This document shows positions 1 through 64,000 of a stretch of 64,000 nt of DNA, piece after piece. Positions within the stretch are counted from its first letter, which is position 1; every line of letters begins with the position of its first letter. The notes beneath the pieces are model-generated. The model saw only the letters and a list, made by a program, of their open reading frames with translations. It had not been told where the DNA came from and made no database searches. The translations under genes and the position numbers were made by a program. This DNA is from an uncultured Gemmatimonadota bacterium (GTDB lineage Bacteria; Gemmatimonadota; Gemmatimonadetes; Palauibacterales; Palauibacteraceae): the NCBI GenBank assembly GCA_964613475.1, contig CAZTGV010000002.1, positions 14,453 to 78,452 of the forward strand. Reading direction: 5' to 3'.

Positions 1-1491
1 GCCGTGGACGCGTACACCGCGGCCCTCCGGATCCCGAACGTCCTGCGGAACCTCCTCGGCGAGGGCACGCTGTCGGCCGCGTTCGTGCCAGTGTACAGCG
101 CGCTCCTCGGCCGCCGGGCGGCGGCCGGCGGCCGGACCGGGGACCCGGCGCGCGAACGGGCGGATGGGGTCGACGACGGGGCGCCTTCGCGGCTCGCCCG
201 TTCCGTCCTCGGCCTGATGCTCCTGCTGGCGGGGCTGCTCGCGGCGCTCGGGATCCTGGCCGCCCCGCTGCTCACCCGCCTGGTGGCGCCCGGCTTCGAC
301 GCGGAGGGGACCGCTCTCACCACCGACCTCGTCCGCATCCTGTTTCCGATGGCCGGGGTGATGATCCTGGCCGCCTGGTGCCTCGGGGTCCTGAACAGCC
401 ACCGCCGCTTCTTCCTCCCGTTCGCCGCCCCGGTGCTGTGGAACCTCGCCCAGATCGCCGGCCTCCTGCTCGGCGCCCGGCTCGGCTGGGTGCCGCTCGT
501 CTACGTGCTGGCCTGGTCCACCCTGGCGGGCGGGGTGCTCCAGTTCGCCGTGCAACTGCCGACGGCCCGCCGCCTGGCCGGCGGGCTCCGGCCCGCGCTC
601 GAATGGGCGTGGGAGCCGGTGCGGCGGGTGGCCCGGAACATGGCCCCGGTGGCCGGGAGTCAGGGGATCTTCCAGCTGTCGAGCTTCATCGACGTGGTGC
701 TGGCGAGCACGCTGCCGACCGGGGCGATCGCCGGGCTCTACTACGCGCAGCGTCTCGCCTACCTGCCGCTCAGCCTGTTCGGCGCCTCCGTGGCCACGGC
801 CGCGCTGCCGGAGATGTCCCGCGACACCGCCCCCGAGGCGATGCGACGGCACCTGGTGGCCGGCTGGTTCCGGATCCTCTACTTCGTCCTCCCCTCGGCC
901 GTCGTGCTGCTCCTGTTCGGCGACCTGATCGTGGAGGTGCTCTTCCAGCGCGGTCGGTTCGGTCCCGACAGCGCCGTCCTGGTGAGCTGGATCCTGGCCG
1001 CCTACGCGCTCGGTCTCGTGCCGGCCAGCTCGATCAAGCTGTTCGCCGGGGGCTTCCACGCCCTGCAGGACACGGCGACCCCGATGCGGCTGGCGGCCGT
1101 CTCGGTGGGGGTCGCGGTCGCCACAGGCGCCGGCCTGATGCTGTGGCTGGAGGGGCTCGGCTTCGGGGCGGCCGCGGCCGGCGGGCTGGCGGCCGGGGGG
1201 GCGCTCGGCTCCTGGCTGAACCTCGGGCTTCTGTGGGACCGGCTCGGGGACCGGATCGGCCGGCTCTTCGGACGTCCGGCGCTCCGCGCCACGCTGCGGC
1301 TGGGCGCCGCGACCGGCGCCGCCGCCCTGGCGGCGTGGGGAGCCCGGGCCGCGCTGGCTCCCCGGCTGGGGCAGGGGACGCTGTCGGCCGCCCTCGTCCT
1401 CCTGGGAACGCTGGCGGCGGGAGGGGTAGCATATCTGGCGATCGCCCGTCGCCCTCCCGACCCGACCTCTCCGCACGAAGACCGGACATGA
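1..1491 (+). CDS. murJ: Lipid II flippase MurJ/MviN (5' partial; N-terminus lies upstream of window)
   Basis: ORF 4..1491 translation aligns to MurJ from about residue 35 onward (multi-TM, ...AFVPVYS... motifs). The frame is open to position 1. Stop overlaps uvrC start (ATGA). Confidence 0.85.
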   Translation, partial: AVDAYTAALRIPNVLRNLLGEGTLSAAFVPVYSALLGRRAAAGGRTGDPARERADGVDDGAPSRLARSVLGLMLLLAGLLAALGILAAPLLTRLVAPGFDAEGTALTTDLVRILFPMAGVMILAAWCLGVLNSHRRFFLPFAAPVLWNLAQIAGLLLGARLGWVPLVYVLAWSTLAGGVLQFAVQLPTARRLAGGLRPALEWAWEPVRRVARNMAPVAGSQGIFQLSSFIDVVLASTLPTGAIAGLYYAQRLAYLPLSLFGASVATAALPEMSRDTAPEAMRRHLVAGWFRILYFVLPSAVVLLLFGDLIVEVLFQRGRFGPDSAVLVSWILAAYALGLVPASSIKLFAGGFHALQDTATPMRLAAVSVGVAVATGAGLMLWLEGLGFGAAAAGGLAAGGALGSWLNLGLLWDRLGDRIGRLFGRPALRATLRLGAATGAAALAAWGARAALAPRLGQGTLSAALVLLGTLAAGGVAYLAIARRPPDPTSPHEDRT

Positions 1492-3479
1492 CCTCGGACG
1501 CGAACCGACAGGCCCTGCTGAGGGAACGGGCGCGCACGCTCCCGGCCCGGCCCGGCGTCTACCTGCTCCAGGGCGCCGAGGGGGAGGTGCTGTACGTCGG
1601 CAAGGCGAAGTCGCTGCGAGCGCGCGTCCGCAGCTACCTGCGCCGGGACCCCTCGCGCTCCCCGAAGCTGGCCGAGCTCGCCCGTCGCATCCGCGACGTC
1701 GAGACCTTCGTGCTCGAGTCGGAGGCGGAGGCGCTCTTGCTCGAGTGGAACCTGATCCGCGAGCACCGGCCTCGCTTTAACGTCCAGCTCCGCGACGACA
1801 AGAGCTACCCGTACGTGAAGGTCACCGTCCAGGAGCCCTTCCCGCGGGTGCTGGTCACCCGCCAGCTGCGCGAGGACGGCGCCCGCTACTTCGGGCCGTT
1901 CACGGACGTCGGGGCGATGCGCCGCGCGTTGCGCACGATCAAGCGGATCTACCCGGTGCGGAGCTGTCACTACGACATGCCGCGTGAGATGCCCGAGCGC
2001 CCGTGCCTCGACTGGCACATCGGGCGCTGCCGCGCCCCGTGCGCCGGCCACCAGAGCCGCGAGGAGTACGCGGCGATGATCGACCAGGTGCTGGCCGTGC
2101 TCTCCGGCCGTACCGACGAGGTGCGGGCCGACGTCGAGCGCCGGATGCGGCGGGCGGCCGACCGGCTGGACTTCGAGCGGGCGGCCGACCTGCGGGACGT
2201 CCTGCGGGGGCTGGACGCGATCGAGCGGCGGCAGGCGGCGGTGGACTACCGGGGCGGCGACCGCGACGTGGTCGGGATCGCGGTGGACGACGGGCTGGCG
2301 TGCGGCACCGTGCTCAAGATCCGCTCCGGGCGGCTGCTGGGCCGGGAGGTGCACTACCTGACGAACGCCGAGCGCGAGGCCACCGGGGCGCTCGCCGAGG
2401 CGTTCGTGAAGGCGTTCTACCTGCGGGCGGAGGACCCGCCGCCGGAGGTGCTGGTGCCGGCGGACTTTCCGGACCGGGCGCTCATCGAGGAGTACCTGTC
2501 CGCCTGGCGGGGGGGCCGGTTCCGCCTCCGGGTCCCGGCCCGCGGGGCGGCGCGCCGCCTCATGGAGCTGGCGGAGGAGAACGCCGGGCACGTGCTGCGG
2601 CTGGAGCTGCTCCGGACGGCCGGCGCGAAGGCGGGCGAGGGAGAGGCCGCCGCCAGCGCGCGACCGGCCGCGAGCGGGGCCGATGCGGCCGGGGATGCGC
2701 CGGCCGGCGGGGCGGGCGGGCCTTCGGGGGCGCCATCGCGGGAGCCGGCGCCCCAGGGCCCGCCTCCGCCGGCCCGACGGCTGGCGGAGGCGCTCGGGCT
2801 GGAGACGCCGCCCCGGAGCCTCCTCTGCTTCGACGCCTCCACGCTCGGCGGGACTAGCTCGGTGGGAAGCGCGGTGTGGCTCGAGGACGGCCGGCCGCGG
2901 AAGGAGGAGTACCGCCGCTTCCGCCTCCGGGCGGCGGAGATGGGGCGACCGGACGATTACGCGGCCATGCAGGAGATCGTCGGCCGCTGGTTCCAGCGTC
3001 GGGTGGGGGAGGGTGGCCCGCTCCCCGACCTGGTGGTGGTGGACGGCGGCCGGGGGCAGCTCTCGGCCGCCCGCCAAGGCCTCGAGGCGGCGGGCGCCTC
3101 CGACATTCCCGTGGTCGCGCTCGCCAAGCGGGAGGAGGAGCTGTGGCTCCCGGGACGCGCGGAGCCCGTGCGGCTGGCGCGCACGGACCCGGCGCTCCAC
3201 TGGCTGCAGCGGGCGCGGGACGAGGCCCACCGGTTCGCCCTGCGGTACAACCAGGCGCTGCGCCGCCGCCGCACGCTCCGCTCCCGTCTGGCCGACGTGC
3301 CAGGGGTCGGGCCGCGGCGCGAGCAGGAGCTACTGCGGCGCTTCGGCAGCTTGCGGGCGGTGCGCGCCGCCAGCGCCGAGGCGCTGCAGGCCGTGCCGGG
3401 CATCGGGCCGACGACCGCGCGGCGGATCCGCCAGGCCCTCCGGGCGGATGTGGCGGTCGGCTCCGCGGAGGAGGGGTGA
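1488..3479 (+). CDS. uvrC: Excinuclease ABC subunit C (UvrC), with Ala/Gly/Pro-rich internal linker
   Basis: GIY-YIG N-terminus (VYLLQGAEGEVLYVGKAKSLRARVRSY), UvrC homology region, C-terminal RNaseH-like and HhH domains. ATG at 1488 is in frame with ORF 378..3479; upstream part of the ORF is low-complexity. Confidence 0.9.
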   Translation: MTSDANRQALLRERARTLPARPGVYLLQGAEGEVLYVGKAKSLRARVRSYLRRDPSRSPKLAELARRIRDVETFVLESEAEALLLEWNLIREHRPRFNVQLRDDKSYPYVKVTVQEPFPRVLVTRQLREDGARYFGPFTDVGAMRRALRTIKRIYPVRSCHYDMPREMPERPCLDWHIGRCRAPCAGHQSREEYAAMIDQVLAVLSGRTDEVRADVERRMRRAADRLDFERAADLRDVLRGLDAIERRQAAVDYRGGDRDVVGIAVDDGLACGTVLKIRSGRLLGREVHYLTNAEREATGALAEAFVKAFYLRAEDPPPEVLVPADFPDRALIEEYLSAWRGGRFRLRVPARGAARRLMELAEENAGHVLRLELLRTAGAKAGEGEAAASARPAASGADAAGDAPAGGAGGPSGAPSREPAPQGPPPPARRLAEALGLETPPRSLLCFDASTLGGTSSVGSAVWLEDGRPRKEEYRRFRLRAAEMGRPDDYAAMQEIVGRWFQRRVGEGGPLPDLVVVDGGRGQLSAARQGLEAAGASDIPVVALAKREEELWLPGRAEPVRLARTDPALHWLQRARDEAHRFALRYNQALRRRRTLRSRLADVPGVGPRREQELLRRFGSLRAVRAASAEALQAVPGIGPTTARRIRQALRADVAVGSAEEG

Positions 3480-4966
3480 GCGAGGCCGGTCTCGGCCGGG
3501 CAGGGGGGGGGCCCGTCCGCACCCGCTTCGCGCCCAGCCCGACCGGCGACCTCCACCTGGGGAACGTCCGGATCGCCGTGCTCAACTGGGCCTTCGCCCG
3601 GCGACACGGCGGCGCCTTCGTGCTCCGCTTCGAGGACACGGACGTGAAGCGCCGGGTGGCGACGGCCGAGCGGGCCATCCTGGAGGGGCTCGACTGGCTG
3701 GGGCTGGACCGGGACGAGGATCCCGAGCGCGGCGGCCCGTTCGGGCCGTACCGCCAGAGCGAGCGGGGCGCGCTGTACCGCGAGCGGGCGCGCGCCCTGC
3801 TTGAGACCGGGCTCGCCTACCGCTGCTGGTGCCTCCCCGAGGAGCCCGGCGTCGGCTGCGACGGGCGTTGCCGGGCGCTCTCGCCCGCCGAGGAGGCCGC
3901 CTTCCGGGCCGAGGGCCGGCGCCCGGCGATCCGCTTCCGGGTGGATCCCGGCCCGGTGCTCTTCCGCGACCGGGTGAAGGGGGAGATCGCGATCGACGGC
4001 GCCGATTTCGGCGATTTCGTCCTCCTCCGCTCCGACGGGCGCCCGACCTACAACTTCGCGGTCACGGTGGACGACCTCGCGATGCGGATCACGCACGTGA
4101 TCCGGGGAGCGGGCCACCTCTCGAACACGCCGAAGCAGGTCCTTCTCTACCGCGCGCTGGGCGCGCCGTGCCCGGAGTTCGTCCACGTGCCCACCGTGCT
4201 CGCCCCCGGCGGCGGGAAGCTCTCGAAGCGGGCCGGGGCCGAGGGCCTGGCGGGGTACCGCGAACGAGGCTACCACCCCCACGCGGTCGTGAATTACGTC
4301 TCGCTCCTCTCCTGGTCCGCCGAGGGCGGGGAGGAGGTCCTGACGCCCGAGGAGCTGGTGCGCCGCATCGACCTCGACCGGCTCGGCACCTCGGAGCCGG
4401 TGGCCGACCCGGAGAAGATGCGCTGGCTCTCGGGCCGTCACATCCGCCGCGAGCCGCCGGAGGACCTGGCCCAGCGGCTCCGGGGGTTCCTGGATCCCGG
4501 GCGATGGGGGCTGAGCGCGCGCGACCTGACGGCGCTCGCCGAGGTGGAGCGGGAGCGGATCCACCTGTTCACCGAGGCGGCCGAGGAGGCGGAGCGGCTG
4601 TTCCAGACCCCGGAGCCGGACGCGGGCCCGGCGGCGGAGGTCCTCGGCGCCGAGGAGGCGGGGCGGGCCCTCGCCGCCGCTCGGCGGGCGCTCTCGAACC
4701 TGGACGCCTGGGAGCCTTCCGCGCTCCACGAGGCGTTGCGCGAGGCGGCGGAGAAGGCGGGGCTGTCGGGGGGTCGCTTCTTCCGGCCGGTCCGGGTGGC
4801 CCTCACCGGCCGCCTGCGGGGCCCGGAGCTGCCGCGGGTCGCCTACGTGCTCGGGAGGGCGCGCACCCTGGAGCGCCTGGTCGCCGCCGGAGACCGGGCG
4901 CGGGCCCTCCTCGGCGCCGAGGACGGGACCTCCGCGGAGGCGCCGAAGGAGCCGGCGGATGGCTGA
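3476..4966 (+). CDS. gltX: Glutamate--tRNA ligase
   Basis: Class I aaRS HIGH-type motif (PSPTGDLHLGNVR) and KLSKR (KMSKS-type) motif. GTG start overlaps uvrC stop (GTGA). Confidence 0.9.
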   Translation: MSEAGLGRAGGGPVRTRFAPSPTGDLHLGNVRIAVLNWAFARRHGGAFVLRFEDTDVKRRVATAERAILEGLDWLGLDRDEDPERGGPFGPYRQSERGALYRERARALLETGLAYRCWCLPEEPGVGCDGRCRALSPAEEAAFRAEGRRPAIRFRVDPGPVLFRDRVKGEIAIDGADFGDFVLLRSDGRPTYNFAVTVDDLAMRITHVIRGAGHLSNTPKQVLLYRALGAPCPEFVHVPTVLAPGGGKLSKRAGAEGLAGYRERGYHPHAVVNYVSLLSWSAEGGEEVLTPEELVRRIDLDRLGTSEPVADPEKMRWLSGRHIRREPPEDLAQRLRGFLDPGRWGLSARDLTALAEVERERIHLFTEAAEEAERLFQTPEPDAGPAAEVLGAEEAGRALAAARRALSNLDAWEPSALHEALREAAEKAGLSGGRFFRPVRVALTGRLRGPELPRVAYVLGRARTLERLVAAGDRARALLGAEDGTSAEAPKEPADG

Positions 4967-6083
4967 GTGGCGCCTCGCCTGCGCGGCCTGCGGCCGGGAG
5001 GGTCCGGCGCGGCCGCTGGCCGGCACCTGCGAGGCGTGCGGGGGCCCCCTGCTGGCTCGCTACGCGGACGGGGCGGGGAAGGGGCCGCCGGCGTCCCTCC
5101 CCGGCATGTGGCGCTTCGCCGGGCGTCTGCCGCTCCGGGACGGCGAGCGCCCGGTCACGCTGGGCGAGGGCGACACCCCGCTCCTGCCGCTCGAGCGCCT
5201 GGGCGAGGCGCTCGGCCTGCGGCTCCTCGCCAAGGACGAGAGCCGGAACCCGACCGGCAGCTTCAAGGACCGGGGGCTCGCGGCGGCGGTGACGCGGGCG
5301 GCGCTCGATGGGGCGGAGGCGCTGGTGATCCCGAGCGCCGGGAACGCCGGCGCCTCCCTGGCCGCCTACGCCGCCCGGGCGGGGCTGCCGGCCCGCGTCT
5401 TCGTGCCGGCCGACGTGCCGCCGGGCGTGGAGCGCCGCTGCCGCCACTTCGGCGCGGAGCTCGTCCGGGTGGACGGTCTCATCGACGCCTGTGGCCGGCG
5501 GGCCCGCGCGGAGGCCGAGGCCACCGGCGCGGTCGACGTCTCCACCCTGCGCGAGCCCTACCGGCTCGAGGGGAAGAAGACCATGATGTTCGAGATCGTG
5601 GAGGCGCTGGGCGGCCGCGCGCCCGACGCCATCGTCTACCCGACGGGGGGCGGCACCGGGCTGATCGCGAGCCGGAAGGCCCTGCAAGAGCTGGCGGAGC
5701 TCGAGGGGCTCGAGCCGGACACCCGCCTGTACGCCGTGCAGGCCGAGGGATGCGCGCCGATCGTGCGGGCCTGGGAGGCGGGGGAGGCGGCGGCCGAGCG
5801 CTGGGAGGCGCCCCGGACGGAGGCATGGGGGCTCCGGGTGCCGGGCGCCCTCGGCGACTTCCTCATCCTGCGCGCCCTCCGGGCGTCCGGGGGCGGCGCG
5901 ATCGCGGTGACGGACGAGGCGATGCGCGCCGCCGCGGCCGAGCTCGGCGCCCGGGAGGGGCTGGACGCCTCGATCGAGGGCGGCGCGACCCTGGCCGCGG
6001 CCCGCCGTCTGCGGGCCGCCGGCGCGCTCCGCGAGAGGGAGACGGTCGTGTTGTTCAACACGGCCGGCGCGCTCGTCTACTGA
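4959..6083 (+). CDS. thrC: Threonine synthase (PLP-dependent, N-terminal Cys4 zinc ribbon)
   Basis: PLP lysine motif SFKDRG, fold-type II PLP enzyme architecture, length 374 aa. Start overlaps gltX end by 8 nt. Confidence 0.9.
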   Translation: MAEWRLACAACGREGPARPLAGTCEACGGPLLARYADGAGKGPPASLPGMWRFAGRLPLRDGERPVTLGEGDTPLLPLERLGEALGLRLLAKDESRNPTGSFKDRGLAAAVTRAALDGAEALVIPSAGNAGASLAAYAARAGLPARVFVPADVPPGVERRCRHFGAELVRVDGLIDACGRRARAEAEATGAVDVSTLREPYRLEGKKTMMFEIVEALGGRAPDAIVYPTGGGTGLIASRKALQELAELEGLEPDTRLYAVQAEGCAPIVRAWEAGEAAAERWEAPRTEAWGLRVPGALGDFLILRALRASGGGAIAVTDEAMRAAAAELGAREGLDASIEGGATLAAARRLRAAGALRERETVVLFNTAGALVY

Positions 6084-6097
6084 GGGGGGCAGGCGCC

Positions 6098-7312
6098 ATG
6101 GAGTCGGAAGCGGCGAACGGAGGCGGCGTGCGGGCGATCTTCGACCCGTTCAGCGGCATCAGCGGCGACATGGTCCTCGGGTGCTGGATGGACCTCGGCC
6201 TGGACCGCGACTGGTTGGCCGAGCTGGCGCACCGGCTGGAGCTGGACGTCACGATCCAGGTCGAGCGGGTACGCCGCGCGGGCCTTTCGGCCTCCTACGT
6301 GCGGCTCCGCCCGGGCGCCGAGGGGAAGGGCGGCGGCCACGGGCGGCACTGGTCCTCGATCCGTCGCCAGATCGAGGAGAGCGCGCTCGGCGACCGGACC
6401 AAGGCGCTGGCCCTCGCCGCGTTCGGCCGTCTGGCGGCCGCCGAGGGGCGGGTGCACGGCGTCCCGGCCGACGAGGTGCACTTCCACGAGGTCGGCGCCG
6501 TGGACGCGATCCTCGACATCTGCGGGGCCGCCGACGGGTTCGTCCGCCTCGGGATCGAGGGGGCGTCCGCCCTCCCGGTCGCCCTGGGCGGGGGCTCCGT
6601 CCGGATCGCTCACGGCACGTACCCGGTCCCGGCGCCCGCTACCGCCTACCTGCTGGAGGGGCGCGCCGTCCGCCCGACCGCCTACGACTACGAGTGCACG
6701 ACCCCGACCGGTGCGGCCCTGCTGGCGGAGCTGTCCGACGCCGATCCGCCGGCCGGCGACGCGACCGTCCTCCGGGTCGGCTACGGAGCGGGCACGCGCG
6801 ACCCGGAGGACCATCCGAACTGCCTCCGCGTGTGGCTCCTGGCGGGGCCGCGCGAGGGTGCGTCGGCCGTGCTGGTCCTGCAGGCGGATGTGGACGACCT
6901 GACGCCCGAGTACGTGCCGGCCGTGATCGAGGCCTGCCTGGAGGCGGGCGCCCTGGACGCGGTGGTCCAGCCGGTCCAGATGAAGAAGGGGCGACCGGGG
7001 TGGCGCCTGGAGGCCCTGGCGTCGCCGGAGGCGCTGGAGGCGGTCGAGGAGGCCCTATTTCGCCACTCGACCACCCTCGGTGTGCGCCGCTGGACGGTGA
7101 CGCGTCGCACGCTGGCACGGTCTGTGGAGCGGAGATCGTGGAGAGGACACGACATCCGGCTGAAGCGCCCGCATGGCGCGGTGGGGCCCGATGGCCGGAC
7201 CCGGGCCTCCAAGCCCGAGTATGAGGACGTGGCCGCGGCGGCCCGGGCCGAAGGCCTGGATGTCGCGGAGGTCCGGCGCATGTTGCGAGAGGCGTGGCCC
7301 GACGTGCAGTGA
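6098..7312 (+). CDS. larC: LarC-family nickel insertion protein (DUF111; pyridinium-3,5-bisthiocarboxylate mononucleotide nickel chelatase)
   Basis: N-terminal LarC signature EVHFHEVGAVDAILDI, C-terminal LarC domain, 405 aa. It is the in-frame C-terminal part of ORF 4967..7312. Confidence 0.8.
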   Translation: MESEAANGGGVRAIFDPFSGISGDMVLGCWMDLGLDRDWLAELAHRLELDVTIQVERVRRAGLSASYVRLRPGAEGKGGGHGRHWSSIRRQIEESALGDRTKALALAAFGRLAAAEGRVHGVPADEVHFHEVGAVDAILDICGAADGFVRLGIEGASALPVALGGGSVRIAHGTYPVPAPATAYLLEGRAVRPTAYDYECTTPTGAALLAELSDADPPAGDATVLRVGYGAGTRDPEDHPNCLRVWLLAGPREGASAVLVLQADVDDLTPEYVPAVIEACLEAGALDAVVQPVQMKKGRPGWRLEALASPEALEAVEEALFRHSTTLGVRRWTVTRRTLARSVERRSWRGHDIRLKRPHGAVGPDGRTRASKPEYEDVAAAARAEGLDVAEVRRMLREAWPDVQ

Positions 7313-7377
7313 GGCCGTGTCCCGGGGACGGGAGGGGAGTCGGAGACCGCATCACCAGGGAAAGGAAGCGACAGCCG

Positions 7378-8766
7378 ATGATTGCAGCGACCAGGTGGCT
7401 GACGACGCGGGTTCTGCCGTCCGCCGCGGCGTTCGGCCTCGCTCTCGGCGCGGCCGAGTTGGGCGCCCAGGAGGGCCAGGAGGCGGCGGAGGACGCGCAG
7501 GCGGAGGAGTGCGTGCTGGAGCCGAGCGATCCCGTGAGCGCGGCCGCCGAAGCCCTCGAGGCCGCCCGCGAGCGGGAGGGCACCGAGGAGAACGCCACGG
7601 CCGACTATCGTCGGGCCTTGGAGGCGCTCCAGAGCCCGCTGGAGCAGGGAACCGACGACCCGGCGACGCTGATCCTGGCCGCGCAGGCCCACATCGGACT
7701 CGGCGAGTACCAGGAGGCGGATGGGCTCCTCGACCGGTTCGAGCAGCTGGCCCCCGAGTGCGACGAGGCGGCGCGCAACACCCGCTACAACGCCTGGGCG
7801 GAAGCGTACAACGACGGCATCCGCGCCTATCAGGCCGGGGACGAGGAGGCCGCGCTCGCCAGCTTCGAGGAAGCGAACACGATCCACGAGGATCCGCGCT
7901 CCTACAACAACGCCGCGCTCCTTCACAGGCAGCGGGGGGACACGGACCGCGCGGTCGAGCTGTGGCGCGAGGCCGTCCGCTCCGACGGGGACGCCGAGCA
8001 GGTCCGCAGCGCGATCGAGAACCTGACCGAGGTGCTGCGCGCCGAGGACCGCCCGGACGAGGCGATCGGGGTGTACGAGGAGTACCTCGAGCGCTATCCG
8101 GACGACACGGCGGTCCGGATCCGCTACGCCATGGCGCTGCAGGAGGCGGGGCGCGGGGACGAGGCGACCCCGATCCTGGACGACGTGATGGGTCGCGAGA
8201 ACCTGGACGCCGGACAGTGGAACCAGATCGGCATCGGCTTCTTCGATTCGGAGGACTACGAACGGGCACTTGAGGCCTTCCGGAGCGGCCGTGAGGCGAA
8301 CCCGTACGCCAAGGACCTGATGGAGAACATGGTGAGCGCCTCGATCCAGGCCGATCGGCCGGGCGAGGTCGCCGCCCTGGCCGACACGCTCGTCGACTGG
8401 TACCCCTACGACCAAGCCAGCCACCAGCTGAAGGCGCACGTGCTCAGCCGGATGGGGCAGGGGCAGCAGGCGATGCAGGCGCTCCAGCGAGGTGAGGAGA
8501 CCCCTTACGTGTTCCAGGCGATCCAGATGGCGCAGGCCGGCGAGGACCGGTGGATCGTCCAGGGGACGCTCGCCTCCCGGGACGCGGGTGGCGGCGAATC
8601 GCTGACGCTCCCCTTCGAGTTCGTGGGGCCGGACGGCGAGGTGGTGCGGACCGAGGAGGTGAGCGTGCAGGCGCCGCCGGCCGGCCAGAGCACCACGGTC
8701 CGCGTCGAGGTGCAGTCCGAGCGGCCGATCGCCGGATTCCGGTACGGGACGGGCGGGGGCGCCTGA
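7378..8766 (+). CDS. Secreted tetratricopeptide-repeat protein with C-terminal beta-rich domain
   Basis: N-terminal signal peptide (MIAATRWLTTRVLPSAAAFGLALGAAELGAQ). Multiple TPR-like helical repeats, acidic composition. Confidence 0.6.
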   Translation: MIAATRWLTTRVLPSAAAFGLALGAAELGAQEGQEAAEDAQAEECVLEPSDPVSAAAEALEAAREREGTEENATADYRRALEALQSPLEQGTDDPATLILAAQAHIGLGEYQEADGLLDRFEQLAPECDEAARNTRYNAWAEAYNDGIRAYQAGDEEAALASFEEANTIHEDPRSYNNAALLHRQRGDTDRAVELWREAVRSDGDAEQVRSAIENLTEVLRAEDRPDEAIGVYEEYLERYPDDTAVRIRYAMALQEAGRGDEATPILDDVMGRENLDAGQWNQIGIGFFDSEDYERALEAFRSGREANPYAKDLMENMVSASIQADRPGEVAALADTLVDWYPYDQASHQLKAHVLSRMGQGQQAMQALQRGEETPYVFQAIQMAQAGEDRWIVQGTLASRDAGGGESLTLPFEFVGPDGEVVRTEEVSVQAPPAGQSTTVRVEVQSERPIAGFRYGTGGGA

Positions 8767-8768
8767 GC

Positions 8769-9230
8769 GGCTCCGCCGGGCGGACGGGCGCCGCGTGCCC
8801 GCGCTGCGCCCGCCGTTGGGACGCCGAGACGGACCGCTGCGGGTGGTGCGGGGCGCTCGCGCGTGCCGAGCGGTGCGCGGGGCATCCGCTCGCCCTCGCC
8901 GTGTGGGCCTGCGCCATCTGCGGGCGCCGGCTCTGCGCGAGCTGCCGCCGCGGCGGCCGACACGCCGCGCTGTGCACGGAGCACGAGTCGGTGCGCATCG
9001 TCCAGGGCTGGGCCGAGGTGGCGCGGGCGACCGACGAGGCCCGGGCCGAGATGCTCGCCGGCACCCTGCGAGCGCACGGCCTGGACGCGCAGCTCCTGTC
9101 TCAAAAGGACCACGCGAACGTGGTCGGGCTGGGCGGCCTGGCGATCGTGCGCGTCCTCGTCCCCGCGCGGCAGTGGGAGAGCGCCGTCCGCGCGTTCGGA
9201 GGCCCGGCCGACGACCGGGCCCGCGCCTGA
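8769..9230 (+). CDS. Small Cys-rich zinc-ribbon + DUF2007-like protein (start codon unresolved; first canonical start is GTG 8901)
   Basis: The only non-shadow frame in the 8767-9230 gap encodes four CxxC pairs (CPRC, CGWC, CAIC, CASC) followed by a DUF2007-like C-terminal fold (VRIVQGWAEV...LLSQKDHANVVGLGGLAIVRVLVP). There is no ATG/GTG/TTG upstream of the first two CxxC pairs. Confidence 0.45.
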   Translation, partial: GSAGRTGAACPRCARRWDAETDRCGWCGALARAERCAGHPLALAVWACAICGRRLCASCRRGGRHAALCTEHESVRIVQGWAEVARATDEARAEMLAGTLRAHGLDAQLLSQKDHANVVGLGGLAIVRVLVPARQWESAVRAFGGPADDRARA

Positions 9231-9281
9231 GGTCCGGACGCTGGTGGGGGTACGCGCCCGGCCCCGGCCGGAGGGGATGAG

Positions 9282-10562
9282 GTGATCCGGCTGGCCGAGG
9301 TCCGGAAGGCGTCGATCGGCGAGGCGCTCGGGCTCCGCCCGGGGACGGCGCTGCTTCGCATAAACGGCGCCGAGGTCCGCGACGCGGTCGACCTTCTCTT
9401 TCTCGAGGCCGAGGAGCGTCTCGAGCTGGAGGCCGAGGGGCCGGGCGGCGACCGGGTCGTCTACGACATCGAGAAGCCGGCCGGAGAGAGCCTCGGCCTG
9501 GTCCCGGAGCCCGACAAGATCCGCCGCTGCACGAACGCCTGTGCCTTCTGCTTCGTGAAAGGGAACCCCAAGCGGGACAAGCTCCGCGCCTCGCTCTACA
9601 TCAAGGACGACGACTACCGGCTCTCCTTCCTGTACGGGCACTACGTGACGCTCACGAACCTCCGGGAGGAGGACTGGGAGCGGATCGTCGAGCAGCGGCT
9701 CTCCCCCCTGTACGTGAGCGTGCACGCGACCGAGCCCGACGTGCGGCTCGCTATGCTCAAGAACCCCCGCTCCGCCGAGATCGGCCGCCATCTGGACCGT
9801 CTGCAGGCCGGGGGGATCCGGTTCCACGCCCAGGTCGTGCTGTGCCCGGAGCTCAACGACGGGCCGGTCCTCGACCGCACGATCGAGGACCTGTGGGCGC
9901 GCGGCGAGGACGTCCTGTCGCTCTCGGTCGTGCCGGTCGGCCTCACCGCTCACAACGCCGACCGGGGGATCCGCCCGCTGGAGCCGGAGGAGTGCCGCCG
10001 GGCCCTGGCGCAGGTGGAGACGGCCCGCGCCCGCGCCCGGCGCGCGCGCGGCCACGGCTGGTGCTACGCGGCCGACGAGCTCTTCCTCCAGGCCGACCAC
10101 CCGCTCCCCGGCTCGGACTACTTCGACGAGCCCGACCTGGCCGCCAACGGGGTCGGGGCGATCTCCCGGCTCCGCGACGAGGTGCGGCGGGGGCTGGGCA
10201 CGTTGCCCCGGTGGGACGGGCACCGCATCCTCCTGGTCACGGGCACGTCCATGGGCCCCCACCTGCGGGCGCTCGGTCGGGAGATCGCCGAGGCGTGCGG
10301 CGCGCGGATCGACACGGCCGTGCGGCCGAACGGCCTGTACGGTCCGATGGTGACCACGGCCGGTCTCCTGTCGGGTCGCGACCACCTGGAGGCGATCCGC
10401 CCGCGCGCCGAGACGCACGACGTGGCGCTGTTCAGCCGGAGCGCCCTGAACGAGCGGGAGCGCTTCCTGGACGACCTGTCGCTGGAAGAGCTCCGTGCCG
10501 CCGTCCCCGGAATCGAGATATGTCCATCGGACAACGTGGTCGACGCGCTGATGCGGGCCTGA
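9282..10562 (+). CDS. PDZ-domain / DUF512 radical-SAM-like protein (CxxxCxxC), conserved der-upstream gene
   Basis: N-terminal PDZ-like segment, CTNACAFC (C-x3-C-x2-C) cluster, DUF512-type C-terminus. GTG start is preceded by a GGAGG-like RBS. Confidence 0.8.
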   Translation: MIRLAEVRKASIGEALGLRPGTALLRINGAEVRDAVDLLFLEAEERLELEAEGPGGDRVVYDIEKPAGESLGLVPEPDKIRRCTNACAFCFVKGNPKRDKLRASLYIKDDDYRLSFLYGHYVTLTNLREEDWERIVEQRLSPLYVSVHATEPDVRLAMLKNPRSAEIGRHLDRLQAGGIRFHAQVVLCPELNDGPVLDRTIEDLWARGEDVLSLSVVPVGLTAHNADRGIRPLEPEECRRALAQVETARARARRARGHGWCYAADELFLQADHPLPGSDYFDEPDLAANGVGAISRLRDEVRRGLGTLPRWDGHRILLVTGTSMGPHLRALGREIAEACGARIDTAVRPNGLYGPMVTTAGLLSGRDHLEAIRPRAETHDVALFSRSALNERERFLDDLSLEELRAAVPGIEICPSDNVVDALMRA

Positions 10563-10570
10563 CGCCCCCG

Positions 10571-11911
10571 GTGGCGGCGGGCGCCTCGCTCCCCACCGTG
10601 GCGATCGTCGGCCGTCCGAACGTCGGCAAGTCCACCCTCTTCAACCGGATCCTCGGGCGACGCCTGGCGATCGTGGCCGAGCGTCCCGGGGTCACCCGCG
10701 ACCGGCAGTTCGCGGAGGCCGAGTGGGCCGGCCGTCCCTTCCTCCTCGCCGACACCGGCGGGGTGGTGGAGGCGCCGGAGGTGGCGGTGGACGCCGAGGT
10801 CCGGCGCCAGGTCGAGGCCGCCATCGGCCACGCGGATGCGATCCTCTTCGTCACCGACGGCCGACGCGGGGTGCACCCGGTGGACCGGCACGTGGCGGAG
10901 CTGCTCCGGCGCTCCGGCCGCCCGGCCGTGCTGGTGGTGAACAAGCTGGACGAGCTGGCCGGGGCCACCGGACACCTGGAGTTCTACGAGCTCGGGCTCG
11001 GGGACCCGCTGCCGGTGTCCGCCCTGAGCGGGAAGGGGAGCGGCGACGTGCTGGACCGGCTCGTGTCCGTGCTTCCGGCGCCCGGGGCGGAGGCGGCGCG
11101 GGCCGACGTGGCGTTGCGGCTGGCGGTGATCGGCAAGCCGAACGTCGGCAAGTCGAGCTTCGTGAACCGCCTCCTGGGCGAGGAGCGGGTGATCGTGCAC
11201 GAGGAGGCGGGCACCACGCGCGATGCGATCGACACCTTCCTCGAGTTCGAGGGCGCGCGCGTCTGCCTCATCGACACGGCCGGGCTCCGCCGACGCTCCC
11301 GGGTCGACGACCAGGTCGAGTTCTACAGCCGGGTCCGCGCCACGGCGGCGATCCGCCGCGCCGACGTGTGCCTGCTGCTGGCGGACGCCTCCGAGGGGGC
11401 GACGAACCAGGACTTCCGGATCGGGCAGTCGGCGTGGGACGGGGGGTGCGGTCTCGTCTTCGTGGCCAACAAGTGGGACCTGGTGCCGGACCGCGGGCCG
11501 GAGGTGGTCGCCCGCTTCGAACGGGCGCTGCGGGAGCGGGCGTCGTACCTGCGCTGGGTGCCGCTCCTCACCGCCTCGGCGAAGACGGGTCAGCGCGTGC
11601 GCCGGGCCCTCGAGCTCGCCATGGAGGTGCAGGCGCGACGGGAGCGGCGCATCCCCACCGCCGAAGTGAACCGGGTGCTCCGGGAGCTGGTGGGGCGACG
11701 GCAGCCGCCCCAGGGGTCGCGGGGCGACGTGCGCCTCCTGTACGCGAGCCAGGTTTCCACGGCCCCGCCTCTGTTCGTGATCTGGTCCAACCGCCCCCGC
11801 GAGCTGGCGCGCCACTACGTGCGCTACCTGGAGGCCGGCTTCCGCGAGGCGTGGGACTTCCTCGGCACGCCGCTGCGGATCCGGCTCCGGAAGCGGGAGG
11901 AGCGGCGGTGA
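10571..11911 (+). CDS. der: Ribosome-associated GTPase Der/EngA (two GTPase domains + KH-like domain)
   Basis: Two P-loops (GRPNVGKST and GKPNVGKSS), DTGG/DTAG and NKxD motifs. GTG at 10571 is in frame with ORF 9842..11911. Confidence 0.9.
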   Translation: MAAGASLPTVAIVGRPNVGKSTLFNRILGRRLAIVAERPGVTRDRQFAEAEWAGRPFLLADTGGVVEAPEVAVDAEVRRQVEAAIGHADAILFVTDGRRGVHPVDRHVAELLRRSGRPAVLVVNKLDELAGATGHLEFYELGLGDPLPVSALSGKGSGDVLDRLVSVLPAPGAEAARADVALRLAVIGKPNVGKSSFVNRLLGEERVIVHEEAGTTRDAIDTFLEFEGARVCLIDTAGLRRRSRVDDQVEFYSRVRATAAIRRADVCLLLADASEGATNQDFRIGQSAWDGGCGLVFVANKWDLVPDRGPEVVARFERALRERASYLRWVPLLTASAKTGQRVRRALELAMEVQARRERRIPTAEVNRVLRELVGRRQPPQGSRGDVRLLYASQVSTAPPLFVIWSNRPRELARHYVRYLEAGFREAWDFLGTPLRIRLRKREERR

Positions 11912-12531
11912 GCCCCTGGATCCTGCTCCTCGGCGCGTATCTGATCGGCGCGTTCCCGAGCAGTTTTTTAGTCGGACGGGCCCACGGTGTGGACCTGCGG
12001 CGGCAGGGCAGCGGCAACCTGGGCGGGACGAACGCGTACCGGGTGCTCGGCGCGTGGGCCGCGCTCGCGGTCATCCTGCTGGACGTGGCGAAGGGGTTCG
12101 GTCCCGTCTGGTTCTTTCCTCCCTGGGACGCGGCGGCCGATCCCCGCTGGCCGCTCGCCTACGGGCTGGCGGCGGTGGCGGGGCACGTCTGGTCCCCGTT
12201 CACCGGTTTCCGGGGCGGCAAGGGGGTGGCGACCAGCGCCGGCGTGCTCCTCGGCCTGGCGCCGCTCGCGGCCCTCGTCGGCATCCTGGTGTGGATCGGG
12301 GTCGTCCTCGTGGGTCGGATCGCTTCGGTCGCCTCGCTCCTGGCGGCGTTGGCCGTGCCGATCGTCGCGCACCTGTCCGAGGCGGCCCCGGAGACGGTGG
12401 CCTTCGCCGCGGGGTTGGCGGCGCTCGTCTGGTGGACGCACCGGGCGAACATCCGGCGGCTCCTGCGGCGCGAGGAGCTCCGGCTGGGGTCGCCGGCCGA
12501 GCGCGCCGAGCGCGAGGCGAAAGGACGGTGA
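11908..12531 (+). CDS. plsY: Glycerol-3-phosphate acyltransferase PlsY
   Basis: PlsY family membrane protein (GSGNLGGTNAYRVLG, GGKGVAT motifs). GTG start overlaps der stop. Confidence 0.9.
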   Translation: MSPWILLLGAYLIGAFPSSFLVGRAHGVDLRRQGSGNLGGTNAYRVLGAWAALAVILLDVAKGFGPVWFFPPWDAAADPRWPLAYGLAAVAGHVWSPFTGFRGGKGVATSAGVLLGLAPLAALVGILVWIGVVLVGRIASVASLLAALAVPIVAHLSEAAPETVAFAAGLAALVWWTHRANIRRLLRREELRLGSPAERAEREAKGR

Positions 12532-13538
12532 CCGCCCGGCGGGTCGCGGTCCTCGGGGCCGGTGCCTGGGGGACCGCCCTCGGGGACACGCTGGCGCGAA
12601 ACGGCCACCGGGTGGCGCTGTGGGCGCACGACCCTGCGGTGGCGCGGGAGATCGGTGAAACGGCCCGGAACGATGGGTACCTTCCCGGTGTCGACCTGGA
12701 CCCCGGCCTGCGGGCGAGCGGCACGCTCGCCGAGGTCCTCGAGGAGGTGGAGGTCGTGCTTTCCGTGAGCCCCTCCCACGTGGTCCGGTCGGTGCTGGAG
12801 GCGGCTCGGGAGCACCTGGACCGCCCCCTCCTCATCAGCGCCTCCAAGGGAATCGAGATCGAGACGGGCCTCCGGATGAGCGAGGTGATCGGCGAGGCGC
12901 TGGGGCCGTGGGCTGCCGAGGAGGTGGTCGTGCTCTCCGGCCCGAGCTTCGCGGCCGAGCTGGCCCGCCGGCTCCCCACGGCCGTGGTCGCCGCCTCCCT
13001 GTCCGCCGAACGGTCGCGGGCGGTGCAGGAGCTCTTCCAGAACCGTTATTTTCGCATCTACACGCAGTCCGACGTGGTGGGCACCGAGCTGGGCGGATCG
13101 CTCAAGAACGTGCTCGCCCTGGCGGCCGGCATGAGCGACGGGCTGGCGCTCGGCAGCAACGCCCGAGCCGCCCTGATCACGCGGGGGCTGGCGGAGATGA
13201 CCCGCCTGGCCACGCGCCTCGGGGCCCGCGAGAGCACGCTGGCGGGGCTGGCCGGGATCGGGGACGTGGTGCTCACCTGCACGGGCGACCTGAGCCGCAA
13301 CCGCACGGTGGGGGTCGCGATCGGCCGCGGGCGGGCGCCGGAGGCCGTCCTCGGGGAGATGGAGCAGGTGGTCGAGGGCGTGCGGACGGCGCGCGCCGCC
13401 CGCGACCTGGCCCGGCGGCACGGCGTGGAGATGCCGATCGTGGACGCCGTGTGCTCGATCCTGTACGACGGGGTGGCGCCCCGCGAGGCGCTCGACCGGC
13501 TGATGGCGCGCGAACCGAAACCCGAACGGTGGAGCTGA
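12528..13538 (+). CDS. gpsA: NAD(P)H-dependent glycerol-3-phosphate dehydrogenase
   Basis: N-terminal Rossmann GAGAWGTAL, GpsA C-terminal domain. GTGA overlap with plsY. Confidence 0.9.
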   Translation: MTARRVAVLGAGAWGTALGDTLARNGHRVALWAHDPAVAREIGETARNDGYLPGVDLDPGLRASGTLAEVLEEVEVVLSVSPSHVVRSVLEAAREHLDRPLLISASKGIEIETGLRMSEVIGEALGPWAAEEVVVLSGPSFAAELARRLPTAVVAASLSAERSRAVQELFQNRYFRIYTQSDVVGTELGGSLKNVLALAAGMSDGLALGSNARAALITRGLAEMTRLATRLGARESTLAGLAGIGDVVLTCTGDLSRNRTVGVAIGRGRAPEAVLGEMEQVVEGVRTARAARDLARRHGVEMPIVDAVCSILYDGVAPREALDRLMAREPKPERWS

Positions 13539-13542
13539 GGAC

Positions 13543-13905
13543 GTGGACGACCGGATCGCCCCCAAGGAGTACTACTCGATCGGCGAGGTGTGCGAGATCG
13601 TGGACCTCCAGCCGCACGTCCTGCGCTACTGGGAGAGCCAGTTCTCCGTCCTGAACCCTTCCAAGAACCAGGCCGGGAACCGCGTCTACCGGCGCAAGGA
13701 GATCAAGCTCATCCAGCTCCTCCGCCACCTGCTCTACCAGGAGAAGTACACGATCGAGGGGGCGCGCCAGAAGCTGGAGCAGCTCCGCAGCGAAGGGAAG
13801 CTGGGCCGGGCCGCGCGGGTGGCCTGGGACGCCGAGACGATCCGCGACCTGCGGCGGGAGGCGGACGGGCTGGTGGAGCTGTTGACGCTCGACGATGGCG
13901 CGTAG
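13543..13905 (+). CDS. MerR-family HTH transcriptional regulator
   Basis: MerR-type HTH (YSIGEVCEIVDLQPHVLRYWESQF) followed by a coiled-coil segment. Confidence 0.7.
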   Translation: MDDRIAPKEYYSIGEVCEIVDLQPHVLRYWESQFSVLNPSKNQAGNRVYRRKEIKLIQLLRHLLYQEKYTIEGARQKLEQLRSEGKLGRAARVAWDAETIRDLRREADGLVELLTLDDGA

Positions 13906-14725
13906 CGGAACGGACGCGAAGGGAGCCCGGCAGCGAAGCGACGTGGACCGGGTCGGTGGCGGAGGACATCCGCTGCGGCTGCTGATCACCAACGATGACG
14001 GGATCCACGCCCGCGGGCTCGCCGTGCTGGCCGCGGCGGCGCGGTCCCTGGGCGAGGTCTCCATCGTGGCGCCGGACCGCCAGCAGAGCGCCAGCAGCCA
14101 TTCCCTCACGCTCCACCGCCCGCTGCGGGTCACCGAGGTGGAGCGGGGGAGCTGGACGGTGGACGGGACGCCGACCGACTGCGTCCTGCTGGCGGTGAAC
14201 CAGATCCTGGCCCACCGGCCGGACTTCGTGCTCTCGGGGGTGAACCACGGCCCGAACATGGGCGAGGACGTCCTGTACTCGGGCACCGTGGCGGCGGCCA
14301 TGGAGGCCACCATCCTCGGGATTCCCTCGGTGGCCTTCTCGTTCGTGGGCGCCTCTCCGGACCGGCTGGAGGCGTTCGAGGGGCGGATCCGCGTCCTCCT
14401 GCGGGGCCTGGTGGAGCGGGAGGACTTTCCGGACGAGACGTTCTTCAACGTGAACGTCCCCGACCGAGCGGCCGAGGAGATCAAAGGCGTGAAGGTCACG
14501 GCGCTCGGACGCCGGGTCTACTCGGATTCCCTGACGGAGAGCCGGGATCCCCAGGGACGGGAGTACTTCTGGATCGGGGGCGGGGAGTCCCACTGGCGCG
14601 GGCGCGAGGACTCCGACTTCCGGGCGGTACGGGCCGGCTACATCTCGGTCACCCCCCTCCACCTGGATCTGACGAACTTTCGCCTCATGGAGGAGGTGCG
14701 GTCGTGGCCGCTGTCGACGGGCTAG
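13895..14725 (+). CDS. surE: 5'/3'-nucleotidase SurE (start may lie at the internal CTG giving LRLLITNDDG)
   Basis: SurE signature LLITNDDGI and conserved SurE core. The first ~25 aa of the ORF are low-complexity. Confidence 0.85.
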   Translation: MARSGTDAKGARQRSDVDRVGGGGHPLRLLITNDDGIHARGLAVLAAAARSLGEVSIVAPDRQQSASSHSLTLHRPLRVTEVERGSWTVDGTPTDCVLLAVNQILAHRPDFVLSGVNHGPNMGEDVLYSGTVAAAMEATILGIPSVAFSFVGASPDRLEAFEGRIRVLLRGLVEREDFPDETFFNVNVPDRAAEEIKGVKVTALGRRVYSDSLTESRDPQGREYFWIGGGESHWRGREDSDFRAVRAGYISVTPLHLDLTNFRLMEEVRSWPLSTG

Positions 14726-15360
14726 ACGCCTTCCGGCGCGACCGGCGGCGCATGGTGGAGCGGGTGCGCGCCGCCGGTGTGGAGGACCTGGCGATCCTGC
14801 ACGCGCTGGATGCGGTGCCGCGGCACCGGTTCGTCCCGCCCCCGCTCCACGGGCGGGCGTACGACGACGCCGCGCTGCCGATCGGCCACGGGCAGACGAT
14901 ATCGCGCCCGACCGTGCACGCCCTCCACCTGGCGCTCGCCGAGGTGGGGGAGGGGGACCGGGTCCTCGAGATCGGGACGGGATCCGGCTTCCAGACGGCG
15001 CTCCTGGCCACCCTCGGCGCCCGTGTCCACTCGGTGGAGCGGATCGCCGCCCTGGCGGAGGCGGCGCGGGCGCGGCTGGCGGCGCTCGGGCTCTCGGCGG
15101 AGATCCGGGTGGGGGACGGAAGCCTGGGCTGGCCCGAGGCGGCCCCGTTCGACGCCATCCTGGTCGGCGCCGCCGTCCCCTCGGTGCCGCCGGCGCTGGT
15201 CTCGCAGCTGGCGCCCGGCGGTCGGCTGCTCATCCCGGTGGTGGATGGGAGGGGACAGCGGCTCCTCCGACTCCGGCGGGCGGACGGCGGGGACGAGATC
15301 CATACCGAGACGGTGGAGCGCGCCTCCTTCGTCCCGCTGGTGGAGGGAGACGCGCCGTGA
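14704..15360 (+). CDS. pcm: Protein-L-isoaspartate O-methyltransferase
   Basis: SAM motif VLEIGTGSGFQTALLA, PIMT family length. The surE-pcm pairing is classic. Confidence 0.9.
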   Translation: MAAVDGLDAFRRDRRRMVERVRAAGVEDLAILHALDAVPRHRFVPPPLHGRAYDDAALPIGHGQTISRPTVHALHLALAEVGEGDRVLEIGTGSGFQTALLATLGARVHSVERIAALAEAARARLAALGLSAEIRVGDGSLGWPEAAPFDAILVGAAVPSVPPALVSQLAPGGRLLIPVVDGRGQRLLRLRRADGGDEIHTETVERASFVPLVEGDAP

Positions 15361-15998
15361 GCGACGGGGACGGCGCCCTGGCCGCGGAACCGACTTCGCG
15401 GCCGGGACCCCTCCGGCGCCTCTACCACTGGGTCCTCGGCTGGGCGGACCGGCCGGGCGGTCCCGCGGCGCTGACCGGGATCGCCGCCGCCGAGTCCTTC
15501 TTCTTTCCGATCCCCCCGGACGTGCTCCTCATCCCGCTGGCGCTGGGCCGCCCCTACCGGGCGTTCCGCTTCGCGGCGCTCTGCACGGCCGGCTCGGTGG
15601 TCGGCGGAATCGTCGGATACCTGATCGGGAGCAGCCTCTACCACGTCCTCGGGCAGCCCATCCTGGAGCTCTACGGGTACATGGACCAGTATGAGAGGCT
15701 GGGCGGGATGTACGCCGAGCACCTGGTGCTCACTCTCGGGAGCGCCGGGTTCACCCCGATCCCGTACAAGGTGTTCACGATCGCGGCGGGCGCCTTCGAG
15801 GTCCCCTTCCTCGCTTTCGTGGTGATCTCCGCCGTGAGCCGGGGCGCGCGCTTCTTCCTGGTGGCCGGGCTCATCCGGTGGTTCGGCGCTCCGATCCGGA
15901 GCTTCATCGAGCGCTACTTCAACCTGCTGACGATCCTGTTCGTGATTCTTCTGGTGGGAGGCTTCCTGGTGGTCGGATGGCTCACGGGGGCGAATTGA
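15357..15998 (+). CDS. YqaA/COG1238 family inner-membrane protein (SNARE-associated/DedA-like fold)
   Basis: 4-TM topology, ESFFFPIPPDVLLIPL motif typical of YqaA. GTGA overlap with pcm. Confidence 0.75.
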   Translation: MSDGDGALAAEPTSRPGPLRRLYHWVLGWADRPGGPAALTGIAAAESFFFPIPPDVLLIPLALGRPYRAFRFAALCTAGSVVGGIVGYLIGSSLYHVLGQPILELYGYMDQYERLGGMYAEHLVLTLGSAGFTPIPYKVFTIAAGAFEVPFLAFVVISAVSRGARFFLVAGLIRWFGAPIRSFIERYFNLLTILFVILLVGGFLVVGWLTGAN

Positions 15999-16008
15999 CG
16001 TCCCGGAC

Positions 16009-16854
16009 GTGGAGGGGGTAGCTTTGGCGGCCGTTCCCGGGCCAGGGCCGTTCGTCCCCGCGGAGCCGGGACGAACCGGCTCGCCGGACGGCGGTCCGGA
16101 GCCGGCGGACGGGGCTCCGCCGGGCGGCGTGTACGTGCCCTTGCCCTCCACGGCGCGGAGCACCGGTGGTGCGACCGTGGAGCGGGCGGGGGACGCCCCG
16201 GGGGGCGGAACGGCCTCCGGGGCCGGCGGTTCGGCCGGCGCGCCGCGCGACCCGGCCCCGCGGTCGGAGGCCGCGGAGGGCGGGGCTCCCTGGGAGCGGG
16301 CGCCGCGCCCCGCCGCGCCCGGATTGGAGCGCCTGGCGGCGGAGCTCGCCGGGACGGTGCGCACGGTGGTGGACTATCCCGCGCCGGCACAGCGGTTCCA
16401 CGACGTCACCCCGATCTTCCAGGCGCCCGAGCTGTTCCGGGGGACGGTGGAGGCGCTCGCGGAGGAGGCGCGCCGCCGGGGCGCGGAGGTCGTGGCAGGC
16501 ATCGATCCCCGTGGGTTGCTCCTGGGGCCGTGCGTGGCGCTTCGGCTCGGGCTCCCGTTCGTGCCGGTCGCCGCCCCGGGCACGCTGCCGGGGGACACGC
16601 GGGTGGCGGACCGGCGGCTGGAGCGCGCCGTGCCGCTCCGTCTGGCCGTGCAGCGCGGGCGGCTACGGTCCGGCGAGCGGGTTCTCCTGGTAGACGACCT
16701 GCTGGTCACCGGGGCCACGGCCGCGACCGCCGCGGGTCTCCTGGAGGAGGTCGGCGGCATCGTGGCCGGCGTGGCGTTCGTGGCGGAGGTGGAGCGCGGA
16801 GGGGGGCGTCGCCGCCTTGGGCGCTACAACGTATTTTCGATCCTGGCCTTGTGA
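16009..16854 (+). CDS. apt: Adenine phosphoribosyltransferase with ~105-aa Pro/Gly-rich N-terminal extension (alternative start TTG 16324 gives a canonical 176-aa Apt)
   Basis: C-terminal 175 aa carry the Apt PRTase core (VLLVDDLLVTGATAATAAGLLEE PRPP-binding motif). Upstream in-frame part has high GC3 but low complexity. Confidence 0.8.
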   Translation: MEGVALAAVPGPGPFVPAEPGRTGSPDGGPEPADGAPPGGVYVPLPSTARSTGGATVERAGDAPGGGTASGAGGSAGAPRDPAPRSEAAEGGAPWERAPRPAAPGLERLAAELAGTVRTVVDYPAPAQRFHDVTPIFQAPELFRGTVEALAEEARRRGAEVVAGIDPRGLLLGPCVALRLGLPFVPVAAPGTLPGDTRVADRRLERAVPLRLAVQRGRLRSGERVLLVDDLLVTGATAATAAGLLEEVGGIVAGVAFVAEVERGGGRRRLGRYNVFSILAL

Positions 16855-16886
16855 GCATTCACCTGAAGTCTGTTTAGAGGAGCGGC

Positions 16887-17678
16887 ATGGCGGATCCGCT
16901 GGCGAAGGAGCGGAGGGGCGAGGGAGCGACCGGGCGCGAGGACGCCTTCGTCGAAGGGATCTTCCGGTTCTGGACGTGGGTCCAGGCGAACGCGCGGGCC
17001 GTCATCGTGGGTACGGTCCTGATCGTTCTTCTGGCCGCGGGACTCCTGTATTACCGGAGCTACCGCGCCTCCGTCCAGGAACAGGCGGCGGTGGAGCTCC
17101 TGCAGCTCCGCGCCACCGCCGGACAGGACCCGGACCTGCCGGGGCGCCTCGCCTCCTTCATCCGGCGCTTCGGCGGGACGCCGGCCGCCGAGGAGGCGCG
17201 CCTGCTGCTGGCCCGGGTGCAGCTGAACGCCGGACAGCCCGAGGGGGCTCTGGAGACCGTGGAGCCCGTGGCCGACCGCTCGCCGGACACGCCGACCGGC
17301 TACGCCGCCCGCGTGCTCCGCGTCCGCGCCCTCGAGGCGCAGGGAGCCCTGGAGCCGGCGCTCCGGGAGCTGGCCAGCCTGGCCGAACGGGCTCGCTATC
17401 CCTTCCAGCGCCGGGCCGCCGAGGCCGACCGCGCGCGGCTCCTCGTCGAGGCGGGGCGCCTGGAGGAGGCCGAGGCGATCTACGCCCGCCTGGCGGCCGA
17501 GACGGCCGGCACGGGCGAGGACGCCGAGTACCGGGTGCGCCTCGGCGAGTTGCGCGCCCTCATCGCCTCCGGCGGCCGCCCCGAAACGGCGGCGGGGGAC
17601 CCGGACGCCATGCCCGCGCCCGGCTCGGACTCTCCGGAGGAGGCTTCCGGCGCCGCCTCCGCCGAGCCGGGCGGCTGA
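16887..17678 (+). CDS. Membrane-anchored TPR-like protein (YfgM/UPF0070-like)
   Basis: Single N-terminal TM helix (VIVGTVLIVLLAAGLLYY) followed by a helical TPR-like periplasmic domain. Last gene of the + block. Confidence 0.55.
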   Translation: MADPLAKERRGEGATGREDAFVEGIFRFWTWVQANARAVIVGTVLIVLLAAGLLYYRSYRASVQEQAAVELLQLRATAGQDPDLPGRLASFIRRFGGTPAAEEARLLLARVQLNAGQPEGALETVEPVADRSPDTPTGYAARVLRVRALEAQGALEPALRELASLAERARYPFQRRAAEADRARLLVEAGRLEEAEAIYARLAAETAGTGEDAEYRVRLGELRALIASGGRPETAAGDPDAMPAPGSDSPEEASGAASAEPGG

Positions 17679-17790
17679 CGGAGCCTCTCTCCCGTCCCGT
17701 CGTTCCGGTCGGTTCCACCCCCCGCTGGACCCGCCTGACCCGAAATCCGCTCCCGGCCGCTCCTGACACCCGGGCGTGCCCCGAGGGCCG

Positions 17791-17818
17791 ATGGCGCATA
17801 AGATATATTATGTAAACT
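17791..17818. other. dif: Candidate dif site (XerC/XerD chromosome dimer resolution site)
   Basis: ATGGCGCATAA-GATATA-TTATGTAAACT set against E. coli dif GGTGCGCATAA-TGTATA-TTATGTTAAAT. The GCGCATAA XerC-arm core and TTATGT XerD-arm core are conserved with 11+6+11 spacing. It is the only AT-rich island in a 70% GC region and sits exactly at the convergence of the + and - gene blocks. Confidence 0.6.
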
Positions 17819-17932
17819 AGCGCCGCCCGGACGGGGAACCGGAGCCGGAGGCCAGGCCCCCCTGCCTCGCACCCTTTCCTCGACTCTCCGGAGGCCGGTC
17901 GTCGGCAGCCCTTCTGGGCTCGCCTCCGCGCC

Positions 17933-18658
17933 TTACAGGCGCCTGAAGACGGCCTTCAGACGGAGGGCCCACACCCGCCAGACCGCCTCGCGGACGATCG
18001 CGCCGGACATCTTGCTCTCGCCCACGTCGCGATCCACGAAGACGATGGGAATCTCGCCGACCCGAAAGCCCGACTTCCACGCCCGGAAGCTCATCTCGAT
18101 CTGGAAGGCGTAGCCGGTGGAGCCGACGCTCTCGAGGTCTACGCTATCCAACACCGCGCGTCGAAAGCACTTGAAGCCGCTTGTCGCATCCGTCACTGGA
18201 AGTCCGGTGACCCAGCGGGCGTACTTGTTGGCGAGCCAGCTCAGAAGCAGCCGGCCCATGGGCCAGTTGATCACGTTCACGCCCCGCAGATAGCGGGAGC
18301 CGGCGACCACGTCGAAGCGCTCCTCGGCCGCCGCCAGGAGCTCCGGCAGGTGCTTCGGATCGTGGGACAGGTCGGCGTCCATCTCGAAGATGTAGTCGTA
18401 CCCCCGGTCGAGCGCCTCGCGGAACCCCGTCAGGTAGGCCGAGCCCAGGCCGAGCTTGCCCGGCCGGTGGAGCACGTCCACGCGCTCGCTCGCCGCGGCC
18501 AGCCGGTCGGCCACCGCGCCCGTCCCATCGGGGGAGGCGTCGTCGATCACCAGCACGTCCAGCCGCGGGTCCTCCTCGAGCACGCGGGTGACGACCTCCT
18601 CGAGCGTCTCCACCTCGTTGTAGGTGGGGAGGATCACCAGACCGCGCCCGGGCCTCAC
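17933..18658 (-). CDS. GT2 polyprenyl-phosphate sugar synthase (Dpm1/GtrB-like, soluble-type)
   Basis: VILPTYNE...VIDDASPDGT...DADLSHDP motifs of DPM1-like GT2. GTG start with GGAGG RBS. 4-nt overlap with the upstream UPF0104 gene stop. Confidence 0.85.
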   Translation of the reverse strand: MRPGRGLVILPTYNEVETLEEVVTRVLEEDPRLDVLVIDDASPDGTGAVADRLAAASERVDVLHRPGKLGLGSAYLTGFREALDRGYDYIFEMDADLSHDPKHLPELLAAAEERFDVVAGSRYLRGVNVINWPMGRLLLSWLANKYARWVTGLPVTDATSGFKCFRRAVLDSVDLESVGSTGYAFQIEMSFRAWKSGFRVGEIPIVFVDRDVGESKMSGAIVREAVWRVWALRLKAVFRRL

Positions 18659-19662
18659 GCTCCCTCCCCTCCCCGACGGGCGAGCGCCAGGGCCGCCGCC
18701 ACGGCCACCAGCTCGGCGACCGTGGCCCAGATGCGCGCCCCGACCGCGACCAGCGCGGCCACCGGGGCCGGTTGGGGGGTGAGCGCCACCAGCAACCCCG
18801 TCATGGCCCCTTCGCGGACCACCAGACCGCCCGGGGCGAGCACCACCAGGAAGCCGGCCACGTAGCTCGCGGCGAAGATGCCGGTGGCGGCCAGGGGCCC
18901 CGGCGTGGCGGCGGGTCCCACCGCGCCGCGGAGGAAGCACCAGAAGGCCGCCCCGTACAGGAGCCACACGCCGGCCAGGGCGACCCCCGCCCCGAGCAGC
19001 GCGCCCGGGGGGGCGGCCTCGCCGGCGCCGGCCGCCTCCTCTTCGCGCAGCCAGCGGGCGGCGATCCGGGTCGCCCGCCGGACGACGGCCGGATGGAGGA
19101 GGAGCGCCAGCAGGACCCCCACCGCCACGAGCGCCCAGGCCGATCCCGCGATCCGTCCGACCGCGTCCAGGCCCGCCAGGCCGGCGAAGGCGGCGCCCGT
19201 GAGGAGCGTCAGCACCTGCAGCTGGACGCTGGTGGCCACCGCCGCCGAGGCCGAGTGGCCGCGGGCGCGGAGGTAGATGGCCAGCCCCGAGAGCTGCCAG
19301 ACCTTGCCGGGGATGTAGCGCCCGAGGTTGGAGCCCATCCAGGCCGCCACGCCACGGCCCAACCCGATGCGGGCGCCCGTTCCCCGGAAGAGGAAGACCC
19401 ACGCGGCCGCGGTGACCCCGAGGGCCGCGGCCGCCAGGAGCGTGGCGGCGGCCAGCCAGCCGGCGTGCAGCCGCCACGGGAACCCCTGGACCTGCGCCCG
19501 CAGCCGCGACCATTCCCCGAAGCGCTCCGTCAGGAGCAGCGCGACGAAGAGTGCCGCGACCACCAGGAACGCCGCCGCGAGCCAGCGACGCGCTCCCCGA
19601 CGGGACCGGGGACCGAGCCGGCCCGGCTCCGCGCCCCGTCCTTCCCTGCCTCCGCCGCTCAG
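18655..19662 (-). CDS. UPF0104 / lysyl-PG-synthase-TM-like (flippase-like) membrane protein; no canonical start (CTG 19662 overlapping yfhO stop is the only candidate)
   Basis: C-terminal 315 aa of ORF 18655..22074: 8 TM helices with the WRLHAGWLAAATLL and GRYIPGKVWQ-type segments of PF03706. Upstream part of that ORF is shadow of yfhO in another frame. Confidence 0.6.
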   Translation of the reverse strand: MSGGGREGRGAEPGRLGPRSRRGARRWLAAAFLVVAALFVALLLTERFGEWSRLRAQVQGFPWRLHAGWLAAATLLAAAALGVTAAAWVFLFRGTGARIGLGRGVAAWMGSNLGRYIPGKVWQLSGLAIYLRARGHSASAAVATSVQLQVLTLLTGAAFAGLAGLDAVGRIAGSAWALVAVGVLLALLLHPAVVRRATRIAARWLREEEAAGAGEAAPPGALLGAGVALAGVWLLYGAAFWCFLRGAVGPAATPGPLAATGIFAASYVAGFLVVLAPGGLVVREGAMTGLLVALTPQPAPVAALVAVGARIWATVAELVAVAAALALARRGGEGA

Positions 19663-22190
19663 CGGGTCCGCCTCGAGCGTCGCCGGGCGATCGCGAGCCA
19701 CCCGGCGCCCAGCACGAGCCCGGCCAGCGAAGCCGCCGAGAGGACGCGTCCGAGCGCCAGGCCGGGCACCCGATAGGAGAGCCGCACCTCGTGCTCGCCG
19801 GCCGGCACGAGGACGCCCCGGAACGCCCCGTTCGTGCGATAGAGAGGAAGCGCCCGGCCGCCGGATCCCGCGGACCACCCCGGAGCCCACACCTCGCTCA
19901 CGAACAGGAGGCCTTCCCGCTCCGCCGAGACCGAGAGGACCACCTCGTCCGCCGTCCAGCGTGTCAGGCGCGCGGTGCCCCGGCCCGCCGGCGGCGCCTC
20001 CGAAGCCTCGACCACCGCCTCGGCTCGGCCGTCGGACAAGGCGAGGGTCCGCCGGACGGCCTCTTCCGGCTCCGTTACGGCCGAGATGCGCTCCGGGAAC
20101 CAGGCGTGCGGCGCCGCCTCCGCGACCTCGTACATCCGGATCTCCGCCCCCGGTCGTCCGCCGAAGCCGACCGGCCGCAGGAGCGGGACGTCGAGCTCGG
20201 AACGGGTCGTCAGGTACCGGAGGTCGAACATGGGCCACAGCACCGGATGCCGGAACAGCGCCTCGAAGCCCACGCCGCCCACCAGCTCCGCGTACCAGGA
20301 GAGCAGGAACTTCTGGGTGCCCGCGACGGTCGGGACGTCGTGCCGCATGAGATCGTTCGGATGGTAGGTCCCCTCCACGGGCAGGGCGCGCTCTCCGGGC
20401 TCGAGCGACTCCTGGAGGAACGCCACCGGCCCGTCCGCGGTGAAGAAGGGGGCGGCCTCCGCCATCCGGACGAAGCGGGCGTCCACCCGCCACAGGTCGG
20501 CCACCAGGACGAGGAGGAGGACCGGGAGCGGCCACGGGGGTAGGCCCAGGCCACGCGGGCGCGATCCCTCCTTCCCCGCCCCCTCCGGGCCGTCGCCGCC
20601 CCGGCGCGCCGCCCAGGCGGCGGCCAGCACCAGGACCCAGGCCGCCACCAGGAAGCCGCCGGAGGTCCGGAGCGCCCCCTCCAGCTCCGCCGGCGGCGTG
20701 CGCGGCCAGCCGCCCGGGAACCAGGCGTGATAGACGAAGTTCAGCAACCCGCCCGGCGCCAGCAGGGCCGCCAGCCCGAGAACGAGGAAGGGCGCGGCGA
20801 CGCCTCCGAGCGCCCAGGCGGAGAGCGGCCGTTCCCGGGTCCGGATCCGCTCCCACCCGACCCCGGCCAGCAGCGCGACGAACGCCGAGACCGGCGCGAG
20901 CATCATGGAAGGCGCCCGGAAGCTGTCCATCAGCGGGATCGCCGCGTACGCGACCCGGTGGACCGGCGTCGCGCCGCCCAGCGCGAACAGGATCCCCACC
21001 AGCGACGCTCCACCCAGGAACCACACGGTCCCCCGGGACGCCGGCTCCCCCGGCACGCGCCCTCCGACGGAGGCAGCGACCGCCACCACCGCGAGCGCAA
21101 TGGGTACGGCACCCAGATACTCCGTGTGCAGCTTGAACGGGTTCGCGCCCCAGTACGTATCCAGCCCCCCGATCAGGTCGGGCAGGAAGAGCGCGGTCAC
21201 TTCCTGCGGCGGGAGCGCCCAGGATGCCGCGAACTCGTAGCCCTCCTCGGCCGCGGCCCGCACGACGTGCTCGAGCAGCGCCGCGGTGGGGACGATCTGG
21301 ACCGCGGCCAATCCGGCGGCGAGGCCGAACGCCCCCGCCACCCACAGGGCGCGCCGCCAGGGCGCCCGCTGCGCCGCGCGGGCGGGTCCGCGCTCGACCC
21401 GGGAAGCCGAGCGCCCCCCCGCCGGCTCGGCCGCCGCCGTCCGGTGGATCTCCCACAGCCGGAAGGCCGCGTAGGCGACGAGGGCGAGCGAGGAGAAGTA
21501 CATGACCTGCGCGTGCGGGGTGAGGAGCTGCAGGGCCAGCGCCGCCGCGAGGCCGAGGAACCATCCCGCCTCCCCGCTCCGGAGGCCGCGCTCCAGGAGC
21601 CCCAGCGCCAGCGGGATGAGCACGATCGCGAACATCCGACCGTCGTGCCCGCCGTACAGGGTGGAGAGGAGATAGCCGGAGAACATGAAGGCGAGCCCGC
21701 ACACCGCCGCCGCGGACCGGCCGAACCGGAAGGCGCGGGCCGCGAAGTAGGCGAAGGCGCCGGCCAGGAACAGGTGCAGCACGAAGGTCCAGCCGATCGC
21801 CCGGTGGAGCGGGAGCGCCAGGTAGAGGAGACTCGAGGGATAGAAGAGCGGCCCGGGCAGCGTGGCCAGGAATGGATGGCCCCCGTTCAGGTAGGGATTC
21901 CAGCCCGGGAGCCCGCGCCCGGCGCGCAGCTCCTCGAGCGCGAACCGGCGCAGCGGAAGGCCCTCCAGGATCATGTCGCTCCCGAAGAGCATCCGCTCGG
22001 CGTGGAAGACGAACTCCCGGAAGAAGAGGAGCGCCAGGATGGCCGTGCCGAGCGCGAAGGCGGCGTCCGCCCACCGCCCCCGGCGGACGCCGCCGTTCGG
22101 TGACGCGGGTGCGCCCGAAAGCGGCGTCCGCCCACCTTCCTCCGGCGGCGGCCCCTTCCCCGCCCCGCGCTCCGATCTCGGATGGCTCAT
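19659..22190 (-). CDS. YfhO-like GT-C membrane glycosyltransferase (843 aa)
   Basis: Roughly 13 TM helices plus a large C-terminal extracytoplasmic domain. N-terminal region FGSDMILEGLPLRRF...WNPYLNGGHPF resembles YfhO family. ATG at 22190 (aa 123 of ORF 19659..22556); 4-nt overlap with the methyltransferase stop. Confidence 0.65.
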   Translation of the reverse strand: MSHPRSERGAGKGPPPEEGGRTPLSGAPASPNGGVRRGRWADAAFALGTAILALLFFREFVFHAERMLFGSDMILEGLPLRRFALEELRAGRGLPGWNPYLNGGHPFLATLPGPLFYPSSLLYLALPLHRAIGWTFVLHLFLAGAFAYFAARAFRFGRSAAAVCGLAFMFSGYLLSTLYGGHDGRMFAIVLIPLALGLLERGLRSGEAGWFLGLAAALALQLLTPHAQVMYFSSLALVAYAAFRLWEIHRTAAAEPAGGRSASRVERGPARAAQRAPWRRALWVAGAFGLAAGLAAVQIVPTAALLEHVVRAAAEEGYEFAASWALPPQEVTALFLPDLIGGLDTYWGANPFKLHTEYLGAVPIALAVVAVAASVGGRVPGEPASRGTVWFLGGASLVGILFALGGATPVHRVAYAAIPLMDSFRAPSMMLAPVSAFVALLAGVGWERIRTRERPLSAWALGGVAAPFLVLGLAALLAPGGLLNFVYHAWFPGGWPRTPPAELEGALRTSGGFLVAAWVLVLAAAWAARRGGDGPEGAGKEGSRPRGLGLPPWPLPVLLLVLVADLWRVDARFVRMAEAAPFFTADGPVAFLQESLEPGERALPVEGTYHPNDLMRHDVPTVAGTQKFLLSWYAELVGGVGFEALFRHPVLWPMFDLRYLTTRSELDVPLLRPVGFGGRPGAEIRMYEVAEAAPHAWFPERISAVTEPEEAVRRTLALSDGRAEAVVEASEAPPAGRGTARLTRWTADEVVLSVSAEREGLLFVSEVWAPGWSAGSGGRALPLYRTNGAFRGVLVPAGEHEVRLSYRVPGLALGRVLSAASLAGLVLGAGWLAIARRRSRRTR

Positions 22191-23032
22191 GGTTCCGCCG
22201 CCCCTCGCTCCGCCGACGCGGTCCGCGCCCTGCCCGGCTCCGCCGACGCGGTCCGCGGCCCCGGCCGCTCCGCCGGCTTCTCGAGCAGAAAGAACCATTG
22301 CGGCGAGGCCGCGTGCAAGAGCGGCCGCCGGAGGACGCCGGGAAGCGCGCGCAGGAGCCTGGCCGCGATCCGCCACGGCCGGCCCCGGGAGGCGTCCACC
22401 AGCGCCATCGCCCGCTCCGTGCGGTCCCGCACCCGAAAGCCGGCCTCCCGCATCATCCGCAGTAGCGGCCCGCGGGTCCGGAAGCGGATTCCCTCGTAGC
22501 GCCGCCCCCGGCCCGTCCACCGCAGGTAGCGGTCGGCGAGCGGCCGGGGCAGCCAAGAGAGGAACGGGAGCCGGTAGTGCGGCTCCACGACCGCCAACCG
22601 GTTGCCCGCGGCCACGTAGGCCGCGCCGCCGGGGCGCAGCGCGCGGAACGCCTCGCGGAAGAGAGCCCCCTGGGCTTCCACGTGCTCGTACAGGTGGTTG
22701 AGGAGGAGGAAGTCGAGCGCGCCGTCCGCCACCGGAAGCCGGGTCACGTCGGCCACCGCCGTGCCACGTGGATGCTCGATGAACGACCGGTCCAACTCGA
22801 ATCCGTAGATGTATTTGCCTGTCTTGTCCTCGAGCGTCTTCTTGATGAGGCCGGTCCCGGATCCCAGGTCCGCCACCCGGTCGGCTGCGGCCAGCTCATC
22901 GGCGCACAGGCGGAGGATCACCCGGCCCTTCCGGGCCCGTTCGGCCCGGTAGCCGGCCGACCGCAGGCGGCGATCGTACGCGTCGCCCGCCACCCCCGCA
23001 TGACCACCTCCCCCACCCGCGCGGTCGCTCAT
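22187..23032 (-). CDS. Class I SAM-dependent methyltransferase with repeat-containing C-terminus
   Basis: Motif I VADLGSGTG, Methyltransf_11/23-like core. C-terminal RTASAE repeats are encoded by a 30-bp tandem DNA repeat. Confidence 0.75.
   Translation of the reverse strand: MSDRAGGGGGHAGVAGDAYDRRLRSAGYRAERARKGRVILRLCADELAAADRVADLGSGTGLIKKTLEDKTGKYIYGFELDRSFIEHPRGTAVADVTRLPVADGALDFLLLNHLYEHVEAQGALFREAFRALRPGGAAYVAAGNRLAVVEPHYRLPFLSWLPRPLADRYLRWTGRGRRYEGIRFRTRGPLLRMMREAGFRVRDRTERAMALVDASRGRPWRIAARLLRALPGVLRRPLLHAASPQWFFLLEKPAERPGPRTASAEPGRARTASAERGAAEP
22207..22276. repeat. 30-bp tandem direct repeat (about 2.3 copies: GCTCCGCCGACGCGGTCCGCGNCCNNGCCN) inside the 3' end of the methyltransferase gene, overlapping the yfhO start
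   Basis: Two near-identical 21-nt cores at ~22207 and ~22237, with a degenerate third copy at ~22267. They encode RTASAE(P/R)G peptide repeats. Confidence 0.6.
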
Positions 23033-23063
23033 CCGGGTCCGCGGTCCCCGGCCGCGCGGTGTC

Positions 23064-24386
23064 TCATTCCGCCCGGCCGTCCCCGGCGCGGTGCACGATC
23101 GCCCCCCGGTAGCAATCCAGCAGGTCGTCCACCACGCGCTCCCAGGAGAACCGCTCGCTCGCCCATCGCCGGCCCGCCTCGGCCACCCGACGTGCCTCCT
23201 CCGGCGCCGCGGCCACGGCCAGGATCCGCGCCGCCAGCGCCTCCGGGTCCCCCGGCGGCACCAGCCAGCCGGTCTCCCCGTGCCTCACGATGTCCGGAAT
23301 GCCGCCCACCGCGGAGCCGATCACCGGCCGTCCGAAGCGGAGCGCCTCGAGGAGCACCACCCCGAGCCCCTCGGTGTCCCCTTTCCGGTCGACCACCGCG
23401 GGCAGCACGAAGACGTCGCAGCGCGCGTACAGGTCGCGCAGCGTCGCCGCCGGCACGCGGCCGGTGAAGCGGACCCGCTCCTCGACGCCTGCCTCGCGAG
23501 CCGCCCGGCGGATCCGGGGCTCCCGCTCGCCCTCGCCCACCACCGTGAGGCGGGCCGGCCGCTCCCTCAGGATCCGCGGCAGCGCCCGGACCAGGACCTC
23601 CACCCCCTTGCGCTCGACCAGCCGGCCCACGAAGAGGAGCTCGATCGGCCCCTCTCCGGCCAACGGCGGGACGGCCTCGCGCTCCGGACTCTCAGCGCCT
23701 TCGGCCCGCTCGAGCGCGGCGGCGAAGGGGATCACCCGGGCCTCCCTCCCCCCGAGGGCGCGCACCCGCGCCGCCGTGGGCGTCGAGATCGCCGTCACCT
23801 CGTCCGCCGTCCGGATCGTCCAGCGCAAAAAAGATCTCAGCCATCGGAGCCGCCGCTCCACCCAGCGCAGCTCGACGCTGTAGTAGCTGCACACGAGCGC
23901 CGTCCGTCCCCCCGAGGCGCGCCGGGCCGCCGCGCCGAGCAGGGCGTGCGGCATCGGCCAGTGCACGTGGACCACGTCCGGCCGCTCCCGCCCCAGCCGC
24001 CACGAAGCGCCCACCCCCCCGGCCAGGTAGGCCGGCAGCAGGGCGGACCAGGCCGGACGCGCGGCGAGCCGGTCGGGGACCGTCTGGTCGTGGGTGAGCC
24101 GCTCGAGCGGCGCGGGGGCGTACCGGAAGCGGTGGACGGGGATGCCCGGCCCGCGCGCGTCGGACGGATCGGAGCCGCCGGCGCCACTGGCGACGGAGCC
24201 GGAGGCGCCCGTGGCGACGCGGCCGGTGGTGCCGGCGGTCCCCGGCGGTCCGCCCCGGTAGGCCGGCGCCAGCACCTCCGCCTCCACGCCCCGCTCCCGC
24301 AGGCGGCCGAGCAAGGTGACCAGCCAGGGCGTGATCACGTCCTCCGGCCCGCGCGGCCACGCGGTCACCACGTGGATCACCCTCAT
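23064..24386 (-). CDS. GT4 family glycosyltransferase (GT-B, 'glycos_transf_1')
   Basis: C-terminal EX7E-type region (GLGVVLLEALRFGRPVIGSAVGGIPDIV). ATG at 24386 (aa 196 of ORF 23064..24971) overlaps the upstream GT39 stop by 4 nt. Confidence 0.85.
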   Translation of the reverse strand: MRVIHVVTAWPRGPEDVITPWLVTLLGRLRERGVEAEVLAPAYRGGPPGTAGTTGRVATGASGSVASGAGGSDPSDARGPGIPVHRFRYAPAPLERLTHDQTVPDRLAARPAWSALLPAYLAGGVGASWRLGRERPDVVHVHWPMPHALLGAAARRASGGRTALVCSYYSVELRWVERRLRWLRSFLRWTIRTADEVTAISTPTAARVRALGGREARVIPFAAALERAEGAESPEREAVPPLAGEGPIELLFVGRLVERKGVEVLVRALPRILRERPARLTVVGEGEREPRIRRAAREAGVEERVRFTGRVPAATLRDLYARCDVFVLPAVVDRKGDTEGLGVVLLEALRFGRPVIGSAVGGIPDIVRHGETGWLVPPGDPEALAARILAVAAAPEEARRVAEAGRRWASERFSWERVVDDLLDCYRGAIVHRAGDGRAE

Positions 24387-25981
24387 CGTCCCGCGGCACC
24401 CTCCTTCGTCACGGCGTGCGCCGTGCGGGGCGGCGGCAGGAAGCGGAGCACGAGCGTCACCGGATCGCCCCCCTCGTACGCCACGTCGAACCGGCTCCGG
24501 TGGGCGCGGATGGCCGGGAGCAGGTAGCGGAAGGTGGTCCCGCTCACCTGGTCCACCACCACGAAGTCGGCCCCCATCGCCTCCAGGCCGGTGACCACCA
24601 CGTCCGGATCGGTCGAAAAGGGATAGACGTCCCCCCGGCGCCGGCCGACCCAGTAGAAGAGGCTGGGCTTCCGGTTCGCGATTACCGCGTCGGCCGGCGT
24701 ATGCTCTCCGGCCCAGCGCGCCGCCGCGTACAGACTGCCGAAGGCGGGTGGGTCGCAGGGCGTCCCCGACCGGTAGGCGGCCAGGCAACGCGCCCGCTCC
24801 GGGGCCAGCGTCGCGGCCGACCGGACCGCCGGCAGCGCGATCAGGAGGGCGGCCGCGATCGCCGCCGCCGTTCCGCGTCCGGCCCATCGGCGACCCGTCG
24901 CGGCGGCCCCCCCCATCGCGTAGAGCAGCAGGAGCGGCGCGAGCGGCAGGAGGAAGCGGGCATCGGTCCATACCTCAGGCCACAGGAGGATCAGCCCGGC
25001 GTAGAGGGCGGTGAACAGCTCGGGGGCTCCGAGGCGGTGGAGCGCGCGCACGATCCACCCCCCCAGCGCCAGGGCGGCCACGCCGAAGCCGAGCGCCACC
25101 GTCGCGCCGCCCAGCTCGTGGGGCGGCATCCCCGCGAAGGCCGCCGGAAGGACCTCGGAGAGGTAGGCCCACGCGTTCCCGGCGGCCCGGGCCAGAAACT
25201 CCGCCGGCCCGACGGCGCCGGCCGCCGGATCGTAGGGGTCGCGCAGGAGGAGCTCCTCCAGGTAGCCGGCCTGCCCGGGCGGAGCCGCTCGCTGGACCGC
25301 GGCCCACCCGGCCATCGCCGCCGCGGCGGCGCTCGCGGCGGCCGCCGCCCGCCCCCAGCGGCGGGCCAGCAGCGGCAGCGCCACCGCGGCCGCCAGCAGC
25401 GGGAGCCCGGCCGTCCGCGTGAGGAAGGCGGCCACCGCCGCCGCCACCCCGAGCCCGAACGCCCGCGCGCCTTCCTCCTCGGCGCGCTCGAGCCACCGGA
25501 GCGACAGGAGCGCCAGGAGGACGAACGGCGCCTCGGAGAGCACCCAGTGCCCGTAGTCGAGCAGCACGGGGTGGAGCGCCACCAGGCCCGCGGCCAGCAG
25601 GGCCGGGGCGGCCCCGATCAGGCGTCGGCCGAGCCGCGCGGTCAGCCACACCGCACCGGCGGTGCACGCCAGCGAGGCGAGCTTGAAGAGCTGAAGGCCG
25701 CCCAGCCAACCGAGGACCGCCAGACCGGCCGGGTAGAGAGGCGGATACTTGGTGTGGATCGGCGTATCCGGCAGGTAGAGGTCCCGGTAGCCGGCGCCCT
25801 CGCGGAGGGCCTCTCCGAGGAGCATATAGATCGCGTTGTCGCCGCCCGGGTGGAGGATCGGCTCGAAGAGGAGGATGCCGAGCAGCAGGTGCAGCCCGAC
25901 GGCGCCGAGCGCCCAGCCCCGGAAGGAGAGTCCGAGCAGGGACCAGGCGGCGCGAGGGGCCTCCCCCCGCCCCGCGCTCAC
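24383..25981 (-). CDS. GT-C membrane glycosyltransferase, ArnT/PMT-like (GT39/GT83 family)
   Basis: 532 aa with ~11 TM helices. N-terminal loop with conserved acidic/aromatic residues (GDNAIYMLLGEAL...YPPLYP) typical of PMT_2/ArnT-like transferases. GTG start. Confidence 0.7.
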   Translation of the reverse strand: MSAGRGEAPRAAWSLLGLSFRGWALGAVGLHLLLGILLFEPILHPGGDNAIYMLLGEALREGAGYRDLYLPDTPIHTKYPPLYPAGLAVLGWLGGLQLFKLASLACTAGAVWLTARLGRRLIGAAPALLAAGLVALHPVLLDYGHWVLSEAPFVLLALLSLRWLERAEEEGARAFGLGVAAAVAAFLTRTAGLPLLAAAVALPLLARRWGRAAAAASAAAAAMAGWAAVQRAAPPGQAGYLEELLLRDPYDPAAGAVGPAEFLARAAGNAWAYLSEVLPAAFAGMPPHELGGATVALGFGVAALALGGWIVRALHRLGAPELFTALYAGLILLWPEVWTDARFLLPLAPLLLLYAMGGAAATGRRWAGRGTAAAIAAALLIALPAVRSAATLAPERARCLAAYRSGTPCDPPAFGSLYAAARWAGEHTPADAVIANRKPSLFYWVGRRRGDVYPFSTDPDVVVTGLEAMGADFVVVDQVSGTTFRYLLPAIRAHRSRFDVAYEGGDPVTLVLRFLPPPRTAHAVTKEGAAGR

Positions 25982-25985
25982 CCGG

Positions 25986-26951
25986 TCACGCCCTCCGGTC
26001 CCGTCGCAGCTCCTCGATCTCCGCCCGGAGCGAGGCCACCATCTCGGCCAGGAAGCCCAGGACGAACAGGAGCAGGCCCGAGACGACCAGCAGGAGCACC
26101 AGGGTGAGGAGCGGCCGGTAACCCTGCCCGAGGCCGAAGCGGAGCCAGAGGGCGACCAGGCCCGTCAGCCCCCCGAGGGCGAGCAGGCCCAGGCCGGTCA
26201 CCCCGAAGAAGAGCATCGGCTTCCGGCTGAACACGAGCTGGAACCAGATGGCGATCAGGTCCAGCATGCCGATCACGATCCGGCCCCGGCCCGCGTACTT
26301 GGGCTCGCCGTGGCGCCGCGGGTACAGGCGGATGTCGATCTCGGTGATGCTGAAGCCGCGCGCGTGCGCCAGCACCACCAGGAAGCGGTGCCAGTCCTTC
26401 CGCAGCCGCAGCTCCTCCAGCACGCCGCGCCGGAACGCCTTCATCGCGTTCATGTCGTGCGCGGGGACGCGGAACACCCGCCGCGTCAGCCAGTTGTAGA
26501 TGCCGGAGACGAGCCGCTTCTCGTACGTCCCGACCTTCCGCCCCGCCACCACGTCCCAACCCTCCTCCAGCTTCTCCACGAAGCGCGGGATCTCCCCGGG
26601 AGAGTGCTGGAGATCGGCATCGAACAGGACCAGGTACTCGCCCCGGGCCGCCCGGGCTCCCGTGAGCAGCGCCTCCGTCTTCCCCCGGTTGCGCCGATGC
26701 CGGAGGAGGCGGGCGTCCGGGAGTCCGGCCTCGGCGGCCGCCCGGCGCGCGGCCTCCAGGGTGCCGTCGGTGGAGCCGTCGTCCACCAGCACGACCTCCG
26801 CGTCCACGGACCCGGAGGCGAAGGCGGCGGCGAGCTCGCGGAAGAGGTCCGGCATGTTCTCGGCCTCGTTGAAGGCCGGGATGATGACCGACGTGCGGTG
26901 GGTGAGCTGTACGCTGGGGGGTGGGGCGCGCTCGGAAACGGCCCCGCTCAT
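25986..26951 (-). CDS. GT2 polyprenyl-phosphate glycosyltransferase (ArnC/GtrB-like, with 2 C-terminal TM helices)
   Basis: VIIPAFNEAEN...VLVDDGSTDGT...DADLQHSP motifs plus C-terminal TM pair, as in ArnC/GtrB. ATG at 26951 overlaps rpoN stop (ATGA). Confidence 0.85.
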   Translation of the reverse strand: MSGAVSERAPPPSVQLTHRTSVIIPAFNEAENMPDLFRELAAAFASGSVDAEVVLVDDGSTDGTLEAARRAAAEAGLPDARLLRHRRNRGKTEALLTGARAARGEYLVLFDADLQHSPGEIPRFVEKLEEGWDVVAGRKVGTYEKRLVSGIYNWLTRRVFRVPAHDMNAMKAFRRGVLEELRLRKDWHRFLVVLAHARGFSITEIDIRLYPRRHGEPKYAGRGRIVIGMLDLIAIWFQLVFSRKPMLFFGVTGLGLLALGGLTGLVALWLRFGLGQGYRPLLTLVLLLVVSGLLLFVLGFLAEMVASLRAEIEELRRDRRA

Positions 26952-28384
26952 ACCCGCTTTCGCATGCGGGCCGAGAGGATCCCGAGCTGGTCCCGGTACT
27001 TGGCCACCGTGCGCCGGGCGATCTGGATCCCCTCCTTCTTGAGGATGTCCACGATCGCCTGGTCTGTGAGCGGGTCGTGCGAGTCCTCCTCGGCCACCAG
27101 CTGCTTGATCTTGGCGCGCACGCCGCGAGCCGAGACGTCCTCGCCGTAGTCGGTCGACAGCCCGCTGGAGAAGAAGAACTTGAGGTGGTACACGCCGCGC
27201 GGCGTCTGCACGTACTTCTCGTTCGTGACCCGCGAGACTGTGGACTCGTGCATGTCGATGTGCTCGGCCACCTCGCGGAGGGTGAGCGGCTTCAGGTGCT
27301 CCACCCCTTTCTCGAAGAAGTCGCGCTGCCGGTCCACGATGAAGTTCATCACCTTCAGCATCGTCTGCCGACGTTGCTCGATCGCCTGGATCATCCACTG
27401 GGCGCTGTTCAGCTTCTTCGAGATGAACGTCTTGTTCTCGCCCTGGAACTGGTTCTTGTTCTTCGCCACCTCCCGGTAGGAGCGCGAGAGCTTCAGGCGC
27501 GGCAGGCTCGTGTCGTTGTGGAACACGTAGTACTTGCCGTCGATCTTCTCGACCACCAGGTCCGGCGTCACGTACGTGTCCCGCATGTCCGCGTACTTGA
27601 GGCCCGGCTTCGGGTCGAGCTTCGCGATCTCGTCCGCGGCGGACTGGACCTCCTTGGGGGAGATCCCGTGCTCCTTGGAGAGCTCGCTCCAGCGGTGGTT
27701 CACCAGCTCCTCGAAGTGGTCGCGGACGATCCGGTAGGCGAGGCTCTCCTCCTGGTCGCGGTCCCGCAGCTGGATGAGCAGGCACTCCCGGAGGTCGCGC
27801 GCCCCCACCCCGCTGGGCTCGAAGCCCTGGATGACTCGCAGGACCTCCTCGGTCTCCTCGAGGGTGATCGTCTCCACCCCTTCCCACTGGGGGTTGCCCG
27901 GGTCCGAGAGGAAGTTGTTCACCGACTCGACGACCTCGTCCAGCTCACAGGTGAGGAAGCCCTCCCGGTCGATGTTCCCGATGATCTCCTCGCCGATCAG
28001 GACCTGACGGGGCTCCAGCTTGAGGAGCTTGAGCTGGTCGCGGAGGCGGTCCCAGAGGTCCTCGGTGGCGACCGGGGTGGGCTGGTAGTACTCCTTCTCC
28101 TCGTACTCCGCCTTCCGACCCCCCGCGTCGAAGCCGTTGAGGAGGATCTCCTCCCAGTCGACCTCGTCGTCCAGCTCGTCCTGCTCGAGCTCGTCCTTGA
28201 GGTCGTCCTCGCCCGGCTCCACCAGGTCGAGGAAGGGATTGTTGACCAGCTCTTGCTTGAGGTGCTGCTGCAGGTCCAGGAGGGGCATGTACAGGAGATC
28301 CATCGCCTGATACAGGCGAGGGTTGACCTTCATCTCCTGCTTCATCCGGACGCTCTGGGAGAGGCCCGTCCTCATATTGCTCAT
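26948..28384 (-). CDS. rpoN: RNA polymerase sigma-54 factor
   Basis: N-terminal Gln/Leu-rich region I (MKQEMKVNPRLYQAMDLLYMPLLDLQQHLKQEL), core-binding domain, HTH and RpoN box (ARRTVAKYR). ATG at 28384 (aa 50 of ORF 26948..28531). Confidence 0.9.
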   Translation of the reverse strand: MSNMRTGLSQSVRMKQEMKVNPRLYQAMDLLYMPLLDLQQHLKQELVNNPFLDLVEPGEDDLKDELEQDELDDEVDWEEILLNGFDAGGRKAEYEEKEYYQPTPVATEDLWDRLRDQLKLLKLEPRQVLIGEEIIGNIDREGFLTCELDEVVESVNNFLSDPGNPQWEGVETITLEETEEVLRVIQGFEPSGVGARDLRECLLIQLRDRDQEESLAYRIVRDHFEELVNHRWSELSKEHGISPKEVQSAADEIAKLDPKPGLKYADMRDTYVTPDLVVEKIDGKYYVFHNDTSLPRLKLSRSYREVAKNKNQFQGENKTFISKKLNSAQWMIQAIEQRRQTMLKVMNFIVDRQRDFFEKGVEHLKPLTLREVAEHIDMHESTVSRVTNEKYVQTPRGVYHLKFFFSSGLSTDYGEDVSARGVRAKIKQLVAEEDSHDPLTDQAIVDILKKEGIQIARRTVAKYRDQLGILSARMRKRV

Positions 28385-28439
28385 GGATGGCTCCGACCTG
28401 GATGTCCGCGTCTCGAACGATTCGCTGGAAATGCCGCTC

Positions 28440-28520
28440 GCGGTCGGCGCGCTCGGGCCGCCCCCGCCCCGCCCCCCACATGCACACAAACTTCGTACCA
28501 GCAAGATAATCGAACGGGGA
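28440..28520 (-). promoter_or_regulatory. Candidate promoter region for the rpoN-glycosylation operon (AT-richer island in the lptB-rpoN intergenic gap)
   Basis: 227-bp lptB-rpoN gap. On the - strand it reads ...GATTATCTTGCTGGTACGAAGTTTGTGTGCATGTGG..., which contains a TGGTAC-N5-TTGT element resembling but not matching the sigma-54 consensus TGGCAC-N5-TTGC. No clean sigma-70 boxes. Confidence 0.2.
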
Positions 28521-28611
28521 GGCGCGAGCACCCCGCGCTTCCCTACCCCGCCGGAGGCACGGCGGTTCGGGGGCTTCCCGGGCGGCCGGGCGGCCGCGGA
28601 GCGGAAGCGAG

Positions 28612-29364
28612 CTAGAGGCGGAAGTCCTGTCCCAGATACATCTTACGAGCCTCGGGATCGTTCACGAGCCGCTCCGCGGGCCCCTCGATGTGGATGCGGC
28701 CGTTGAACATCAGATAGGCCCGGTCGGTGATCGACAGCGTCTCGCGCACGTTGTGGTCGGTGATGAGAACGCCGAGTCCTTTTTCGCGGAGTCCGGCCAC
28801 GATTCGCTGAATGTCGTCCACCGCGATCGGGTCGACCCCGGCGAACGGCTCATCCAGCAGCATGAACTTGGGGCTGGTGACCAGCGCCCGAGTGATCTCC
28901 AGCCGGCGGCGCTCGCCGCCCGACAGCGCGTACGCCTTGCTCTTCCTCAGGTGCTTGATGTGCAGCTCGTCCAGGAGCGCCTCGAGCCGGCGGCGGCGCT
29001 CGTCCCGGCTCAGGTCGAGGGTCTCCAGGATGGCCATCACGTTCTCCTCCACCGTCAGCTTCCGGAAGACGGACGGCTCCTGGGAGAGGTACCCGATGCC
29101 GGCCCGCGCCCGGCGGTACATCGGCCAGTCGGTGATCTCCTCCTCGTCCAGGAACACCCGGCCCCGGTCGGCGTCGAGCAGCCCGACGATCATGTAGAAG
29201 GTGGTCGTCTTCCCGGCTCCGTTCGGGCCGAGCAGGCCGACGATCTCTCCCTGCTCGACCCGCACGTCGACCTCGTCCACCACCCGCCGCTTGCGGAATG
29301 CCTTCACCAGCCCGGAGGCACGCAGGACGCTCCGCGCGGGCAGGGGGGCGTCGGGGCGTGGCAT
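28612..29364 (-). CDS. lptB: LPS export ABC transporter ATP-binding protein LptB
   Basis: Walker [13 protein letters not shown] signature LSGGERRR, Walker B LLDEP. ATG at 29364 (aa 48 of ORF 28612..29505). Confidence 0.9.
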
Positions 29365-29501
29365 GGCCGCGGCGGCCTGCCCCGGCGCGGCCTCCCGGTG
29401 CCCCCGGGGGGGCGCCTGCGTGCCCGCCCCGTCGGCGCCGGCACCCAGGGTCCCCGGGTCCGAGCCGGCCCCCGCCGCCTCCGCGCCCGCGGCGCGCGCG
29501 C

Positions 29502-31217
29502 TCATCGCCCGCCCTCCGGGGGCCGCTCCGCCGGCCCCGAGACGGTGTCCGAGGGGGCCGGTTCGCCTTGGGGAAGCGGCGGGAGCGTGTCCGGGGGCGC
29601 GCGCCCGGGCGGCGCCTCCCCGGCCGCCCCCTCCTCCAGCGGGTCCAGGTATAGGCCGATCGCGTCGCGTCCGACCACCCGGCTCGCCTCGCCCTCCTCG
29701 AACAGGATTTCGATCTCCCGGCCGATCAGGTAGTTGCGCGAGGGGATGGACGTGCGCGTCGTGTCCCGCACGGCCGCGTAGAAGGCGCGGGCGTCGCCGA
29801 CGACCCGGATGCGCCGCAGGCGGGCCTCCCGATCCCCGGCCGGTTCGGTGGCCGTTTCTCGCTCGGCCGCTCCGTCCGGCTCGTCCCCGTCCTCGGCCGC
29901 TCCATCCGCTCCGTCCCCTTGCTCGGCCGCTTCATCCGCCCCGTCCTCGGCGGGCTCGGCCGGCAGCGGCTCGAACATCGCCCACAGCGTGTCGCCCGTG
30001 GCCCAGTTCGTCTCCCTCTCCACCGGAAGCTCGGGGTCCGGGATGCGGCGCGGCTCCGCGCCGGCCCCCGACCGCGCCGTCGGCTCGTCCTCGGCCGCGC
30101 GCTCCGTCGTCTCCTCCCCGCGCACCGCCACGGCCCGTCCGACCGCCACGATCGTGTCGAGCCGGCCCTCCACCAGGAAGAAGCGGAGGGAGTCCCCGTA
30201 CAGGCGGTGCGGCGGTGAGAGGGCGAGCGAGCGTTCCGGTCCGAAGGCCCACACGGCGTCCACCTCGTCCTCCTCGACCCGGATGTGGATCGCCTCGGCG
30301 AGCACCTCGAAGGACTCCCCCGCGGCGCGCCCGCGGCCGAGCGCGCGCACCTCCTCCAGGTCGCCTTCCTGAAAGCGGAGGCGGATCGTGTCGCCCTCGA
30401 GCGAGAAGCGCTCCCCCGCCGCCCGTGGCGTTCCGAGGAGGAGCCCGGTACCCGCCTCGAGGTCGAAGAAGGCGCTGTCGGAACTCGCGCGCAGGTCGGG
30501 CCTCTCGATCACCACCTCCCCCCACGCCGCGGCGCGCTCCTCCCCGGCGAACTCCGTCCGGTCCGCGTCCACCTCGAAGGGCGGCGCCTCCGGGTCTTCC
30601 TCGGAGCGCAGCACCATGTGCGGGCGACCGGTCGCCACGGTGCGCTCGGCGACGCCCGACACGGCCCGCAGGAACTCCACCCGCGGTCCCTCCAGCGTGG
30701 AGCCGGAGCCGAAGCGCTCCAGGCGGACGTCCCCGGTCGCCACCACCCGGTCGCCGACCTGGTAGTAGTCGAGCCGCTCCGAATCGAGCCGCCGGATCGT
30801 GTCCCGGTACCGGACCCGCCCCAGCAGCTCCACCCGGCGCTCGGCCTCGTAGCGGACGGCGCTGTCGGCCTCCATCACGGCCGTTCCGCACGTCCATTCC
30901 ATCCCCCCTCCCACGTGCGTGACGTGCCCGCCGGCGGGGTCGCGGACGCTCACGCTGCGCGTCTCGGGGGAGGCCGGCTCCCAGGTGAGCACGCAGCGGC
31001 GGAGTCCGGGCTCGTCGGGCCCTTCCGGGCCCTCCGGCTCCACCTCTTCGGCCGGGCGGGGCGGCTCCTCCTGCTCCGCCTCCTCCTCCCGAGGCTCGGG
31101 CTCCTGGCCGACCGCCGCCGAGCCGGGGAGTCCGAGCGCCAGCAGGGCGACCGCCAGCGCGGCCAGGAGCGTCGGGCGGACGGGGGGCGCGGGGATCGGG
31201 CGCGCGGCGGACCGCAT
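29502..31217 (-). CDS. lptA: LptA/OstA-family periplasmic protein, unusually long (571 aa) with acidic low-complexity tract
   Basis: Signal peptide ([38 protein letters not shown]). Repeated OstA-like beta-jellyroll segments. Sits in the lptC-lptA-lptB context. Confidence 0.65.
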
Positions 31218-31225
31218 CGGCGCGG

Positions 31226-31816
31226 CTATCCCTCCCCCTCGGCGCGACCGGCCGGCTGGAGCACCCGCACCGTGTCCAGCGCCGGGTCGGTCTCGAACCC
31301 GCGGCCGCGCAGCACCGTGTCGCCCCGGTAGAGGGTGAACGCGCGGTCGCTCCGCAGCCGGTCGGCCACCGCGTCGTACTCGAGCTCCTCGGTGACCAGC
31401 CGCTGGCCCTCCCGGCGGTCCAGGAGCACGACGCCGCCGAACGCCTCCATGTCGTTCCGCTGCATGTCGTAGTAGCCTTCCCGGGCGGTGAGCTGGGAGG
31501 TCACCCGGCCGTCCTGGTCGTAGAAGGTCAGGTCGACCGGCACCACCCGCACCCGCGTGTCGTCCCGGAGGAAGTAGGCGGTGTCCGCGACGAGGTGGGC
31601 GCGGCGCAGGCCGCTCCGGCTCATGAAGTGCTCCATGTCGACCAGCACCTGATCGGCCCCGAGCCGCAGGAACTCCGGCCCGGCCGTCTCCACCGGGTCC
31701 TCCGACCCGCAGCCCGCGAGCGTCGCGATCAGGGCGAGCGCGCCGAACGCGGCCGGGCCGCCGGATCGGCCGCGCGCGATCCGCGCCCCGCCCCGCTTCC
31801 CCTCGCACCGCCTCAC
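31226..31816 (-). CDS. lptC: LptC-like protein (lipoprotein-type signal LAGC); alternative GTG start at 31846
   Basis: Position between kdsD and lptA. C-terminal LptC-like beta-jellyroll. ...AAFGALALIATLAGCGS lipobox. Confidence 0.6.
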   Translation of the reverse strand: MRRCEGKRGGARIARGRSGGPAAFGALALIATLAGCGSEDPVETAGPEFLRLGADQVLVDMEHFMSRSGLRRAHLVADTAYFLRDDTRVRVVPVDLTFYDQDGRVTSQLTAREGYYDMQRNDMEAFGGVVLLDRREGQRLVTEELEYDAVADRLRSDRAFTLYRGDTVLRGRGFETDPALDTVRVLQPAGRAEGEG

Positions 31817-31842
31817 GCCGCCACGCCTCGCCTCGCTCGGCC

Positions 31843-32823
31843 TCACGCCATTCCGGCACGCAGGAGGTCGTGCAGGTGGACGATCCCCCGCAGCGCCCCC
31901 CGTCCATCCACCACCGGCAGCGCCATGATCCCGTGCGTCTCGAGCTCCCGGACCGCCTCGGCGGCCAACGCGTCGGCCCCGATCACCTTCGGCTCCCGGT
32001 TCATCGCCCGCTCCACCGGATCGGTCAGGAAGTGGGGCCGCCCCTCCGCGTAGCGCGTGAGGTCTCCCGCGGTCAGCACCCCGATCACTCGCCGCGCCTC
32101 GTCCACCACCGGCACCGTGCCTCGCTTGTGCGCGATCTCCCGCATCGCCTCTCCCAGCGTGGACCGGGGGCCCACCGCCGGCACCTCCCCCTCGTCCTTC
32201 ACCATCACGTCCTCTACCCGCCAGAGGAGACGGCGTCCCAGCGCCCCGCCCGGATGCAGACGGGCGAAGTCCTCGGCGCCGAAGTCCCGCTCCTCCAGCA
32301 GCGCCATGGCCAGCGCGTCGCCCATGGCCAGGGCGGCCGTGCTGCTCGAGGTGGGGGAGAGGTCGTGCGGGCACGCCTCCTCGGCCACGCTCACGTCCAG
32401 CACGACCTCCGCGTGCCGGGCCAGGGTGGAGCGGAGCCCCCCGGTGAGGGCGATCACCGGAATGTCCAGCCGCTTGACCGCCGGCATCAGGGCGGACAGC
32501 TCCTGGGACTCGCCGCTCCGGGACACGACGAGCAGCAGGTCACCGCGCAGCAGCACCCCCATGTCGCCGTGGATCCCCTCCACCGGGTGGAGGAACAGGG
32601 CCGGCGTTCCGGTGGAGGCCAGGGTGGACGCGATCTTCCGGGCCACCAGGCCGGACTTCCCGATTCCGGTGACCACCACGCGACCCGGCGCCGACAGGAT
32701 CCGCCGCACGGCGGTCACGAAGCGCTCGTCGAGTCGGTCTCCGAGCGCCGCCACGCTCTCCGCCTCGAGGCGGATCGTCTCCCGGCCGCGCGCGAGGACC
32801 CGCCCGTCCCGATCCCCGATCAC
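31843..32823 (-). CDS. kdsD: Arabinose-5-phosphate isomerase KdsD (SIS + tandem CBS)
   Basis: SIS domain (VVVTGIGKSGLVARKIASTLASTGTPA) plus CBS pair. GTG at 32823 forms a GTGA overlap with kdsC stop; longer ORF start at 32958 would overlap kdsC by 140 nt. Confidence 0.85.
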   Translation of the reverse strand: MIGDRDGRVLARGRETIRLEAESVAALGDRLDERFVTAVRRILSAPGRVVVTGIGKSGLVARKIASTLASTGTPALFLHPVEGIHGDMGVLLRGDLLLVVSRSGESQELSALMPAVKRLDIPVIALTGGLRSTLARHAEVVLDVSVAEEACPHDLSPTSSSTAALAMGDALAMALLEERDFGAEDFARLHPGGALGRRLLWRVEDVMVKDEGEVPAVGPRSTLGEAMREIAHKRGTVPVVDEARRVIGVLTAGDLTRYAEGRPHFLTDPVERAMNREPKVIGADALAAEAVRELETHGIMALPVVDGRGALRGIVHLHDLLRAGMA

Positions 32824-33401
32824 CCGGACCCCTCCGGCCGTCCCCGGCCGCGCGCCACGTACGCGTCCACCAGCCGGCTCCATTCGCCCCGCGCCCGAAG
32901 GAGCGCCTCGGCGAACTCCCGCACCGCGCCCCGCCCGCCCGGCGCGGTGGAGCGCCACACCGCCCGCCTTCGCACCTCGGGCGCCGCATCCGCCACCGCG
33001 GCGGGCAGTCCGACCCGCTCCAGGACGGCGAGGTCCGCCAGGTCGTCGGCCAGGCAGGCGGCCTCCGCCCAGCCGCAGCCGTGACGATCGAGGAGCGCCT
33101 CGATCCGCTGCACCTTGTCGAACGGGCCCACCTGGTGGACCTCCTCGATGGAGAGGTCCGCCGCCCGCGCCCGGACCGCCGGGGAGTCCTTGCCGGAGAC
33201 CACCGCCACCGCGAGGCCCGCCTCCCGCAGGAAGTGGACGCCCATCCCGTCGCGCACGTGGAAGCGGCGCAGCCCGTAGGGGCGCCCGTCGGGGCCGTCC
33301 GCCACGTAGATCCCCCCGTCGGTGAGCACGCCGTCCGCGTCCAGCACGATCAGCCGAACTCGACGGGCGCGCGTCGCGAAGTCGCCGCCGGGATCGGTCA
33401 C
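32820..33401 (-). CDS. kdsC: Kdo-8-phosphate phosphatase KdsC (HAD superfamily)
   Basis: HAD motif I LIVLDADGVLTDG, KdsC-size 194 aa. GTG start overlapping kdsA stop. Upstream part of ORF 32820..33800 is low-complexity. Confidence 0.8.
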   Translation of the reverse strand: MTDPGGDFATRARRVRLIVLDADGVLTDGGIYVADGPDGRPYGLRRFHVRDGMGVHFLREAGLAVAVVSGKDSPAVRARAADLSIEEVHQVGPFDKVQRIEALLDRHGCGWAEAACLADDLADLAVLERVGLPAAVADAAPEVRRRAVWRSTAPGGRGAVREFAEALLRARGEWSRLVDAYVARGRGRPEGSG

Positions 33402-34213
33402 GCCAGCGCCTCCCGCAGCCGCAGCACCTCTTCCAGGAGCGGCTCCAGGCGCGCCAGCGGCAGCATGTTCGGCCCGTCCGAGGGGGCGGCCCCCGGGTCC
33501 GGGTGGACCTCGAGGAAGAGCCCGTCGGCCCCCGCCGCCACCGCGGCCCGGACCAGCGGCTCGATGAAACGGGGCTCCCCGCCGCTCGCGGCTCCCCCCC
33601 CTCCCGGCAGCTGCACGGCGTGCGTGCCGTCGAACACGGCGGGACAGCCGCAGGCCTCCCGCATGATGGCGAAGCTCCGCATGTCCACCACCCAGCGGCC
33701 GTAGCCGAAGGCGGTCCCCCGCTCGGTGACCGCGATCTCCTCCGCGCCGGCCGCCCGGACCTTCTCGACCGAGTGCGCGATCTGCTCGGGCGCCATCCAC
33801 TGCCCCTTCTTCACGTTCACCGGCCGCCCGCTCGCCCCGCAGGCGGCCAGCAGCTCGGTCTGCCGCGACAGGAAGGCCGGCACCTGGAGCGCGTCGACCA
33901 CTGCGGCCACCGCCTCCACCTGCGCGGGTCCGTGCACGTCCGTCAGCACGGGGAGCCCCGTCTCGTCACGGACCTCCCGGAGCCGCTCCAGCCCCCGCGC
34001 CAGGCCCGGGCCGCGCTCCGAGCCGAGGGAGGTGCGGTTCGCCTTGTCGAAGGAGGCCTTGAAGTAGACGGGGATCCCCAGCCGTCCGGCCGCCGCCGCC
34101 ACCCCAGCGGCCACCCGCACGTTGAGCGCGCGGTCCTCCAGGACGCACGGCCCCGCGATCAGGAAGAAGGGGGCATCGGCGCGAAAGGAGGGGCTGGAAG
34201 CGGGGGCGGGCAC
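33398..34213 (-). CDS. kdsA: 2-dehydro-3-deoxyphosphooctonate aldolase (Kdo8P synthase)
   Basis: DAHP-synthase-I/KdsA family TIM barrel (FFLIAGPCVLE, KASFDKANRTS), 271 aa. Confidence 0.9.
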   Translation of the reverse strand: MPAPASSPSFRADAPFFLIAGPCVLEDRALNVRVAAGVAAAAGRLGIPVYFKASFDKANRTSLGSERGPGLARGLERLREVRDETGLPVLTDVHGPAQVEAVAAVVDALQVPAFLSRQTELLAACGASGRPVNVKKGQWMAPEQIAHSVEKVRAAGAEEIAVTERGTAFGYGRWVVDMRSFAIMREACGCPAVFDGTHAVQLPGGGGAASGGEPRFIEPLVRAAVAAGADGLFLEVHPDPGAAPSDGPNMLPLARLEPLLEEVLRLREALA

Positions 34214-34238
34214 GGGCGGGGACGCGCGCGGCCGCCGT

Positions 34239-36718
<2,480 letters not shown>

Positions 36719-36823
36719 GCCGCGAGCGGCGGGGGCGTCGGGATCCGCACCCGCGGAAGCTACGCCGCACTACTCGGGCTGTCAAAGCCACGCGCCGTCG
36801 GGGCCGCGCGCACCGGCACCGGG

Positions 36824-38389
36824 TCACCCGCGTGGAAAGCGACTCGTCACGTAGAACTGGACGTCCCGTCCGGTACCCCCGGGATCCCACGCCACCGCCG
36901 TCTCCAGGAAGAAGATCCGGATCCCGGCCACCAGGTTCTCGGTGAAGCGCGGTCGCTCGCCCATCGCTCCCCAGGCGGAGCCTGCGACCCCGCGCAGGAG
37001 CACCTCCGTCGGACCCACGGTCGGCACGTCCAGGAACGGAAGCGGGACGAGGTAGGTGACCTCTGCCAGGACGGCACGCGGTCCGCGGAGCGCGAGGACG
37101 GGCAGCGTGGGCAGCGTCCCCACCCCGCCGAGTCCGGACCACCGCTGTCGCGGGAGCGCGCCCGCCAGGTCGCCCCGGGCGAGAGCGAACAGCTCGAGCG
37201 CGTGCCCGTGGGGGAGGATGCGCCGGGCCGAGCCGCGGGCTTCCGCGAGGAGGAACGAGAAGTCTCCGGCCGCGTCGTCGTGCGCCCCTTCCACCCGCGC
37301 GAGCAGCCGGGTGCGATCCAGTCCGTTCCGGCTCCGCAGCTCCGCGCCCAGGAGGAAGGACGCCGCCTCGTCCTCGTCCACCTCCGGGTTGCCCCGCGGC
37401 TCGTCCGAGCGGAAGAGCACCGTTCGCTCCATCGCCTCCAGCGACCGGGCGCGCTCCCACGCCGCGCCGGCGAACAGCGTCCAGTCCCCGGCGGGACGCA
37501 CCTCCGCCCGCAGGGCCGTCCAGTCCGCCCGGTAGTAGTCCCGGTAGTCGTTCCCGAGGAACAGGTAGGAGAGCGTGTTCAGGGCGTCGGCGCGGATCCA
37601 CGCCTCGTTGCTCCGGGTCCGGCGTCCCCCCTCCGCCGTGAGGCGGAGCCGGCGGCCGAGGTGGCCGTGCAGGGCCGCGCTCCCTTCCAGCGCGTCCTGC
37701 TCGGTGCGGTAGCGGACCTCCCCCTCCAGCTCGGGGCGCCACGGCCAGGCGTTCGCCCGCACCGCGCCGCCCCAGCGGAACGTCCACCCGTCCACCCGCT
37801 GGTAGGTCGGCAGGCGGAGTCCGTACAGCGGGCCCAGGGAAAGCGTCTCCCGTTCCTCCTCCGGCGCGAATACGAGGAAGCCGCCGGCCTCCGGGAGCAC
37901 CCGCACGCGCTCGTTGGGCCGGTAGACCGTGCGACCCCCCACCTCCGCCAGGCCCGAGCTGTAGAACCCGCCCCCGACGACCACCAGGTCGCCGCCGATG
38001 CGGGCGCCCGGGCGGAGGAAGAGATCGCCGTCCGCCACGTAGACGCTCCCCTCCACGCGCCCGGCGATCCGCACCGCCGCTTCGAGCACCAGCAGGTTGC
38101 CCCGCACCGTGTCCCCGCGCGCCAGGATCGTGTCGTGAACGAGGACCTGATAGCGCTCCGTCTCCACGAAGCGGGCCAGGTCGCGCTGCGCAGGGCTTTC
38201 CGGGCGGGGCTCGGGAAAGCGGACCTCCTGGGCGGCGGCGGTTCCGGCGCCGCCGGCGAGAAGCGAGGCCCCGGCCAGTGCCCCCAGGGCCGCCGCGCGT
38301 CGCGCCGCCCGGCGCCACGCCCCGCCCCCGAGGCGCCCCGGGTCGCCGCCCGTCGCGGTTCCGGCCTCCCCCGCGGCCCCGGGCCTCAC
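36824..38389 (-). CDS. Exported hypothetical protein with bactofilin-like beta-helical segment and large C-terminal beta-rich domain (start uncertain)
   Basis: Signal-peptide-like AWRRAARRAAALGALAGASLLAGGAGTAAAQ. Repetitive G-x-V/I-x-G-D beta-helix motifs (RGDTVRGNLLVLEAAVRIAGRVEGSVYVADGDLFLRPGARIGGDLVVVGGG). GTG at 38389 overlaps nitroreductase stop. Confidence 0.5.
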   Translation of the reverse strand: MRPGAAGEAGTATGGDPGRLGGGAWRRAARRAAALGALAGASLLAGGAGTAAAQEVRFPEPRPESPAQRDLARFVETERYQVLVHDTILARGDTVRGNLLVLEAAVRIAGRVEGSVYVADGDLFLRPGARIGGDLVVVGGGFYSSGLAEVGGRTVYRPNERVRVLPEAGGFLVFAPEEERETLSLGPLYGLRLPTYQRVDGWTFRWGGAVRANAWPWRPELEGEVRYRTEQDALEGSAALHGHLGRRLRLTAEGGRRTRSNEAWIRADALNTLSYLFLGNDYRDYYRADWTALRAEVRPAGDWTLFAGAAWERARSLEAMERTVLFRSDEPRGNPEVDEDEAASFLLGAELRSRNGLDRTRLLARVEGAHDDAAGDFSFLLAEARGSARRILPHGHALELFALARGDLAGALPRQRWSGLGGVGTLPTLPVLALRGPRAVLAEVTYLVPLPFLDVPTVGPTEVLLRGVAGSAWGAMGERPRFTENLVAGIRIFFLETAVAWDPGGTGRDVQFYVTSRFPRG

Positions 38390-38934
38390 CCGGCCCCCGC
38401 CGCCGGATCCGAGCCCCAGCGGTCCCAGGCCACCGTCTCCGCCAGCGGCCGCCGGCCCGGGAGCGCGTCCAGGCCGTCCGGATAGCCGACCGCCACGATG
38501 GAGAGGACCGGAACGTCCGGGGGGATCCCGAGCACCTCCCGCACGGCGGGCTCCCGGAAGCCGGGAATCCAGCTGGTGGAGAGGCCGAGGTCCGCCGCGG
38601 CCAGGCAGAGCGCCTGGGTCGCCGCGGCCAGGTCGACGGGGTGGCTCGGCCGGCCGGTGCCGCTCACGTGGGAGTGGATGCGGGCCGCGCCCACGATCGC
38701 CAGGGGCGCGCTCCGGAGGTGCGGGTGGTTGAACGCCGCCGCGGCCAGCCGGTGGCGGGCCAGCGCCTCCCGCACGACCACGAAGCGCCACGGCTGTGCC
38801 TCGCGGGCCGAGGGCGCATAGCACGCGCACTCCAGGATGCACTCGATCGCCTCGGCCGGCACCGGACGGTCCGCGAAGCGCCGCACCGGACGGCGGTTCC
38901 GGGCGAGGCTGAGCACCCGGGAGACCCGGCTCAC
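38386..38934 (-). CDS. Nitroreductase-family (FMN) protein
   Basis: Nitroreductase fold motifs (RRPVRRFADRPVPAEAIECILECACYAPSAREAQPWRFVVV). Confidence 0.75.
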   Translation of the reverse strand: MSRVSRVLSLARNRRPVRRFADRPVPAEAIECILECACYAPSAREAQPWRFVVVREALARHRLAAAAFNHPHLRSAPLAIVGAARIHSHVSGTGRPSHPVDLAAATQALCLAAADLGLSTSWIPGFREPAVREVLGIPPDVPVLSIVAVGYPDGLDALPGRRPLAETVAWDRWGSDPAAGAG

Positions 38935-38989
38935 GCGCGCCCCCTCCCGCCCGCCGCCGCGCCGCGCTCCCGTGCCCCCGGAATCCCGG

Positions 38990-40012
38990 TCATCCGCGTG
39001 GGTGGAAGGATCGATGGACCTCGCGCAGGTAGCTGCGATCGACGTGCGTGTAGATCTCGGTCGTCGAGATGTCGGCGTGGCCCAGCATCTCCTGCACGGC
39101 GGCGAGGTCCGCCCCGCCCTCCAGCAGGTGGGTGGCGAAGCTGTGCCGGAGGGTGTGCGGCGTCACCCGGCCGCCGAGGCCCGCCCGCTCGGCGTGCCCT
39201 CGCAGGATCTTCCAGACGCCCATCCGACCGAGCGGTCGGCCGTGATGGTTCAGGAAGACCCGCCCCTCCCCTTCGCCCCGGTCCAGACCGGGCCGCGACT
39301 CCCGAAGGTACCGCGCCAGCGCGTGGCGCGCACCCGCGCCGGCCGGCACCAGCCGCTCCTTGGAGCCCTTTCCGAGGATCCGCAGCAGGCTCTCCTCGAG
39401 CAGCAGGTCCCGGAGCTCGAGTCCGGTGAGCTCCGAGACCCGCAGGCCGGAGCCGTACAGCACCTCTACGATCGCCCGATCCCGGAACGCCAGCGGCCCC
39501 TCGCCCGAGGCGGCCGCCAGCAGGCGCTCCACCTCGGGATAGGAGAGCACCTCGGGCAGCGGCCGGCGCCGCCGGGGCGCCTCGAGCCGGCCGGTCGGGT
39601 CCTCCTCGACCGCCCCCTCCTGCCCGAGGAAGCCGAAGTAGGCCCGCAGGGCGGAAATCTTCCGCGACACCGTGCTGGCGGCGAGCCCTTCCTCGAACAG
39701 GTCGGCGACCCAGTCCCGGAGGTGCGGGTAGCCGACCTCCGATGGGGCCCCGAAGCCGCGCCAGGCGAGCCAGCGCGCCAGGGCCGAGGCGTCGGCCAAA
39801 TAGGCGCGGACGGTCCGCGCCGACAGCCCGCGCTCGAAGGCGAGGTGGTCGGCGAACGCCTCCAGGAGGAAGGCGGGGGGCGGGTCGCGCTCCGCCGCCT
39901 CGCGCTCCGCCGCTCCCGAATCCGAGCGGCCTTCGGCCCGCCGCTCGTCGGCATCCCGCCCGCGGCCCCGCCGCCCGTCGGATCCGCCCCCGGTCCGCCG
40001 GCGGTCGCTCAC
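38990..40012 (-). CDS. Tyrosine site-specific recombinase XerC/XerD
   Basis: Phage-integrase N-terminal SAM-like domain plus catalytic R...HxxR...Y (TPHTLRHSFATHLLEGGADLAAVQEMLGHADISTTEIYTHV). GTG at 40012 forms a GTGA overlap with dedA stop. Housekeeping context and a dif-like site 21 kb away. Confidence 0.8.
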   Translation of the reverse strand: MSDRRRTGGGSDGRRGRGRDADERRAEGRSDSGAAEREAAERDPPPAFLLEAFADHLAFERGLSARTVRAYLADASALARWLAWRGFGAPSEVGYPHLRDWVADLFEEGLAASTVSRKISALRAYFGFLGQEGAVEEDPTGRLEAPRRRRPLPEVLSYPEVERLLAAASGEGPLAFRDRAIVEVLYGSGLRVSELTGLELRDLLLEESLLRILGKGSKERLVPAGAGARHALARYLRESRPGLDRGEGEGRVFLNHHGRPLGRMGVWKILRGHAERAGLGGRVTPHTLRHSFATHLLEGGADLAAVQEMLGHADISTTEIYTHVDRSYLREVHRSFHPRG

Positions 40013-40701
40013 GTCTCTCCCGCGTTGTCCCGCCCGCGCCGCGACCGCCACCACCAGACCGCCACCGCCACCGCCAGCAGGAGCGCCCCCGCCAGGAGCC
40101 CGAGGTTGACCCGCTCGAAGGCGCCGAACAGGCGAGCCAGGTTCCGGGAGAGGAGCATCCCGAAGTAGAGCAGGATCCCGTACCACAGCGCGCCCGCCAG
40201 TCCCAGCGGCAGGGCGGCCTTCCAGAAGCGGAGCCCGCTGATCCCCGCGAACACCGGGTCCAGGGCGCGGAAGACCGGGAAGAAGCGGACGGCGAAGATG
40301 CTGAACAGGCCGTAGCGCCCGTAGAAGTCCGAGAGCCGCTGCAGCTGGTGGGGCCGGAGCAGCCGCCGCCCCCAGGCGGTGTGGAAGAGGCCGCGGCCGT
40401 ACCGCCGGCCCATCGCGTACACGCCGAGCGCCGCCGACACGTTTCCGGTCCAGGCCGAGGCGAGCACGAGCCGCGGCTCGAGCACCCCGCGCTCGGCCAG
40501 CACGGCGCCGATGAGCACGAACGTGTCGGAGGGGACCAGGGGGATCACGTTCTCCACCGCCGCCCCGACTCCCAGCAGCAGGTAGATGGACCAGATCGGG
40601 ATGCGCGCCGCCAGGTCGAGGAGCCAGTCCACCTGCGCCGGCATCGCCAGCGCCACCGCCACCGCCGCCAGGCCGCCGGCGACCGCCAGCGGCGCGGTCA
40701 T
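40009..40701 (-). CDS. DedA/SNARE-associated family membrane protein
   Basis: DedA motif (LLLGVGAAVENVIPLVPSDTFVLIGAVLA), 230 aa. ATG at 40701 (aa 83 of ORF 40009..40947). Confidence 0.75.
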   Translation of the reverse strand: MTAPLAVAGGLAAVAVALAMPAQVDWLLDLAARIPIWSIYLLLGVGAAVENVIPLVPSDTFVLIGAVLAERGVLEPRLVLASAWTGNVSAALGVYAMGRRYGRGLFHTAWGRRLLRPHQLQRLSDFYGRYGLFSIFAVRFFPVFRALDPVFAGISGLRFWKAALPLGLAGALWYGILLYFGMLLSRNLARLFGAFERVNLGLLAGALLLAVAVAVWWWRSRRGRDNAGET

Positions 40702-41210
40702 TCGGCGGCCGGAGCGGCCGTCCCCGCCTCCGGCTCCGCGGCGCGCTCCACGAGCGCCACCGCGAGCGCCGCCAGGCCCTCCCCCCGCCCGATCCACCCC
40801 ATGCCCTCGTTCCGCTTCCCCTTCACCGACACCGCCCCGGGGGGCACCCCGAGCGCGGCGGCGAGCCGCTTGCGGAGCGCCGCGGCGTGCGGCGCCAGGC
40901 GCGGGCTCTCCGCGACCACGGTCACGTCCAGGTTCACCGGCCGCCAACCCTCGCGCCGCAGGAAGGCGGCCGCCCGCGCCAGGAGCTGCAGGGAGTCGGC
41001 GCCCGCCAGGGCGGGATCCGTGTCCGGAAAGCGCTCCCCGATGCTGCCCAGCCCGGCCGCGCCGAGCAGGGCATCGATCGCCGCGTGCGCCACCGCATCC
41101 CCGTCGGAGTGTCCGGAGAGCCCCGGATGGTCCGGGATGCGCACCCCGGCCAGCACCAGCGGCCGGCCGGGATCGAAGGGGTGGGAGTCGTAGCCGATCC
41201 CGACCCGCAT
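40698..41210 (-). CDS. ispF: 2-C-methyl-D-erythritol 2,4-cyclodiphosphate synthase
   Basis: MRVGIGYDSHPF...GHSDGDAVAHA signature of IspF. Confidence 0.9.
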   Translation of the reverse strand: MRVGIGYDSHPFDPGRPLVLAGVRIPDHPGLSGHSDGDAVAHAAIDALLGAAGLGSIGERFPDTDPALAGADSLQLLARAAAFLRREGWRPVNLDVTVVAESPRLAPHAAALRKRLAAALGVPPGAVSVKGKRNEGMGWIGRGEGLAALAVALVERAAEPEAGTAAPAAE

Positions 41211-41229
41211 GGGGGGGAGGGGCCGGCGC

Positions 41230-41679
41230 TCAGGCCGGCCCGGGCTCCGGACCGGCCGCCGCGCCGCGGCGCAGGATGCGGAGCGCCAGGTGGGCGGCGT
41301 TGCGGGCGTTGTCGATGCCCACCGCGGCGACGGGCACCCCCGGGGGCATCTGGGCGATCGCCAGCAGGGCGTCGAGGCCGCCGAGCGTGCCGGCCGAGAT
41401 CGGCACCCCGATCACCGGCAGGTCGGTGTGCGCCGCCGCCACCCCAGGCAACGCCGCCGACAGCCCGGCGCCGCAGATGACCACGTCGAACCCGGCCTCC
41501 CGCGCGCCGGCGGCCAGGGCGGCCGTCCGCTCGGGCTGTCGGTGGGCGGAGGAGACCTCCACCGCCACGTCCACGCCCGCCTTCCGGAGCACCGTGACTC
41601 CCTTCTCCATGGTCGCCCGGTCGGACTCCGAGCCCATGAGGACGAGCACTCGACCCCGCGCGCCCGGGGCCTCGCTCAT
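41230..41679 (-). CDS. purE: N5-carboxyaminoimidazole ribonucleotide mutase
   Basis: PurE/AIRC fold (VLVLMGSESD...VVICGAGLSAALPGVAAAHTDLPVIGVP), 149 aa. ATG overlaps fabF stop. Confidence 0.85.
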   Translation of the reverse strand: MSEAPGARGRVLVLMGSESDRATMEKGVTVLRKAGVDVAVEVSSAHRQPERTAALAAGAREAGFDVVICGAGLSAALPGVAAAHTDLPVIGVPISAGTLGGLDALLAIAQMPPGVPVAAVGIDNARNAAHLALRILRRGAAAGPEPGPA

Positions 41680-42929
41680 CGTCCGTCCCATCGACGCACG
41701 GCCAGGCAGACGTTGTGGCCACCGAAGCCGAACGAGTTGGAGAGCGCCACCGGCACCGGCCGCTCGATCGGACCGCCGTGCGCGTACTCGAGGTCGCAGT
41801 GCGGGTCGGCCGCCTCGAAGTTGATGGTGGGCGGGATGACGCCCTCGCGGCAGACGAGCGCGGAGATGACCGTCTCGATCGCCCCCGCGGCGCCCAGGGT
41901 GTGCCCGGTCATCGACTTCGTCGAGCCCATCACCAGCTCGTACGCGTGGTCGCCGAACACCGCCTTCACGGCCTGCGTCTCGGTCGCGTCGTTCTGCGGG
42001 GTGGAGGTGCCGTGCGCGTTGATGTAGGCTACGTCCTCCTCGGACAGCCCGGCGTCCTCCAGCGCGGCCCGCATGGCGATCTGGGCCCCCTCTCCTTCGG
42101 GGGCGGGCGCGGTCATGTGGTAGGCGTCCGCGCTCTGCCCGAAGCCGACCAGCTCCGCGATGATGTCGGCCTCGCGCGCCCGCGCGTGCTCGAGCGTCTC
42201 CAGGACGAGGATCCCGGCCCCCTCCCCGAGGACGAAGCCGTCCCGGTGGAGGTCGAAGGGCCGCGAGGCCGACCCGGGATCGTCGTTCCGGGTGGAGAGC
42301 GCCTTCATGGAGGAGAAGCCCGCCATCGCCAGGGGCGTGACGGTCGCCTCCGTGCCACCGGTGATCATCACGTCCGCCTCGCCCCGCCGTACCGAGCGGA
42401 AGGCGAGCCCGACGGCGTGAGCGCTCGAGGAGCAGGCGGAGACCGTGGCGTAGTTCGGGCCCTTCGCGCCGTATCGCATCGAAATCAGGCCGGCGGCCAT
42501 GTCCGCGATGAACATCGGGATGAAGAAGGGCGAGACGCGCCCGGGGCCCCGCTCGAGCATGCGGACGTGCTGCTCCTCGAGCGTGGCCAGGCCGCCGATC
42601 CCGGATCCGACGATGACGCCCGCCCGCTCGGGCTCCAGCCGCTCCAGGGCGGGCTCCAGCCGCGCCGAGTCCACGGCCTGGCCCGCGGCGACGAGGGCGA
42701 ACTGGACGAACCGGTCCGTCCGGCGCGCCTCCTTGCGGTCCAGCCACGCCTCCGGGTCGAAGCCCTTCACCTCGCAGGCGAAGCGGACGTCCTGGTCGGA
42801 GGCGTCGAACTGGCTGATCGGCGCGGCGCCGCTCTCGCCGGCCAGGAGGGCGGTCCAGGTGGAGTCCGGGTCGTGTCCGAGAGCCGTGATGAGGCCCGCG
42901 CCCGTGAGGACGACGCGTCGGTCGGTCAT
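41676..42929 (-). CDS. fabF: 3-oxoacyl-ACP synthase II
   Basis: KAS II active-site Cys (ATVSACSSSAHAV), His-His motifs, 417 aa. Confidence 0.9.
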   Translation of the reverse strand: MTDRRVVLTGAGLITALGHDPDSTWTALLAGESGAAPISQFDASDQDVRFACEVKGFDPEAWLDRKEARRTDRFVQFALVAAGQAVDSARLEPALERLEPERAGVIVGSGIGGLATLEEQHVRMLERGPGRVSPFFIPMFIADMAAGLISMRYGAKGPNYATVSACSSSAHAVGLAFRSVRRGEADVMITGGTEATVTPLAMAGFSSMKALSTRNDDPGSASRPFDLHRDGFVLGEGAGILVLETLEHARAREADIIAELVGFGQSADAYHMTAPAPEGEGAQIAMRAALEDAGLSEEDVAYINAHGTSTPQNDATETQAVKAVFGDHAYELVMGSTKSMTGHTLGAAGAIETVISALVCREGVIPPTINFEAADPHCDLEYAHGGPIERPVPVALSNSFGFGGHNVCLAVRRWDGR

Positions 42930-43023
42930 CGAGGTGGTCCCGTCGTCGGCGGGGTCCGCGACCCCCGGCTCAGTCGCCGCTCGGGCGACCGGGGCGCGCC
43001 GGCGGGCGGGAGGATGGCACGGC

Positions 43024-43263
43024 CTACGCCTCCTGCTTCCGCTGCAGGTAGGCGATCGCGTCGCCGACCGTCTGCATCTGCTCGGCGTCCTCGTCCGGGA
43101 TCTCGATCCCGAACTCCTCCTCGAACGCCATCACCAGCTCGACGGTGTCGAGCGAGTCCGCTCCCAGGTCCTCCACGAACGAGGCGTCCTCGGTGACCTT
43201 TTCCTGCTCGACCCCGAGCTCCTGGGCGATGATCTCCTTGACCCGCGTGCCTGTCTCCGACAT
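43024..43263 (-). CDS. acpP: Acyl carrier protein
   Basis: [13 protein letters not shown] phosphopantetheine attachment motif, 79 aa. GGAGGG RBS upstream. Confidence 0.9.
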
Positions 43264-43315
43264 TCCGTGCCCTCCCTGTTCGAGGCTGTCGAGCGCCCGT
43301 GGCCGGACGGTGCGC

Positions 43316-44053
43316 TCACATCACCATGCCGCCGTCCACCACGAACACCTGGCCCGTGACGTACGAGGCCGACGGTCCGGCGAGCACGCGCACCACGCGC
43401 GCGACCTCGGCGGGGGTCCCGAAGCGCTGCACGGGGATCCGGCCGAGAAGCTCCGAGCGCACCTCATCCGGCAGCGCGGCCGTCATCTCGGTCTCGATGA
43501 AGCCGGGCGCGACCACGTTGGCGAGCACGCCGCGGCCGGCCAACTCCTGAGCCACCGACTTGGTGAGCGCGTGGAGCGCGGCCTTGGACGCCGCATAGTT
43601 GGCTTGGCCCCGGTTTCCCGTCAAGCCCACCACGCTGGAGATGTTGATGATGCGCCCCTCGCGGCGACGCATCATGCCGCGCGCCACGGCCCTCATCATG
43701 TAGAAGGGGCCTGCGAGATTGGTCGCCAGCACGGCGTTCCACTCCTCGTCCTTCATGCGGACGAGGAGGTTGTCCCGGGTGATCCCGGCGTTGTTGACCA
43801 GGACGGACACCGGGCCGAGGGATTCCTCGACCGCCTCCACCAGGGCCACGCACGCCTCCGGATCGCCCACGTCGGCGGCGAACCCCTCGCCCCCGCCGCC
43901 GCCCAGCACCTCCGCGGCCTCCCGCGCCTTGCCGCCGTCCCGACCCACGATCGCCACGCGGGCCCCCGCGGCGGCCAGCTCCTCGGCGATCGCGAAACCG
44001 ATGCCGCGCGAACCCCCGGTCACGATCGCGACCTTGCCGTCCAGCTCCTGCAT
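43316..44053 (-). CDS. fabG: 3-oxoacyl-ACP reductase
   Basis: SDR: [11 protein letters not shown](P)-binding motif, catalytic YxxxK (YAASKAA). Confidence 0.9.
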
Positions 44054-44150
44054 CCCGCCTCCCTTGCGTACGCTTCGCGCCGTCCGCCGCGCGCCGGCGG
44101 CGCGGCGAGAGCCCGCCGTCCGCCGCCGACCTTCGGCCCCGCGGTCCGCC

Positions 44151-45089
44151 TCAGCCCGCCGGGGCCTCCCCCGTGAGCGCCTCCACGGCGGCCACGTCCC
44201 CCACCGGCGTCGCCTCGAGCGACCGGTCGATGCGGCGCAGCAGCCCGGTCAGGACCGCGCCCGGCCCCGGCTCGATCCACCGGTCGGGCTCGAACGCCCG
44301 CATCGCCTCGATCCCCTCGGCCCACCGGACCGGCGACGTGAGCTGCTCGACGAGCGTCCGTCGCGCCTCGGCGGCCCGCTCGATCGGGCCGGCGGTCGCG
44401 TTCGCCACCACCGGGATGCGGGGGTCCGCGAGCTCCACCCGGTCGAGCGCGGCCCGCAACCCCTCGCGCGCCTCCTCCATCAGCGGGGAGTGGAAGGCGC
44501 CGCTCACCTCGAGCGGCACGACCCGCCGCGCCCCGCGCTCGGCCGCGAGCGCCGCCGCCGCCTCGACGGCGGCCACGTCCCCCGAGATCACGATCTGCCC
44601 CGGCGCGTTGTAGTTGGCCGGGACCACGGTTCCCGACTCCACCTCCCGGCAGAGCGCGGCCACCGCATCGGGCTCGAGGCCGAGCACGGCGGCCATCGTC
44701 CCGGGCCGGGTCGTCCCCGCCCGTGCCATCAGCTCGCCCCTGCGGCGCACGACCCGCAGCGCGTCCCCGAAGGACCAGGTGCCGGCGATCAGGTGGGCGG
44801 TGAACTCGCCCAGGGAGTGGCCGGCGGCCACCACCGCCGAATCCCCCAGGACCGGCTCGAGCAGCCGCCACACGGCGTAGCCGTGGACGAGCAGCGCCGG
44901 CTGCGCGTTCTCGGTGGCGGTCAGCGCCTCGAGCGGCCCCTCCCAGGATAGGCGGCTGAGCGGAGCCGACAGGAGGTCGTCCGCCTCCTCATACAGCGCC
45001 CGGATGGCCGGAAAGCGTTCCGCCAGGTCGCGCCCCATGCCGACCCGCTGCGAGCCCTGCCCCGGCAGCAGGAGCGCCACCCGACTCAC
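44151..45089 (-). CDS. fabD: Malonyl CoA-ACP transacylase
   Basis: GQGSQ and GHSLGE active-site motifs. GTG at 45089 (aa 26 of ORF 44151..45164). Confidence 0.85.
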   Translation of the reverse strand: MSRVALLLPGQGSQRVGMGRDLAERFPAIRALYEEADDLLSAPLSRLSWEGPLEALTATENAQPALLVHGYAVWRLLEPVLGDSAVVAAGHSLGEFTAHLIAGTWSFGDALRVVRRRGELMARAGTTRPGTMAAVLGLEPDAVAALCREVESGTVVPANYNAPGQIVISGDVAAVEAAAALAAERGARRVVPLEVSGAFHSPLMEEAREGLRAALDRVELADPRIPVVANATAGPIERAAEARRTLVEQLTSPVRWAEGIEAMRAFEPDRWIEPGPGAVLTGLLRRIDRSLEATPVGDVAAVEALTGEAPAG

Positions 45090-45168
45090 GCGGTCCCTCC
45101 GGCGCGAGCGGGCTCGGCCCCCCGCCTGTCGGACGCGTCCCGCTCCGGCCGCCCCGCGCGGCACCGCC

Positions 45169-46164
45169 TCACGAGACGGCGCTCGCCGCCAGCCGCTCCA
45201 GGTCGCGCGCCATCTCGCGCACCATCCCGGCCCGTGCGGCGTCCACCGCCATCTGCACCGCGTTCTTGATCGCCCGGGGCGGCGACGCCCCGTGACAGAT
45301 GATCACTACCCCGTCGACCCCGAGCAGGGGCGCCCCCCCGTACTCCGCGTAGTCGAGGAACTGGAACAGGTCCTCCAGCTCCTCCCGGGCGTCGCGAAAC
45401 CGCTCCCGCAGCAGGCCGAGGACGAACCCGGCCATCGACTCGTAGAACTTGAGCAACACGTTTCCCACGAAGCCGTCGCACACGACGACGTCGCACGCGC
45501 CCTCGATGATGCGATGTCCCTCGACGTTGCCCACGAAGCGAAGGGTCGCGTCCTCCCGCAGCCGCGCGTGGACCGCCTGGGCGAGCTCGTCGCCCTTTTC
45601 CTCCTCCTCGCCCACGTTCAGGAGCCCGACCCGGGGCCGGGGCAAGCCGAGGAGCTCGCGCGCGTAGATGGTGCCGAGATGGGCGAACTGGTGAAGGTGC
45701 GCGGGACGCGAGCCGACGTTGGCCCCCGCGTCCAGCACGAGCGCCGGACCGCGCGAGGTAGGAAAGACGGCCCCCGCGGCGGGACGATCCACGCCCGCCA
45801 GGGGGCCGAGGATGAGGACCGAGGCGGCCATCACCGCGCCCGTGGAGCCGGCGGAGATGAACGCGTCCGCCTCGCCCCGCCGGACCGCCTCGAGCCCGAC
45901 GACGATCGAGCTGTCGCGCTTGCGGCGGACAGCGAGGGCCGGCGCCTCGGACGGCTCGATCACGTCCGAAGCGGGCAGGATTCGCAGCCCCTCTCGAGGC
46001 CCGGTCCCGAGGACGCGCTCGATCCGCTCGGGCGCCCCGACCAGGAGCGCCTCCACGCCATCGGGCCGCTCGGCGAGCGCCTCCCGGGCGCCGGCGACGG
46101 GGACCCCGGGGGCGCCGTCGCCGCCCATCGCATCCACCGCGATCCGGACCGCGCGGCTGCCCAC
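45169..46164 (-). CDS. plsX: Phosphate acyltransferase PlsX
   Basis: PlsX family (IAVDAMGGDGAP...), 331 aa. Classic rpmF-plsX-fab context. Confidence 0.9.
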   Translation of the reverse strand: MGSRAVRIAVDAMGGDGAPGVPVAGAREALAERPDGVEALLVGAPERIERVLGTGPREGLRILPASDVIEPSEAPALAVRRKRDSSIVVGLEAVRRGEADAFISAGSTGAVMAASVLILGPLAGVDRPAAGAVFPTSRGPALVLDAGANVGSRPAHLHQFAHLGTIYARELLGLPRPRVGLLNVGEEEEKGDELAQAVHARLREDATLRFVGNVEGHRIIEGACDVVVCDGFVGNVLLKFYESMAGFVLGLLRERFRDAREELEDLFQFLDYAEYGGAPLLGVDGVVIICHGASPPRAIKNAVQMAVDAARAGMVREMARDLERLAASAVS

Positions 46165-46210
46165 GGCGGCGTCGCCTTCCCGAGAGCCCGGTACGCGGCG
46201 CCGGGGCCGG

Positions 46211-46393
46211 CTAGAACTCCTCGGTACGCACCACCTCGCGGCCGTCGTAGTAGCCGCAGGTGGGGCAGACGCGGTGGGGTCGCCGCGGGTCCCCGCAGCG
46301 TGGGCAGGCCTGGTGGGCCGGAATCTCGGCCGCGTGGTGCGTGCGGCGCTTCCGCTTCCGCTGCTTGGATGTGCGCTTCTTCGGTACGGCCAT
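46211..46393 (-). CDS. rpmF: 50S ribosomal protein L32
   Basis: MAVPKKRTSKQRKRKRR... L32 N-terminus, 60 aa with CxxC...CxxC. Confidence 0.9.
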   Translation of the reverse strand: MAVPKKRTSKQRKRKRRTHHAAEIPAHQACPRCGDPRRPHRVCPTCGYYDGREVVRTEEF

Positions 46394-46500
46394 CTGTGGA
46401 TCCTTTCCGTTTGGGGCGGGCGTGGACGCGCCCGCCGGCCCCGGCCGACCGGGAGGCGCCCCGCGGCGGCCCGGCGCCTAGATCTCGCGGGCGCTCGCGC

Positions 46501-47004
46501 TCAGGACTCTCGCACCGCGCGGAGCGCGTCCCAGCGGGGGTCCCGCTCCTCCTGCACGCAGTCGCAGGCGGCTTCGTTCCAGTCCGTCCCGCAGCGCGGG
46601 CAGAGTCCCGCGCAGTCCGGGCGGCAGAGCGGCCAGGCCGGCAGCGCCAGCAGGAGCTCCTCGCGCAGCATCTCCGTCAGGTCCAGCGGCCGCGCCTCGG
46701 GCGGCAGCGGATAGATCGCCTCCTCCGGCGTCCCTTCCCCGCCACCCGGCCGGAACCGGCCGGCGAAGGGCACGACGAGGCGCCGCTCCAGGGGCCGGAG
46801 GCACCGCCGGCAGCCGAGGCGGAGCGTGACCGTCAGGGTCCCGGTGACCCGGAGGTCCTCGTCGCCCGCGGGGGCGATCTCGTAGGCGAGGTCGGCCCCC
46901 TCCTCGGCGAGCGGCACGTCCGGCCACGCCTCGCCCGGTGCGGCCAGCTCTCCGCGGCGCTCCAATCCAGAGGGACCGAGCTCCCGCTGGTCGATCGTCA
47001 GCAT
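46501..47004 (-). CDS. yceD: YceD/DUF177 family protein (large-subunit rRNA accumulation protein)
   Basis: DUF177 architecture with C-terminal CxxC...CxxC cluster. Conserved position upstream of rpmF. Confidence 0.8.
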   Translation of the reverse strand: MLTIDQRELGPSGLERRGELAAPGEAWPDVPLAEEGADLAYEIAPAGDEDLRVTGTLTVTLRLGCRRCLRPLERRLVVPFAGRFRPGGGEGTPEEAIYPLPPEARPLDLTEMLREELLLALPAWPLCRPDCAGLCPRCGTDWNEAACDCVQEERDPRWDALRAVRES

Positions 47005-47059
47005 GAAAACGGCCCGTATATGTACGTGGGTGAACGATGAGCGTCAATCCGCCCCGGAT

Positions 47060-47494
47060 TCAGTCCACCAGGTCCAGATGGCCGAAGAAGAACGCCACTT
47101 CCTCGACCGCCGTCCGGACCGAATCGGAGGCGTGGATCGCGTTGCGCTCCTTGCTCTCGGCGAACAGGGCGCGGATCGTACCCTCCTCCGCCTCCGCCGG
47201 GTCCGTCGCCCCGATCACGTGCCGGAGGTGGGCCACCGCATCGGCTCGCCGGAGGGCCAGCGCCAGGCACGGACCCGAGGTCATGAAGTCTACCAGGGAG
47301 GTGAAGAAAGGTTTCCCGTGGTGGACGGCGTAGAACCGCTCGGCCGCCGGCTTTCCGAGCCGCACCACGCGGGCGCCGAGCAGTCGGAAGCCTTCTTCCT
47401 CCAGGTGCGCCAGGATGCGGCCCGCCAGACCGCGTCCGAACGCGTCCGGCTTCACGATCGCGAGGGTGGTCTCCGCCTGGGCCGCGCCGCTCAT
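47060..47494 (-). CDS. ndk: Nucleoside diphosphate kinase
   Basis: NDK motifs (TLAIVKPDAF, NAIHASDS with catalytic His), 144 aa. Confidence 0.9.
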   Translation of the reverse strand: MSGAAQAETTLAIVKPDAFGRGLAGRILAHLEEEGFRLLGARVVRLGKPAAERFYAVHHGKPFFTSLVDFMTSGPCLALALRRADAVAHLRHVIGATDPAEAEEGTIRALFAESKERNAIHASDSVRTAVEEVAFFFGHLDLVD

Positions 47495-48447
47495 TCACCC
47501 CCCTCCGTCGCCATCCCGCCCCTCGGGTCGGGCGGGGGCGCGGAGTCGCCTCCCGCGCCGTCCAGGCCGCCGGACGGCGCGAGGAGCCGGCGGATGATGT
47601 CGCCCCGGGTGAGAAAGCCGGCCAGCTCGCCCTCGACCACGACCGGGAAGCGATCCACGTCCTTCTGCACCATGGTGTTCGCCACCTCTCGCAGGCTCTG
47701 GTCGTCTCGCACGCACATCACGCTGCGGAGCATCCGATCCCGGACCGGGACCGAGCCCCCGTCCCCAGCCTCGTCCTCCGCCTCGTCTTCCGACACGCCC
47801 GCGACGCGGGGGAGGAAGTGCTGGAGTACCTCGCGGTCGGTGATCATCCCCAGGATCTCGCCCGCCTCGTTGACGACCGGAACGGCCCGCAGGCGGCGGC
47901 TGGCCATCAGGGCCGCCACTTCCTGCAGCGTCGCCTCGGGGGTCACGGAGGCGACCCCGGGGGTCATCACATCGCGCACCAGGAGCTCCTCGCCGAGCCG
48001 CGTCTCCGTCCAGCCGGGAAGCGCCAGGGCCTCCTCGGCGGAGCGGGCCGCCGCCAGCCGCTCGGCGGTCTCGCCGCGGCGCAGCATGTGGCCGAGCGCC
48101 GACAGCGCCTGCAGATACCGGCCGGTCGGCGCGGTGGGCGCGACGAGCAGCAGCAGCAGCCGGGCGCCCGGCGCGGTCCCGGGCGCGAAGGGCAGCGGTC
48201 CGGGGGCGATGCCCAGCGCCAGGCGGACGTCGGCGACCGCGTCGTCCCGCAGGCGCGCCAGGAGCGCGTGCTCGCCGATCGGCACCAGGTCCTCCACGGC
48301 CGGCGCGCCGGGTCCCGGGCCCGCGCTCCCCGCGGCGGCGCGCAGCCGCTCCACCGCCGCCGGGAGCTCCCGCGCCCGGAGGGGCACGACCACCGCCCCC
48401 GGCGCGACCAGGTCGCGCAGCGATCCGGGCGCCGCGCCGACGCTCAC
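47491..48447 (-). CDS. PTS EIIA type-2 (EIIA-Ntr/PtsN-like) domain fused to tandem CBS domains
   Basis: N-terminal EIIA-2-like domain with His-containing PIGEHA segment and [30 protein letters not shown] block resembling PtsN. C-terminal CBS pair ([36 protein letters not shown]...). GTG at 48447 forms a GTGA overlap with sucD stop; stop overlaps ndk start. Confidence 0.65.
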
Positions 48448-49313
48448 ATCCACGCGCGCACGATGTCCACCAGGTCCGCCGGGCGCTCCGCGACCTCGTG
48501 GCCCTGCTCTCGAAGGAACCGCATCTTCTCCTCCGCCGTACCCTCGGTGCCGGAGATGATGGCGCCGGCGTGCCCCATCCGGCGACCCGGCGGGGCGGTC
48601 TGGCCCGCGATGAACCCCGCCACCGGCTTCGTCATGAACTTGGCCGCGTATTCGGCGGCCGCCTGCTCGTCCGTGCCCCCGATCTCGCCGATCAGGACCA
48701 CCCCGCGCGTCTCCTCGTCCGCTTCGAACGCCTTCAGCACGTCGACGAAGTCGGTCCCGATCAGGGGGTCGCCGCCGATCCCGATGCAGGTCGACTGCCC
48801 GATCCCGGCGCGGGTGAGTTGGAAGATCACCTCGTAGGTGAGGGTCCCCGACCGGCTCACGATCCCGATCGGCCCGCGACGGACGATCTGGCCCGGCAGG
48901 ATGCCGACCTTGCACACCTCGGGCACGATCAGGCCGGGACAGTTCGGGCCGATGAGCCGCACCCCCTGGTCGCGCACGTAGGCCAGCACCCGAATCATGT
49001 CCGCCACCGGGATCCCCTCCGTGATGCACACGATGAGATCGATCCCGCTGTCCGCCGCCTCGAAGATCGCGTCGGCGGCGAAGCGCGCCGGCACGTAGAT
49101 GACGCTCGTGTCGGCGCCGGTCTCCCGGACCGCGTCGGCGACCGTGTGGAAGATCGGGACCGCGTCGTCGAAGGCCTGCCCTCCCTTCCCGGGCGTGACG
49201 CCCGCCACCACGCGCGTCCCGTACTCGATCATCTGACGGGCGTGGAAGGAGCCGTCCCTGCCGGTGATCCCCTGCACGACCAGGCGGGTCTCGCCATCGA
49301 TGAACACGCTCAT
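48444..49313 (-). CDS. sucD: Succinate--CoA ligase subunit alpha
   Basis: CoA-binding [10 protein letters not shown], phospho-His loop (GHAGAII), 289 aa. ATG at 49313 overlaps sucC stop. Confidence 0.9.
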
Positions 49314-50455
49314 GCCGACCCCCCCTCCGCTCCCCGCTCCACGGCGGTGCGCACCGCCCGGTCCATGTCCACCATCGCCTCGAAGCCGTGCGCCTCGAGG
49401 ATCTCCAGCGCCTCCTCCTCGTTGGTGCCGGTGAGCCGGATGGTGAGCGGCACCCCCAGGTCGATGCGGCCGGCGGCCTCCACGATGCCGTTCGCCACGT
49501 CGTCGCACCGGGTGATGCCGCCGAAGATGTTGAACAGGATGGAGCGGACGCCCGGGTCGGCGGTGATGATCTCGAGCGCGGCGACCACCTTGTCGGGGCT
49601 GGAAGACCCCCCGATGTCGAGGAAGTTGGCAGGCTCGCCGCCGTAGTACTTGACGAGGTCCATGGTGGCCATGGCCAGGCCCGCCCCGTTCACGCAGCAG
49701 CCGACCGTCCCCTCCAGCTTGATGTAGCTGAGCCCCGCCTCGCGCGCCCGCCGCTCGGAGGCGGCCTCGGCCTCCTCGTCGCGGAGCGCGGCCACCTCCG
49801 GGAGGCGGAAGAGCGCGCTGTCGTCGATGTTCATCTTCGCGTCGATGGCGAGCACGTCGCCCCCGTCCGTGACCACCAGCGGGTTCACTTCGGCGAGGGT
49901 GCAGCCGGCGGCGCGGTAGGCGGCGTACAGCCGGCCGATGATCCGGGCCGCCGCCTTCGCCTGCCCGGGCTCGTCGTACAGCCGGTAGGCCAAACGCGCC
50001 GCCTGGTGCGGGAGGAGGCCGTAGCGGGGGTCCACCTTCTCGCGGTGGATCGCCTCCGGTTTGGTGGCCGCCACCTCCTCGATGTCCACCCCGCCTTCCG
50101 CCGAGCCGACGACCACGTCGGCGCGCGCCACCCGGTCCATCACCACGCCAAGGTACGCCTCCGAGGCGATCTCGACCGCCGGGGCGACGAGCACCCGTCG
50201 GACCGCCAGCCCCTTGATCTCCATGCCGAGGATGGCGGCGGCCGCCTCGCGCGCCGCCTCCGGGTCGTCGGCCAGCTTCACGCCGCCCGCCTTGCCCCGG
50301 CCCCCCGCGTGGACCTGCGCCTTCACGACCACCGGGCCCCCGAACCGCTCCGCCGCCCGGGCGGCCTCCTCCGGCGCCTCCACCACCGCCTCCTCGGGCA
50401 CCGGCACCCCGTGGCTCCGCAGGATCCCGCGCGCCTGGTGTTCGTGGATGTTCAT
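49310..50455 (-). CDS. sucC: Succinate--CoA ligase subunit beta
   Basis: ATP-grasp N-terminal domain, C-terminal CoA-ligase domain ([15 protein letters not shown]), 381 aa. Confidence 0.9.
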
Positions 50456-50527
50456 GATCTCCCCGCGCTTCCGTTTCCGCCCTCGCCGGCCCTCACCGGA
50501 CGACCGCCGGCCGCGCCGCCCGGACCC

Positions 50528-51469
50528 TCAGCGGACGATCACCGTCCCGGCGTCGCCGTCCACGGCCGGCGCGGCATCCGGCAGGGCCGCGATCACCGCC
50601 CGCTCGCCCCCGGCCTCCACGAACTGGAGCGCGGCGCGCACCTTCGGCCTCATGGAGCCCTCGCCGAGCTCGCCCCCCCGGAGCAGCTCCCGCGCCTCGC
50701 GTGTCGAGAGCCGCCGGAGCAGCCGCGCCTCCGGGGTGCCGTAGCGCTCGAACACCCCCGCCACGTCGGTGAGGATGAGGAGCACCGAGGCGCCGATCTC
50801 CCGCGCGAGGAGGGCGGCCGCCAAATCCTTGTCGACCACCGCGTCCACTCCTTCCAGCCCGAGCCGCGCGTCCCGGTAGACGGGCGAGCCGCCGCCCCCG
50901 GCGGCCACCACCACCTCGCCCTCCTCCACCAGGCGCGCGATCACCGGCGCCTCCACCACCTGCCGCGGCTCGGGGCTGGGCACCCGGCGCCGGAGCCGGC
51001 CCTGGTCGTCGGCCTCGACGCGCGCCCCGGCCCGCCGCAGGCGCTCGGCGGTGGACTCGTCCAGCGCCCGGCCGATGAACTTCCGAGGCGCGTGGCTGCC
51101 GGCCGCCTCCGGGTCCACCACCACCTGGGTGATCACGGTCACCACCCCGCGCGCCGAGCCCTGCCGGGCGAGCGCGTTCTGGAGCGACTGCTGGATCATG
51201 TAGCCGATCCAGCCGGCCGTGGAGGCGACCAGCACCCCCAGGGGCAGCTCGTCCACCACGTCGCGGGCGCGCTCGTTCCGCACCAGCTCGTCGCCCACCT
51301 GCGGCCCGTTCCCGTGGACGATGGCCACGTTCCAGCCGCGGGCGACGAAGTCGACGATCGGCGCCAGGCTCTCGCGGGTGTGGCGGAACTGGTTCGCCAC
51401 CGCCGCGGGCTCCCCAGCCGGCGAGAGCGCGTTGCCCCCGATCGCGACCACCGCCGTGCGCCGCGCCAC
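50528..51469 (-). CDS. arcC: Carbamate kinase
   Basis: Amino-acid kinase family with carbamate kinase signatures (VVAIGGNAL, IVHGNGPQVG), 313 aa. Confidence 0.85.
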   Translation of the reverse strand: MARRTAVVAIGGNALSPAGEPAAVANQFRHTRESLAPIVDFVARGWNVAIVHGNGPQVGDELVRNERARDVVDELPLGVLVASTAGWIGYMIQQSLQNALARQGSARGVVTVITQVVVDPEAAGSHAPRKFIGRALDESTAERLRRAGARVEADDQGRLRRRVPSPEPRQVVEAPVIARLVEEGEVVVAAGGGGSPVYRDARLGLEGVDAVVDKDLAAALLAREIGASVLLILTDVAGVFERYGTPEARLLRRLSTREARELLRGGELGEGSMRPKVRAALQFVEAGGERAVIAALPDAAPAVDGDAGTVIVR

Positions 51470-51478
51470 GGCGGGCGC

Positions 51479-52849
51479 TCACGCCGCTCCGGGGAAGGCG
51501 ATCCCCTCGGAGGCCAGGAAGTCGGCGACCTCCGCCCGGATCTCGGCCAGCCGCGCCTCGCTCCGGGCCTCGATCCGGACCACCACGACCGGCTGCGTGT
51601 TGCTGGCCCGGATCAAGGCCCAGCCGCCGTCGAACAGGACGCGGGCGCCATCGATGTCGATCACCTCGTGCGTGCGGCGGTAGTGCGCCACCGCCCGCTC
51701 CACCACCCCGAACTTGCGGTCCTCGGGGCAGTCGAGCCGCAGCTCGGGGGTGGACGGGTAGGACGGAATCTCCGCCGTCAGCTCCGACAGGGGTCGTCCG
51801 CGCCGCGCCACCAGGGCCGCCAGCCGCGCCGCCGCGTAGATCGCGTCGTCCGTCCCGTACCAGCGGTCGCCGAAGCAGATGTGCCCGCTCATCTCGCCCG
51901 CGATCGGCGCGTCGGTCTCCCGCATGCGTTCCTTGATCAGCGAGTGCCCGGTCTTCCACATCACCGGCCTCCCGCCCACCGCCTCGATCGCCTCGGGGAG
52001 CGCCTGCGAGCACTTCACGTCGAAGATCACCTCGGCCCCCGGCCGCTCGCTGAGCACGTCGAGGGCGAACAGGAGGAGCAGGTGGTCGCCCCGCACGATC
52101 TCGCCCCGGTCGGTCACCGCGCCGATCCGGTCCGCGTCGCCGTCCAACCCGACCCCGAAGTCGGCCCCGGTCTCCCGCACCCGGGCGATCAGGTCGCGCA
52201 GGTTCTCGTCGACCGTGGGGTCGGGATGATGGTTCGGGAAGGTGCCGTCCGACTCGCAGTAGAGCGGATCCACCCGGGCGCCGGCCGCCTCCAGCGCCTG
52301 CACCGCGACCACGCTCCCGGCGCCGTTCCCGCAGTCCAGGACCAGGCGGACCGCGCCCCCGACCGGCGAGCGGGCGGCGATCTCGGCCGCGTAGCGCTCC
52401 AGGACCTCGATCCGCTCCGTCTCCGCGGCCCCGTCCGCGTACCGCTCGGCGCGGATCGTCTCGCGCAGGGCGCGGATCTCGTCCCCGTAGATCGCCCGGC
52501 CGTCCCGGACGAGCTTGAGCCCGTTGTACTCCGGTGGGTTGTGCGATCCGGTGATCTGGATGCCGCCGTCCGCCTCCCGCTCGAGCGCCGCGAAGTAGAG
52601 CGCCGGGGTCGGCACGGTTCCGGCGAGCAGCGCCCGCACGCCCGCGGCGTTCAGGCCGCGACAGGTGGCCGCCGCCAGCTCCGGCGAGCTCGGGCGGTTG
52701 TCGTGCCCGACGACCACCACGGGGGCGGTCCGGTCGGCCAGCCCGCTCCCGAACGCGCGGCCCACCGCCTCCGCGATCTCGGCGGACAGGTCCTCCCCGA
52801 CGATCCCGCGGATGTCGTACTCGCGGAAGATCCCGGCGGACACGTTCAT
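51479..52849 (-). CDS. Phosphomannomutase/phosphoglucomutase
   Basis: Active-site TGSHNP, Mg loop GLDGDADR, sugar-binding GEMSGH; 456 aa. [15 protein letters not shown] at 52849 overlaps nuoN stop. Confidence 0.85.
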   Translation of the reverse strand: MNVSAGIFREYDIRGIVGEDLSAEIAEAVGRAFGSGLADRTAPVVVVGHDNRPSSPELAAATCRGLNAAGVRALLAGTVPTPALYFAALEREADGGIQITGSHNPPEYNGLKLVRDGRAIYGDEIRALRETIRAERYADGAAETERIEVLERYAAEIAARSPVGGAVRLVLDCGNGAGSVVAVQALEAAGARVDPLYCESDGTFPNHHPDPTVDENLRDLIARVRETGADFGVGLDGDADRIGAVTDRGEIVRGDHLLLLFALDVLSERPGAEVIFDVKCSQALPEAIEAVGGRPVMWKTGHSLIKERMRETDAPIAGEMSGHICFGDRWYGTDDAIYAAARLAALVARRGRPLSELTAEIPSYPSTPELRLDCPEDRKFGVVERAVAHYRRTHEVIDIDGARVLFDGGWALIRASNTQPVVVVRIEARSEARLAEIRAEVADFLASEGIAFPGAA

Positions 52850-54564
52850 CGGCTTCCTCCCGCTTCGGCCTCGCCTCCATCGGGAACGGCCGCCGCGGCC
52901 GCCCCGGCCCGCGCCGCGGGGCCTGCGGGGGCGTCGTCGGCCCGAGCGGCCGGTGCGGCGGCCGGCTCCGGGCCCTCGGCCAGCAACGACGCGCCCGCCC
53001 GCTCCACCCGGTCGATCGCCGGGCCCGGCGCCAGGCCCCCGGCCAGCACCCCGAGCGCGCAGACTCCCGCCGCCAGGCGGAAGGCTCCGCCGGGCGCCAC
53101 GGCGGCCGGACGTTCCCTCTCCGGCGCCTCCGCGGGCGCCTCGTCGAAGTACATCTTCCACGCCACCCGGAAGTAGTAGTAGTACGAGACGAGGCTCGTC
53201 ACGACGAGTACGACCGCCAGCACGGCGAAGCCCGACTCCACGGCCGCGCGGAGCAGGAAGAGCTTCGCCACGAAGCCGCCGGTCGGCGGGAAGCCCGCCA
53301 GCGAGAGCAGGAAGATCAGCATGGCGACCGCCAGGAAGGGGCGGCTCCAGCCGAGGCCCCGGTAGTCGTCCAGCTTGCCCCGGCGCTCGCCCTTCCCGGC
53401 CACGTGGGCGGCGACCGCGAACGCCCCCAGCGTCATAAGCGCGTACACGGCGAGGTAGAAGAGCGCGGCCGCCATCCCGAGCGCGCTTCCCGCCACCACC
53501 CCCACCAGCACGTAGCCGGCGTGGGCCACCGAGGAGTAGGCGAGCATCCGCTTCACGTCGTCCTGCACCAGGGCGATGAGGTTGGGCACGACCATGGTGA
53601 GGACGGCCAGCCACCAGAGGATCGCCTGCCACGCCGATGCCGCGGGGGCCAGGTCCACCACCACGATCCGCAGCAGGGCGGCGAAGGCCGCCGCCTTCAC
53701 CCCGGCCGCCATGTAGCCGGTCACCGGGGCCGGCGCCCCCTCGTACGCGTCCGGCGTCCACATGTGGAACGGCACCGCCGCCACCTTGAAGGCGAAGCCG
53801 ACCAGCAGGAGACCGAGACCGGCCAGCAGGAGCAGGTCCTCGCCGGCCGCGGCGGCGGCGACCGTCTCCGCCACGCGGCCCAGGTGCGTGCTGCCGACCG
53901 CGCCGTACAGGAGCGCGATGCCGTACAGCAGGAAAGCGCTGGCGAACGCGCCGATCAGGAAGTACTTGAGCCCCGCCTCCGAGGAGCGAGCGCGACGGCG
54001 GTCGTACGCCGTGAGGACGTAGACGGCGACCGACATCAGCTCCAGGCCGAGGAAGACCAGGATGAGGTCGCGCGCGGCGACCAGCACCATCATCCCCACG
54101 CTCGCCAGGAGCAGCAGCGAGTGGAACTCGCCGGCCCGGAGGCGCTCCCGCGCCAGATAGTCGAAGGCGAACAGGATGCCGAGCAGCGTGGCGCCGAGCA
54201 CCACGAAGTTCGCCGCCACCCGGAAGCCGTCCAGCGCGACCGCGGCCGCCGGCTCGGCCCCGGACTCCACCCCGAGCAGCCAGCCGTTGGCGAGCCCGGC
54301 CAGGATCGTGAATGCGACGGCCGCGATCCCCGCCCCCCTCCAGCCGAGCGCGCCGCTCCCCTCCCGCGCCGGGGGGGCCGCGCCGTCGGGCGCCGGGCGG
54401 TTCGTTCCGTCAGGCGCCGCGGCGGCGGCGTCCTCCGGCGCCTCCGGCTCCCGGCGCGCGAACGCATCGACCATGAGGATCGCCAAGGCGCCGAGCGCCA
54501 GGATCGTCTCCGGCAGGAGGGCGAGCAGCCAGTCCGTGGCCCCGGTGAAGGCGAGGGTCCTCAT
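52846..54564 (-). CDS. nuoN: NADH-quinone oxidoreductase subunit N (with Ala/Pro-rich C-terminal extension)
   Basis: NuoN/ND2 antiporter-like TM core. Directly follows nuoM. Confidence 0.85.
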   Translation of the reverse strand: MRTLAFTGATDWLLALLPETILALGALAILMVDAFARREPEAPEDAAAAAPDGTNRPAPDGAAPPAREGSGALGWRGAGIAAVAFTILAGLANGWLLGVESGAEPAAAVALDGFRVAANFVVLGATLLGILFAFDYLARERLRAGEFHSLLLLASVGMMVLVAARDLILVFLGLELMSVAVYVLTAYDRRRARSSEAGLKYFLIGAFASAFLLYGIALLYGAVGSTHLGRVAETVAAAAAGEDLLLLAGLGLLLVGFAFKVAAVPFHMWTPDAYEGAPAPVTGYMAAGVKAAAFAALLRIVVVDLAPAASAWQAILWWLAVLTMVVPNLIALVQDDVKRMLAYSSVAHAGYVLVGVVAGSALGMAAALFYLAVYALMTLGAFAVAAHVAGKGERRGKLDDYRGLGWSRPFLAVAMLIFLLSLAGFPPTGGFVAKLFLLRAAVESGFAVLAVVLVVTSLVSYYYYFRVAWKMYFDEAPAEAPERERPAAVAPGGAFRLAAGVCALGVLAGGLAPGPAIDRVERAGASLLAEGPEPAAAPAARADDAPAGPAARAGAAAAAVPDGGEAEAGGSR

Positions 54565-56198
54565 CGGCCGACCGCCGGCGCGAGCGACATCTCCACCGCC
54601 GGGCCGTCCCGCTCGCCTTCCGCCGGGGCGAGCGGCCCGCGCGCCGCCTCGGAGACCGGTGCTACCGGAACTGCCGCGGCCGGCGCCTCCGCCACGGCCC
54701 GCCGCGCCTCGAGCCGCTCGAGCAGCGCGTCCACCGAGGCCGAGGTGCGCGCCAGGAAGGGCCCGGGGAAGACGCCGATCAGGAGGATGAGGGCCAGCGC
54801 GGGCGCCAGCACGGCCCGCTCACGACCGGTGAGGTCGGGGAGCGCCTCGTTCTCCTTCCGGTCGAGCGCGTTGAACACCAGCCGCTGCACCATCGGGAGC
54901 ATGTAGCAGGCGGCGAAGATCACCCCCGTCACCGCGATCGCCGCCACGCCCGGATGGACCCGGAAGACGCCGAGCAGGATGAGGAACTCGCCGACGAAGC
55001 CGTTGGTCCCCGGCAGACCGATCGAGCTCAGCGCGACGACCACCAGGCAGAGCGCGAAGGCGGGCATGGCTCGCGCCAGGCCGCCGAACTCCGCGATCTC
55101 GCGGGTGTGCCGTCGCTCGTACAGCATGCCGATCAGCAGGAAGAGCGCGCCGGTGGAGATCCCGTGGTTCACCATCTGGAGGATCCCGCCCTCCAGCCCC
55201 TGGGTCGTGAGGGCGAACACCCCGATGACCACGAAGCCGAGGTGGGCGATCGACGTGTAGGCGACCAGCTTCTTGGCGTCCGGCTGCACGGCGGCGACCC
55301 ACGCGCCATACAGGATCCCGACCAGCCCCAGGGCGAGCGCCCCGCCCACCACCACCGGGCTGGTCGCCGTCTCCGGAAACAGCGGAAGCGCGAAGCGGAG
55401 AAAGCCGTACACCCCCATCTTGAGCAGCACGCCCGCCAGGATGACCGACCCGGCGGTCGGGGCCTCCACGTGGGCGTCCGGAAGCCAGGTGTGAAGCGGA
55501 AACACCGGTACCTTGATCGCGAAGGCGAGCGCGAAGGCGGCGAACAGCCACCCCTGCAGCCCGCGGGCGATCTCCAGCTCGAGCAGCGCCCGGTAGTCGA
55601 AGGTCACCACGCCGGTGGCCTGGGCATGGAGCCACACGAGGCCGACGATCGCCACCAGCATGAGGAGGGATCCGGCGGCCGTGTAGAGGAAGAACTTGAT
55701 CGCGGAGTAGATCCGGCGCTCGCCCCCCCAGATCCCGATCAGGAAGTACATCGGGATCAGCATGACCTCCCAGAACAGATAGAACAGGAACAGGTCGAGG
55801 GCGACGAACACCCCGAGCATGCCGGTGAGGAGCAGGAGCATCAGCGCGTAGAACGCCTTCTCCCGCCGGCGGATGTAGGAGAAGGACCCCGCCACCGCGA
55901 GCGGCATCATGAACGTGGCGAGCAGGACCATGAGGATCGAGATCCCGTCGATCCCCACGGAGTAGCCGATCCCCCAGGCCTCGATCCAGGGGGCGCGGAC
56001 GAAGTTCTGGAGCTCCGCCGTCCCGGTCCGGAACGTCCAGAAGAGCGGAAGCGACAGGAGGAAGACGAGCAGGCTCGTCGCCAGCGCGACCGCTTTCGCC
56101 CGGCCGGCCGGCACGGCGAGGCAGGCGACGGCCCCGACGACCGGGAGCGCCAGGAGCGCCGTGAGGATCCAGTGCGTGCCGTAGACGGCCTCGATCAT
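54561..56198 (-). CDS. nuoM: NADH-quinone oxidoreductase subunit M
   Basis: ND4 family TM core (WLPDAHVEAPTAGSVILAGVLLKMG). Confidence 0.9.
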   Translation of the reverse strand: MIEAVYGTHWILTALLALPVVGAVACLAVPAGRAKAVALATSLLVFLLSLPLFWTFRTGTAELQNFVRAPWIEAWGIGYSVGIDGISILMVLLATFMMPLAVAGSFSYIRRREKAFYALMLLLLTGMLGVFVALDLFLFYLFWEVMLIPMYFLIGIWGGERRIYSAIKFFLYTAAGSLLMLVAIVGLVWLHAQATGVVTFDYRALLELEIARGLQGWLFAAFALAFAIKVPVFPLHTWLPDAHVEAPTAGSVILAGVLLKMGVYGFLRFALPLFPETATSPVVVGGALALGLVGILYGAWVAAVQPDAKKLVAYTSIAHLGFVVIGVFALTTQGLEGGILQMVNHGISTGALFLLIGMLYERRHTREIAEFGGLARAMPAFALCLVVVALSSIGLPGTNGFVGEFLILLGVFRVHPGVAAIAVTGVIFAACYMLPMVQRLVFNALDRKENEALPDLTGRERAVLAPALALILLIGVFPGPFLARTSASVDALLERLEARRAVAEAPAAAVPVAPVSEAARGPLAPAEGERDGPAVEMSLAPAVGR

Positions 56199-56205
56199 CG
56201 TCCCC

Positions 56206-58323
56206 TCAGAACGCCAGCGCGCCGAGGATCACCAGGGCCCCCACCATGAAGAAGAACACGTACGTGCCGATCCGCCCGCTCTGGAGCTGGCTGCCCATCC
56301 ACCCCACCACCCGGCTCGCCCCGGCGAGCCCGTTCACCGTCCCGTCGATCAGCCGCACGTCCACCACCCGCCAGCAGGCCCGCCACAGCGCGACCAGCGG
56401 CCGGACCACCAGGCGGTCGTAGAGCTCGTCCACGTACCACTTTCGGTAGAGGACGCCCGCCAGGCCGCTCGGCTCCGGCGCCGCGGCGGCCGGCGCCCAT
56501 CGTCGTCGGGAGAGTGCCCGGACCGTCAGGAGAACGGCCAGCACGGCCACCGTGAGGGCGATCCCCGCCCACAGCGCCTCGCCCCCGCCGAGGGGCGCCC
56601 GCTCGGCCGCCACCACCCCCGCGCCGGCGGCGATCGCCGCGGCCGGCTCGAACACCGGCTCCAGCCAGTGATGGAGCGCGTCGACCCCGGGCAGCACCGG
56701 AAGCGCCTCCGGCACCTGCACCCAGCCGCCCGCCAGGGTGAGGGCGGCCAGGGCGATGAGGGGCACGGTCATCACCGGCGGGGCCTCGTGGAGCCCGCCG
56801 CTCCCGTGCGCCCCCGCTCCCCGGCCGACATCCCCGCCGACCTCACCGAAGCTCCGGTTGGCTCCGCCGACCTCCACGAAGCTCCGGTTCTCCCCATGGA
56901 AGGTCATGACCATGAGGCGGGTCATGTACACGGCGGTGAGGACGGCCGTGACCAGCGCCACCGCCCACAGCGCGGGATACCCGTAGGCGCCCGCGTACCA
57001 GAGGATCTCGTCCTTCGAGAAGAAGCCCGCGAAGGGGAACACCCCGGCGATCGCCAGCGTGGCGACCCACATCGTCCCGGCGGTGACCGGCATCCAGCGC
57101 TTCAGCCCGCCGTGGTTCCGCATGTCGTTCGGGTCCCCGTGCCGGCCGGCCGCCTCCCAGGCGTGCTGGACCGCGTGGATGACCGCCCCGGCCCCCAGGA
57201 AGAGGAGCGCCTTGAAGAAGGCGTGGGTCATCAGGTGGAAGATTCCGGCCGTGAAGGCGCCGATCCCCACCGCGAGGAACATGAAGCCGAGCTGGGAGAT
57301 GGTGCTGTAGGCCAGCACCTTCTTGATGTCGAACTGCTGCAGCGCGATGGTCGCGGCCAGCAGGGCCGTGCCCGCCCCGACGGCCGCCACGACCGCCTGG
57401 GAGACCGGCGCCAGGGCGAACAGCAGGCCGGCCCGGGCGACCAGGTAGACCCCGGCGGTCACCATGGTGGCGGCGTGGATCAGCGCCGACACCGGGGTCG
57501 GACCGGCCATCGCGTCGGGCAGCCAGGTGTAGAGCGGGATCTGGGCGGACTTGCCCGCGCAGCCCAGGAAGAGCAGCAGGGTGATCGCGGTCGCCAGGCC
57601 GCCGCCGTACGCAAGCGTCCCGGGGGCGGCCTCGAAGATCGGCACGAAGTCGAGCGTCCCGAAGGCCGTCCACAGGAAGAACATCGCGAGCAGGAAGCCG
57701 GCGTCCCCGATCCGGTTCACGATGAACGCCTTCTTGCCGGCGTCCGCGAAGTCCCGGTTCTCGTACCAGAAGCCGATGAGCAGGTAGGAGCAGAGGCCGA
57801 CCCCCTCCCAGCCGACGAACATCACCGGGAAGTTCGCCCCCAGCACCAGCACGAGCATGAAGAAGACGAACAGGTTCAGGTAGGAGAAGTAGCGCGAATA
57901 GCCCGGGTCCTCGCGCATGTAGCCCACGCTGTAGACGTGGATCAGTCCGCCCACGCCGGTGACGATGGCCGCCATCAGGACCGAGAGCTGGTCGAACTGG
58001 AGGTCCACCCCGACGTCGAGCCCGCCCGAGGCCATCCAGGTCCAGTAGCGGACCACCGAGGGCTCGTGCGGGAACGCCCCCGCCATGACGACGAAGTTCG
58101 CGACCACGATCGCGAAGGCGCCGATCACCGCCGCCGGCCCGACCCAGCTCGCCACCGCCCGTCGGTCCGGCCACAGGAAGGCGCCGAGCCCGTTCACCAG
58201 CGCTCCGAGGAGCGGGAGCAGGAGGATCCAGGCGGGGAGGATCGGCGCGTACCCGTGCGCGGCGGCCTCCGCCTGCGCGAGCGGGACGGCGGCCAGCGGG
58301 CCGAGGACGACGGCGGCGCTCAC
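56206..58323 (-). CDS. nuoL: NADH-quinone oxidoreductase subunit L
   Basis: ND5 family core ([27 protein letters not shown]) plus long C-terminal helix region. GTG at 58323 forms a GTGA overlap with nuoK stop. Confidence 0.85.
56834..56890. repeat. 30-bp tandem duplication inside nuoL (CCGCCGACCTCACCGAAGCTCCGGTT / CCGCCGACCTCCACGAAGCTCCGGTT)
   Basis: Two copies differing by a few nt, encoding NRSFVEVGG / NRSFGEVGG in the C-terminal region of NuoL. Confidence 0.6.
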
Positions 58324-58631
58324 CACCGGAGCAGGTTGAAGCGCTCCAGGTCCACGACCTCGTAATGGCGGAAGATCGCGATGATGATCGCGAGCCCCAC
58401 GGCCGCTTCGGCCGCCGCCACCGACATGGAGAAGAAGACGAGGATCTGCCCCTCCATCCCGTGCAACCGGGAGAAGGTGATCAGCGTGAGGTTCACCGCG
58501 TTGAGCATGAGCTCGACGCACATGAAGACGATGATCGCGTTGCGGCGCAGCAGCACGCCGGCGACCCCGATCGCGAACAGGAGCGCGCTCACCAGGAGCG
58601 CCAGCTCTCCGTGCGCCACCTCGCCGATCAC
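58320..58631 (-). CDS. nuoK: NADH-quinone oxidoreductase subunit K
   Basis: ND4L family, 103 aa, 3 TM. Confidence 0.9.
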
Positions 58632-59152
58632 GGCGACCGCCGCCGCGCCAGGACGATCGTGCCCACCATGGCCACCAGCAGGAGGAGCGCGGTCACCTCG
58701 AAGGCGACCACGTGCTCGGTGAACAGCGGATGGGCGACCGCGCCCACCGCCCCGCGCTCGGCCAGCGCCTCGCGAACCGGACTCGTCTCGGGCACCGCGG
58801 CGCGCGGGCCCTCGCCCCCCAGGAAGGAGCGGGTGACGGTCGCCACCAGCGCGACCGCCACCGCGCCGGCGAGCAGCCGCCCCAGCGGGCCTCGGATGTC
58901 GTCCCAGCGGGCGTGCCCGAGGTTCAGCAGCATGACGACGAACAGGAAGAGCACCATGATGGCGCCGGCGTACAGGATCACCTGCAGCGCCGCGATGAAG
59001 TGGGCGTCCAGGAGGACGAAGAGCCCTGAGAGGGAGAAGAAGACCACGATCAGGAACATCACGCTGGCCACCGGATTGCGGCGCGTGATGACCAGCAGCC
59101 CCCCCAGGACCGCCATGGCGGCGAACAGGAAGAAGAAAAAATCGACGATCAT
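58628..59152 (-). CDS. nuoJ: NADH-quinone oxidoreductase subunit J
   Basis: ND6 family. ATG at 59152 (aa 160 of ORF 58628..59629) overlaps nuoI stop. Confidence 0.85.
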
Positions 59153-59646
59153 TCCGACGCCGGGTCCGCCGGATCCCAAAGCGCGGTGAACGGGTGGTCC
59201 TGCTCGCACAACCGTTCCAGGTCGTAGACCCAGCGCTCGCGGGTGTACTCCGAGTTCTCGTAGTGGACGCCCAGGTGGATCGCTTCCACCGGGCACACCT
59301 CCTGACAGTAGCCGCAGAAGATGCAGCGGAACTCGTCGATCTCGTAGACGGCGGCGTAGCGTTCGCCGTTCTCGTCCTCGGCCGGGATCAGCTTGATGCA
59401 GTTCACCGGGCACACGGTCGGGCACAGCCCGCAGGCCACGCACTTGGACCGCCCATCCTCGTGCGTGGCCATCCGGTGCGTGCCACGCGTCCGCGGCGCC
59501 AGCTCCCACTTCTCGTCCGGGTACTGTTGGGTGACCTTGTGGGGGTTCACCAAGTGCTTGAAGGTGACTGCCATACCTTGAAGCGCGGCACGGACGTAGG
59601 AATTCTCCCCCTCCGGCCGGCGCATCCATTTTACATCGCCAGGCAT
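59149..59646 (-). CDS. nuoI: NADH-quinone oxidoreductase subunit I (2x[4Fe-4S])
   Basis: Two CxxCxxCxxxCP ferredoxin motifs ([12 protein letters not shown]; [12 protein letters not shown]). Confidence 0.9.
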
Positions 59647-59737
59647 CGACGCCTCTCGTCCGACTCTCGGTTCCAGGCTCCCATCGTTTCGGGCCGCCGG
59701 GCTCCCCCCCGGCCCCGACCGCTCCCGCCCGCCCGCC

Positions 59738-61042
59738 TCACGCCACCTCGGCCTCCGCCCCGGGCGCCTCCGCGCGCAGGGCGCGGCGCCGCGCCTCCGC
59801 CGCCCGGCGCGCTTCCGGCCCGGCGCGGTAGGAGGCCCCGCGGATCACCGTGCCGCGATCGAGCACGAGGAAGAGCAGCGCGCCGAGCGCCAGGTTCAGC
59901 GCGAACAGGATCATCGCGTACCCCGGGCCCCACGGCACCCCGAGCGACTCGAGCACGAGGATCGCCGCCGCCACCACCACGATGTAGACCGTGACCGCTT
60001 CGATGAGGAACTTCCAGCCGAGGTCCATGAGCTGGTCGTAGCGGAAGCGCGGGAGCGTCCAGCGGATCCACATGAAGACCAGCACCACCGCCCCGGTCTT
60101 CAGCGTGAAGGCCAGGAAGGTGAGCAGGCTCTTCCACCAGGCCGGCTCGCCCACGATCGTGCCGTCCGGCGCCAGGTATACGTTGTCCCCGGCCCAGAAC
60201 GGGATGTCCCACCCCCCCAGGAAGAACACGGTCACCAGGGCGGCGGTGGTCAGCAGGTGCGCGTACTCGCCCAGGAAGAAGAGGCCGAACTTCATGGCCG
60301 AGTACTCCGTGTGGTAGCCGGCGATGAGCTCCGCCTCGGCCTCCGGCAGGTCGAAGGGGAGCCGGTTCGTCTCGGCCAGCCCCGAGAGGGTGAAGAAGAA
60401 GGCGCCCAGGGCGAGCGGGAGCACGAACCAGGTGGAGAAGCCGGCCGGCCCCTCCGGCCCGTGCGCCTGCTGCATGGCCACCAGCTCGGGGATGCGGACG
60501 TCCCCCGCCAGCAGGACGAGCGGCACGAGGCTCAGGGCCAGCCCGACCTCATAGCTCACCATCTGGGCGGAGCCACGCAGGCCGCCGAGGAGCGAGTACT
60601 TGCTGCCCGAGGACCACCCGGCGATCACGACCCCGTACACCCCGAGCGAGGCGACCGCCAGCACGTACAGGAACCCGACCGGCACGTCCGCCACGATCAG
60701 CCCGGTGATGCCCCACGGGGTCGGGAGGGGCGTCCCGAAGGGGATGACGGCGAACAGGATGGTGGCCGGGATCACCGCCAGGGCGGGCGCGAGCAGGAAG
60801 AAGCCGCGGCTCGCCTCTTCGGGGAAGGTCTCCTCCTTGAGCAGGAACTTCAGCCCATCCGCGATGCTCTGGAGCAGCCCCCAGGGCCCGACCCGGTTCG
60901 GCCCGCTCCGGTCCTGGATGAACGCGGCCACCTTCCGCTCCATCAGGACGAGAAAGGTCACGCTGAGCATGAGGAGCGTGAAGAAGACCACCGCCTTGGC
61001 GGCCGTGAGCAGGACGAAGGCGGTCCCGGTGGCCGGCGCCAT
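59738..61042 (-). CDS. nuoH: NADH-quinone oxidoreductase subunit H (with Arg/Ala-rich C-terminal tail)
   Basis: ND1 family core (GPNRVGPWGLLQSIADGLK...), 8 TM. Confidence 0.9.
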   Translation of the reverse strand: MAPATGTAFVLLTAAKAVVFFTLLMLSVTFLVLMERKVAAFIQDRSGPNRVGPWGLLQSIADGLKFLLKEETFPEEASRGFFLLAPALAVIPATILFAVIPFGTPLPTPWGITGLIVADVPVGFLYVLAVASLGVYGVVIAGWSSGSKYSLLGGLRGSAQMVSYEVGLALSLVPLVLLAGDVRIPELVAMQQAHGPEGPAGFSTWFVLPLALGAFFFTLSGLAETNRLPFDLPEAEAELIAGYHTEYSAMKFGLFFLGEYAHLLTTAALVTVFFLGGWDIPFWAGDNVYLAPDGTIVGEPAWWKSLLTFLAFTLKTGAVVLVFMWIRWTLPRFRYDQLMDLGWKFLIEAVTVYIVVVAAAILVLESLGVPWGPGYAMILFALNLALGALLFLVLDRGTVIRGASYRAGPEARRAAEARRRALRAEAPGAEAEVA

Positions 61043-62686
61043 CTAGCCGGCCGCCGGCCCGGAAGCCTCGGCGCCGCCCCCTGCCGCCTCCGACCCGGCG
61101 CCCGCCAGCGACGGCGCGTTCGACAGGGGCGCGCCCTTCCACCCCAGCGCCTCCCACTCCAGCTCGCCGAACTCGGCCACCCGCTCGGCGAGAGCGGCGA
61201 AGGCGGCTCCCGCCGTGCCGACCGGCTCCCCGTCGCCGAGCCGCGACAGCAATCGGCTGAGCACCATCCAGGCGGGCCGGGCGATGCCCGGCGGCTGCAG
61301 GGCCTGCCCCACCCGCTGCACGCGTCCCTCGAAGTTCGTGAACGTGCCCTCCGCCTCCGCGAAGCCGGTGACGGGTAGCACGAGGTCGGCGTTCCGGGCC
61401 GCGCCCGACAGCCGCTGTCCCAGGTAGAGGAACCAGGAGGCCTCGGCCCCCCAGTCCGCGTCGCGCCCGAGGAGCGGATCCTCGAGCACCAGGAGGGGCG
61501 CCCCCGCCGCCGGGCTCGGAAGCGCCTCCACGCGCCGGAAGCCGAGGGCTTCGGCGCCCGACGCGTTCGGCACCCGGTCGGCGCGCAGCTGCAGCTTCGG
61601 GAAGCCCGGCAGGGTCGCCGTCTCCCCGGTCTCCACCGTGAAGTCGCCCCCTTCGATGCCAAGCCGGTCCAGCAGGCCGCGGAAGAAGAAGAGGCTCTCG
61701 TTCGACGCGCCGGCCGAGACAACGGCGGTCCCCCGCTCCGCCGTCCCGAGCGCCTCGACGCGCTCGACCGCCAGCTCGAGCGCCCGCTTCCAGTCGATCG
61801 GCACCAGACGCCCGTCCTCGCGCGCCAGCGGCACCTCCGCGCGGATCCCGCGGTTCGACATCACCAGGTGCTTCCGGCCGTAATCGCACATCCAGTACGA
61901 GTTCACGTCCGCGTTGTAGCGCGGCTTCAGGCGGACGATCTGGTTCTCCTTCGTGTCCACCGTGACGTTGCAGCCCGTGGAGCAGCCCGGGCAGACGCCG
62001 GGCGACTTGTCCAGGTCCCACGCCCGGGCCTTGAACAGGAAGTCCTCGTGGACCAGCGCGCCCACCGGGCAGATGTCCACGATGTTGCCGCGGAACGGGT
62101 TGTCCAGGTCCTTGCCGGGGAAGGTGTCGATGTACGCCTTGTGGCCCCGCTGGGCGACGATCAGGGCGTCGTCCCGGGCCACCTCGCGCATGAAGCGAAC
62201 GCAGCGCGTGCAGATGATGCAGCGGTCGGCGAAGTAGAGGATGTCGTCGGCGATCCGGTCGCGACCCATCACCAGCTTCGCCTCGTTCAGGCGACTCTGG
62301 AGTTGCCCGGTCTCGAAGGCGTAGTCCTGGAGCATGCACTGCCCGGCCGCGTCGCAGATCGGGCAGTCCAGCGGATGGTTCACCAGCAGGAACTCGATGA
62401 CCGACTTGCGGGCCAGCTTCGCCCGGTCGCTGTCGGTCCGTATCACCATCCCGTCCTGGGCCGGCAGGATGCAGGAGGGCTGGAGCTTTTCCTGGCCCTC
62501 CACCTCCACCAGGCAGACGCGGCACTGTGCCGGTCGGGTCGGGATGCCCGGATGGTAGCAGTAGCGCGGCACCACCACGCCGACGCGCTCGGCCGCCTCG
62601 ATGACACGGCTGCCCGCCGGCACGGAGACGGGAGCCCCGTCCACCGTGAGCGCCACCCGCTCGGCCGCGTTTCCGTTCTCAGCCAT
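61043..62686 (-). CDS. nuoG: NADH-quinone oxidoreductase subunit G (short 547-aa form)
   Basis: N-terminal 2Fe-2S (CYHPGIPTRPAQCRVC), His-ligated 4Fe-4S (HPLDCPICDAAGQC), 4Fe-4S (CIICTRC...CPVGAL) and MopB-like domain. ATG at 62686 (aa 362 of ORF 61043..63769). Confidence 0.85.
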   Translation of the reverse strand: MAENGNAAERVALTVDGAPVSVPAGSRVIEAAERVGVVVPRYCYHPGIPTRPAQCRVCLVEVEGQEKLQPSCILPAQDGMVIRTDSDRAKLARKSVIEFLLVNHPLDCPICDAAGQCMLQDYAFETGQLQSRLNEAKLVMGRDRIADDILYFADRCIICTRCVRFMREVARDDALIVAQRGHKAYIDTFPGKDLDNPFRGNIVDICPVGALVHEDFLFKARAWDLDKSPGVCPGCSTGCNVTVDTKENQIVRLKPRYNADVNSYWMCDYGRKHLVMSNRGIRAEVPLAREDGRLVPIDWKRALELAVERVEALGTAERGTAVVSAGASNESLFFFRGLLDRLGIEGGDFTVETGETATLPGFPKLQLRADRVPNASGAEALGFRRVEALPSPAAGAPLLVLEDPLLGRDADWGAEASWFLYLGQRLSGAARNADLVLPVTGFAEAEGTFTNFEGRVQRVGQALQPPGIARPAWMVLSRLLSRLGDGEPVGTAGAAFAALAERVAEFGELEWEALGWKGAPLSNAPSLAGAGSEAAGGGAEASGPAAG

Positions 62687-62694
62687 CGCTTCCC

Positions 62695-63984
62695 CTACCG
62701 GGCCGTGCAGGCGTCGCGCCGGATGTGGGCCTCGTATTCGTCCCGGAACTTGTCCAGGGAGGATTTGAGCGGAAAGACGACGCTGTCGGCGAGCACGCAG
62801 ATCGTCTTGCCGGTGAGCTGCTCGCACAGGTCGTACAGCGTGTCGAGGTCCTCCATCCGCCCGTCGCCGGCCTCGATCCGCCGGAGGATGTTGGTCACCC
62901 AGGCCGTCCCCTCGCGGCACTGCACGCACTGGCCGCACGACTCGTGGGCGTAGAAGTGGGCGATCCGCCGCATGGCCGCGAGCAGGCAGGTCCCTTCGTG
63001 CATCACGATCGGCGAGGCGGTGCCCAGCGCGCTCCCCGCCTCCTTCAGCCCCTCGTACGTGGTGGGACAGTCCAACTCGTCCGCGGTGAGGAAGGCGGTC
63101 GAGGAGCCGCCGGGGATGACCGCTCGCACCGGGCGCCCGTCCGGCACCCCGCCGCACACGTCGTAGATGATGTCCTTCAGCGGCACGCCGAGGGGCAGCT
63201 CGTAGTTGCCCGGCCGGTTCAGGTGCCCGGAGCAGCACCAGAGCTTGGTGCCCGGGCTCTTCTCGGTCCCCCACTGGCGGTACCAGCCGGGCCCTTCGGT
63301 CACGATCATCGGGACGGCGGCCAGGGTCTCCACGTTGTTCACCGTGGTCGGCATGCCGAACACCCCGCGCTGGGCCGGGAACGGGGGCTTCACCCACGGC
63401 TCCGCCCGGCCTCCCTGGAGCGAGGCCATCAGCCCCGTCTCCTCGCCCGCGATGTAGGCGCCCGCCCCCACGTGCACGGTCAGCTCGCAGCCCCAGCCGC
63501 TGCCCAGGACGTCCTCGCCGATCAGCCCCGCTCCGTACGCCTCCTCGACCGCCTGGTTCAGCTCCCGGATCACCGGAAAGAACTCGCCCCGGACGTAGAC
63601 GTAGGCGTGCTCGGCCCGGATCGCCCGCGCCGCGATCAGGCACCCCTCGATCAGGAGGTGCGGCGTCCAGCGCAGGATCTCCCGGTCCTTGAAGGCGCCC
63701 GGCTCGCTCTCGTCGGCGTTGCAGCACAGGTAGTGGGGCTTGCCGTTCTTCTCCGGCATGAAGCTCCACTTGATCCCGGTCGGGAAGCCGGCGCCCCCGC
63801 GCCCGCGGAGGCCGGAGTCCTTGACGACCCCGACGATCTCCTCGGGCGTCATGCCGAGCGCGCGCCGCAGGCCCTCGTAGCCCCCGCGCGCGCGGAAGCC
63901 GTCCAGCGTCCGCGCCTCGGGATCGCCCATGTGGCGGGAGAGGCGCGTGGTGGCCTCGCGCTCGTGCCGGTGCGGCCAGGCCAC
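62695..63984 (-). CDS. nuoF: NADH-quinone oxidoreductase subunit F
   Basis: NADH/FMN-binding (GRGGAGFPTGIKW) and 4Fe-4S (ESCGQCVQCREG) motifs, 429 aa. Confidence 0.9.
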   Translation of the reverse strand: MAWPHRHEREATTRLSRHMGDPEARTLDGFRARGGYEGLRRALGMTPEEIVGVVKDSGLRGRGGAGFPTGIKWSFMPEKNGKPHYLCCNADESEPGAFKDREILRWTPHLLIEGCLIAARAIRAEHAYVYVRGEFFPVIRELNQAVEEAYGAGLIGEDVLGSGWGCELTVHVGAGAYIAGEETGLMASLQGGRAEPWVKPPFPAQRGVFGMPTTVNNVETLAAVPMIVTEGPGWYRQWGTEKSPGTKLWCCSGHLNRPGNYELPLGVPLKDIIYDVCGGVPDGRPVRAVIPGGSSTAFLTADELDCPTTYEGLKEAGSALGTASPIVMHEGTCLLAAMRRIAHFYAHESCGQCVQCREGTAWVTNILRRIEAGDGRMEDLDTLYDLCEQLTGKTICVLADSVVFPLKSSLDKFRDEYEAHIRRDACTAR

Positions 63985-63985
63985 T

Positions 63986-64000
63986 CAGCCGCCCTCCGGC
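63986..64000 (-). CDS. nuoE: Probable 3' end of nuoE (partial; only stop plus 4 codons in window)
   Basis: In-frame TGA (complement) at 63986-63988 immediately upstream of nuoF, in conserved nuoEFG order. No sequence evidence beyond synteny. Confidence 0.3.

Follow-up and report, generated by a model that had tools for sequence, protein, structure and literature searches.

A probable chromosomal dif site at the junction of two convergent gene blocks in a Gemmatimonadota genome

A 28-bp element that lies between two convergent blocks of genes is very probably the chromosomal dif site of an uncultured Gemmatimonadota bacterium, the nearest named relatives of which are Candidatus Palauibacter(ales). 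dif is the textbook element at which XerC and XerD separate sister chromosomes that are fused at the end of replication. The element is located in a stretch of DNA of 64,000 nucleotides (64 kb), which was analyzed as a whole and is referred to below as the window. The kind of site is well known, and one was already predicted in the Gemmatimonadota in 2011. An earlier note on this DNA had read the element as a dif-like XerCD site, and that reading is supported by its identity to dif sites at 21-22 of 28 positions, by its conservation at the orthologous position in relatives and by the coincidence of the corresponding site of Gemmatimonas aurantiaca T-27 with a GC-skew shift point.

The element occupies positions 17791..17818 on the + strand, where the earlier note had placed it, and its sequence is ATGGCGCATAAGATATATTATGTAAACT. 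It was recognized from the sequence itself, from its similarity to dif and from its conservation in relatives, and it has the architecture of dif, ATGGCGCATAA-GATATA-TTATGTAAACT, in which two 11-bp arms with partial dyad symmetry (the inner dyad is CATAA/TTATG) enclose a 6-bp centre. The left arm, ATGGCGCATAA (17791..17801, + strand), is of the XerC type by analogy with E. coli dif, with which it shares 8 of 11 bases. The right arm, TTATGTAAACT (17808..17818, + strand), is of the XerD type and is identical to the XerD-side arms of B. subtilis and of the site predicted in G. aurantiaca. Strand exchange would occur in the central region, GATATA (17802..17807, + strand), which is 6 bp long in all the relatives. 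Eight of the 28 bases are G or C (29%) and the element is the most AT-rich 28-mer of the window, the overall GC content of which is about 74%. The description of an AT-rich 28-bp element therefore stands, and the value of about 70% GC that had been given for the window does not. The further claim that this is the only AT-rich island is nearly, but not strictly, true: apart from the element, 28-mers with no more than 36% GC are found in one other place, around position 59124. The element is unique in the window. With up to 3 mismatches allowed, ATGGCGCATAAGATATATTATGTAAACT has a single match in the 64 kb and none in 100 dinucleotide-preserving shuffles of the window. When only the arms were scored, using the 19 specified positions that are shared by the relatives, the runner-up site in the 64 kb had 6 mismatches.

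Comparison with known and predicted dif sites yields values that are well separated from background. The element is identical to E. coli dif at 21 of 28 positions (8/11 in the XerC arm, 4/6 in the centre and 9/11 in the XerD arm), and both inner palindromic cores, GCGCATAA and TTATGT, are preserved together with their 6-bp spacing. The best match to E. coli dif elsewhere in the window scored 15, and 50 shuffles gave no more than 17, so that the alignment to the dif consensus described in the earlier note, with both cores and the spacer preserved, lies far beyond what shuffled sequence produces. Identity to B. subtilis dif is also 21/28, and to the predicted dif of G. aurantiaca T-27 it is 22/28; for these sites taken together the best match elsewhere in the window was 15-17, and nothing in the window or in the shuffles exceeded 17. 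The T-27 site comes from the survey of Kono et al. (2011, BMC Genomics 12:19, PMC3025954), in which dif was predicted in 641 organisms, including one Gemmatimonadetes genome, and for which a Firmicutes profile was the best seed for finding Gemmatimonadetes dif. Additional file 2 of that study places the T-27 site, AATGCGTATAATACATGTTATGTAAACT, at 1,930,284. The angle given there is 30.139 for this site and 30.128 for the GC-skew shift point, so that the two differ by 0.011.

The element lies in a convergent intergenic gap of 254 bp (17679..17932), measured from stop codon to stop codon of the flanking genes. The last gene of the + block encodes a YfgM-like TPR_21 protein (16887..17678, + strand; Pfam TPR_21, E=9e-17) and the last gene of the - block encodes a family-2 glycosyltransferase, GT2 (17933..18750, - strand; Pfam Glycos_transf_2, E=2e-33). 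The open reading frame of the latter ends at 17933, and its start codon is uncertain, so that the coordinate 18750 is approximate. Codon-position GC patterns indicate that coding is on the + strand from position 1 to about 17.7 kb and on the - strand from about 17.7 to 64 kb. They agree with the gap in showing that, as the earlier note had it, the two gene blocks meet within some 250 bp around the element. The GC content and the coding pattern are uniform across the junction at the site. GC skew is +0.058 to the left of the site and -0.066 to the right; of the 1-kb bins, 16/17 are positive on the left and 43/46 are negative on the right. A change of sign from + to - has the polarity of a terminus and not of an origin. 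The cumulative G-C curve has its maximum at 17,016, with a plateau from 16,910 to 17,718, and thus lies within 1 kb of the site. All genes in the window, however, run in the presumed direction of replication, so that skew and gene strand are fully confounded and cannot be told apart here.

The site is surrounded by core housekeeping genes (der, plsY, gpsA, surE and pcm; rpoN, a kdsA-type gene, pyrG, ispF and fabF/G/D), and therefore it is a chromosome that is represented here, neither a plasmid nor an island. Searches for promoter-like and terminator-like sites found none in 17500-18100, and there were no Rfam matches at E<=1 in 17000-18600. We also considered the orientation of GGGNAGGG, which points toward the site in a ratio of 24:5. 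The full set of 56 octamer patterns of the same composition gave a pooled ratio of 3.3:1, and many of these were equally skewed. Since octamers of the same composition are biased as well, the polarity of GGGNAGGG says no more than base skew and codon usage do and is not independent evidence for FtsK guidance of the KOPS type. An unbiased search of the window for skewed 7- and 8-mers returned codon-usage words only.

The window encodes a recombinase of the appropriate kind. The earlier note had pointed to a XerC/D-type recombinase gene 21 kb from the site, and this proved to be a full-length xerD gene (38990..40012, - strand) with its catalytic residues intact. Its product carries the Pfam domains Phage_integrase and Phage_int_SAM_1 and matches the NCBIfam XerD equivalog with 332.4 bits (cut-off 329.6); the score with the XerC model is 306.5, which is below the cut-off of 335. 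Residues 50-334 of the open reading frame align with E. coli XerD (1A0P, E=7e-63). The motifs GLRVSEL, GKGSKER, HTLRHSFATHLL, LGH and IYTH are retained, as are the catalytic Arg, Lys, His-x-x-Arg, His and Tyr motifs. The first approximately 49 residues are rich in Arg and Gly and do not align with E. coli XerD, so the true start of xerD is probably further downstream and this stretch is probably not translated. The nearest named relatives of the protein are from Candidatus Palauibacter(ales), with 66-68% identity. In two relatives the distance between xerD and dif is 24 kb and 27.5 kb, as compared with 21 kb in the window, and the local order ispF-VTT-xerD-nitroreductase-DUF5686 is kept in both. 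The linkage of xerD to dif at about this distance is thus a feature of the clade. The 64-kb window contains no second tyrosine recombinase gene, and neither a XerC nor an FtsK gene was found within it.

The earlier note had named lack of conservation at the orthologous intergenic position as an observation that would count against dif. Relatives' loci were accordingly selected by way of the protein that flanks the site, and the DNA motif played no part in their choice. The homologues of the upstream TPR_21 protein are from Gemmatimonadota. The contigs compared encode TPR_21 homologues of 94%, 57%, 47%, 46% and 34% identity, and to these were added G. phototrophica AP64 and a contig with a protein that is named G. 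aurantiaca in the database. On the left, the genes der-plsY-gpsA-merR-surE-pcm-...-phosphoribosyltransferase-TPR_21 are kept in order on one strand, and on the right the order (dapF)-GT2-LPG_synthase-YfhO-methyltransferase-GT4-...-rpoN is kept on the opposite strand. Across the Gemmatimonadota the TPR_21 orthologues lie just upstream of the site on the same strand, and in relatives GT2 orthologues of 249-271 amino acids lie downstream of it on the opposite strand. Every relative that was found through the protein and that had enough flanking DNA carries a dif-like 28-mer of the same orientation in the corresponding gap.

The left arm of the window, ATGGCGCATAA, recurs in three loci (L012, L013 and L001), where it is followed by the centres GATATA, TATATA and CCTATA, respectively; the right arm is TTATGTAAACA in L012 and L013 and, as in the window, TTATGTAAACT in L001. 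The other loci all have TTATGTAAACT as the right arm, and their left arms and centres are ACGGCGCATAA with TGTATA (L008), GAGGCGTATAA with TGTACA (L004), ACTTCGTATAA with GATATA (L010), TATGCGTATAA with TACATG (L133, G. phototrophica) and TATGCATATAA with TATATG (L136, the contig with the protein named G. aurantiaca). TTATGTAAAC is invariant in 9/9 of the loci found through the protein, with the window included, and the centre varies in sequence but always measures 6 bp. In a multiple alignment that extended 60 bp to either side of the site, the 28-mer alone aligned and the flanks did not. Judged from these alignments, the combination of fixed arms, a free centre and unconserved flanks is the pattern to be expected of a Xer site and not of an RNA hairpin or terminator. 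In G. phototrophica the syntenic gap contains TATGCGTATAATACATGTTATGTAAACT at 2,121,489 of 4,716,552 bp (45% of the record), and the centre and arms of this site are the same as those of the dif predicted in T-27. From this synteny the element of the window appears to be the positional orthologue of the site that coincides with the skew shift point in T-27, with the T-27 site taken from the table of Kono et al. and the syntenic gap read in loci of the Gemmatimonas lineage.

A wider survey used the pattern GCGYATAA-N6-TTATGTAAAC to scan 185,579 species genomes, with one genome per species, and returned at least 119 stretches. Among the matches listed (119 stretches) there was one match in each, and most were from Gemmatimonadota. 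Four complete Gemmatimonadota chromosomes are represented among these matches by one stretch with one match each; the complete chromosomes listed once include CP070670.1, OZ257156.1 and OY970320.1, and judged by synteny none appears twice. SurE, the phosphoribosyltransferase or TPR_21 was found upstream on the same strand in 44/52 of the Gemmatimonadota species representatives among the matches listed that had at least 1.5 kb of upstream flank. The corresponding count for GT2 downstream on the opposite strand, among listed representatives with at least 2.5 kb of downstream flank, was 34/37. The closest DNA found for the window comprised two short Logan contigs with 91.6% identity and a MAG with 77%. 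A further sequence, L110 (OZ252239.1), has the same 28-mer as L013 and was considered as a complete close relative, but it has 35-40% GC and is without synteny, and it was rejected.

Within the clade of the window 19 distinct sequences were available. The left arm is A[T/C]GGCG[C/T]ATAA, and most positions of the 28-mer carry 2 bits of information or nearly so, with lower values at positions 2, 12, 13 and 16; in the flanks the value is about 0 bits. Arm positions 1 and 3 are conserved in the clade, although the scan pattern had left both of them free. The T-A at positions 3-4 of the centre is invariant, and positions 1, 2 and 5 are variable. The centres seen in the relatives include GATATA, TATATA, CCTATA, TGTATA, TGTACA, TACATG and others.

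We have weighed these data against other ways in which such an element might arise. It is very unlikely that the site is a Xer site served by a non-canonical set of recombinases, that is, by XerD alone or by XerD with a partner other than a XerC orthologue, for which the single-recombinase systems XerS/difSL, XerH/difH and XerA provide the models. In such systems the gene lies immediately beside the site, and the site is of atypical length or has nearly symmetric arms. The xerD gene is the sole tyrosine recombinase gene in the window, and its linkage to the site, kept at 21-28 kb in two relatives, loosely recalls the linkage of gene and site in the single-recombinase systems; however, it is 21 kb away and not adjacent, and the site is 28 bp long with unlike arms. 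The arms differ in their outer halves (ATGGCG vs AAACT) and each is separately conserved, as in sites for two recombinases. The protein scores 306.5 with the XerC model, nearly the 332.4 of the XerD model, and this too might be taken to favour an unusual enzyme, but G. aurantiaca is one of the genomes in the set of Kono et al., which was restricted to those with KEGG XerCD orthologues (PMC3025954).

Extremely unlikely is an attachment or junction site of an IMEX, or a leftover pseudo-dif, in place of a working chromosomal dif. Sites with the same arms do occur in elements classed as viral, with 34 such stretches in IMG/VR. None of the 34 has Gemmatimonadota flanking genes or a XerD-like gene, and they are therefore uninformative about the locus in the window. 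In four relatives (L066, L017, L115 and L047) the site is separated from the TPR_21 gene by an additional 1-2.5 kb of DNA, and L047 also has a half-site resembling the XerD arm 1.6 kb upstream. Against this, in the window itself the arm-only scan, used as a test for an IMEX, found no second copy of the element, full or degenerate, within 64 kb, and the uniformity of GC content and coding pattern across the junction likewise argues against an insertion. Both flanks consist of conserved core genes that keep the order seen in distant relatives, and an inserted element would have no place between them in the window. Finally, we find it scarcely credible that the element has nothing to do with recombination and is a chance AT-rich palindrome, a bidirectional terminator or an operator for some other protein. 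Its position between convergent 3' ends is one where terminators are expected and it does contain a short dyad, but this dyad is AT-rich and measures just 5-6 bp, no terminator-like hairpin with a T-run accompanies it and Rfam has no match. Further, the arms are kept in sequence without compensatory changes while the centre varies freely, and the identity at 21-22/28 positions to dif sites, which we count as belonging to three other phyla, is far above chance.

If the element is a chromosomal dif site, it would be expected to act by the established route. An odd number of crossovers between sister chromosomes would yield a dimer, and the two copies of dif would then meet at the division septum. 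From the E. coli paradigm, we infer that the left arm, ATGGCGCATAA, is the XerC-binding arm, and the XerD encoded 21 kb away is expected to bind the right arm, TTATGTAAACT. Once activated by FtsK, XerD would carry out the first strand exchange at the border of the 6-bp centre, and XerC would resolve the resulting Holliday junction to give two monomers. The assignment of proteins to arms, the participation of XerC and FtsK and the recombination event itself are thus proposed by analogy.

The survey of relatives also brought to light a feature of sister lineages. dif occupies the same intergenic gap across Gemmatimonadota lineages that share no more than about 21-57% identity in the TPR protein beside it. 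An 18-bp extension, gGTGGAaAAcTGTGGanAAc, follows the XerD arm in the Gemmatimonadaceae, Gemmatimonas and Longimicrobium lineages; it starts exactly 8 bp beyond the arm and resembles two DnaA-box-like repeats, and TGTGGATAA corresponds to the DnaA box in reverse complement. Among 48 distinct sequences, 35-37 have the second box at +15 or +16. Most positions between +10 and +24 carry more than 1 bit of information, as compared with about 0 from +27 onward and in the flank on the left. Both strands of 384 kb of DNA around the sites were searched for TGTGGRDAA, which occurs 48 times; 40 of these occurrences lie to the right of dif at a distance of no more than 60 bp, and only 8 lie elsewhere. A promoter role for the extension is unlikely, since it lies between two convergent 3' ends, and Rfam gave no match to it. 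Neither the window nor its clade has the extension, and the dif loci of other phyla lack it too. Literature searches turned up neither a report of DnaA boxes next to dif nor one of a conserved gene neighbourhood of dif in Gemmatimonadota. Chromosomal dif sites are generally regarded as independent of accessory DNA. Tentatively, and with some doubt, we suggest that the confinement of dif to one gap and the extension could mark an unrecognized accessory factor on the XerD side, DnaA or another protein, which the clade of the window would have lost or never gained. The synteny around dif and the extension are less ordinary than the site in the window, and they are not properties of that site itself.

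For the window, the value of the site is mainly one of annotation. It would mark the replication terminus of a Gemmatimonadota chromosome and fix the orientation of the replichores on the contig, and it provides the xerD gene 21 kb away with a plausible substrate. The consensus of the clade, A[T/C]GGCG[C/T]ATAA-NNTANN-TTATGTAAAC[T/A], can be used to locate termini in fragmentary MAGs and can help to reveal mis-assemblies or the insertion of an IMEX. If confirmed, the constant gene neighbourhood of dif in the phylum and the XerD-side extension of certain lineages would be of interest to specialists in chromosome biology.

The site was also compared with known systems. The plasmid Xer sites cer (with ArgR and PepA) and psi (with ArcA and PepA) share its core architecture, but unlike them it is without any conserved flank and lies within chromosomal core genes. 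The extension that sister lineages carry at a fixed distance finds its nearest precedent in the accessory protein-binding sequence beside the core of these plasmid sites. In cer and psi, however, about 180 bp of accessory DNA lie on the XerC side, whereas the extension of the Gemmatimonadaceae measures 18 bp and lies on the XerD side. The likeness to E. coli dif and its XerC-XerD-FtsK system extends to the 28 bp arranged as 11+6+11, to the intact GCGCATAA core, to the location of the site at a local switch of skew and gene orientation and to the catalytic residues of XerD, which are the same. It differs from E. coli dif by seven substitutions, and its XerD arm is of the Firmicutes type, TTATGTAAACT, and not TTATGTTAAAT. 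The location of xerD near dif also sets the window apart from E. coli, and xerD genes are mostly found near the origin (Kono et al., 2011, PMC3025954). With B. subtilis dif, the site of CodV and RipX, the centre and the XerD-side arm agree at 16/17 positions (GATATA-TTATGTAAACT vs TATATA-TTATGTAAACT), whereas the left arms, ATGGCGCATAA and ACTTCCTAGAA, agree at 5/11 by hand count; both arms together agree at 16/22. The predicted dif of G. aurantiaca T-27 shares with the site in the window the XerD arm, TTATGTAAACT, the inner XerC core, GCG(C/T)ATAA, and a spacing of 6 bp, and it differs in the outer bases of the XerC arm (ATG in the window, AAT in T-27) and in the centre (GATATA vs TACATG). 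In the Gemmatimonas lineage a dapF gene and the conserved 18-bp extension lie to the right of the site, whereas in the window the GT2 gene follows it directly.

Gene order around dif, the predicted 28-bp XerC/XerD-type site at 17791-17818 of the window, is conserved across the phylum, as seen when positions 9000-29000 of the window are compared with loci L001, L004, L008, L010, L133 and L136 from other genomes and contigs. On one side the order is der-plsY-gpsA-merR-surE-pcm-...-PRT-TPR_21, and on the opposite strand (dapF)-GT2-LPG_synthase-YfhO-MT-GT4-...-rpoN. Among the matches listed, 44 of 52 species representatives keep the upstream order and 34 of 37 the downstream order, and they do so even though the TPR_21 proteins are merely about 21-57% identical. 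Within this region GC content drops to about 65% at window positions 26000-29000, compared with about 74% elsewhere. The low-GC segment matches the position of rpoN (the sigma-54 gene) and does not resemble a mobile element.

Beyond the XerD arm, at a constant offset (+8 to +25), loci of the Gemmatimonadaceae, Gemmatimonas and Longimicrobium lineages carry an 18-bp extension, gGTGGAaAAcTGTGGanAAc, as at positions 10914-10945 of L133 (G. phototrophica, CP011454.1). It is present, among the matches listed, in L133, L136, L010, L061, L064, L074, L086, L088, L108, L130 and about 35 other loci. The extension resembles a pair of DnaA-box-like repeats. Of 48 distinct sequences, 35-37 have the second box at +15/+16. 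In 384 kb of flanking DNA, counting both strands, there are 48 occurrences, and only 8 of these are away from dif. The extension was not found in the window's own clade, nor at dif loci of other phyla, and an Rfam search with it returned no match.

In some relatives (L066, L017, L115 and L047) an additional 1-2.5 kb of DNA separates dif from the TPR_21 gene. One of them is L066 (Ca. Palauibacter sp., positions 4522-6800), whose 28-mer is identical. In L047 a further XerD-arm-like half-site, TTATGTAAATT, whose left arm is degenerate, is located at 303-330, upstream of dif by 1.6 kb. The extra DNA and the half-site may represent insertions at the XerC side or remnants of IMEXs. The pattern GCGYATAA-N6-TTATGTAAAC is also present in 34 viral-contig stretches from IMG/VR (L140-L173; GC 32-68%). 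Neither a XerD-like gene nor flanking genes of Gemmatimonadota occur in any of them. They are candidate attachment sites of phages or IMEXs, imitating the dif of a variety of hosts.

An unrelated low-GC bacterium (35-40% GC; L110, OZ252239.1, positions 5706-7656) has an almost identical dif, ATGGCGCATAATATATATTATGTAAACA, accompanied by a second, weaker and inverted dif-like sequence about 90 bp off (start to start). About 1 kb from this dif lies a XerD-like gene whose product is 45% identical to the window XerD. The window's xerD neighbourhood (38990-41411) was compared with L175, L176 and L177; the order ispF-VTT-xerD-nitroreductase-DUF5686 is common to the window, CAZSCI010000009.1 and JBDHIO010000006.1, in which xerD lies 21, 24 and 27.5 kb from dif, respectively. 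The first 49 or so residues of the xerD ORF (window 39866-40012) are rich in Arg, Gly and Asp and fall outside the alignment with E. coli XerD; the true start codon probably lies further downstream. In the survey of Kono et al. (PMC3025954), xerD genes are mostly located near the origin.

Follow-up and report, generated by a model that had tools for sequence, protein, structure and literature searches.

A glycosyltransferase cluster beside the Kdo/Lpt genes of Gemmatimonadota and the transmembrane glycosylation pathway it may encode

Systems composed of a GT-A enzyme, a flippase and a GT-C enzyme act on LPS, O-antigen and teichoic acids (PMC8035078, PMC11127046). In those of the Firmicutes, the GT2 makes a C55-P-sugar and a YfhO-type or PMT_2-type GT-C transfers the sugar outside (PMC5836110, PMC8035078). 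The cluster described here, found in a window of 64,000 nucleotides (the whole stretch of DNA that was analysed) from an uncultured Gemmatimonadota bacterium, resembles CsbB-GtcA-YfhO, as well as GtlA/GtlB, Csd and Gac, in combining a GT2 with C-terminal transmembrane (TM) helices, a putative flippase and a GT-C. Unlike these, it belongs to a diderm with LPS and without teichoic acid, and its candidate flippase is a PF03706 protein rather than GtrA/GtcA or Wzx. It has a further GT2 of the DPM1 type, which is soluble; its conserved unit also includes a GT4 and a methyltransferase (the latter close to the cluster in 50 of 63 loci, where its position varies); and its PF09586 match is limited to the C-terminal 77 residues. 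The original prediction that YfhO is known mainly from Firmicutes agrees with the best-ranked YfhO literature, which contains no characterised diderm YfhO and is Gram-positive throughout except for one 2026 preprint, a prediction for Bacteroidota.

A second likeness is to ArnC-ArnE/F-ArnT and to LpcC/RgtE/RgtA-D of Rhizobium, with which the locus shares an ArnC-like GT2 (108 bits to solved ArnC) and an ArnT-like GT-C fold, and its linkage to Kdo/Lpt genes recalls the systems that modify lipid A and the core. In Rhizobium the GT4 LpcC puts the first core sugar on Kdo, after which periplasmic decoration of the core and lipid A falls to RgtE (GT2) and RgtA-D (GT-C); the cytoplasmic GT4 here could likewise act on Kdo. 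The GT2, however, falls far under the ArnC equivalog cut-off, the cluster has neither the sugar-modifying genes ArnA, ArnB and ArnD nor an SMR-type flippase, and even profiles give no match in sequence between its GT-Cs and ArnT.

Haloferax AglD is a GT2-UPF0104 fusion, and AglD-like GT2, UPF0104 and PMT/STT3-like GT-C genes form a conserved archaeal neighbourhood (PMC5898192). The adjacent DPM1-like GT2, PF03706 and GT-C genes of our locus resemble this AglD/AglS-type arrangement, but here the GT2 and PF03706 are encoded by separate, overlapping genes in reverse order, and the system is bacterial, whereas AglD completes the N-glycan on the S-layer glycoprotein. The GpgSDF operon also holds a GT4 and a stand-alone PF03706/UPF0104 'flippase' (PMC12713373); in contrast to it, our cluster lacks a deacetylase, its GT4 is no GpgS equivalog, and its PF03706 gene lies beside a GT2 and a GT-C gene, two of each being present. 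Mycobacterial Ppm1 with PimE, MptA/B and PimA/PimB' offers a soluble DPM1-type synthase, a GT4 inside and a GT-C outside, and here the GT4 resembles PimB' and the YfhO-like protein has mycobacterial AftD as its closest match in fold; yet the locus lacks the PI synthase and Lnt-like Ppm2 partners, belongs to another phylum with a different envelope, and encodes GT-Cs whose sequences are neither GT87 nor PimE-like. Gemmatimonadota and Bacteroidota are related phyla, and with Bacteroidota YfhO there is full-length homology and phylum-wide conservation in both, although no GT2, PF03706 or GT4 genes cluster with the Bacteroides gene, whose function is a predicted one.

At a window GC content of about 74%, most raw open reading frames are spurious. 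The GC3 frame plot shows a single continuous minus-strand gene run whose boundaries are those first proposed, and confirms the seven closely packed minus-strand genes at 17933-26951 (Table 1). All seven family assignments also hold, with Pfam, PDB sequence matches, AlphaFold2 (AF2) models and Foldseek in agreement.

Table 1. Features of the cluster and its surroundings (positions within the window).
Feature	Position	Strand	Basis or remark
dif-like XerC/D site (ATGGCGCATAA-GATATA-TTATGTAAACT)	17791..17818	.	convergent gap right after last cluster gene
Soluble DPM1/Ppm1-type GT2 (polyprenyl-phosphate hexose synthase catalytic domain)	17933..18658	-	PF00535, 5mlz
PF03706/UPF0104/PplT membrane protein (MprF flippase-domain family)	18655..19662	-	PF03706, hydropathy
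Core GT-C, broad YfhO family, 843 aa	19659..22190	-	PF09586, AF2, Foldseek, hhalign
Class I SAM-dependent methyltransferase, soluble	22187..23032	-	Methyltransf_23/11
Cytoplasmic GT4 (GT-B) glycosyltransferase	23064..24386	-	PF00534
Accessory GT-C, weakly PMT_2-like, 532 aa	24383..25981	-	Pfam, AF2, Foldseek
ArnC/GtrB/CsbB-type GT2, two C-terminal TM helices	25986..26951	-	PF00535, PDB matches
rpoN (sigma-54), directly upstream of cluster	26948..28375	-	Sigma54_AID, CBD, DBD domains
LPS context: kdsB, pyrG, kdsA, kdsC-like, kdsD, lptC, long lptA-like, lptB (transcription order)	28612..36715	-	Pfam

The ATG of the first gene, that of the TM GT2, overlaps the rpoN stop codon (ATGA), an identical 4-bp overlap is present in loci L001 and L003, and rpoN and this gene are translationally coupled. 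Further 4-bp start/stop overlaps join the PMT_2-like GT-C to the GT4 (ATGA), the methyltransferase to the YfhO-like gene, and PF03706 to the soluble GT2 (GTGA, the latter starting with GTG), while terminator-like sites are no commoner than chance (3 seen against 2.4 expected). The Kdo/Lpt neighbourhood is as had been claimed, and its order from kdsB to lptB is repeated in L001, L003 and L084-L086; the remainder of the window consists of housekeeping genes, with no lpx, waaA or msbA within it.

Conservation was counted over 63 related loci spanning the cluster. The TM GT2, the GT4, the YfhO-like gene and the soluble GT2 are each present in all 63 and PF03706 in 62, so that the conserved core is GT2(TM) + GT4 + YfhO-like + PF03706 + DPM1-like GT2, and rpoN lies upstream in 61. 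The cluster comes after rpoN in all examined Gemmatimonadota loci that extend far enough upstream. Core and position are common to Palauibacter, Gemmatimonadales and Longimicrobiales loci and are kept in distant Gemmatimonadota, one locus from a Longimicrobiales genome included. Because the gene set recurs at the same place in these loci, the cluster is not a product of chance. The PMT_2-like GT-C, in contrast, is missing from 12 of the 63 loci, all of which keep the TM GT2, and among the relatives PMT_2 and YfhO parts occur fused in natural proteins of 1200-1290 aa. The two complete GT2/GT-C pairs originally proposed do not therefore form the conserved unit, and the GT4, which that proposal had left unexplained, belongs to its invariant core.

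No PDB sequence matched either GT-C, profile searches included, and assignment of both consequently required structure. Modelling with AF2, followed by Foldseek, confirms a predicted GT-C fold for the two proteins. The model of the YfhO-like protein (pLDDT 87.5, pTM 0.90) matches AftD best (2.5e-09), then ArnT (6.6e-06) and STT3, and shows some 13 TM helices, a beta-rich C-terminal domain on the periplasmic side, a last TM helix and an invariant Asp72 in the first periplasmic loop. Its PF09586 match is above the cut-off (44 bits against 28.5) and is found in all 42 aligned homologues, but covers residues 742-818 only; the label YfhO is a loose one, although the clade profile does align to a Bacteroides finegoldii YfhO-family protein (hhalign 99.8%, E 5e-29, 701 columns, 22% identity). 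The model of the PMT_2-like protein (pLDDT 91.7, pTM 0.90) finds STT3 (7.6e-08), ArnT (5.9e-07), and then ALG12, AglB and DPY19, and the residues G46 G47 D48 N49 are invariant, with Asp48 in the first periplasmic loop. The name ArnT-like is loose as well: the PMT_2 match is marginal (27.3 bits against 26.1) and recurs in only about 24 of 120 homologues among the matches listed.

The PF03706 protein exceeds its cut-off clearly (52.8 bits against 33.4), covers profile positions 5-299 of 302 and has about 8 TM helices by hydropathy; its start is uncertain in a start-codon scan, either CTG 19662, which overlaps the YfhO stop (CTGA), or GTG 19701. In 62 of 63 loci its gene lies between those of the YfhO-like protein and the soluble GT2. 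The latter (PF00535, 118.9 bits; no TM helix; about 61-76% identity within the clade) has as its closest solved sequence the Pyrococcus Dol-P-Man synthase 5mlz (E 6.5e-31, residues 7-232), in an alignment that spans the PTYNE and MDADL motifs and the C-terminal R..GESK stretch, and its top NCBIfam match is AglJ, with a haloarchaeal Dol-P-hexose transferase model scoring too. By analogy, PF03706 and the DPM1-like GT2 resemble an archaeal AglD split in two, and no fusion of the two was seen in the 70 loci where their genes are adjacent. The family assignment behind the proposed lipid-linked sugar flippase stands, but PF03706 proteins are also documented flipping GT4-made glycolipids, as in GpgSDF (PMC12713373), and the role first suggested is thus one of at least two readings.

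The TM GT2 (PF00535, 111 bits; helices at about 248-266 and 284-302) aligns over its full length with ArnC 9bhc, its closest solved sequence (E 2.9e-30), and with GtrB 5ekp (E 2.6e-17); it is not an ArnC equivalog, scoring 108 bits against a cut-off of 529 with the NCBIfam model. The GT4 (PF00534, 147 bits) has its best PDB matches in BshA-type 2jjm (1e-26) and PimB' 3oka (1.8e-25), with a resemblance to PimA as well, and reaches the cut-off of no NCBIfam model. Its identification as a GpgS equivalog was rejected, the GlcNAc-PG synthase model giving 61.8 bits against 480. The methyltransferase (Methyltransf_23/11, about 50 bits; alternative start at 22993) is fused to the YfhO N-terminus in P0020 and reads through into YfhO in L080.

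The chromosomal dif site and replication terminus adjoin the last gene of the cluster. The dif-like site is the window's sole intergenic AT-rich island, and was found in 33 loci (30 distinct places), its arms conserved and its 6-bp spacer variable, just 3' of the soluble GT2 gene in those loci checked. Cumulative GC skew peaks at 16-18 kb, where gene strand flips, and the site marks the terminus of replication as well as the point where the transcription unit ends.

We propose, with a probability of roughly 0.4, that the seven genes encode one multi-component transmembrane glycosylation pathway with the lipid A/inner core of LPS as preferred acceptor; the analysis shows which genes are present, how they overlap, their conservation and their folds, whereas all substrates, the flipping step and the acceptor are those we infer. 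The cluster would be transcribed together with, or right after, lptB-rpoN. On the cytoplasmic face both GT2s would load sugars onto polyprenyl (undecaprenyl) phosphate, the ArnC/GtrB-type enzyme by way of its own TM anchor and the soluble DPM1-type enzyme probably docked on the neighbouring PF03706 protein, which may carry the lipid-linked sugar or sugars over to the periplasmic leaflet. There the YfhO-like GT-C as core enzyme, joined by the accessory PMT_2-like GT-C where present, would transfer sugar onto an envelope acceptor that the GT4 and the methyltransferase may have built or modified on the cytoplasmic side before export, the Rhizobium pathway serving as model for a lipid A/inner-core acceptor. 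We judge the make-inside, flip and transfer-outside logic of the original prediction to be sound. A single pathway with a core and an accessory GT-C is indicated by the 12 loci without the accessory enzyme and by the PMT_2+YfhO fusions, and is supported by the methyltransferase fusions to YfhO; an LPS acceptor is favoured because the cluster directly follows kdsB-pyrG-kdsA-kdsC-kdsD-lptC-lptA-lptB-rpoN. Position is, however, weak evidence for a role in LPS, since the proteobacterial genes 3' of rpoN (hpf, ptsN) are unrelated to it.

Our own ranking of acceptors places LPS lipid A/core ahead of protein O-glycosylation, and the latter ahead of a flipped glycolipid. Glycosylation of Ser/Thr in periplasmic, outer-membrane or membrane-anchored proteins by the YfhO-like GT-C, alone or together with the PMT_2-like enzyme, is unlikely but has a number of precedents; the donor would be either polyprenyl-P-sugars, giving up single sugars, or a short lipid-linked oligosaccharide that the TM GT2 primes, the GT4 lengthens and the methyltransferase methylates. 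A DPM1-type GT2 with a PMT-type GT-C is the actinobacterial and eukaryotic O-mannosylation scheme, and the two-branch scheme of Haloferax (AglJ, further GTs, the AglP methyltransferase, AglD and AglS) is similar. In streptococci, membrane proteins are reportedly glycosylated by GT-C enzymes supplied by a GtrB-type GT2, and one study (PMC12041528) deals with glycosylation of Ser/Thr-rich disordered regions in streptococcal membrane proteins. The 2026 preprint predicts Bacteroidota YfhO, to which the 701-column profile match leads, to be the missing, essential O-oligosaccharyltransferase of a phylum-wide glycosylation system, but that assignment is itself a prediction, the Bacteroides gene lies beside ahcY with none of the present neighbours, and our cluster has no initiating phosphoglycosyltransferase, no Wzx and no linked candidate acceptor protein. 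It is also doubtful that the GT4 glycosylates an inner-leaflet glycerolipid which PF03706 then flips (compare MprF and lysyl-PG) and the GT-Cs extend outside with polyprenyl-P-sugars from both GT2s, as a diderm analogue of the mycobacterial route from PIM to LM. Pseudomonas GpgSDF, a GT4, a deacetylase and a UPF0104 protein, yields GlcN-PG, and its authors call C. difficile HexSDF analogous (PMC12713373); PF03706-GT-B fusions occur in Actinobacteria, Nitrospirae, Chloroflexi and Acidobacteria; the GT4 is similar to PimB' and PimA; a PlsC-type acyltransferase directly follows the cluster in L085 (a Longimicrobiales genome) and L086; and Ppm1 with the PimE/Mpt GT-Cs is a mycobacterial precedent (PMC12041525, PMC13223929). 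Yet PF03706 invariably has the YfhO-like gene and that of the DPM1-like GT2 as its neighbours rather than the GT4, from which it is separated in Palauibacter, the GT4 scores far below the GlcNAc-PG synthase cut-off, the deacetylase is missing, and the polyprenyl-P-sugars would be left without a flippase.

Quite improbable, finally, are two independent three-component systems (ArnC-like GT2 with PMT_2-like GT-C, DPM1-like GT2 with YfhO), with one flippase between them and perhaps different targets, GT4 and methyltransferase being bystanders. In the window, as in 33 of the 63 loci, each GT2 does lie beside or near one GT-C, and gene pairs such as CsbB-YfhO, YkcC-YkcB and YkoT-YkoS are usual for GT-A and GT-C in Firmicutes, but the accessory GT-C is lost where its GT2 never is, the Palauibacter order GT2-GT4-GT-C-YfhO splits the pairs, the two GT-Cs may be fused, and the GT4 is no less invariant than either GT2.

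The single pathway ending on LPS does not explain every locus: where the accessory GT-C is missing, a single local GT-C is left for the two GT2 donors, which the simple scheme does not account for. Against an LPS acceptor stand the teichoic-acid targets of characterised YfhO enzymes, the protein target predicted in Bacteroidota, and the housekeeping character of the rest of the window; against the PF03706 step stand the link of such proteins to GT4-made glycolipids and the GT-B fusions in several bacterial phyla. What the single pathway would represent is a system assembled from known enzyme families for a sugar decoration that spans the membrane.

Raw ORF lists are mostly noise at the G+C content of the window (~74%). 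A codon-position GC plot, together with an ORF scorer based on it, shows minus-strand genes running unbroken from 17933 to past 36 kb and puts the boundaries of the seven cluster genes where the original prediction had placed them (see table). The rpoN gene overlaps that of the GT2 with transmembrane (TM) helices, GT2(TM), in ATGA, as the PMT_2-like GT-C gene overlaps GT4 and the SAM methyltransferase (MT) gene overlaps the YfhO-like gene; GT2(TM) and the PMT_2-like GT-C are separated by 4 nt and GT4 and MT by 31 nt, while PF03706 and the soluble GT2 overlap in GTGA. A start-codon scan found no ATG, GTG or TTG between the YfhO stop codon and the first TM helix of the PF03706 protein, and the candidate starts are a CTG overlapping that stop codon (CTGA) and a GTG 39 nt upstream, at 19701 inside the YfhO gene. 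A scan for terminators and promoters gave results at chance level, Rfam had no matches in the window, and the sigma-54 promoter consensus was matched once against 1.6 times expected by chance, which gives no support to autoregulation of the cluster by rpoN.

Features of the cluster, its surroundings and related loci (positions are in the window or, where a locus is named, in that locus)
Feature	Locus	Position	Strand	Basis or remark
GT2(TM)	window	25986-26951	-	PF00535, 111 bits
PMT_2-like GT-C	window	24383-25981	-	PMT_2 (PF13231), 27.3 bits vs cut-off 26.1, weak
GT4	window	23064-24386	-	Pfam, 147 bits
SAM methyltransferase (MT)	window	22187-23032	-	Pfam/NCBIfam
YfhO-like GT-C	window	19659-22190	-	PF09586, 44 bits vs 28.5; C-terminal 77 residues only
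PF03706 protein	window	18655-19662	-	52.8 bits vs 33.4, whole domain
Soluble GT2	window	17933-18658	-	PF00535, 118.9 bits
dif-like site	window	17791-17818
DedA/VTT-domain membrane protein	window	15357-15998	+
DedA/VTT-domain membrane protein	window	40009-40701	-
Tyrosine recombinase	window	38990-40012	-	Phage_integrase and Phage_int_SAM_1
lptA-position gene	window	29502-31217	-	571 aa
PGM/PMM-family mutase	window	51479-52849	-
Big_2 + Laminin_G_3 protein	L003	13487-14680		secreted-looking
Ion-channel gene	L003	15560-16462
Epimerase_2 gene	L084	7748-8914		UDP-GlcNAc 2-epimerase family; before GT4
Epimerase_2 gene	L085	7584-8864		as above
Epimerase_2 gene	L086	7720-8886		as above
PlsC-type acyltransferase + ~200-aa protein	L085	15653-16328		after soluble GT2
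PlsC-type acyltransferase + ~200-aa protein	L086	15788-16435		after soluble GT2

Both GT2s fall among the polyprenyl-phosphate GT2s of GtrB/ArnC/DPMS type, GT2(TM) by its TM architecture and the soluble enzyme by its DPM1-like domain. GT2(TM) carries two C-terminal TM helices and aligns end to end with the solved ArnC (E 2.9e-30), with GtrB also matched; though it shares the ArnC architecture, its score on NCBIfam PRK10714 (108.4 bits against a cut-off of 529) rejects it as an orthologue of ArnC, the Und-P-Ara4FN synthase. The soluble GT2 is without a TM helix, and its best match is the catalytic domain of the Pyrococcus Dol-P-Man synthase 5mlz (E 6.5e-31), with conservation at the residue level of PTYNE, MDADL (DxD) and the C-terminal R..GESK stretch.

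Sequence and profile searches of the PDB returned no matches for either GT-C or for the PF03706 protein, so the GT-C assignments needed structure, and fold comparison alone worked. AlphaFold2 models built from 42-sequence alignments (pLDDT 87.5 and pTM 0.90 for the YfhO-like protein, 91.7 and 0.90 for the PMT_2-like protein) had only GT-C enzymes as their top Foldseek matches in the PDB, namely AftD, ArnT, STT3, PglB and Pmt4 for the former and STT3 (7.6e-08), ArnT (5.9e-07; TM-score ~0.54), ALG12, AglB, DPY19, AftA and PimE for the latter; both GT-C folds that had been predicted are thus supported by the models. The catalytic acid of GT-C enzymes sits in the first periplasmic loop, and both proteins have an invariant Asp just after TM1 in a long first periplasmic loop (D72 in the YfhO-like and D48 in the PMT_2-like protein), so that in the PMT_2-like protein a GT-C(A) fold goes together with a conserved acidic loop residue. 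As for the HMM assignments originally proposed, YfhO and PF03706 score above their cut-offs and PMT_2 only just, with a precomputed PMT_2/PMT match in ~24 of the 120 homologues listed.

Residues 742–818 of the YfhO-like protein align to profile positions 758–835 of PF09586 only, and all 42 aligned homologues match this profile (best E 2.7e-16). Despite this C-terminal match, the clade profile aligns by hhalign over 701 columns (99.8%, E 5e-29) with a Bacteroides finegoldii protein annotated by PGAP as YfhO-family, so that membership of the broad YfhO family holds; a TM bundle forms the N-terminal part of the AlphaFold2 model, and a C-terminal domain in the periplasm and a final TM helix follow. 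Proteins annotated 'YfhO' take in a separate YfhO-like family (Durairaj et al. 2023). Teichoic acids, onto which YfhO enzymes transfer GlcNAc from C55-P-GlcNAc, are not expected in a diderm encoding Kdo and Lpt genes. A tblastn search of plasmids with this protein matched only its C-terminal 13–18%, the Limosilactobacillus plasmid match being a fragmented, unannotated gene.

A scan of one genome per species yielded 105 relatives, from which 80 loci were kept; almost all of these carry the label Gemmatimonadota, and a few only 'uncultured bacterium'. Among the matches listed, GT-C homologues come only from Gemmatimonadota metagenome-assembled genomes, at identities of 44–61% (YfhO-like) and 50–64% (PMT_2-like), the exception being matches of 98–99% on short contigs. 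When the window proteins were compared with all kept loci by tblastn, 63 loci spanned the cluster, and GT2(TM), GT4, the YfhO-like gene and the soluble GT2 were present in every one of them, PF03706 in 62, rpoN upstream in 61, the PMT_2-like GT-C in 51 and MT in 50. The exact gene order of the window recurs in 33 of the 63; in Palauibacter (L003) the order is GT2-GT4-GT-C-YfhO-PF03706-(insert)-GT2-(ion channel)-MT, the inserted genes being those for the Big_2 + Laminin_G_3 protein and the ion channel. When 1.84 billion representatives were searched exhaustively, the clade collapsed to about six clusters, followed by a second tier at 30–37% identity, which consists of other Gemmatimonadota (Gemmatimonadales, Longimicrobiales and Gaopeijia maritima, which is cultured) together with at least one protein from Zixibacteria. 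Three second-tier contexts (L084–L086, of which L085 is from a Longimicrobiales genome) have the same core at the same position after lptB-rpoN, and their extra genes hint at ManNAc-type sugar and lipid chemistry. A mobile or horizontally acquired island is rejected by the uniform GC, the housekeeping flanks and the synteny across the phylum.

The original prediction saw in the cluster two complete GT2 + GT-C pairs acting in parallel, and both pairs are indeed present in the window, but the arrangement is not conserved. The 12 loci in which the PMT_2-like GT-C is missing leave no room for one between GT2(TM) and GT4, yet GT2(TM), its supposed partner, is never lost, and GT4 is as invariant as both GT2s. 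Gene fusions bear on the same point. Among distant YfhO relatives, five representatives of 1200–1290 aa (P0311, P0317, P0331, P0349 and P0383) carry a PMT_2 GT-C at the N-terminus and a YfhO-like GT-C at the C-terminus of one polypeptide, which suggests that the two kinds of GT-C tend to work together; the N-terminal PMT_2 half of one of them showed no BLASTP similarity to the PMT_2-like protein of the window, so the fusions speak for cooperation of the two families and not for orthology. MT is fused to YfhO in a homologue of 1040 aa (P0020) and in the locus L080 and, with the YfhO N-terminus predicted to be cytoplasmic, these fusions would put MT in the same machine, on its cytoplasmic side. 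In the window the MT gene runs 4 bp into the YfhO gene, and frameshifts or assembly errors could account for some of the fusions. With a dispensable PMT_2-like GT-C, the fusions and an invariant GT4, the cluster looks like a single pathway in which one GT-C is the core enzyme and the other an accessory; lipid-P-sugar synthase, flippase candidate and GT-C are encoded together, as in multi-component transmembrane glycosylation systems.

The PF03706 protein aligns with profile positions 5–299 of 302 and has ~8 hydrophobic segments. Lipid translocation is established for the MprF domain only, the role being putative for GpgF (PMC12713373) and for PplT, whose domains occur in fusions with GT-B domains in several bacterial phyla. 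Haloferax AglD is a Dol-P-hexose GT2 fused to a UPF0104 domain, and archaea have a conserved neighbourhood of an AglD-like GT2, UPF0104 and a PMT/STT3-like protein in which a flippase role has been proposed (Makarova et al. 2015, PMC5898192). A different context is that of Pseudomonas GpgSDF, in which a GT4 and a deacetylase together with a UPF0104 protein yield GlcN-PG, and to which C. difficile HexSDF is cited as analogous (PMC12713373); by this precedent PF03706 would flip a glycolipid made by GT4. The cluster is not itself a GpgSDF-type operon, with GT4 scoring 61.8 bits on NF053787 against a cut-off of 480 and no deacetylase in the cluster or its flanks. We keep GT4-coupled flipping as a rival, but in the loci examined PF03706 is found between the genes for the YfhO-like protein and the DPM1-like GT2, mostly with codon overlaps, and never adjoins GT4, which favours the AglD-type context. 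PF03706 would then act as one half of a split AglD, anchoring the soluble DPM1-type synthase and translocating its product; unlike in Haloferax, the two are separate genes here, and the related loci yielded no PF03706-GT2 fusion.

The claimed Kdo/Lpt neighbourhood is there, with kdsB, pyrG, kdsA, a kdsC-like gene, kdsD, lptC, a long lptA-like gene, lptB and rpoN upstream on the same strand; lpx, waaA and msbA are absent from the rest of the window, which is all housekeeping (engA, plsY, gpsA, surE and pcm; fab genes, plsX, sucCD and ndk; nuoLMN; a PGM/PMM-type mutase). The product of the lptA-position gene has long acidic low-complexity stretches and no Pfam match in the window, and its orthologue in the related locus L001 has only a faint LptD_N/OstA match; LptA is usually far shorter. 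The mutase, a phosphoglucosamine mutase or phosphomannomutase gene 25 kb from the cluster, may supply sugar-nucleotide precursors.

An invariant cytoplasmic GT4, accompanied in some lineages by an epimerase, MT or acyltransferase, suggests an operon that also assembles or alters its acceptor inside the cell, in which case the acceptor would be lipid-linked. Combined with the Kdo/Lpt neighbourhood, this leads us to rank LPS lipid A or inner core first, by analogy with Rhizobium, where LpcC acts first and RgtE and RgtA-D act after it. Protein O-glycosylation has to be taken seriously as a rival, a homologous Bacteroidota YfhO having been predicted to be the missing O-oligosaccharyltransferase of a general glycosylation system (July 2026 preprint), and a flipped glycolipid or lipoglycan comes third. 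Our search of the literature on Gemmatimonadota LPS, polar lipids and envelope chemistry found nothing usable.

At its downstream end, in the 254-nt gap 17679–17932, the cluster is followed by a dif-like XerC/D site, ATGGCGCATAA-GATATA-TTATGTAAACT, which is the only intergenic AT-rich island in the 64-kb window and which matches the dif sites known from E. coli and B. subtilis. The site occurs in 33 related loci (30 distinct places), with conserved arms and a varying 6-bp spacer, just past the last cluster gene in the loci checked. Cumulative GC skew reaches its maximum at 16–18 kb, where gene orientation switches. The site marks the replication terminus and, taken with the skew peak and the strand flip, makes the cluster the final transcription unit of its replichore, right beside the terminus. 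A tyrosine recombinase encoded 21 kb from the site is probably XerC or XerD and would act there. Of the two DedA/VTT-domain genes in the window, the plus-strand copy is separated from the cluster by ~2 kb that include dif; it was detected in 28 of the 63 spanning loci, flank length being limiting in the rest. The DedA/VTT family includes Und-P recycling flippases, and this protein could recycle carrier lipid released by the GT-Cs.

Systems that combine a GT-A enzyme, a flippase and a GT-C are well known in Gram-positives and Gram-negatives, and those characterised in bacteria employ GtrA, SMR, Wzx or MATE proteins as flippases (PMC11127046, PMC8035078), whereas the candidate here belongs to PF03706, a family not yet in any characterised bacterial system of this kind. 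For the polyprenyl-phosphate-sugar flippases proposed so far, direct evidence of activity is lacking and the role is largely putative (Kelly et al., PMC11127046). All parts of the cluster come from known families, and no new chemistry is implied. What is new is the PF03706-type flippase candidate, the DPM1-type soluble synthase beside it and the YfhO-family GT-C in an LPS-bearing diderm, as are the conserved inclusion of GT4 and the fixed position after rpoN in every order sampled. A bolder reading, which we regard as unlikely, at roughly one chance in five, is that of a Gemmatimonadota-wide glycoconjugate tied to rpoN and LPS export and without a described counterpart, in which PF03706, a stand-alone protein of MprF type, is both flippase and membrane dock for the DPM1-type synthase, as a bacterial split AglD, and the YfhO-like GT-C is a diderm relative of the predicted Bacteroidota O-glycosylation enzyme.

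Gemmatimonadota are abundant in soils and sediments, and a conserved component of their envelope is the probable product of this gene set, which keeps its chromosomal position in all the orders sampled and is coupled to rpoN in translation. The cluster offers a clean genetic setting in which to test polyprenyl-phosphate-sugar flipping by PF03706 proteins, and it could show the role of YfhO-family GT-Cs in diderms, a topical matter for protein O-glycosylation in Bacteroidota (2026 preprint).

Follow-up and report, generated by a model that had tools for sequence, protein, structure and literature searches.

In Gemmatimonadota related to an uncultured species, rpoN lies between LPS-export genes and a conserved membrane glycosylation cluster

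Two kinds of described glycosylation system resemble the locus reported here. The ArnC/ArnT type, known from undecaprenyl-phosphate-sugar modification of lipid A, has relatives in Bordetella (LgmA/LgmB), Francisella (FlmF2/FlmK) and Rhizobium (RgtE/RgtA-D). Three-component systems include GtrA/GtrB/GtrV, used in O-antigen modification, and CsbB/GtcA/YfhO, used in teichoic-acid glycosylation; to our knowledge, linkage of such a system to rpoN, the gene for sigma-54, has not been reported. Nor do we know of a sigma-54 regulon in the Gemmatimonadota. In Proteobacteria, rpoN is part of the locus kdsD-kdsC-lptC-lptA-lptB-rpoN-hpf-ptsN-rapZ-npr. An association of lpt and kds genes with rpoN was described in diderms, where rpoN neighbourhoods are envelope-related, and comparative genomics suggests a controlling role for sigma-54 at the bacterial exterior (Francke 2011, PMC3162934). 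The physical basis of this link has so far been mostly the proteobacterial lpt/kds neighbourhood. Control of rpoN itself has been studied in rhizobia, where R. leguminosarum rpoN is negatively autoregulated and the R. etli prxS-rpoN2 operon is activated by NifA (PMC3538637). For sigma-54 sites in the opposite orientation, interference or antisense RNA has been proposed as the mode of action (PMC3844500).

The window, by which we mean the whole stretch of 64,000 nucleotides analysed, carries all genes of its rpoN/glycosylation locus on the minus strand. The order is pyrG-kdsA-kdsC-kdsD-lptC-(ORF at the LptA position)-lptB, then a 227-nt spacer, then rpoN-GT2-GT-C-GT4-methyltransferase-YfhO-flippase-like-GT2. 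In this genome and about 80 related species, rpoN is positioned between LPS-export genes and a seven-gene membrane glycosylation cluster. The upstream half of the proteobacterial locus is found here in the same order and on one strand, whereas the downstream half is wholly replaced by seven glycosylation genes, the first of which overlaps the rpoN stop, and the spacer, which contains a sigma-54-like element, parts lptB from rpoN. We consider it probable that rpoN lies inside a conserved LPS/envelope supra-operon and that in this clade it is coupled to an Und-P-sugar glycosylation cluster. The conserved rpoN-GT2 layout is apparently undescribed: as the preliminary description of this DNA had supposed of the operon architecture, a literature search found no paper describing an rpoN-glycosylation arrangement.

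The long minus-strand run opens with pyrG (CTP synthase, 34239..35933; Pfam CTP_synth_N 429 bits, plus GATase), which has the same position in two complete Gemmatimonadaceae genomes, L081 and L082. It is followed by a kdsA-like gene of the Kdo-8-P synthase family (33398..34213, DAHP_synth_1 205 bits), which has a 4-nt overlap with the next gene, a kdsC-like HAD phosphatase (32820..33401). The latter assignment is weak, with sub-threshold Hydrolase and Hydrolase_3 matches only, and was made because the ORF lies between kdsA and kdsD, a position kept in L081 and L082. A kdsD-like arabinose-5-P isomerase (31843..32823; SIS 80.7 bits, CBS 78.6 bits) and lptC (31226..31846, 33.6 bits against a gathering score of 21) come next. 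The 571-aa ORF at 29502..31217 has no Pfam match and was placed as LptA by position; its L082 ortholog has faint LptD_N and OstA_2 matches. The LPS export ABC ATPase gene lptB (28612..29364) scores 368 bits against the equivalog TIGR04406 (cutoff 240), and an alternative start at 29505 would give it an ATGA overlap with the upstream ORF. Judged by Pfam context, the full kdsB-pyrG-kds-lpt block also stands upstream of rpoN in L081 and L082.

The rpoN gene (26948..28384, minus strand) is complete and encodes 478 aa, and a 100% identical protein of this length is deposited at NCBI. Region I, the core-binding domain and the DNA-binding domain are all recognized (Pfam AID 46.9 bits, CBD 188 bits, DBD 218 bits; TIGR02395 443 bits against a cutoff of 277), and the RpoN box ARRTVAKYR is seen in the translation. 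The C-terminus, LSARMRKRV*, is invariant.

The rpoN stop TGA (26950-26948) shares letters with the ATG of the GT2 gene, g1 (26951-26949), to form an ATGA overlap at 26948..26951 on the minus strand, in the context CGA AAG CGG GTA TGA GCG. This ATG is the sole ATG, GTG or TTG between 27398, deep inside rpoN, and 26855, where a start would truncate the GT2 domain. A 4-nt overlap alone says 'same operon' and not a special functional link. By our own gene calls such overlaps occur at 18 of the 47 same-strand junctions in the window and are the commonest junction type.

These counts agree with a reading in which rpoN sits after lptB as a neutral guest in an operon that makes, exports and modifies LPS, with the glycosylation genes as the distal part of that operon, and in which the overlap reflects general packing in a compact, high-GC genome and means nothing specific to sigma-54. 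The upstream kds-lpt block is classical, the association of lpt and kds genes with rpoN in diderms was already reported (Francke 2011, PMC3162934), and none of the loci has a bEBP gene within about 10 kb, all of which is in its favour. Packing nevertheless leaves unexplained why the GT2 partner is constant across 61-80% RpoN identity, why the overlap is preserved by means of a rare codon, and why a sigma-54-consensus element precedes rpoN in about 50 loci, and we regard this reading as rather unlikely.

The constancy of the partner was assessed in 78 related Gemmatimonadota loci that extend past rpoN, with RpoN 68-80% identical. The gene next after rpoN is a GT2 in all 78, and also in the two Gemmatimonadaceae complete genomes, at about 61% identity, a distribution that argues against the recent insertion named in the preliminary description as a possible refutation. 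The last rpoN codon is GTA, with the ATGA overlap, in 57 of the 78 loci, whereas GTA accounts for 5% of the valine codons in the rest of these rpoN genes and for 1.6% in 15 genes of the window. The overlap is kept as ATGA or GTGA in 61 loci, and the overlapping start is the only possible GT2 start in 35. Of 64 loci with an overlap, 63 keep one reading frame from the overlapping start into the GT2 domain, across 19 distinct distances of 42-204 nt, whereas the GT2 frames in loci without overlap are random (6/4/3). In the N-terminal part of g1, which is variable, the codon-position GC signal is weak (0.79/0.67/0.78). In a few distant loci (L059, L062, L067, L079 and L080), rpoN and the GT2 gene are separated by long hairpins or inserted elements. 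What goes beyond chance is the conservation of the GT2 partner, the rare GTA codon and the reading frame, and on this comparative evidence the overlap is a selected feature and not a recent insertion.

The overlap, a start without alternatives and the conservation of the overlap are what is expected of a coupled pair, and we infer that rpoN and g1 are translationally coupled. Read from the DNA, rpoN would be the first cistron of a transcription unit of roughly 10.5 kb that starts in the spacer. Ribosomes ending at the rpoN TGA would reinitiate at the overlapping g1 ATG, so that synthesis of the polyprenyl-phosphate-sugar synthase would be tied to that of sigma-54.

Long operons commonly have internal promoters, and a promoter for g1-g7 inside the 3' end of rpoN would make the overlap irrelevant and leave sigma-54 and the glycosylation genes separately regulated. 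A scan for sigma-70-type promoters was negative, but the scan consensus may not be that of the phylum, and in distant clades rpoN and the GT2 gene lie up to 150 nt apart, in some cases with hairpins between them, which would suit such a promoter. The invariant RpoN C-terminus, however, constrains the codons and leaves little room for one, and selection on the overlapping start and frame is hard to explain without reinitiation. We therefore consider independent expression quite unlikely. From lptB to g7, terminator-like signals were not found above shuffle expectation (four against 2.8 expected, all weak and intragenic).

The seven genes after rpoN, g1 to g7, are tightly packed, with a 4-nt gap at g1/g2, ATGA at g2/g3, a 31-nt gap at g3/g4, ATGA at g4/g5 and GTGA at g6/g7; g5 and g6 overlap by 43 nt or lie 95 nt apart, according to the start chosen. 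The first, g1 (25986..26951, Glycos_transf_2 111 bits), is a polyprenyl-phosphate glycosyltransferase of the ArnC/GtrB/DPMS-like GT2 kind, with a GT-A domain, a DxD-type DAD motif (FDADLQH) and a C-terminal hairpin of two hydrophobic/TM helices. Its alignment to solved ArnC structures in the PDB is full-length (E 3e-30, residues 19-309); GtrB 5ekp aligns over residues 17-312, and DPMS also matches. A designation of g1 as ArnC proper, the Und-P 4-deoxy-4-formamido-L-arabinose transferase, was rejected, with NF007986 at 108 bits against a cutoff of 529 and the cluster lacking the Arn partner genes arnA, arnB and arnD.

Next is g2 (24383..25981), a polytopic membrane glycosyltransferase of GT-C type (PMT_2/ArnT-like), at 27.3 bits against a PMT_2 gathering score of 26.1; PMT_2 matches were found in 11 of 16 orthologs (best E 5.7e-9). 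It is followed by g3 (23064..24386), a cytoplasmic, nucleotide-sugar-dependent GT4 glycosyltransferase (Glycos_transf_1 147 bits, plus Glyco_transf_4), and g4 (22187..23032), a SAM-dependent methyltransferase (Methyltransf_23, _11 and _25). The 843-aa product of g5 (19659..22190) is a YfhO-family GT-C membrane protein, with 44 bits against 28.5 over the C-terminal part only and YfhO matches in 16 of 17 orthologs (best E 2.7e-17). Neither g2 nor g5 has a relative in the PDB even with a profile search, and the modest Pfam scores, both above gathering, suggest GT-C families for the two. The LPG_synthase_TM membrane protein g6 (18655..19701; PF03706, 52.6 bits against a gathering score of 33.4) is flippase-like. 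Last in the unit is g7 (17933..18658, Glycos_transf_2 119 bits), a second short GT2 without TM helices; its start lies in the GTGA overlap with g6, with GGGGAGGGGAGGGAG just before, and in about 33 loci its place holds a g1-like second GT2. Pfam and TIGR scores and the junction sequence bear out what the preliminary description said of the identities of the genes, of the ATGA overlap and of seven closely packed glycosylation genes.

Taken as a whole, g1-g7 would form a polyprenyl-phosphate-dependent glycosylation machinery of the periplasmic face, in which g1 and g7 would be lipid-carrier GT2s, g6 flippase-like, and g2 and g5 the GT-C transferases, while the GT4 and the methyltransferase may build or decorate the sugar. 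The full-length alignment of g1 with ArnC, followed by a PMT_2/ArnT-like g2 beside LPS genes, recalls the ArnC/ArnT lipid A modification system. Here, however, there are no ArnA-, ArnB- or ArnD-like sugar-tailoring genes, and g2 has no detectable similarity to solved ArnT. With the three-component systems the cluster shares the logic of a lipid-carrier GT2, a flippase and a GT-C, and its YfhO-family g5 is near g6 and g7. Unlike them, it has a GT4 and a methyltransferase beside two GT2/GT-C pairs, and it belongs to a diderm of a different phylum. No match to a GtrA-family flippase was found in the cluster; g6 is the only flippase-like candidate, and we infer that LPG_synthase_TM acts in that role. 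Judging by the adjoining Kdo and Lpt genes and by the ArnC/ArnT-like pair, the sugar is most likely transferred to LPS (lipid A or core) or to some other glycoconjugate of the outer envelope; LPS specifically is a tentative choice, with somewhat less than an even chance.

The spacer between lptB and rpoN (28385..28611, minus strand) exceeds every other same-strand non-coding gap that our own gene calls leave in the window's first 49 kb, and is likely to be the promoter region of the rpoN-glycosylation unit. It has no Rfam family match and its fold is unremarkable (z = -0.5); it appears to contain a GC-rich hairpin and then a U-rich stretch just upstream of an AT-rich patch. The search for sigma-54 promoters proposed in the preliminary description, made in the window and the related loci, turned up promoter-like elements. 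The window's element, TGGTACGAAGTTTGT (28486..28500, minus strand), lies 102-116 nt upstream of the rpoN ATG, oriented towards rpoN; the GG at -24 and the spacing are correct, but -12 reads GT where a canonical site has GC. Nothing else in the 64 kb matches TGGYAYRNNNNTTGY, with 0.05 matches expected, and 18 related loci carry this motif at the corresponding position. On the opposite strand of the spacer, about 33 other loci have a near-perfect TGGCACG-N4-TTGCA, so that about 50 loci altogether have a sigma-54-like element in the spacer ahead of rpoN. With a degenerate pattern, 29 of the 30 matches in 1.3 Mb of loci fall in the lptB-rpoN spacer. Sites with at most two mismatches to TGGCACGNNNNTTGCA occur in 35 loci within 14 kb of spacer, as against 22 matches in 1.25 Mb elsewhere, and four loci have perfect matches; the loci are related, and these counts are not independent events.

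Such a concentration raises the possibility that sigma-54 controls the rpoN-glycosylation unit by way of the -24/-12-like element. In the forward class, which includes the window, the element would be a genuine sigma-54-dependent promoter. In the reverse class it would be a silent closed-complex site that occludes a housekeeping promoter, or would drive antisense transcription into lptB, and in either class the levels of sigma-54 and of the glycosylation enzymes would be set by sigma-54 itself. Rhizobial rpoN genes, which likewise have a -24/-12-like element directly upstream, offer precedents for autoregulation (PMC3538637), and the opposite orientation also has one (PMC3844500). In contrast to the rhizobial cases, the window copy has a non-canonical -12, and the site is inverted in most relatives. 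The window copy and its class carry T for the highly conserved C at -12, and for the window copy an extended -10 (TGgTAcgAT) is an alternative reading. Canonical copies, which occur in other loci, face away from rpoN, and the deeper clades have no spacer at all. No bEBP gene was detected by GAFTGA or Walker-A signatures in the window or in the 80 loci (about 10 kb each), and neither an activator gene nor upstream activator sites (UAS) for the spacer element were identified. On balance we find sigma-54 feedback through this element rather improbable.

The hpf-ptsN-rapZ-npr module is indeed absent downstream of rpoN, where the next seven genes encode GT2, GT-C, GT4, methyltransferase, YfhO, LPG_synthase_TM and GT2. 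Credible homologues of hpf, ptsN and rapZ were not found in the window or in about 10 kb of each of the 80 loci by tblastn with approximate E. coli query sequences, and the Pfam context of L081 and L082 contains no hpf, ptsN, rapZ or npr. The statement that bacteria almost universally carry hpf/ptsN there was too broad, the pattern being one of diderms, mainly proteobacterial (Francke 2011, PMC3162934). In the nearest outgroup lineage sampled, rpoN has no adjoining lptB, hpf or GT2. The suggestion that a PtsN-like EIIA domain had moved elsewhere was not supported: it rests on a PTS_EIIA_2 match that, at 16.7 bits (E 0.0075), falls short of the gathering score of 27. The ORF in question, at 47491-48453, was not accepted as PtsN, with no PDB EIIA match at E <= 1 and no tblastn match to E. 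coli PtsN; its CBS pair is solid (102 bits), and its AF2 model has a pLDDT of 46. The broader idea of an operon-level link between sigma-54 and envelope glycosylation is supported by the conserved arrangement.

In the deeper clades, the Longimicrobiales and Gemmatimonadaceae-type loci, it is lptB and rpoN that share an ATGA overlap, and a 7-15 nt gap with an SD-like GGAGG precedes the GT2 gene. The window's clade is the reverse, with lptB and rpoN apart and rpoN overlapping the GT2 gene. The lptB-rpoN-GT2 triad is probably ancestral to Gemmatimonadota, and the switch of partner between clades is a clean natural experiment in operon rewiring. This poorly studied phylum has a tighter and different link between sigma-54 and the envelope, with the overlap kept at the cost of a rare codon. 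If co-expression is true, the locus would be a simple, testable case of a sigma factor made in fixed proportion to envelope-modifying enzymes, and would give a handle on the role of sigma-54 in Gemmatimonadota. The kds-lpt block upstream, the ordinariness of ATGA junctions in this genome and the lptB-rpoN coupling of the deeper clades had no mention in the preliminary description.

A bolder reading, which we put forward as unlikely, is that in a large Gemmatimonadota clade sigma-54 moved from the last coupled cistron of the LPS-export operon to the first of a polyprenyl-phosphate glycosylation operon, behind a spacer with a sigma-54 binding site, and there controls its own synthesis and that of envelope-remodelling enzymes, as a hard-wired feedback module beside the replication terminus (dif). 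A dif-like site, GCGCATAAGATATATTATGTAAA (17794..17816, plus strand), lies outside the operon, 117 nt past the g7 stop. It is unique in the window, with 0 expected, and stands at a switch of gene orientation and GC skew. The dif-like motif follows the glycosylation cluster in 30 related loci.

Because the G+C content of the window is approximately 74%, genes were placed by codon-position GC and then by family searches. All genes from approximately 17.9 kb to past 49 kb lie on the minus strand. Here pyrG (34239-35933) is followed by a kdsA-like gene (33398-34213), a HAD phosphatase gene in the kdsC position (32820-33401), a kdsD-like SIS+CBS gene (31843-32823), lptC (31226-31846), an ORF of 571 aa at the place of lptA that has no Pfam match (29502-31217), lptB (28612-29364), a 227-nt spacer (28385-28611) and rpoN (26948-28384), whose 478-aa product has an identical entry in NCBI. 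Seven glycosylation genes come next, encoding a GT2 (g1, 25986-26951), a PMT_2-type GT-C (g2, 24383-25981), a GT4 (g3, 23064-24386), a SAM methyltransferase (g4, 22187-23032), a YfhO-type GT-C (g5, 19659-22190), an LPG_synthase_TM protein (g6, 18655-19701) and a short GT2 (g7, 17933-18658). Kdo and Lpt genes beside rpoN are the classical diderm neighbourhood, which the upstream half of this locus matches; this lpt/kds context and the link between σ54 and envelope genes are already known (Francke et al. 2011, PMC3162934). The ORF in the lptA position may encode an unusually long LptA-like bridge protein. Orthologs of 643 to 685 aa are found at this position in Gemmatimonadaceae genomes; one of them gave faint LptD_N and OstA_2 matches. 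An alternative upstream ATG for lptB, at 29505 and preceded by GGAGG, would form an ATGA overlap with the stop of the preceding ORF and lengthen the N-terminus by approximately 47 residues; the family alignment covers the shorter form from residue 14 onward.

The rpoN/g1 junction reads CGA AAG CGG GTA TGA GCG, so that the ATGA at 26948-26951 is common to stop and start, as the preliminary description had reported. The ATG at 26951 is the sole ATG, GTG or TTG that leaves the GT2 domain whole; the next start downstream, ATG 26855, truncates the domain and was rejected. The tight packing described for the downstream genes also held, with junction distances from rpoN to g7 of -4, +4, -4, +31, -4, -43 or +95, and -4 (GTGA). 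Since 18 of the 47 same-strand junctions among the gene calls in the window have a 4-nt overlap, the overlap alone is unremarkable, and what matters is whether rpoN and this GT2 stay paired across relatives. If packing were all, rpoN would be a passenger and its position would have no σ54-specific meaning, a reading that we consider rather unlikely.

Conservation was assessed in the 80 best genome matches (RpoN identity 68-80%), almost all of them Gemmatimonadota MAGs, with approximately three carrying other, probably mis-binned, labels; these RpoN relatives place the source organism in Gemmatimonadota. In all 78 loci that extend past the rpoN stop, the next same-strand gene is a GT2, which rules out a recent insertion, and in the closer clade the entire g1-g7 series is syntenic. 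The RpoN C-terminus is invariant (LSARMRKRV*). Of the 78 loci, 57 use GTA for the last Val and 70 have TGA as the stop; elsewhere in these rpoN genes GTA accounts for only 5% of Val codons, and in 15 window genes for 1.6%. In each of the 57 GTA loci, the ATG thus created reads in frame into the GT2 with no intervening stop; a GTGA overlap occurs in four further loci. For 35 relatives the overlapping codon is the sole possible start, and a start downstream was rejected there. For the variable N-terminal part of g1, codon-position GC gave too weak a signal to decide, and a frame-preservation test was used instead. Across loci, the overlapping start and the conserved GT2 motif P-x-x-N/D-E are separated by 19 different distances (42-204 nt), each a multiple of three. 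The GT2 is in frame with the overlapping start in 63 of the 64 overlap-bearing loci, while the 13 loci without overlap distribute over the three frames as 6/4/3. Codon bias, the in-frame and often sole start, and frame preservation together indicate, from sequence comparison, that the overlapping g1 start is used and under selection.

Using a representative with 61% RpoN identity, we reached two complete Gemmatimonadaceae-type genomes (L081 and L082), in which the order is kdsB-pyrG-kdsA-kdsC-kdsD-lptC-ORF-lptB-rpoN-GT2 and where rpoN and the GT2 either are 7 nt apart or overlap by 8 nt. The cultured genera Gemmatimonas, Gemmatirosa and Longimicrobium also have the GT2 beside rpoN. RpoN protein searches mostly return Gemmatimonadota, and the outgroup comparison comprised one lineage (50% RpoN identity), where neither lptB nor a GT2 adjoins rpoN. 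The deeper clades (Longimicrobiales-labelled MAGs, a Gemmatimonadaceae MAG, L079, and others; L059 and L062-L080 were compared) have a different layout: lptB ends in GTA TGA, rpoN begins at that ATG, and the GT2 lies 7 to 150 nt past rpoN, often with a GGAGG-like sequence. The window's clade shows the reverse, with a lptB-rpoN spacing of 92 to 355 nt and rpoN overlapping the GT2. Two loci, L063 and L075, are intermediate. The coupling partner of rpoN switches between clades, being lptB in one layout and the GT2 in the other. A few distant loci carry extra material in the rpoN-GT2 gap: at 11440-11700 in L067, long perfect palindromes in L059 and L080, and a GC-rich hairpin in L079. In L062 (11440-12320) it includes a small opposite-strand GxxExxY-like ORF with REDAKN-type repeat remnants. 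We considered hpf as the content of the long gaps in L062 and L067 and rejected it, the L062 gap being this ORF and repeat-like sequence.

A terminator between rpoN and the cluster is impossible within a 4-nt overlap. A terminator scan over 17-36.5 kb gave chance-level weak matches only, and no terminator-like signal above chance was found from lptB to g7. Expression of g1-g7 from an internal promoter, independently of rpoN, we regard as quite improbable. Our preferred reading is that rpoN, as first cistron, probably leads an operon for envelope glycosylation inside an LPS supra-operon and is coupled to g1 by termination-reinitiation. We infer that transcription of rpoN-g7 as one unit would begin in the spacer, and read-through from the lpt genes may also enter this unit.

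Among the window gene calls, no same-strand gap is larger than the lptB-rpoN spacer. This spacer contains a σ54-promoter-like sequence, TGGTACGAAGTTTGT, at 28486-28500 in the same sense as rpoN. The pattern TGGYAYRNNNNTTGY matched only once in the window, at this element (0.05 expected), and 29 of its 30 matches in 1.3 Mb of related loci fall in the lptB-rpoN spacer (18 forward, mostly TGGTACGATTCTTGT, and 11 inverted). Allowing at most two mismatches, TGGCACGNNNNTTGCA matched in 35 loci within 14 kb of spacer sequence, compared with 22 matches in the other 1.25 Mb. Four of the spacer matches are perfect, and nearly all are on the strand opposite rpoN, directly past the lptB stop. Across the window and the spacers of L001-L061, the forward form, TGGTACG-N4-TTGT, occurs in the window and approximately 17 relatives, and an inverted near-perfect form, TGGCACG-N4-TTGCA, in approximately 33 other loci; TATCTT lies nearby in both orientation classes. 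The loci being related, these counts are not independent events; even so, conservation of the spacer element, in either of two orientations, is clear.

The element could mediate σ54 autoregulation by occlusion or interference, could be a σ54-dependent promoter in the forward class, or could be something unrelated; the forward motif is also readable as an extended -10. Precedents exist in rhizobia for σ54 acting on rpoN either positively or negatively (PMC3538637), and for inverted σ54 sites in Salmonella interference or antisense RNA has been proposed (PMC3844500). No bEBP signature was found near the locus. Feedback by σ54 on the whole unit via this element, which is compatible with the rpoN-led operon, seems to us on the unlikely side. 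That the spacer holds a riboswitch or other structured RNA was rejected: no Rfam family matched at E <= 1, and the fold z-score was -0.5. A literature search turned up no account of an operon joining rpoN to glycosyltransferase genes, of how this is conserved in Gemmatimonadota or of the spacer element. Between the lptB stop and an AT-rich promoter-like patch, at 28520-28560 on the minus strand, the GC-rich sequence GGGAAGCGCG ... CGCGCCUCCCC forms a predicted stem-loop, with GUUCGAUUAUCUU after it. This stem-loop could weakly terminate or attenuate the lpt transcript; it scored below the threshold of a simple terminator scan.

In Gtr-type, CsbB/YfhO-type and ArnC/ArnT systems, a lipid-carried sugar is flipped and moved by a GT-C enzyme to an acceptor. 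The g1 product matches solved ArnC over its full length (E 3e-30), and DPMS and GtrB were matched too; it scores far below the ArnC equivalog cutoff. On these matches and that score it is predicted to be a polyprenyl-phosphate sugar synthase. Pfam places g2 and g5 in GT-C families (PMT_2 in 11/16 and YfhO in 16/17 orthologs, respectively); PDB searches detected no solved relatives of either, and PDB profile searches with their ortholog alignments gave zero matches. The g6 product is flippase-like and that of g7 a soluble GT2. By analogy, undecaprenyl phosphate would receive a sugar on the cytoplasmic side; the sugar would then be flipped, and the GT-C enzymes would pass it to an acceptor outside the cytoplasmic membrane. 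Since Kdo and Lpt genes adjoin, LPS would be the most economical acceptor, a tentative assignment.

The preliminary description had also stated that hpf, ptsN, rapZ and npr are absent beside rpoN, and none was found by search or in the context of L081 and L082; the E. coli Hpf, PtsN and RapZ queries, like that for dif, were approximate sequences. Its proposal that the PtsN-like EIIA domain has moved elsewhere is not established, since the EIIA match in the ORF at 47491-48453 is sub-threshold (16.7 bits) and neither PDB nor modelling supports it. This minus-strand ORF of 320 aa has a strong CBS pair at residues ~159-290, and its N-terminal ~150 residues gave a sub-threshold PTS_EIIA_2 match only. 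A PDB sequence search and single-sequence AF2 (pLDDT 46) returned nothing usable for an EIIA identity. By eye the N-terminal segment resembles the EIIA_2 core; a degenerate EIIA-like regulatory domain is possible.

Past the last cluster gene, by 117 nt, lies a dif-like site, GCGCATAA-N6-TTATGTWAA, at 17794-17816 on the plus strand. It is unique in the window (0 expected) and is located where gene orientations converge and the GC skew changes sign. In 30 related loci the cluster is likewise followed by this motif, with its relative orientation unchanged, approximately 100 to 300 nt past the second GT2 (for example, in L004, L010, L022, L054 and L079). On this basis the kds-lpt-rpoN-glycosylation block seems to lie next to the replication terminus throughout the phylum.
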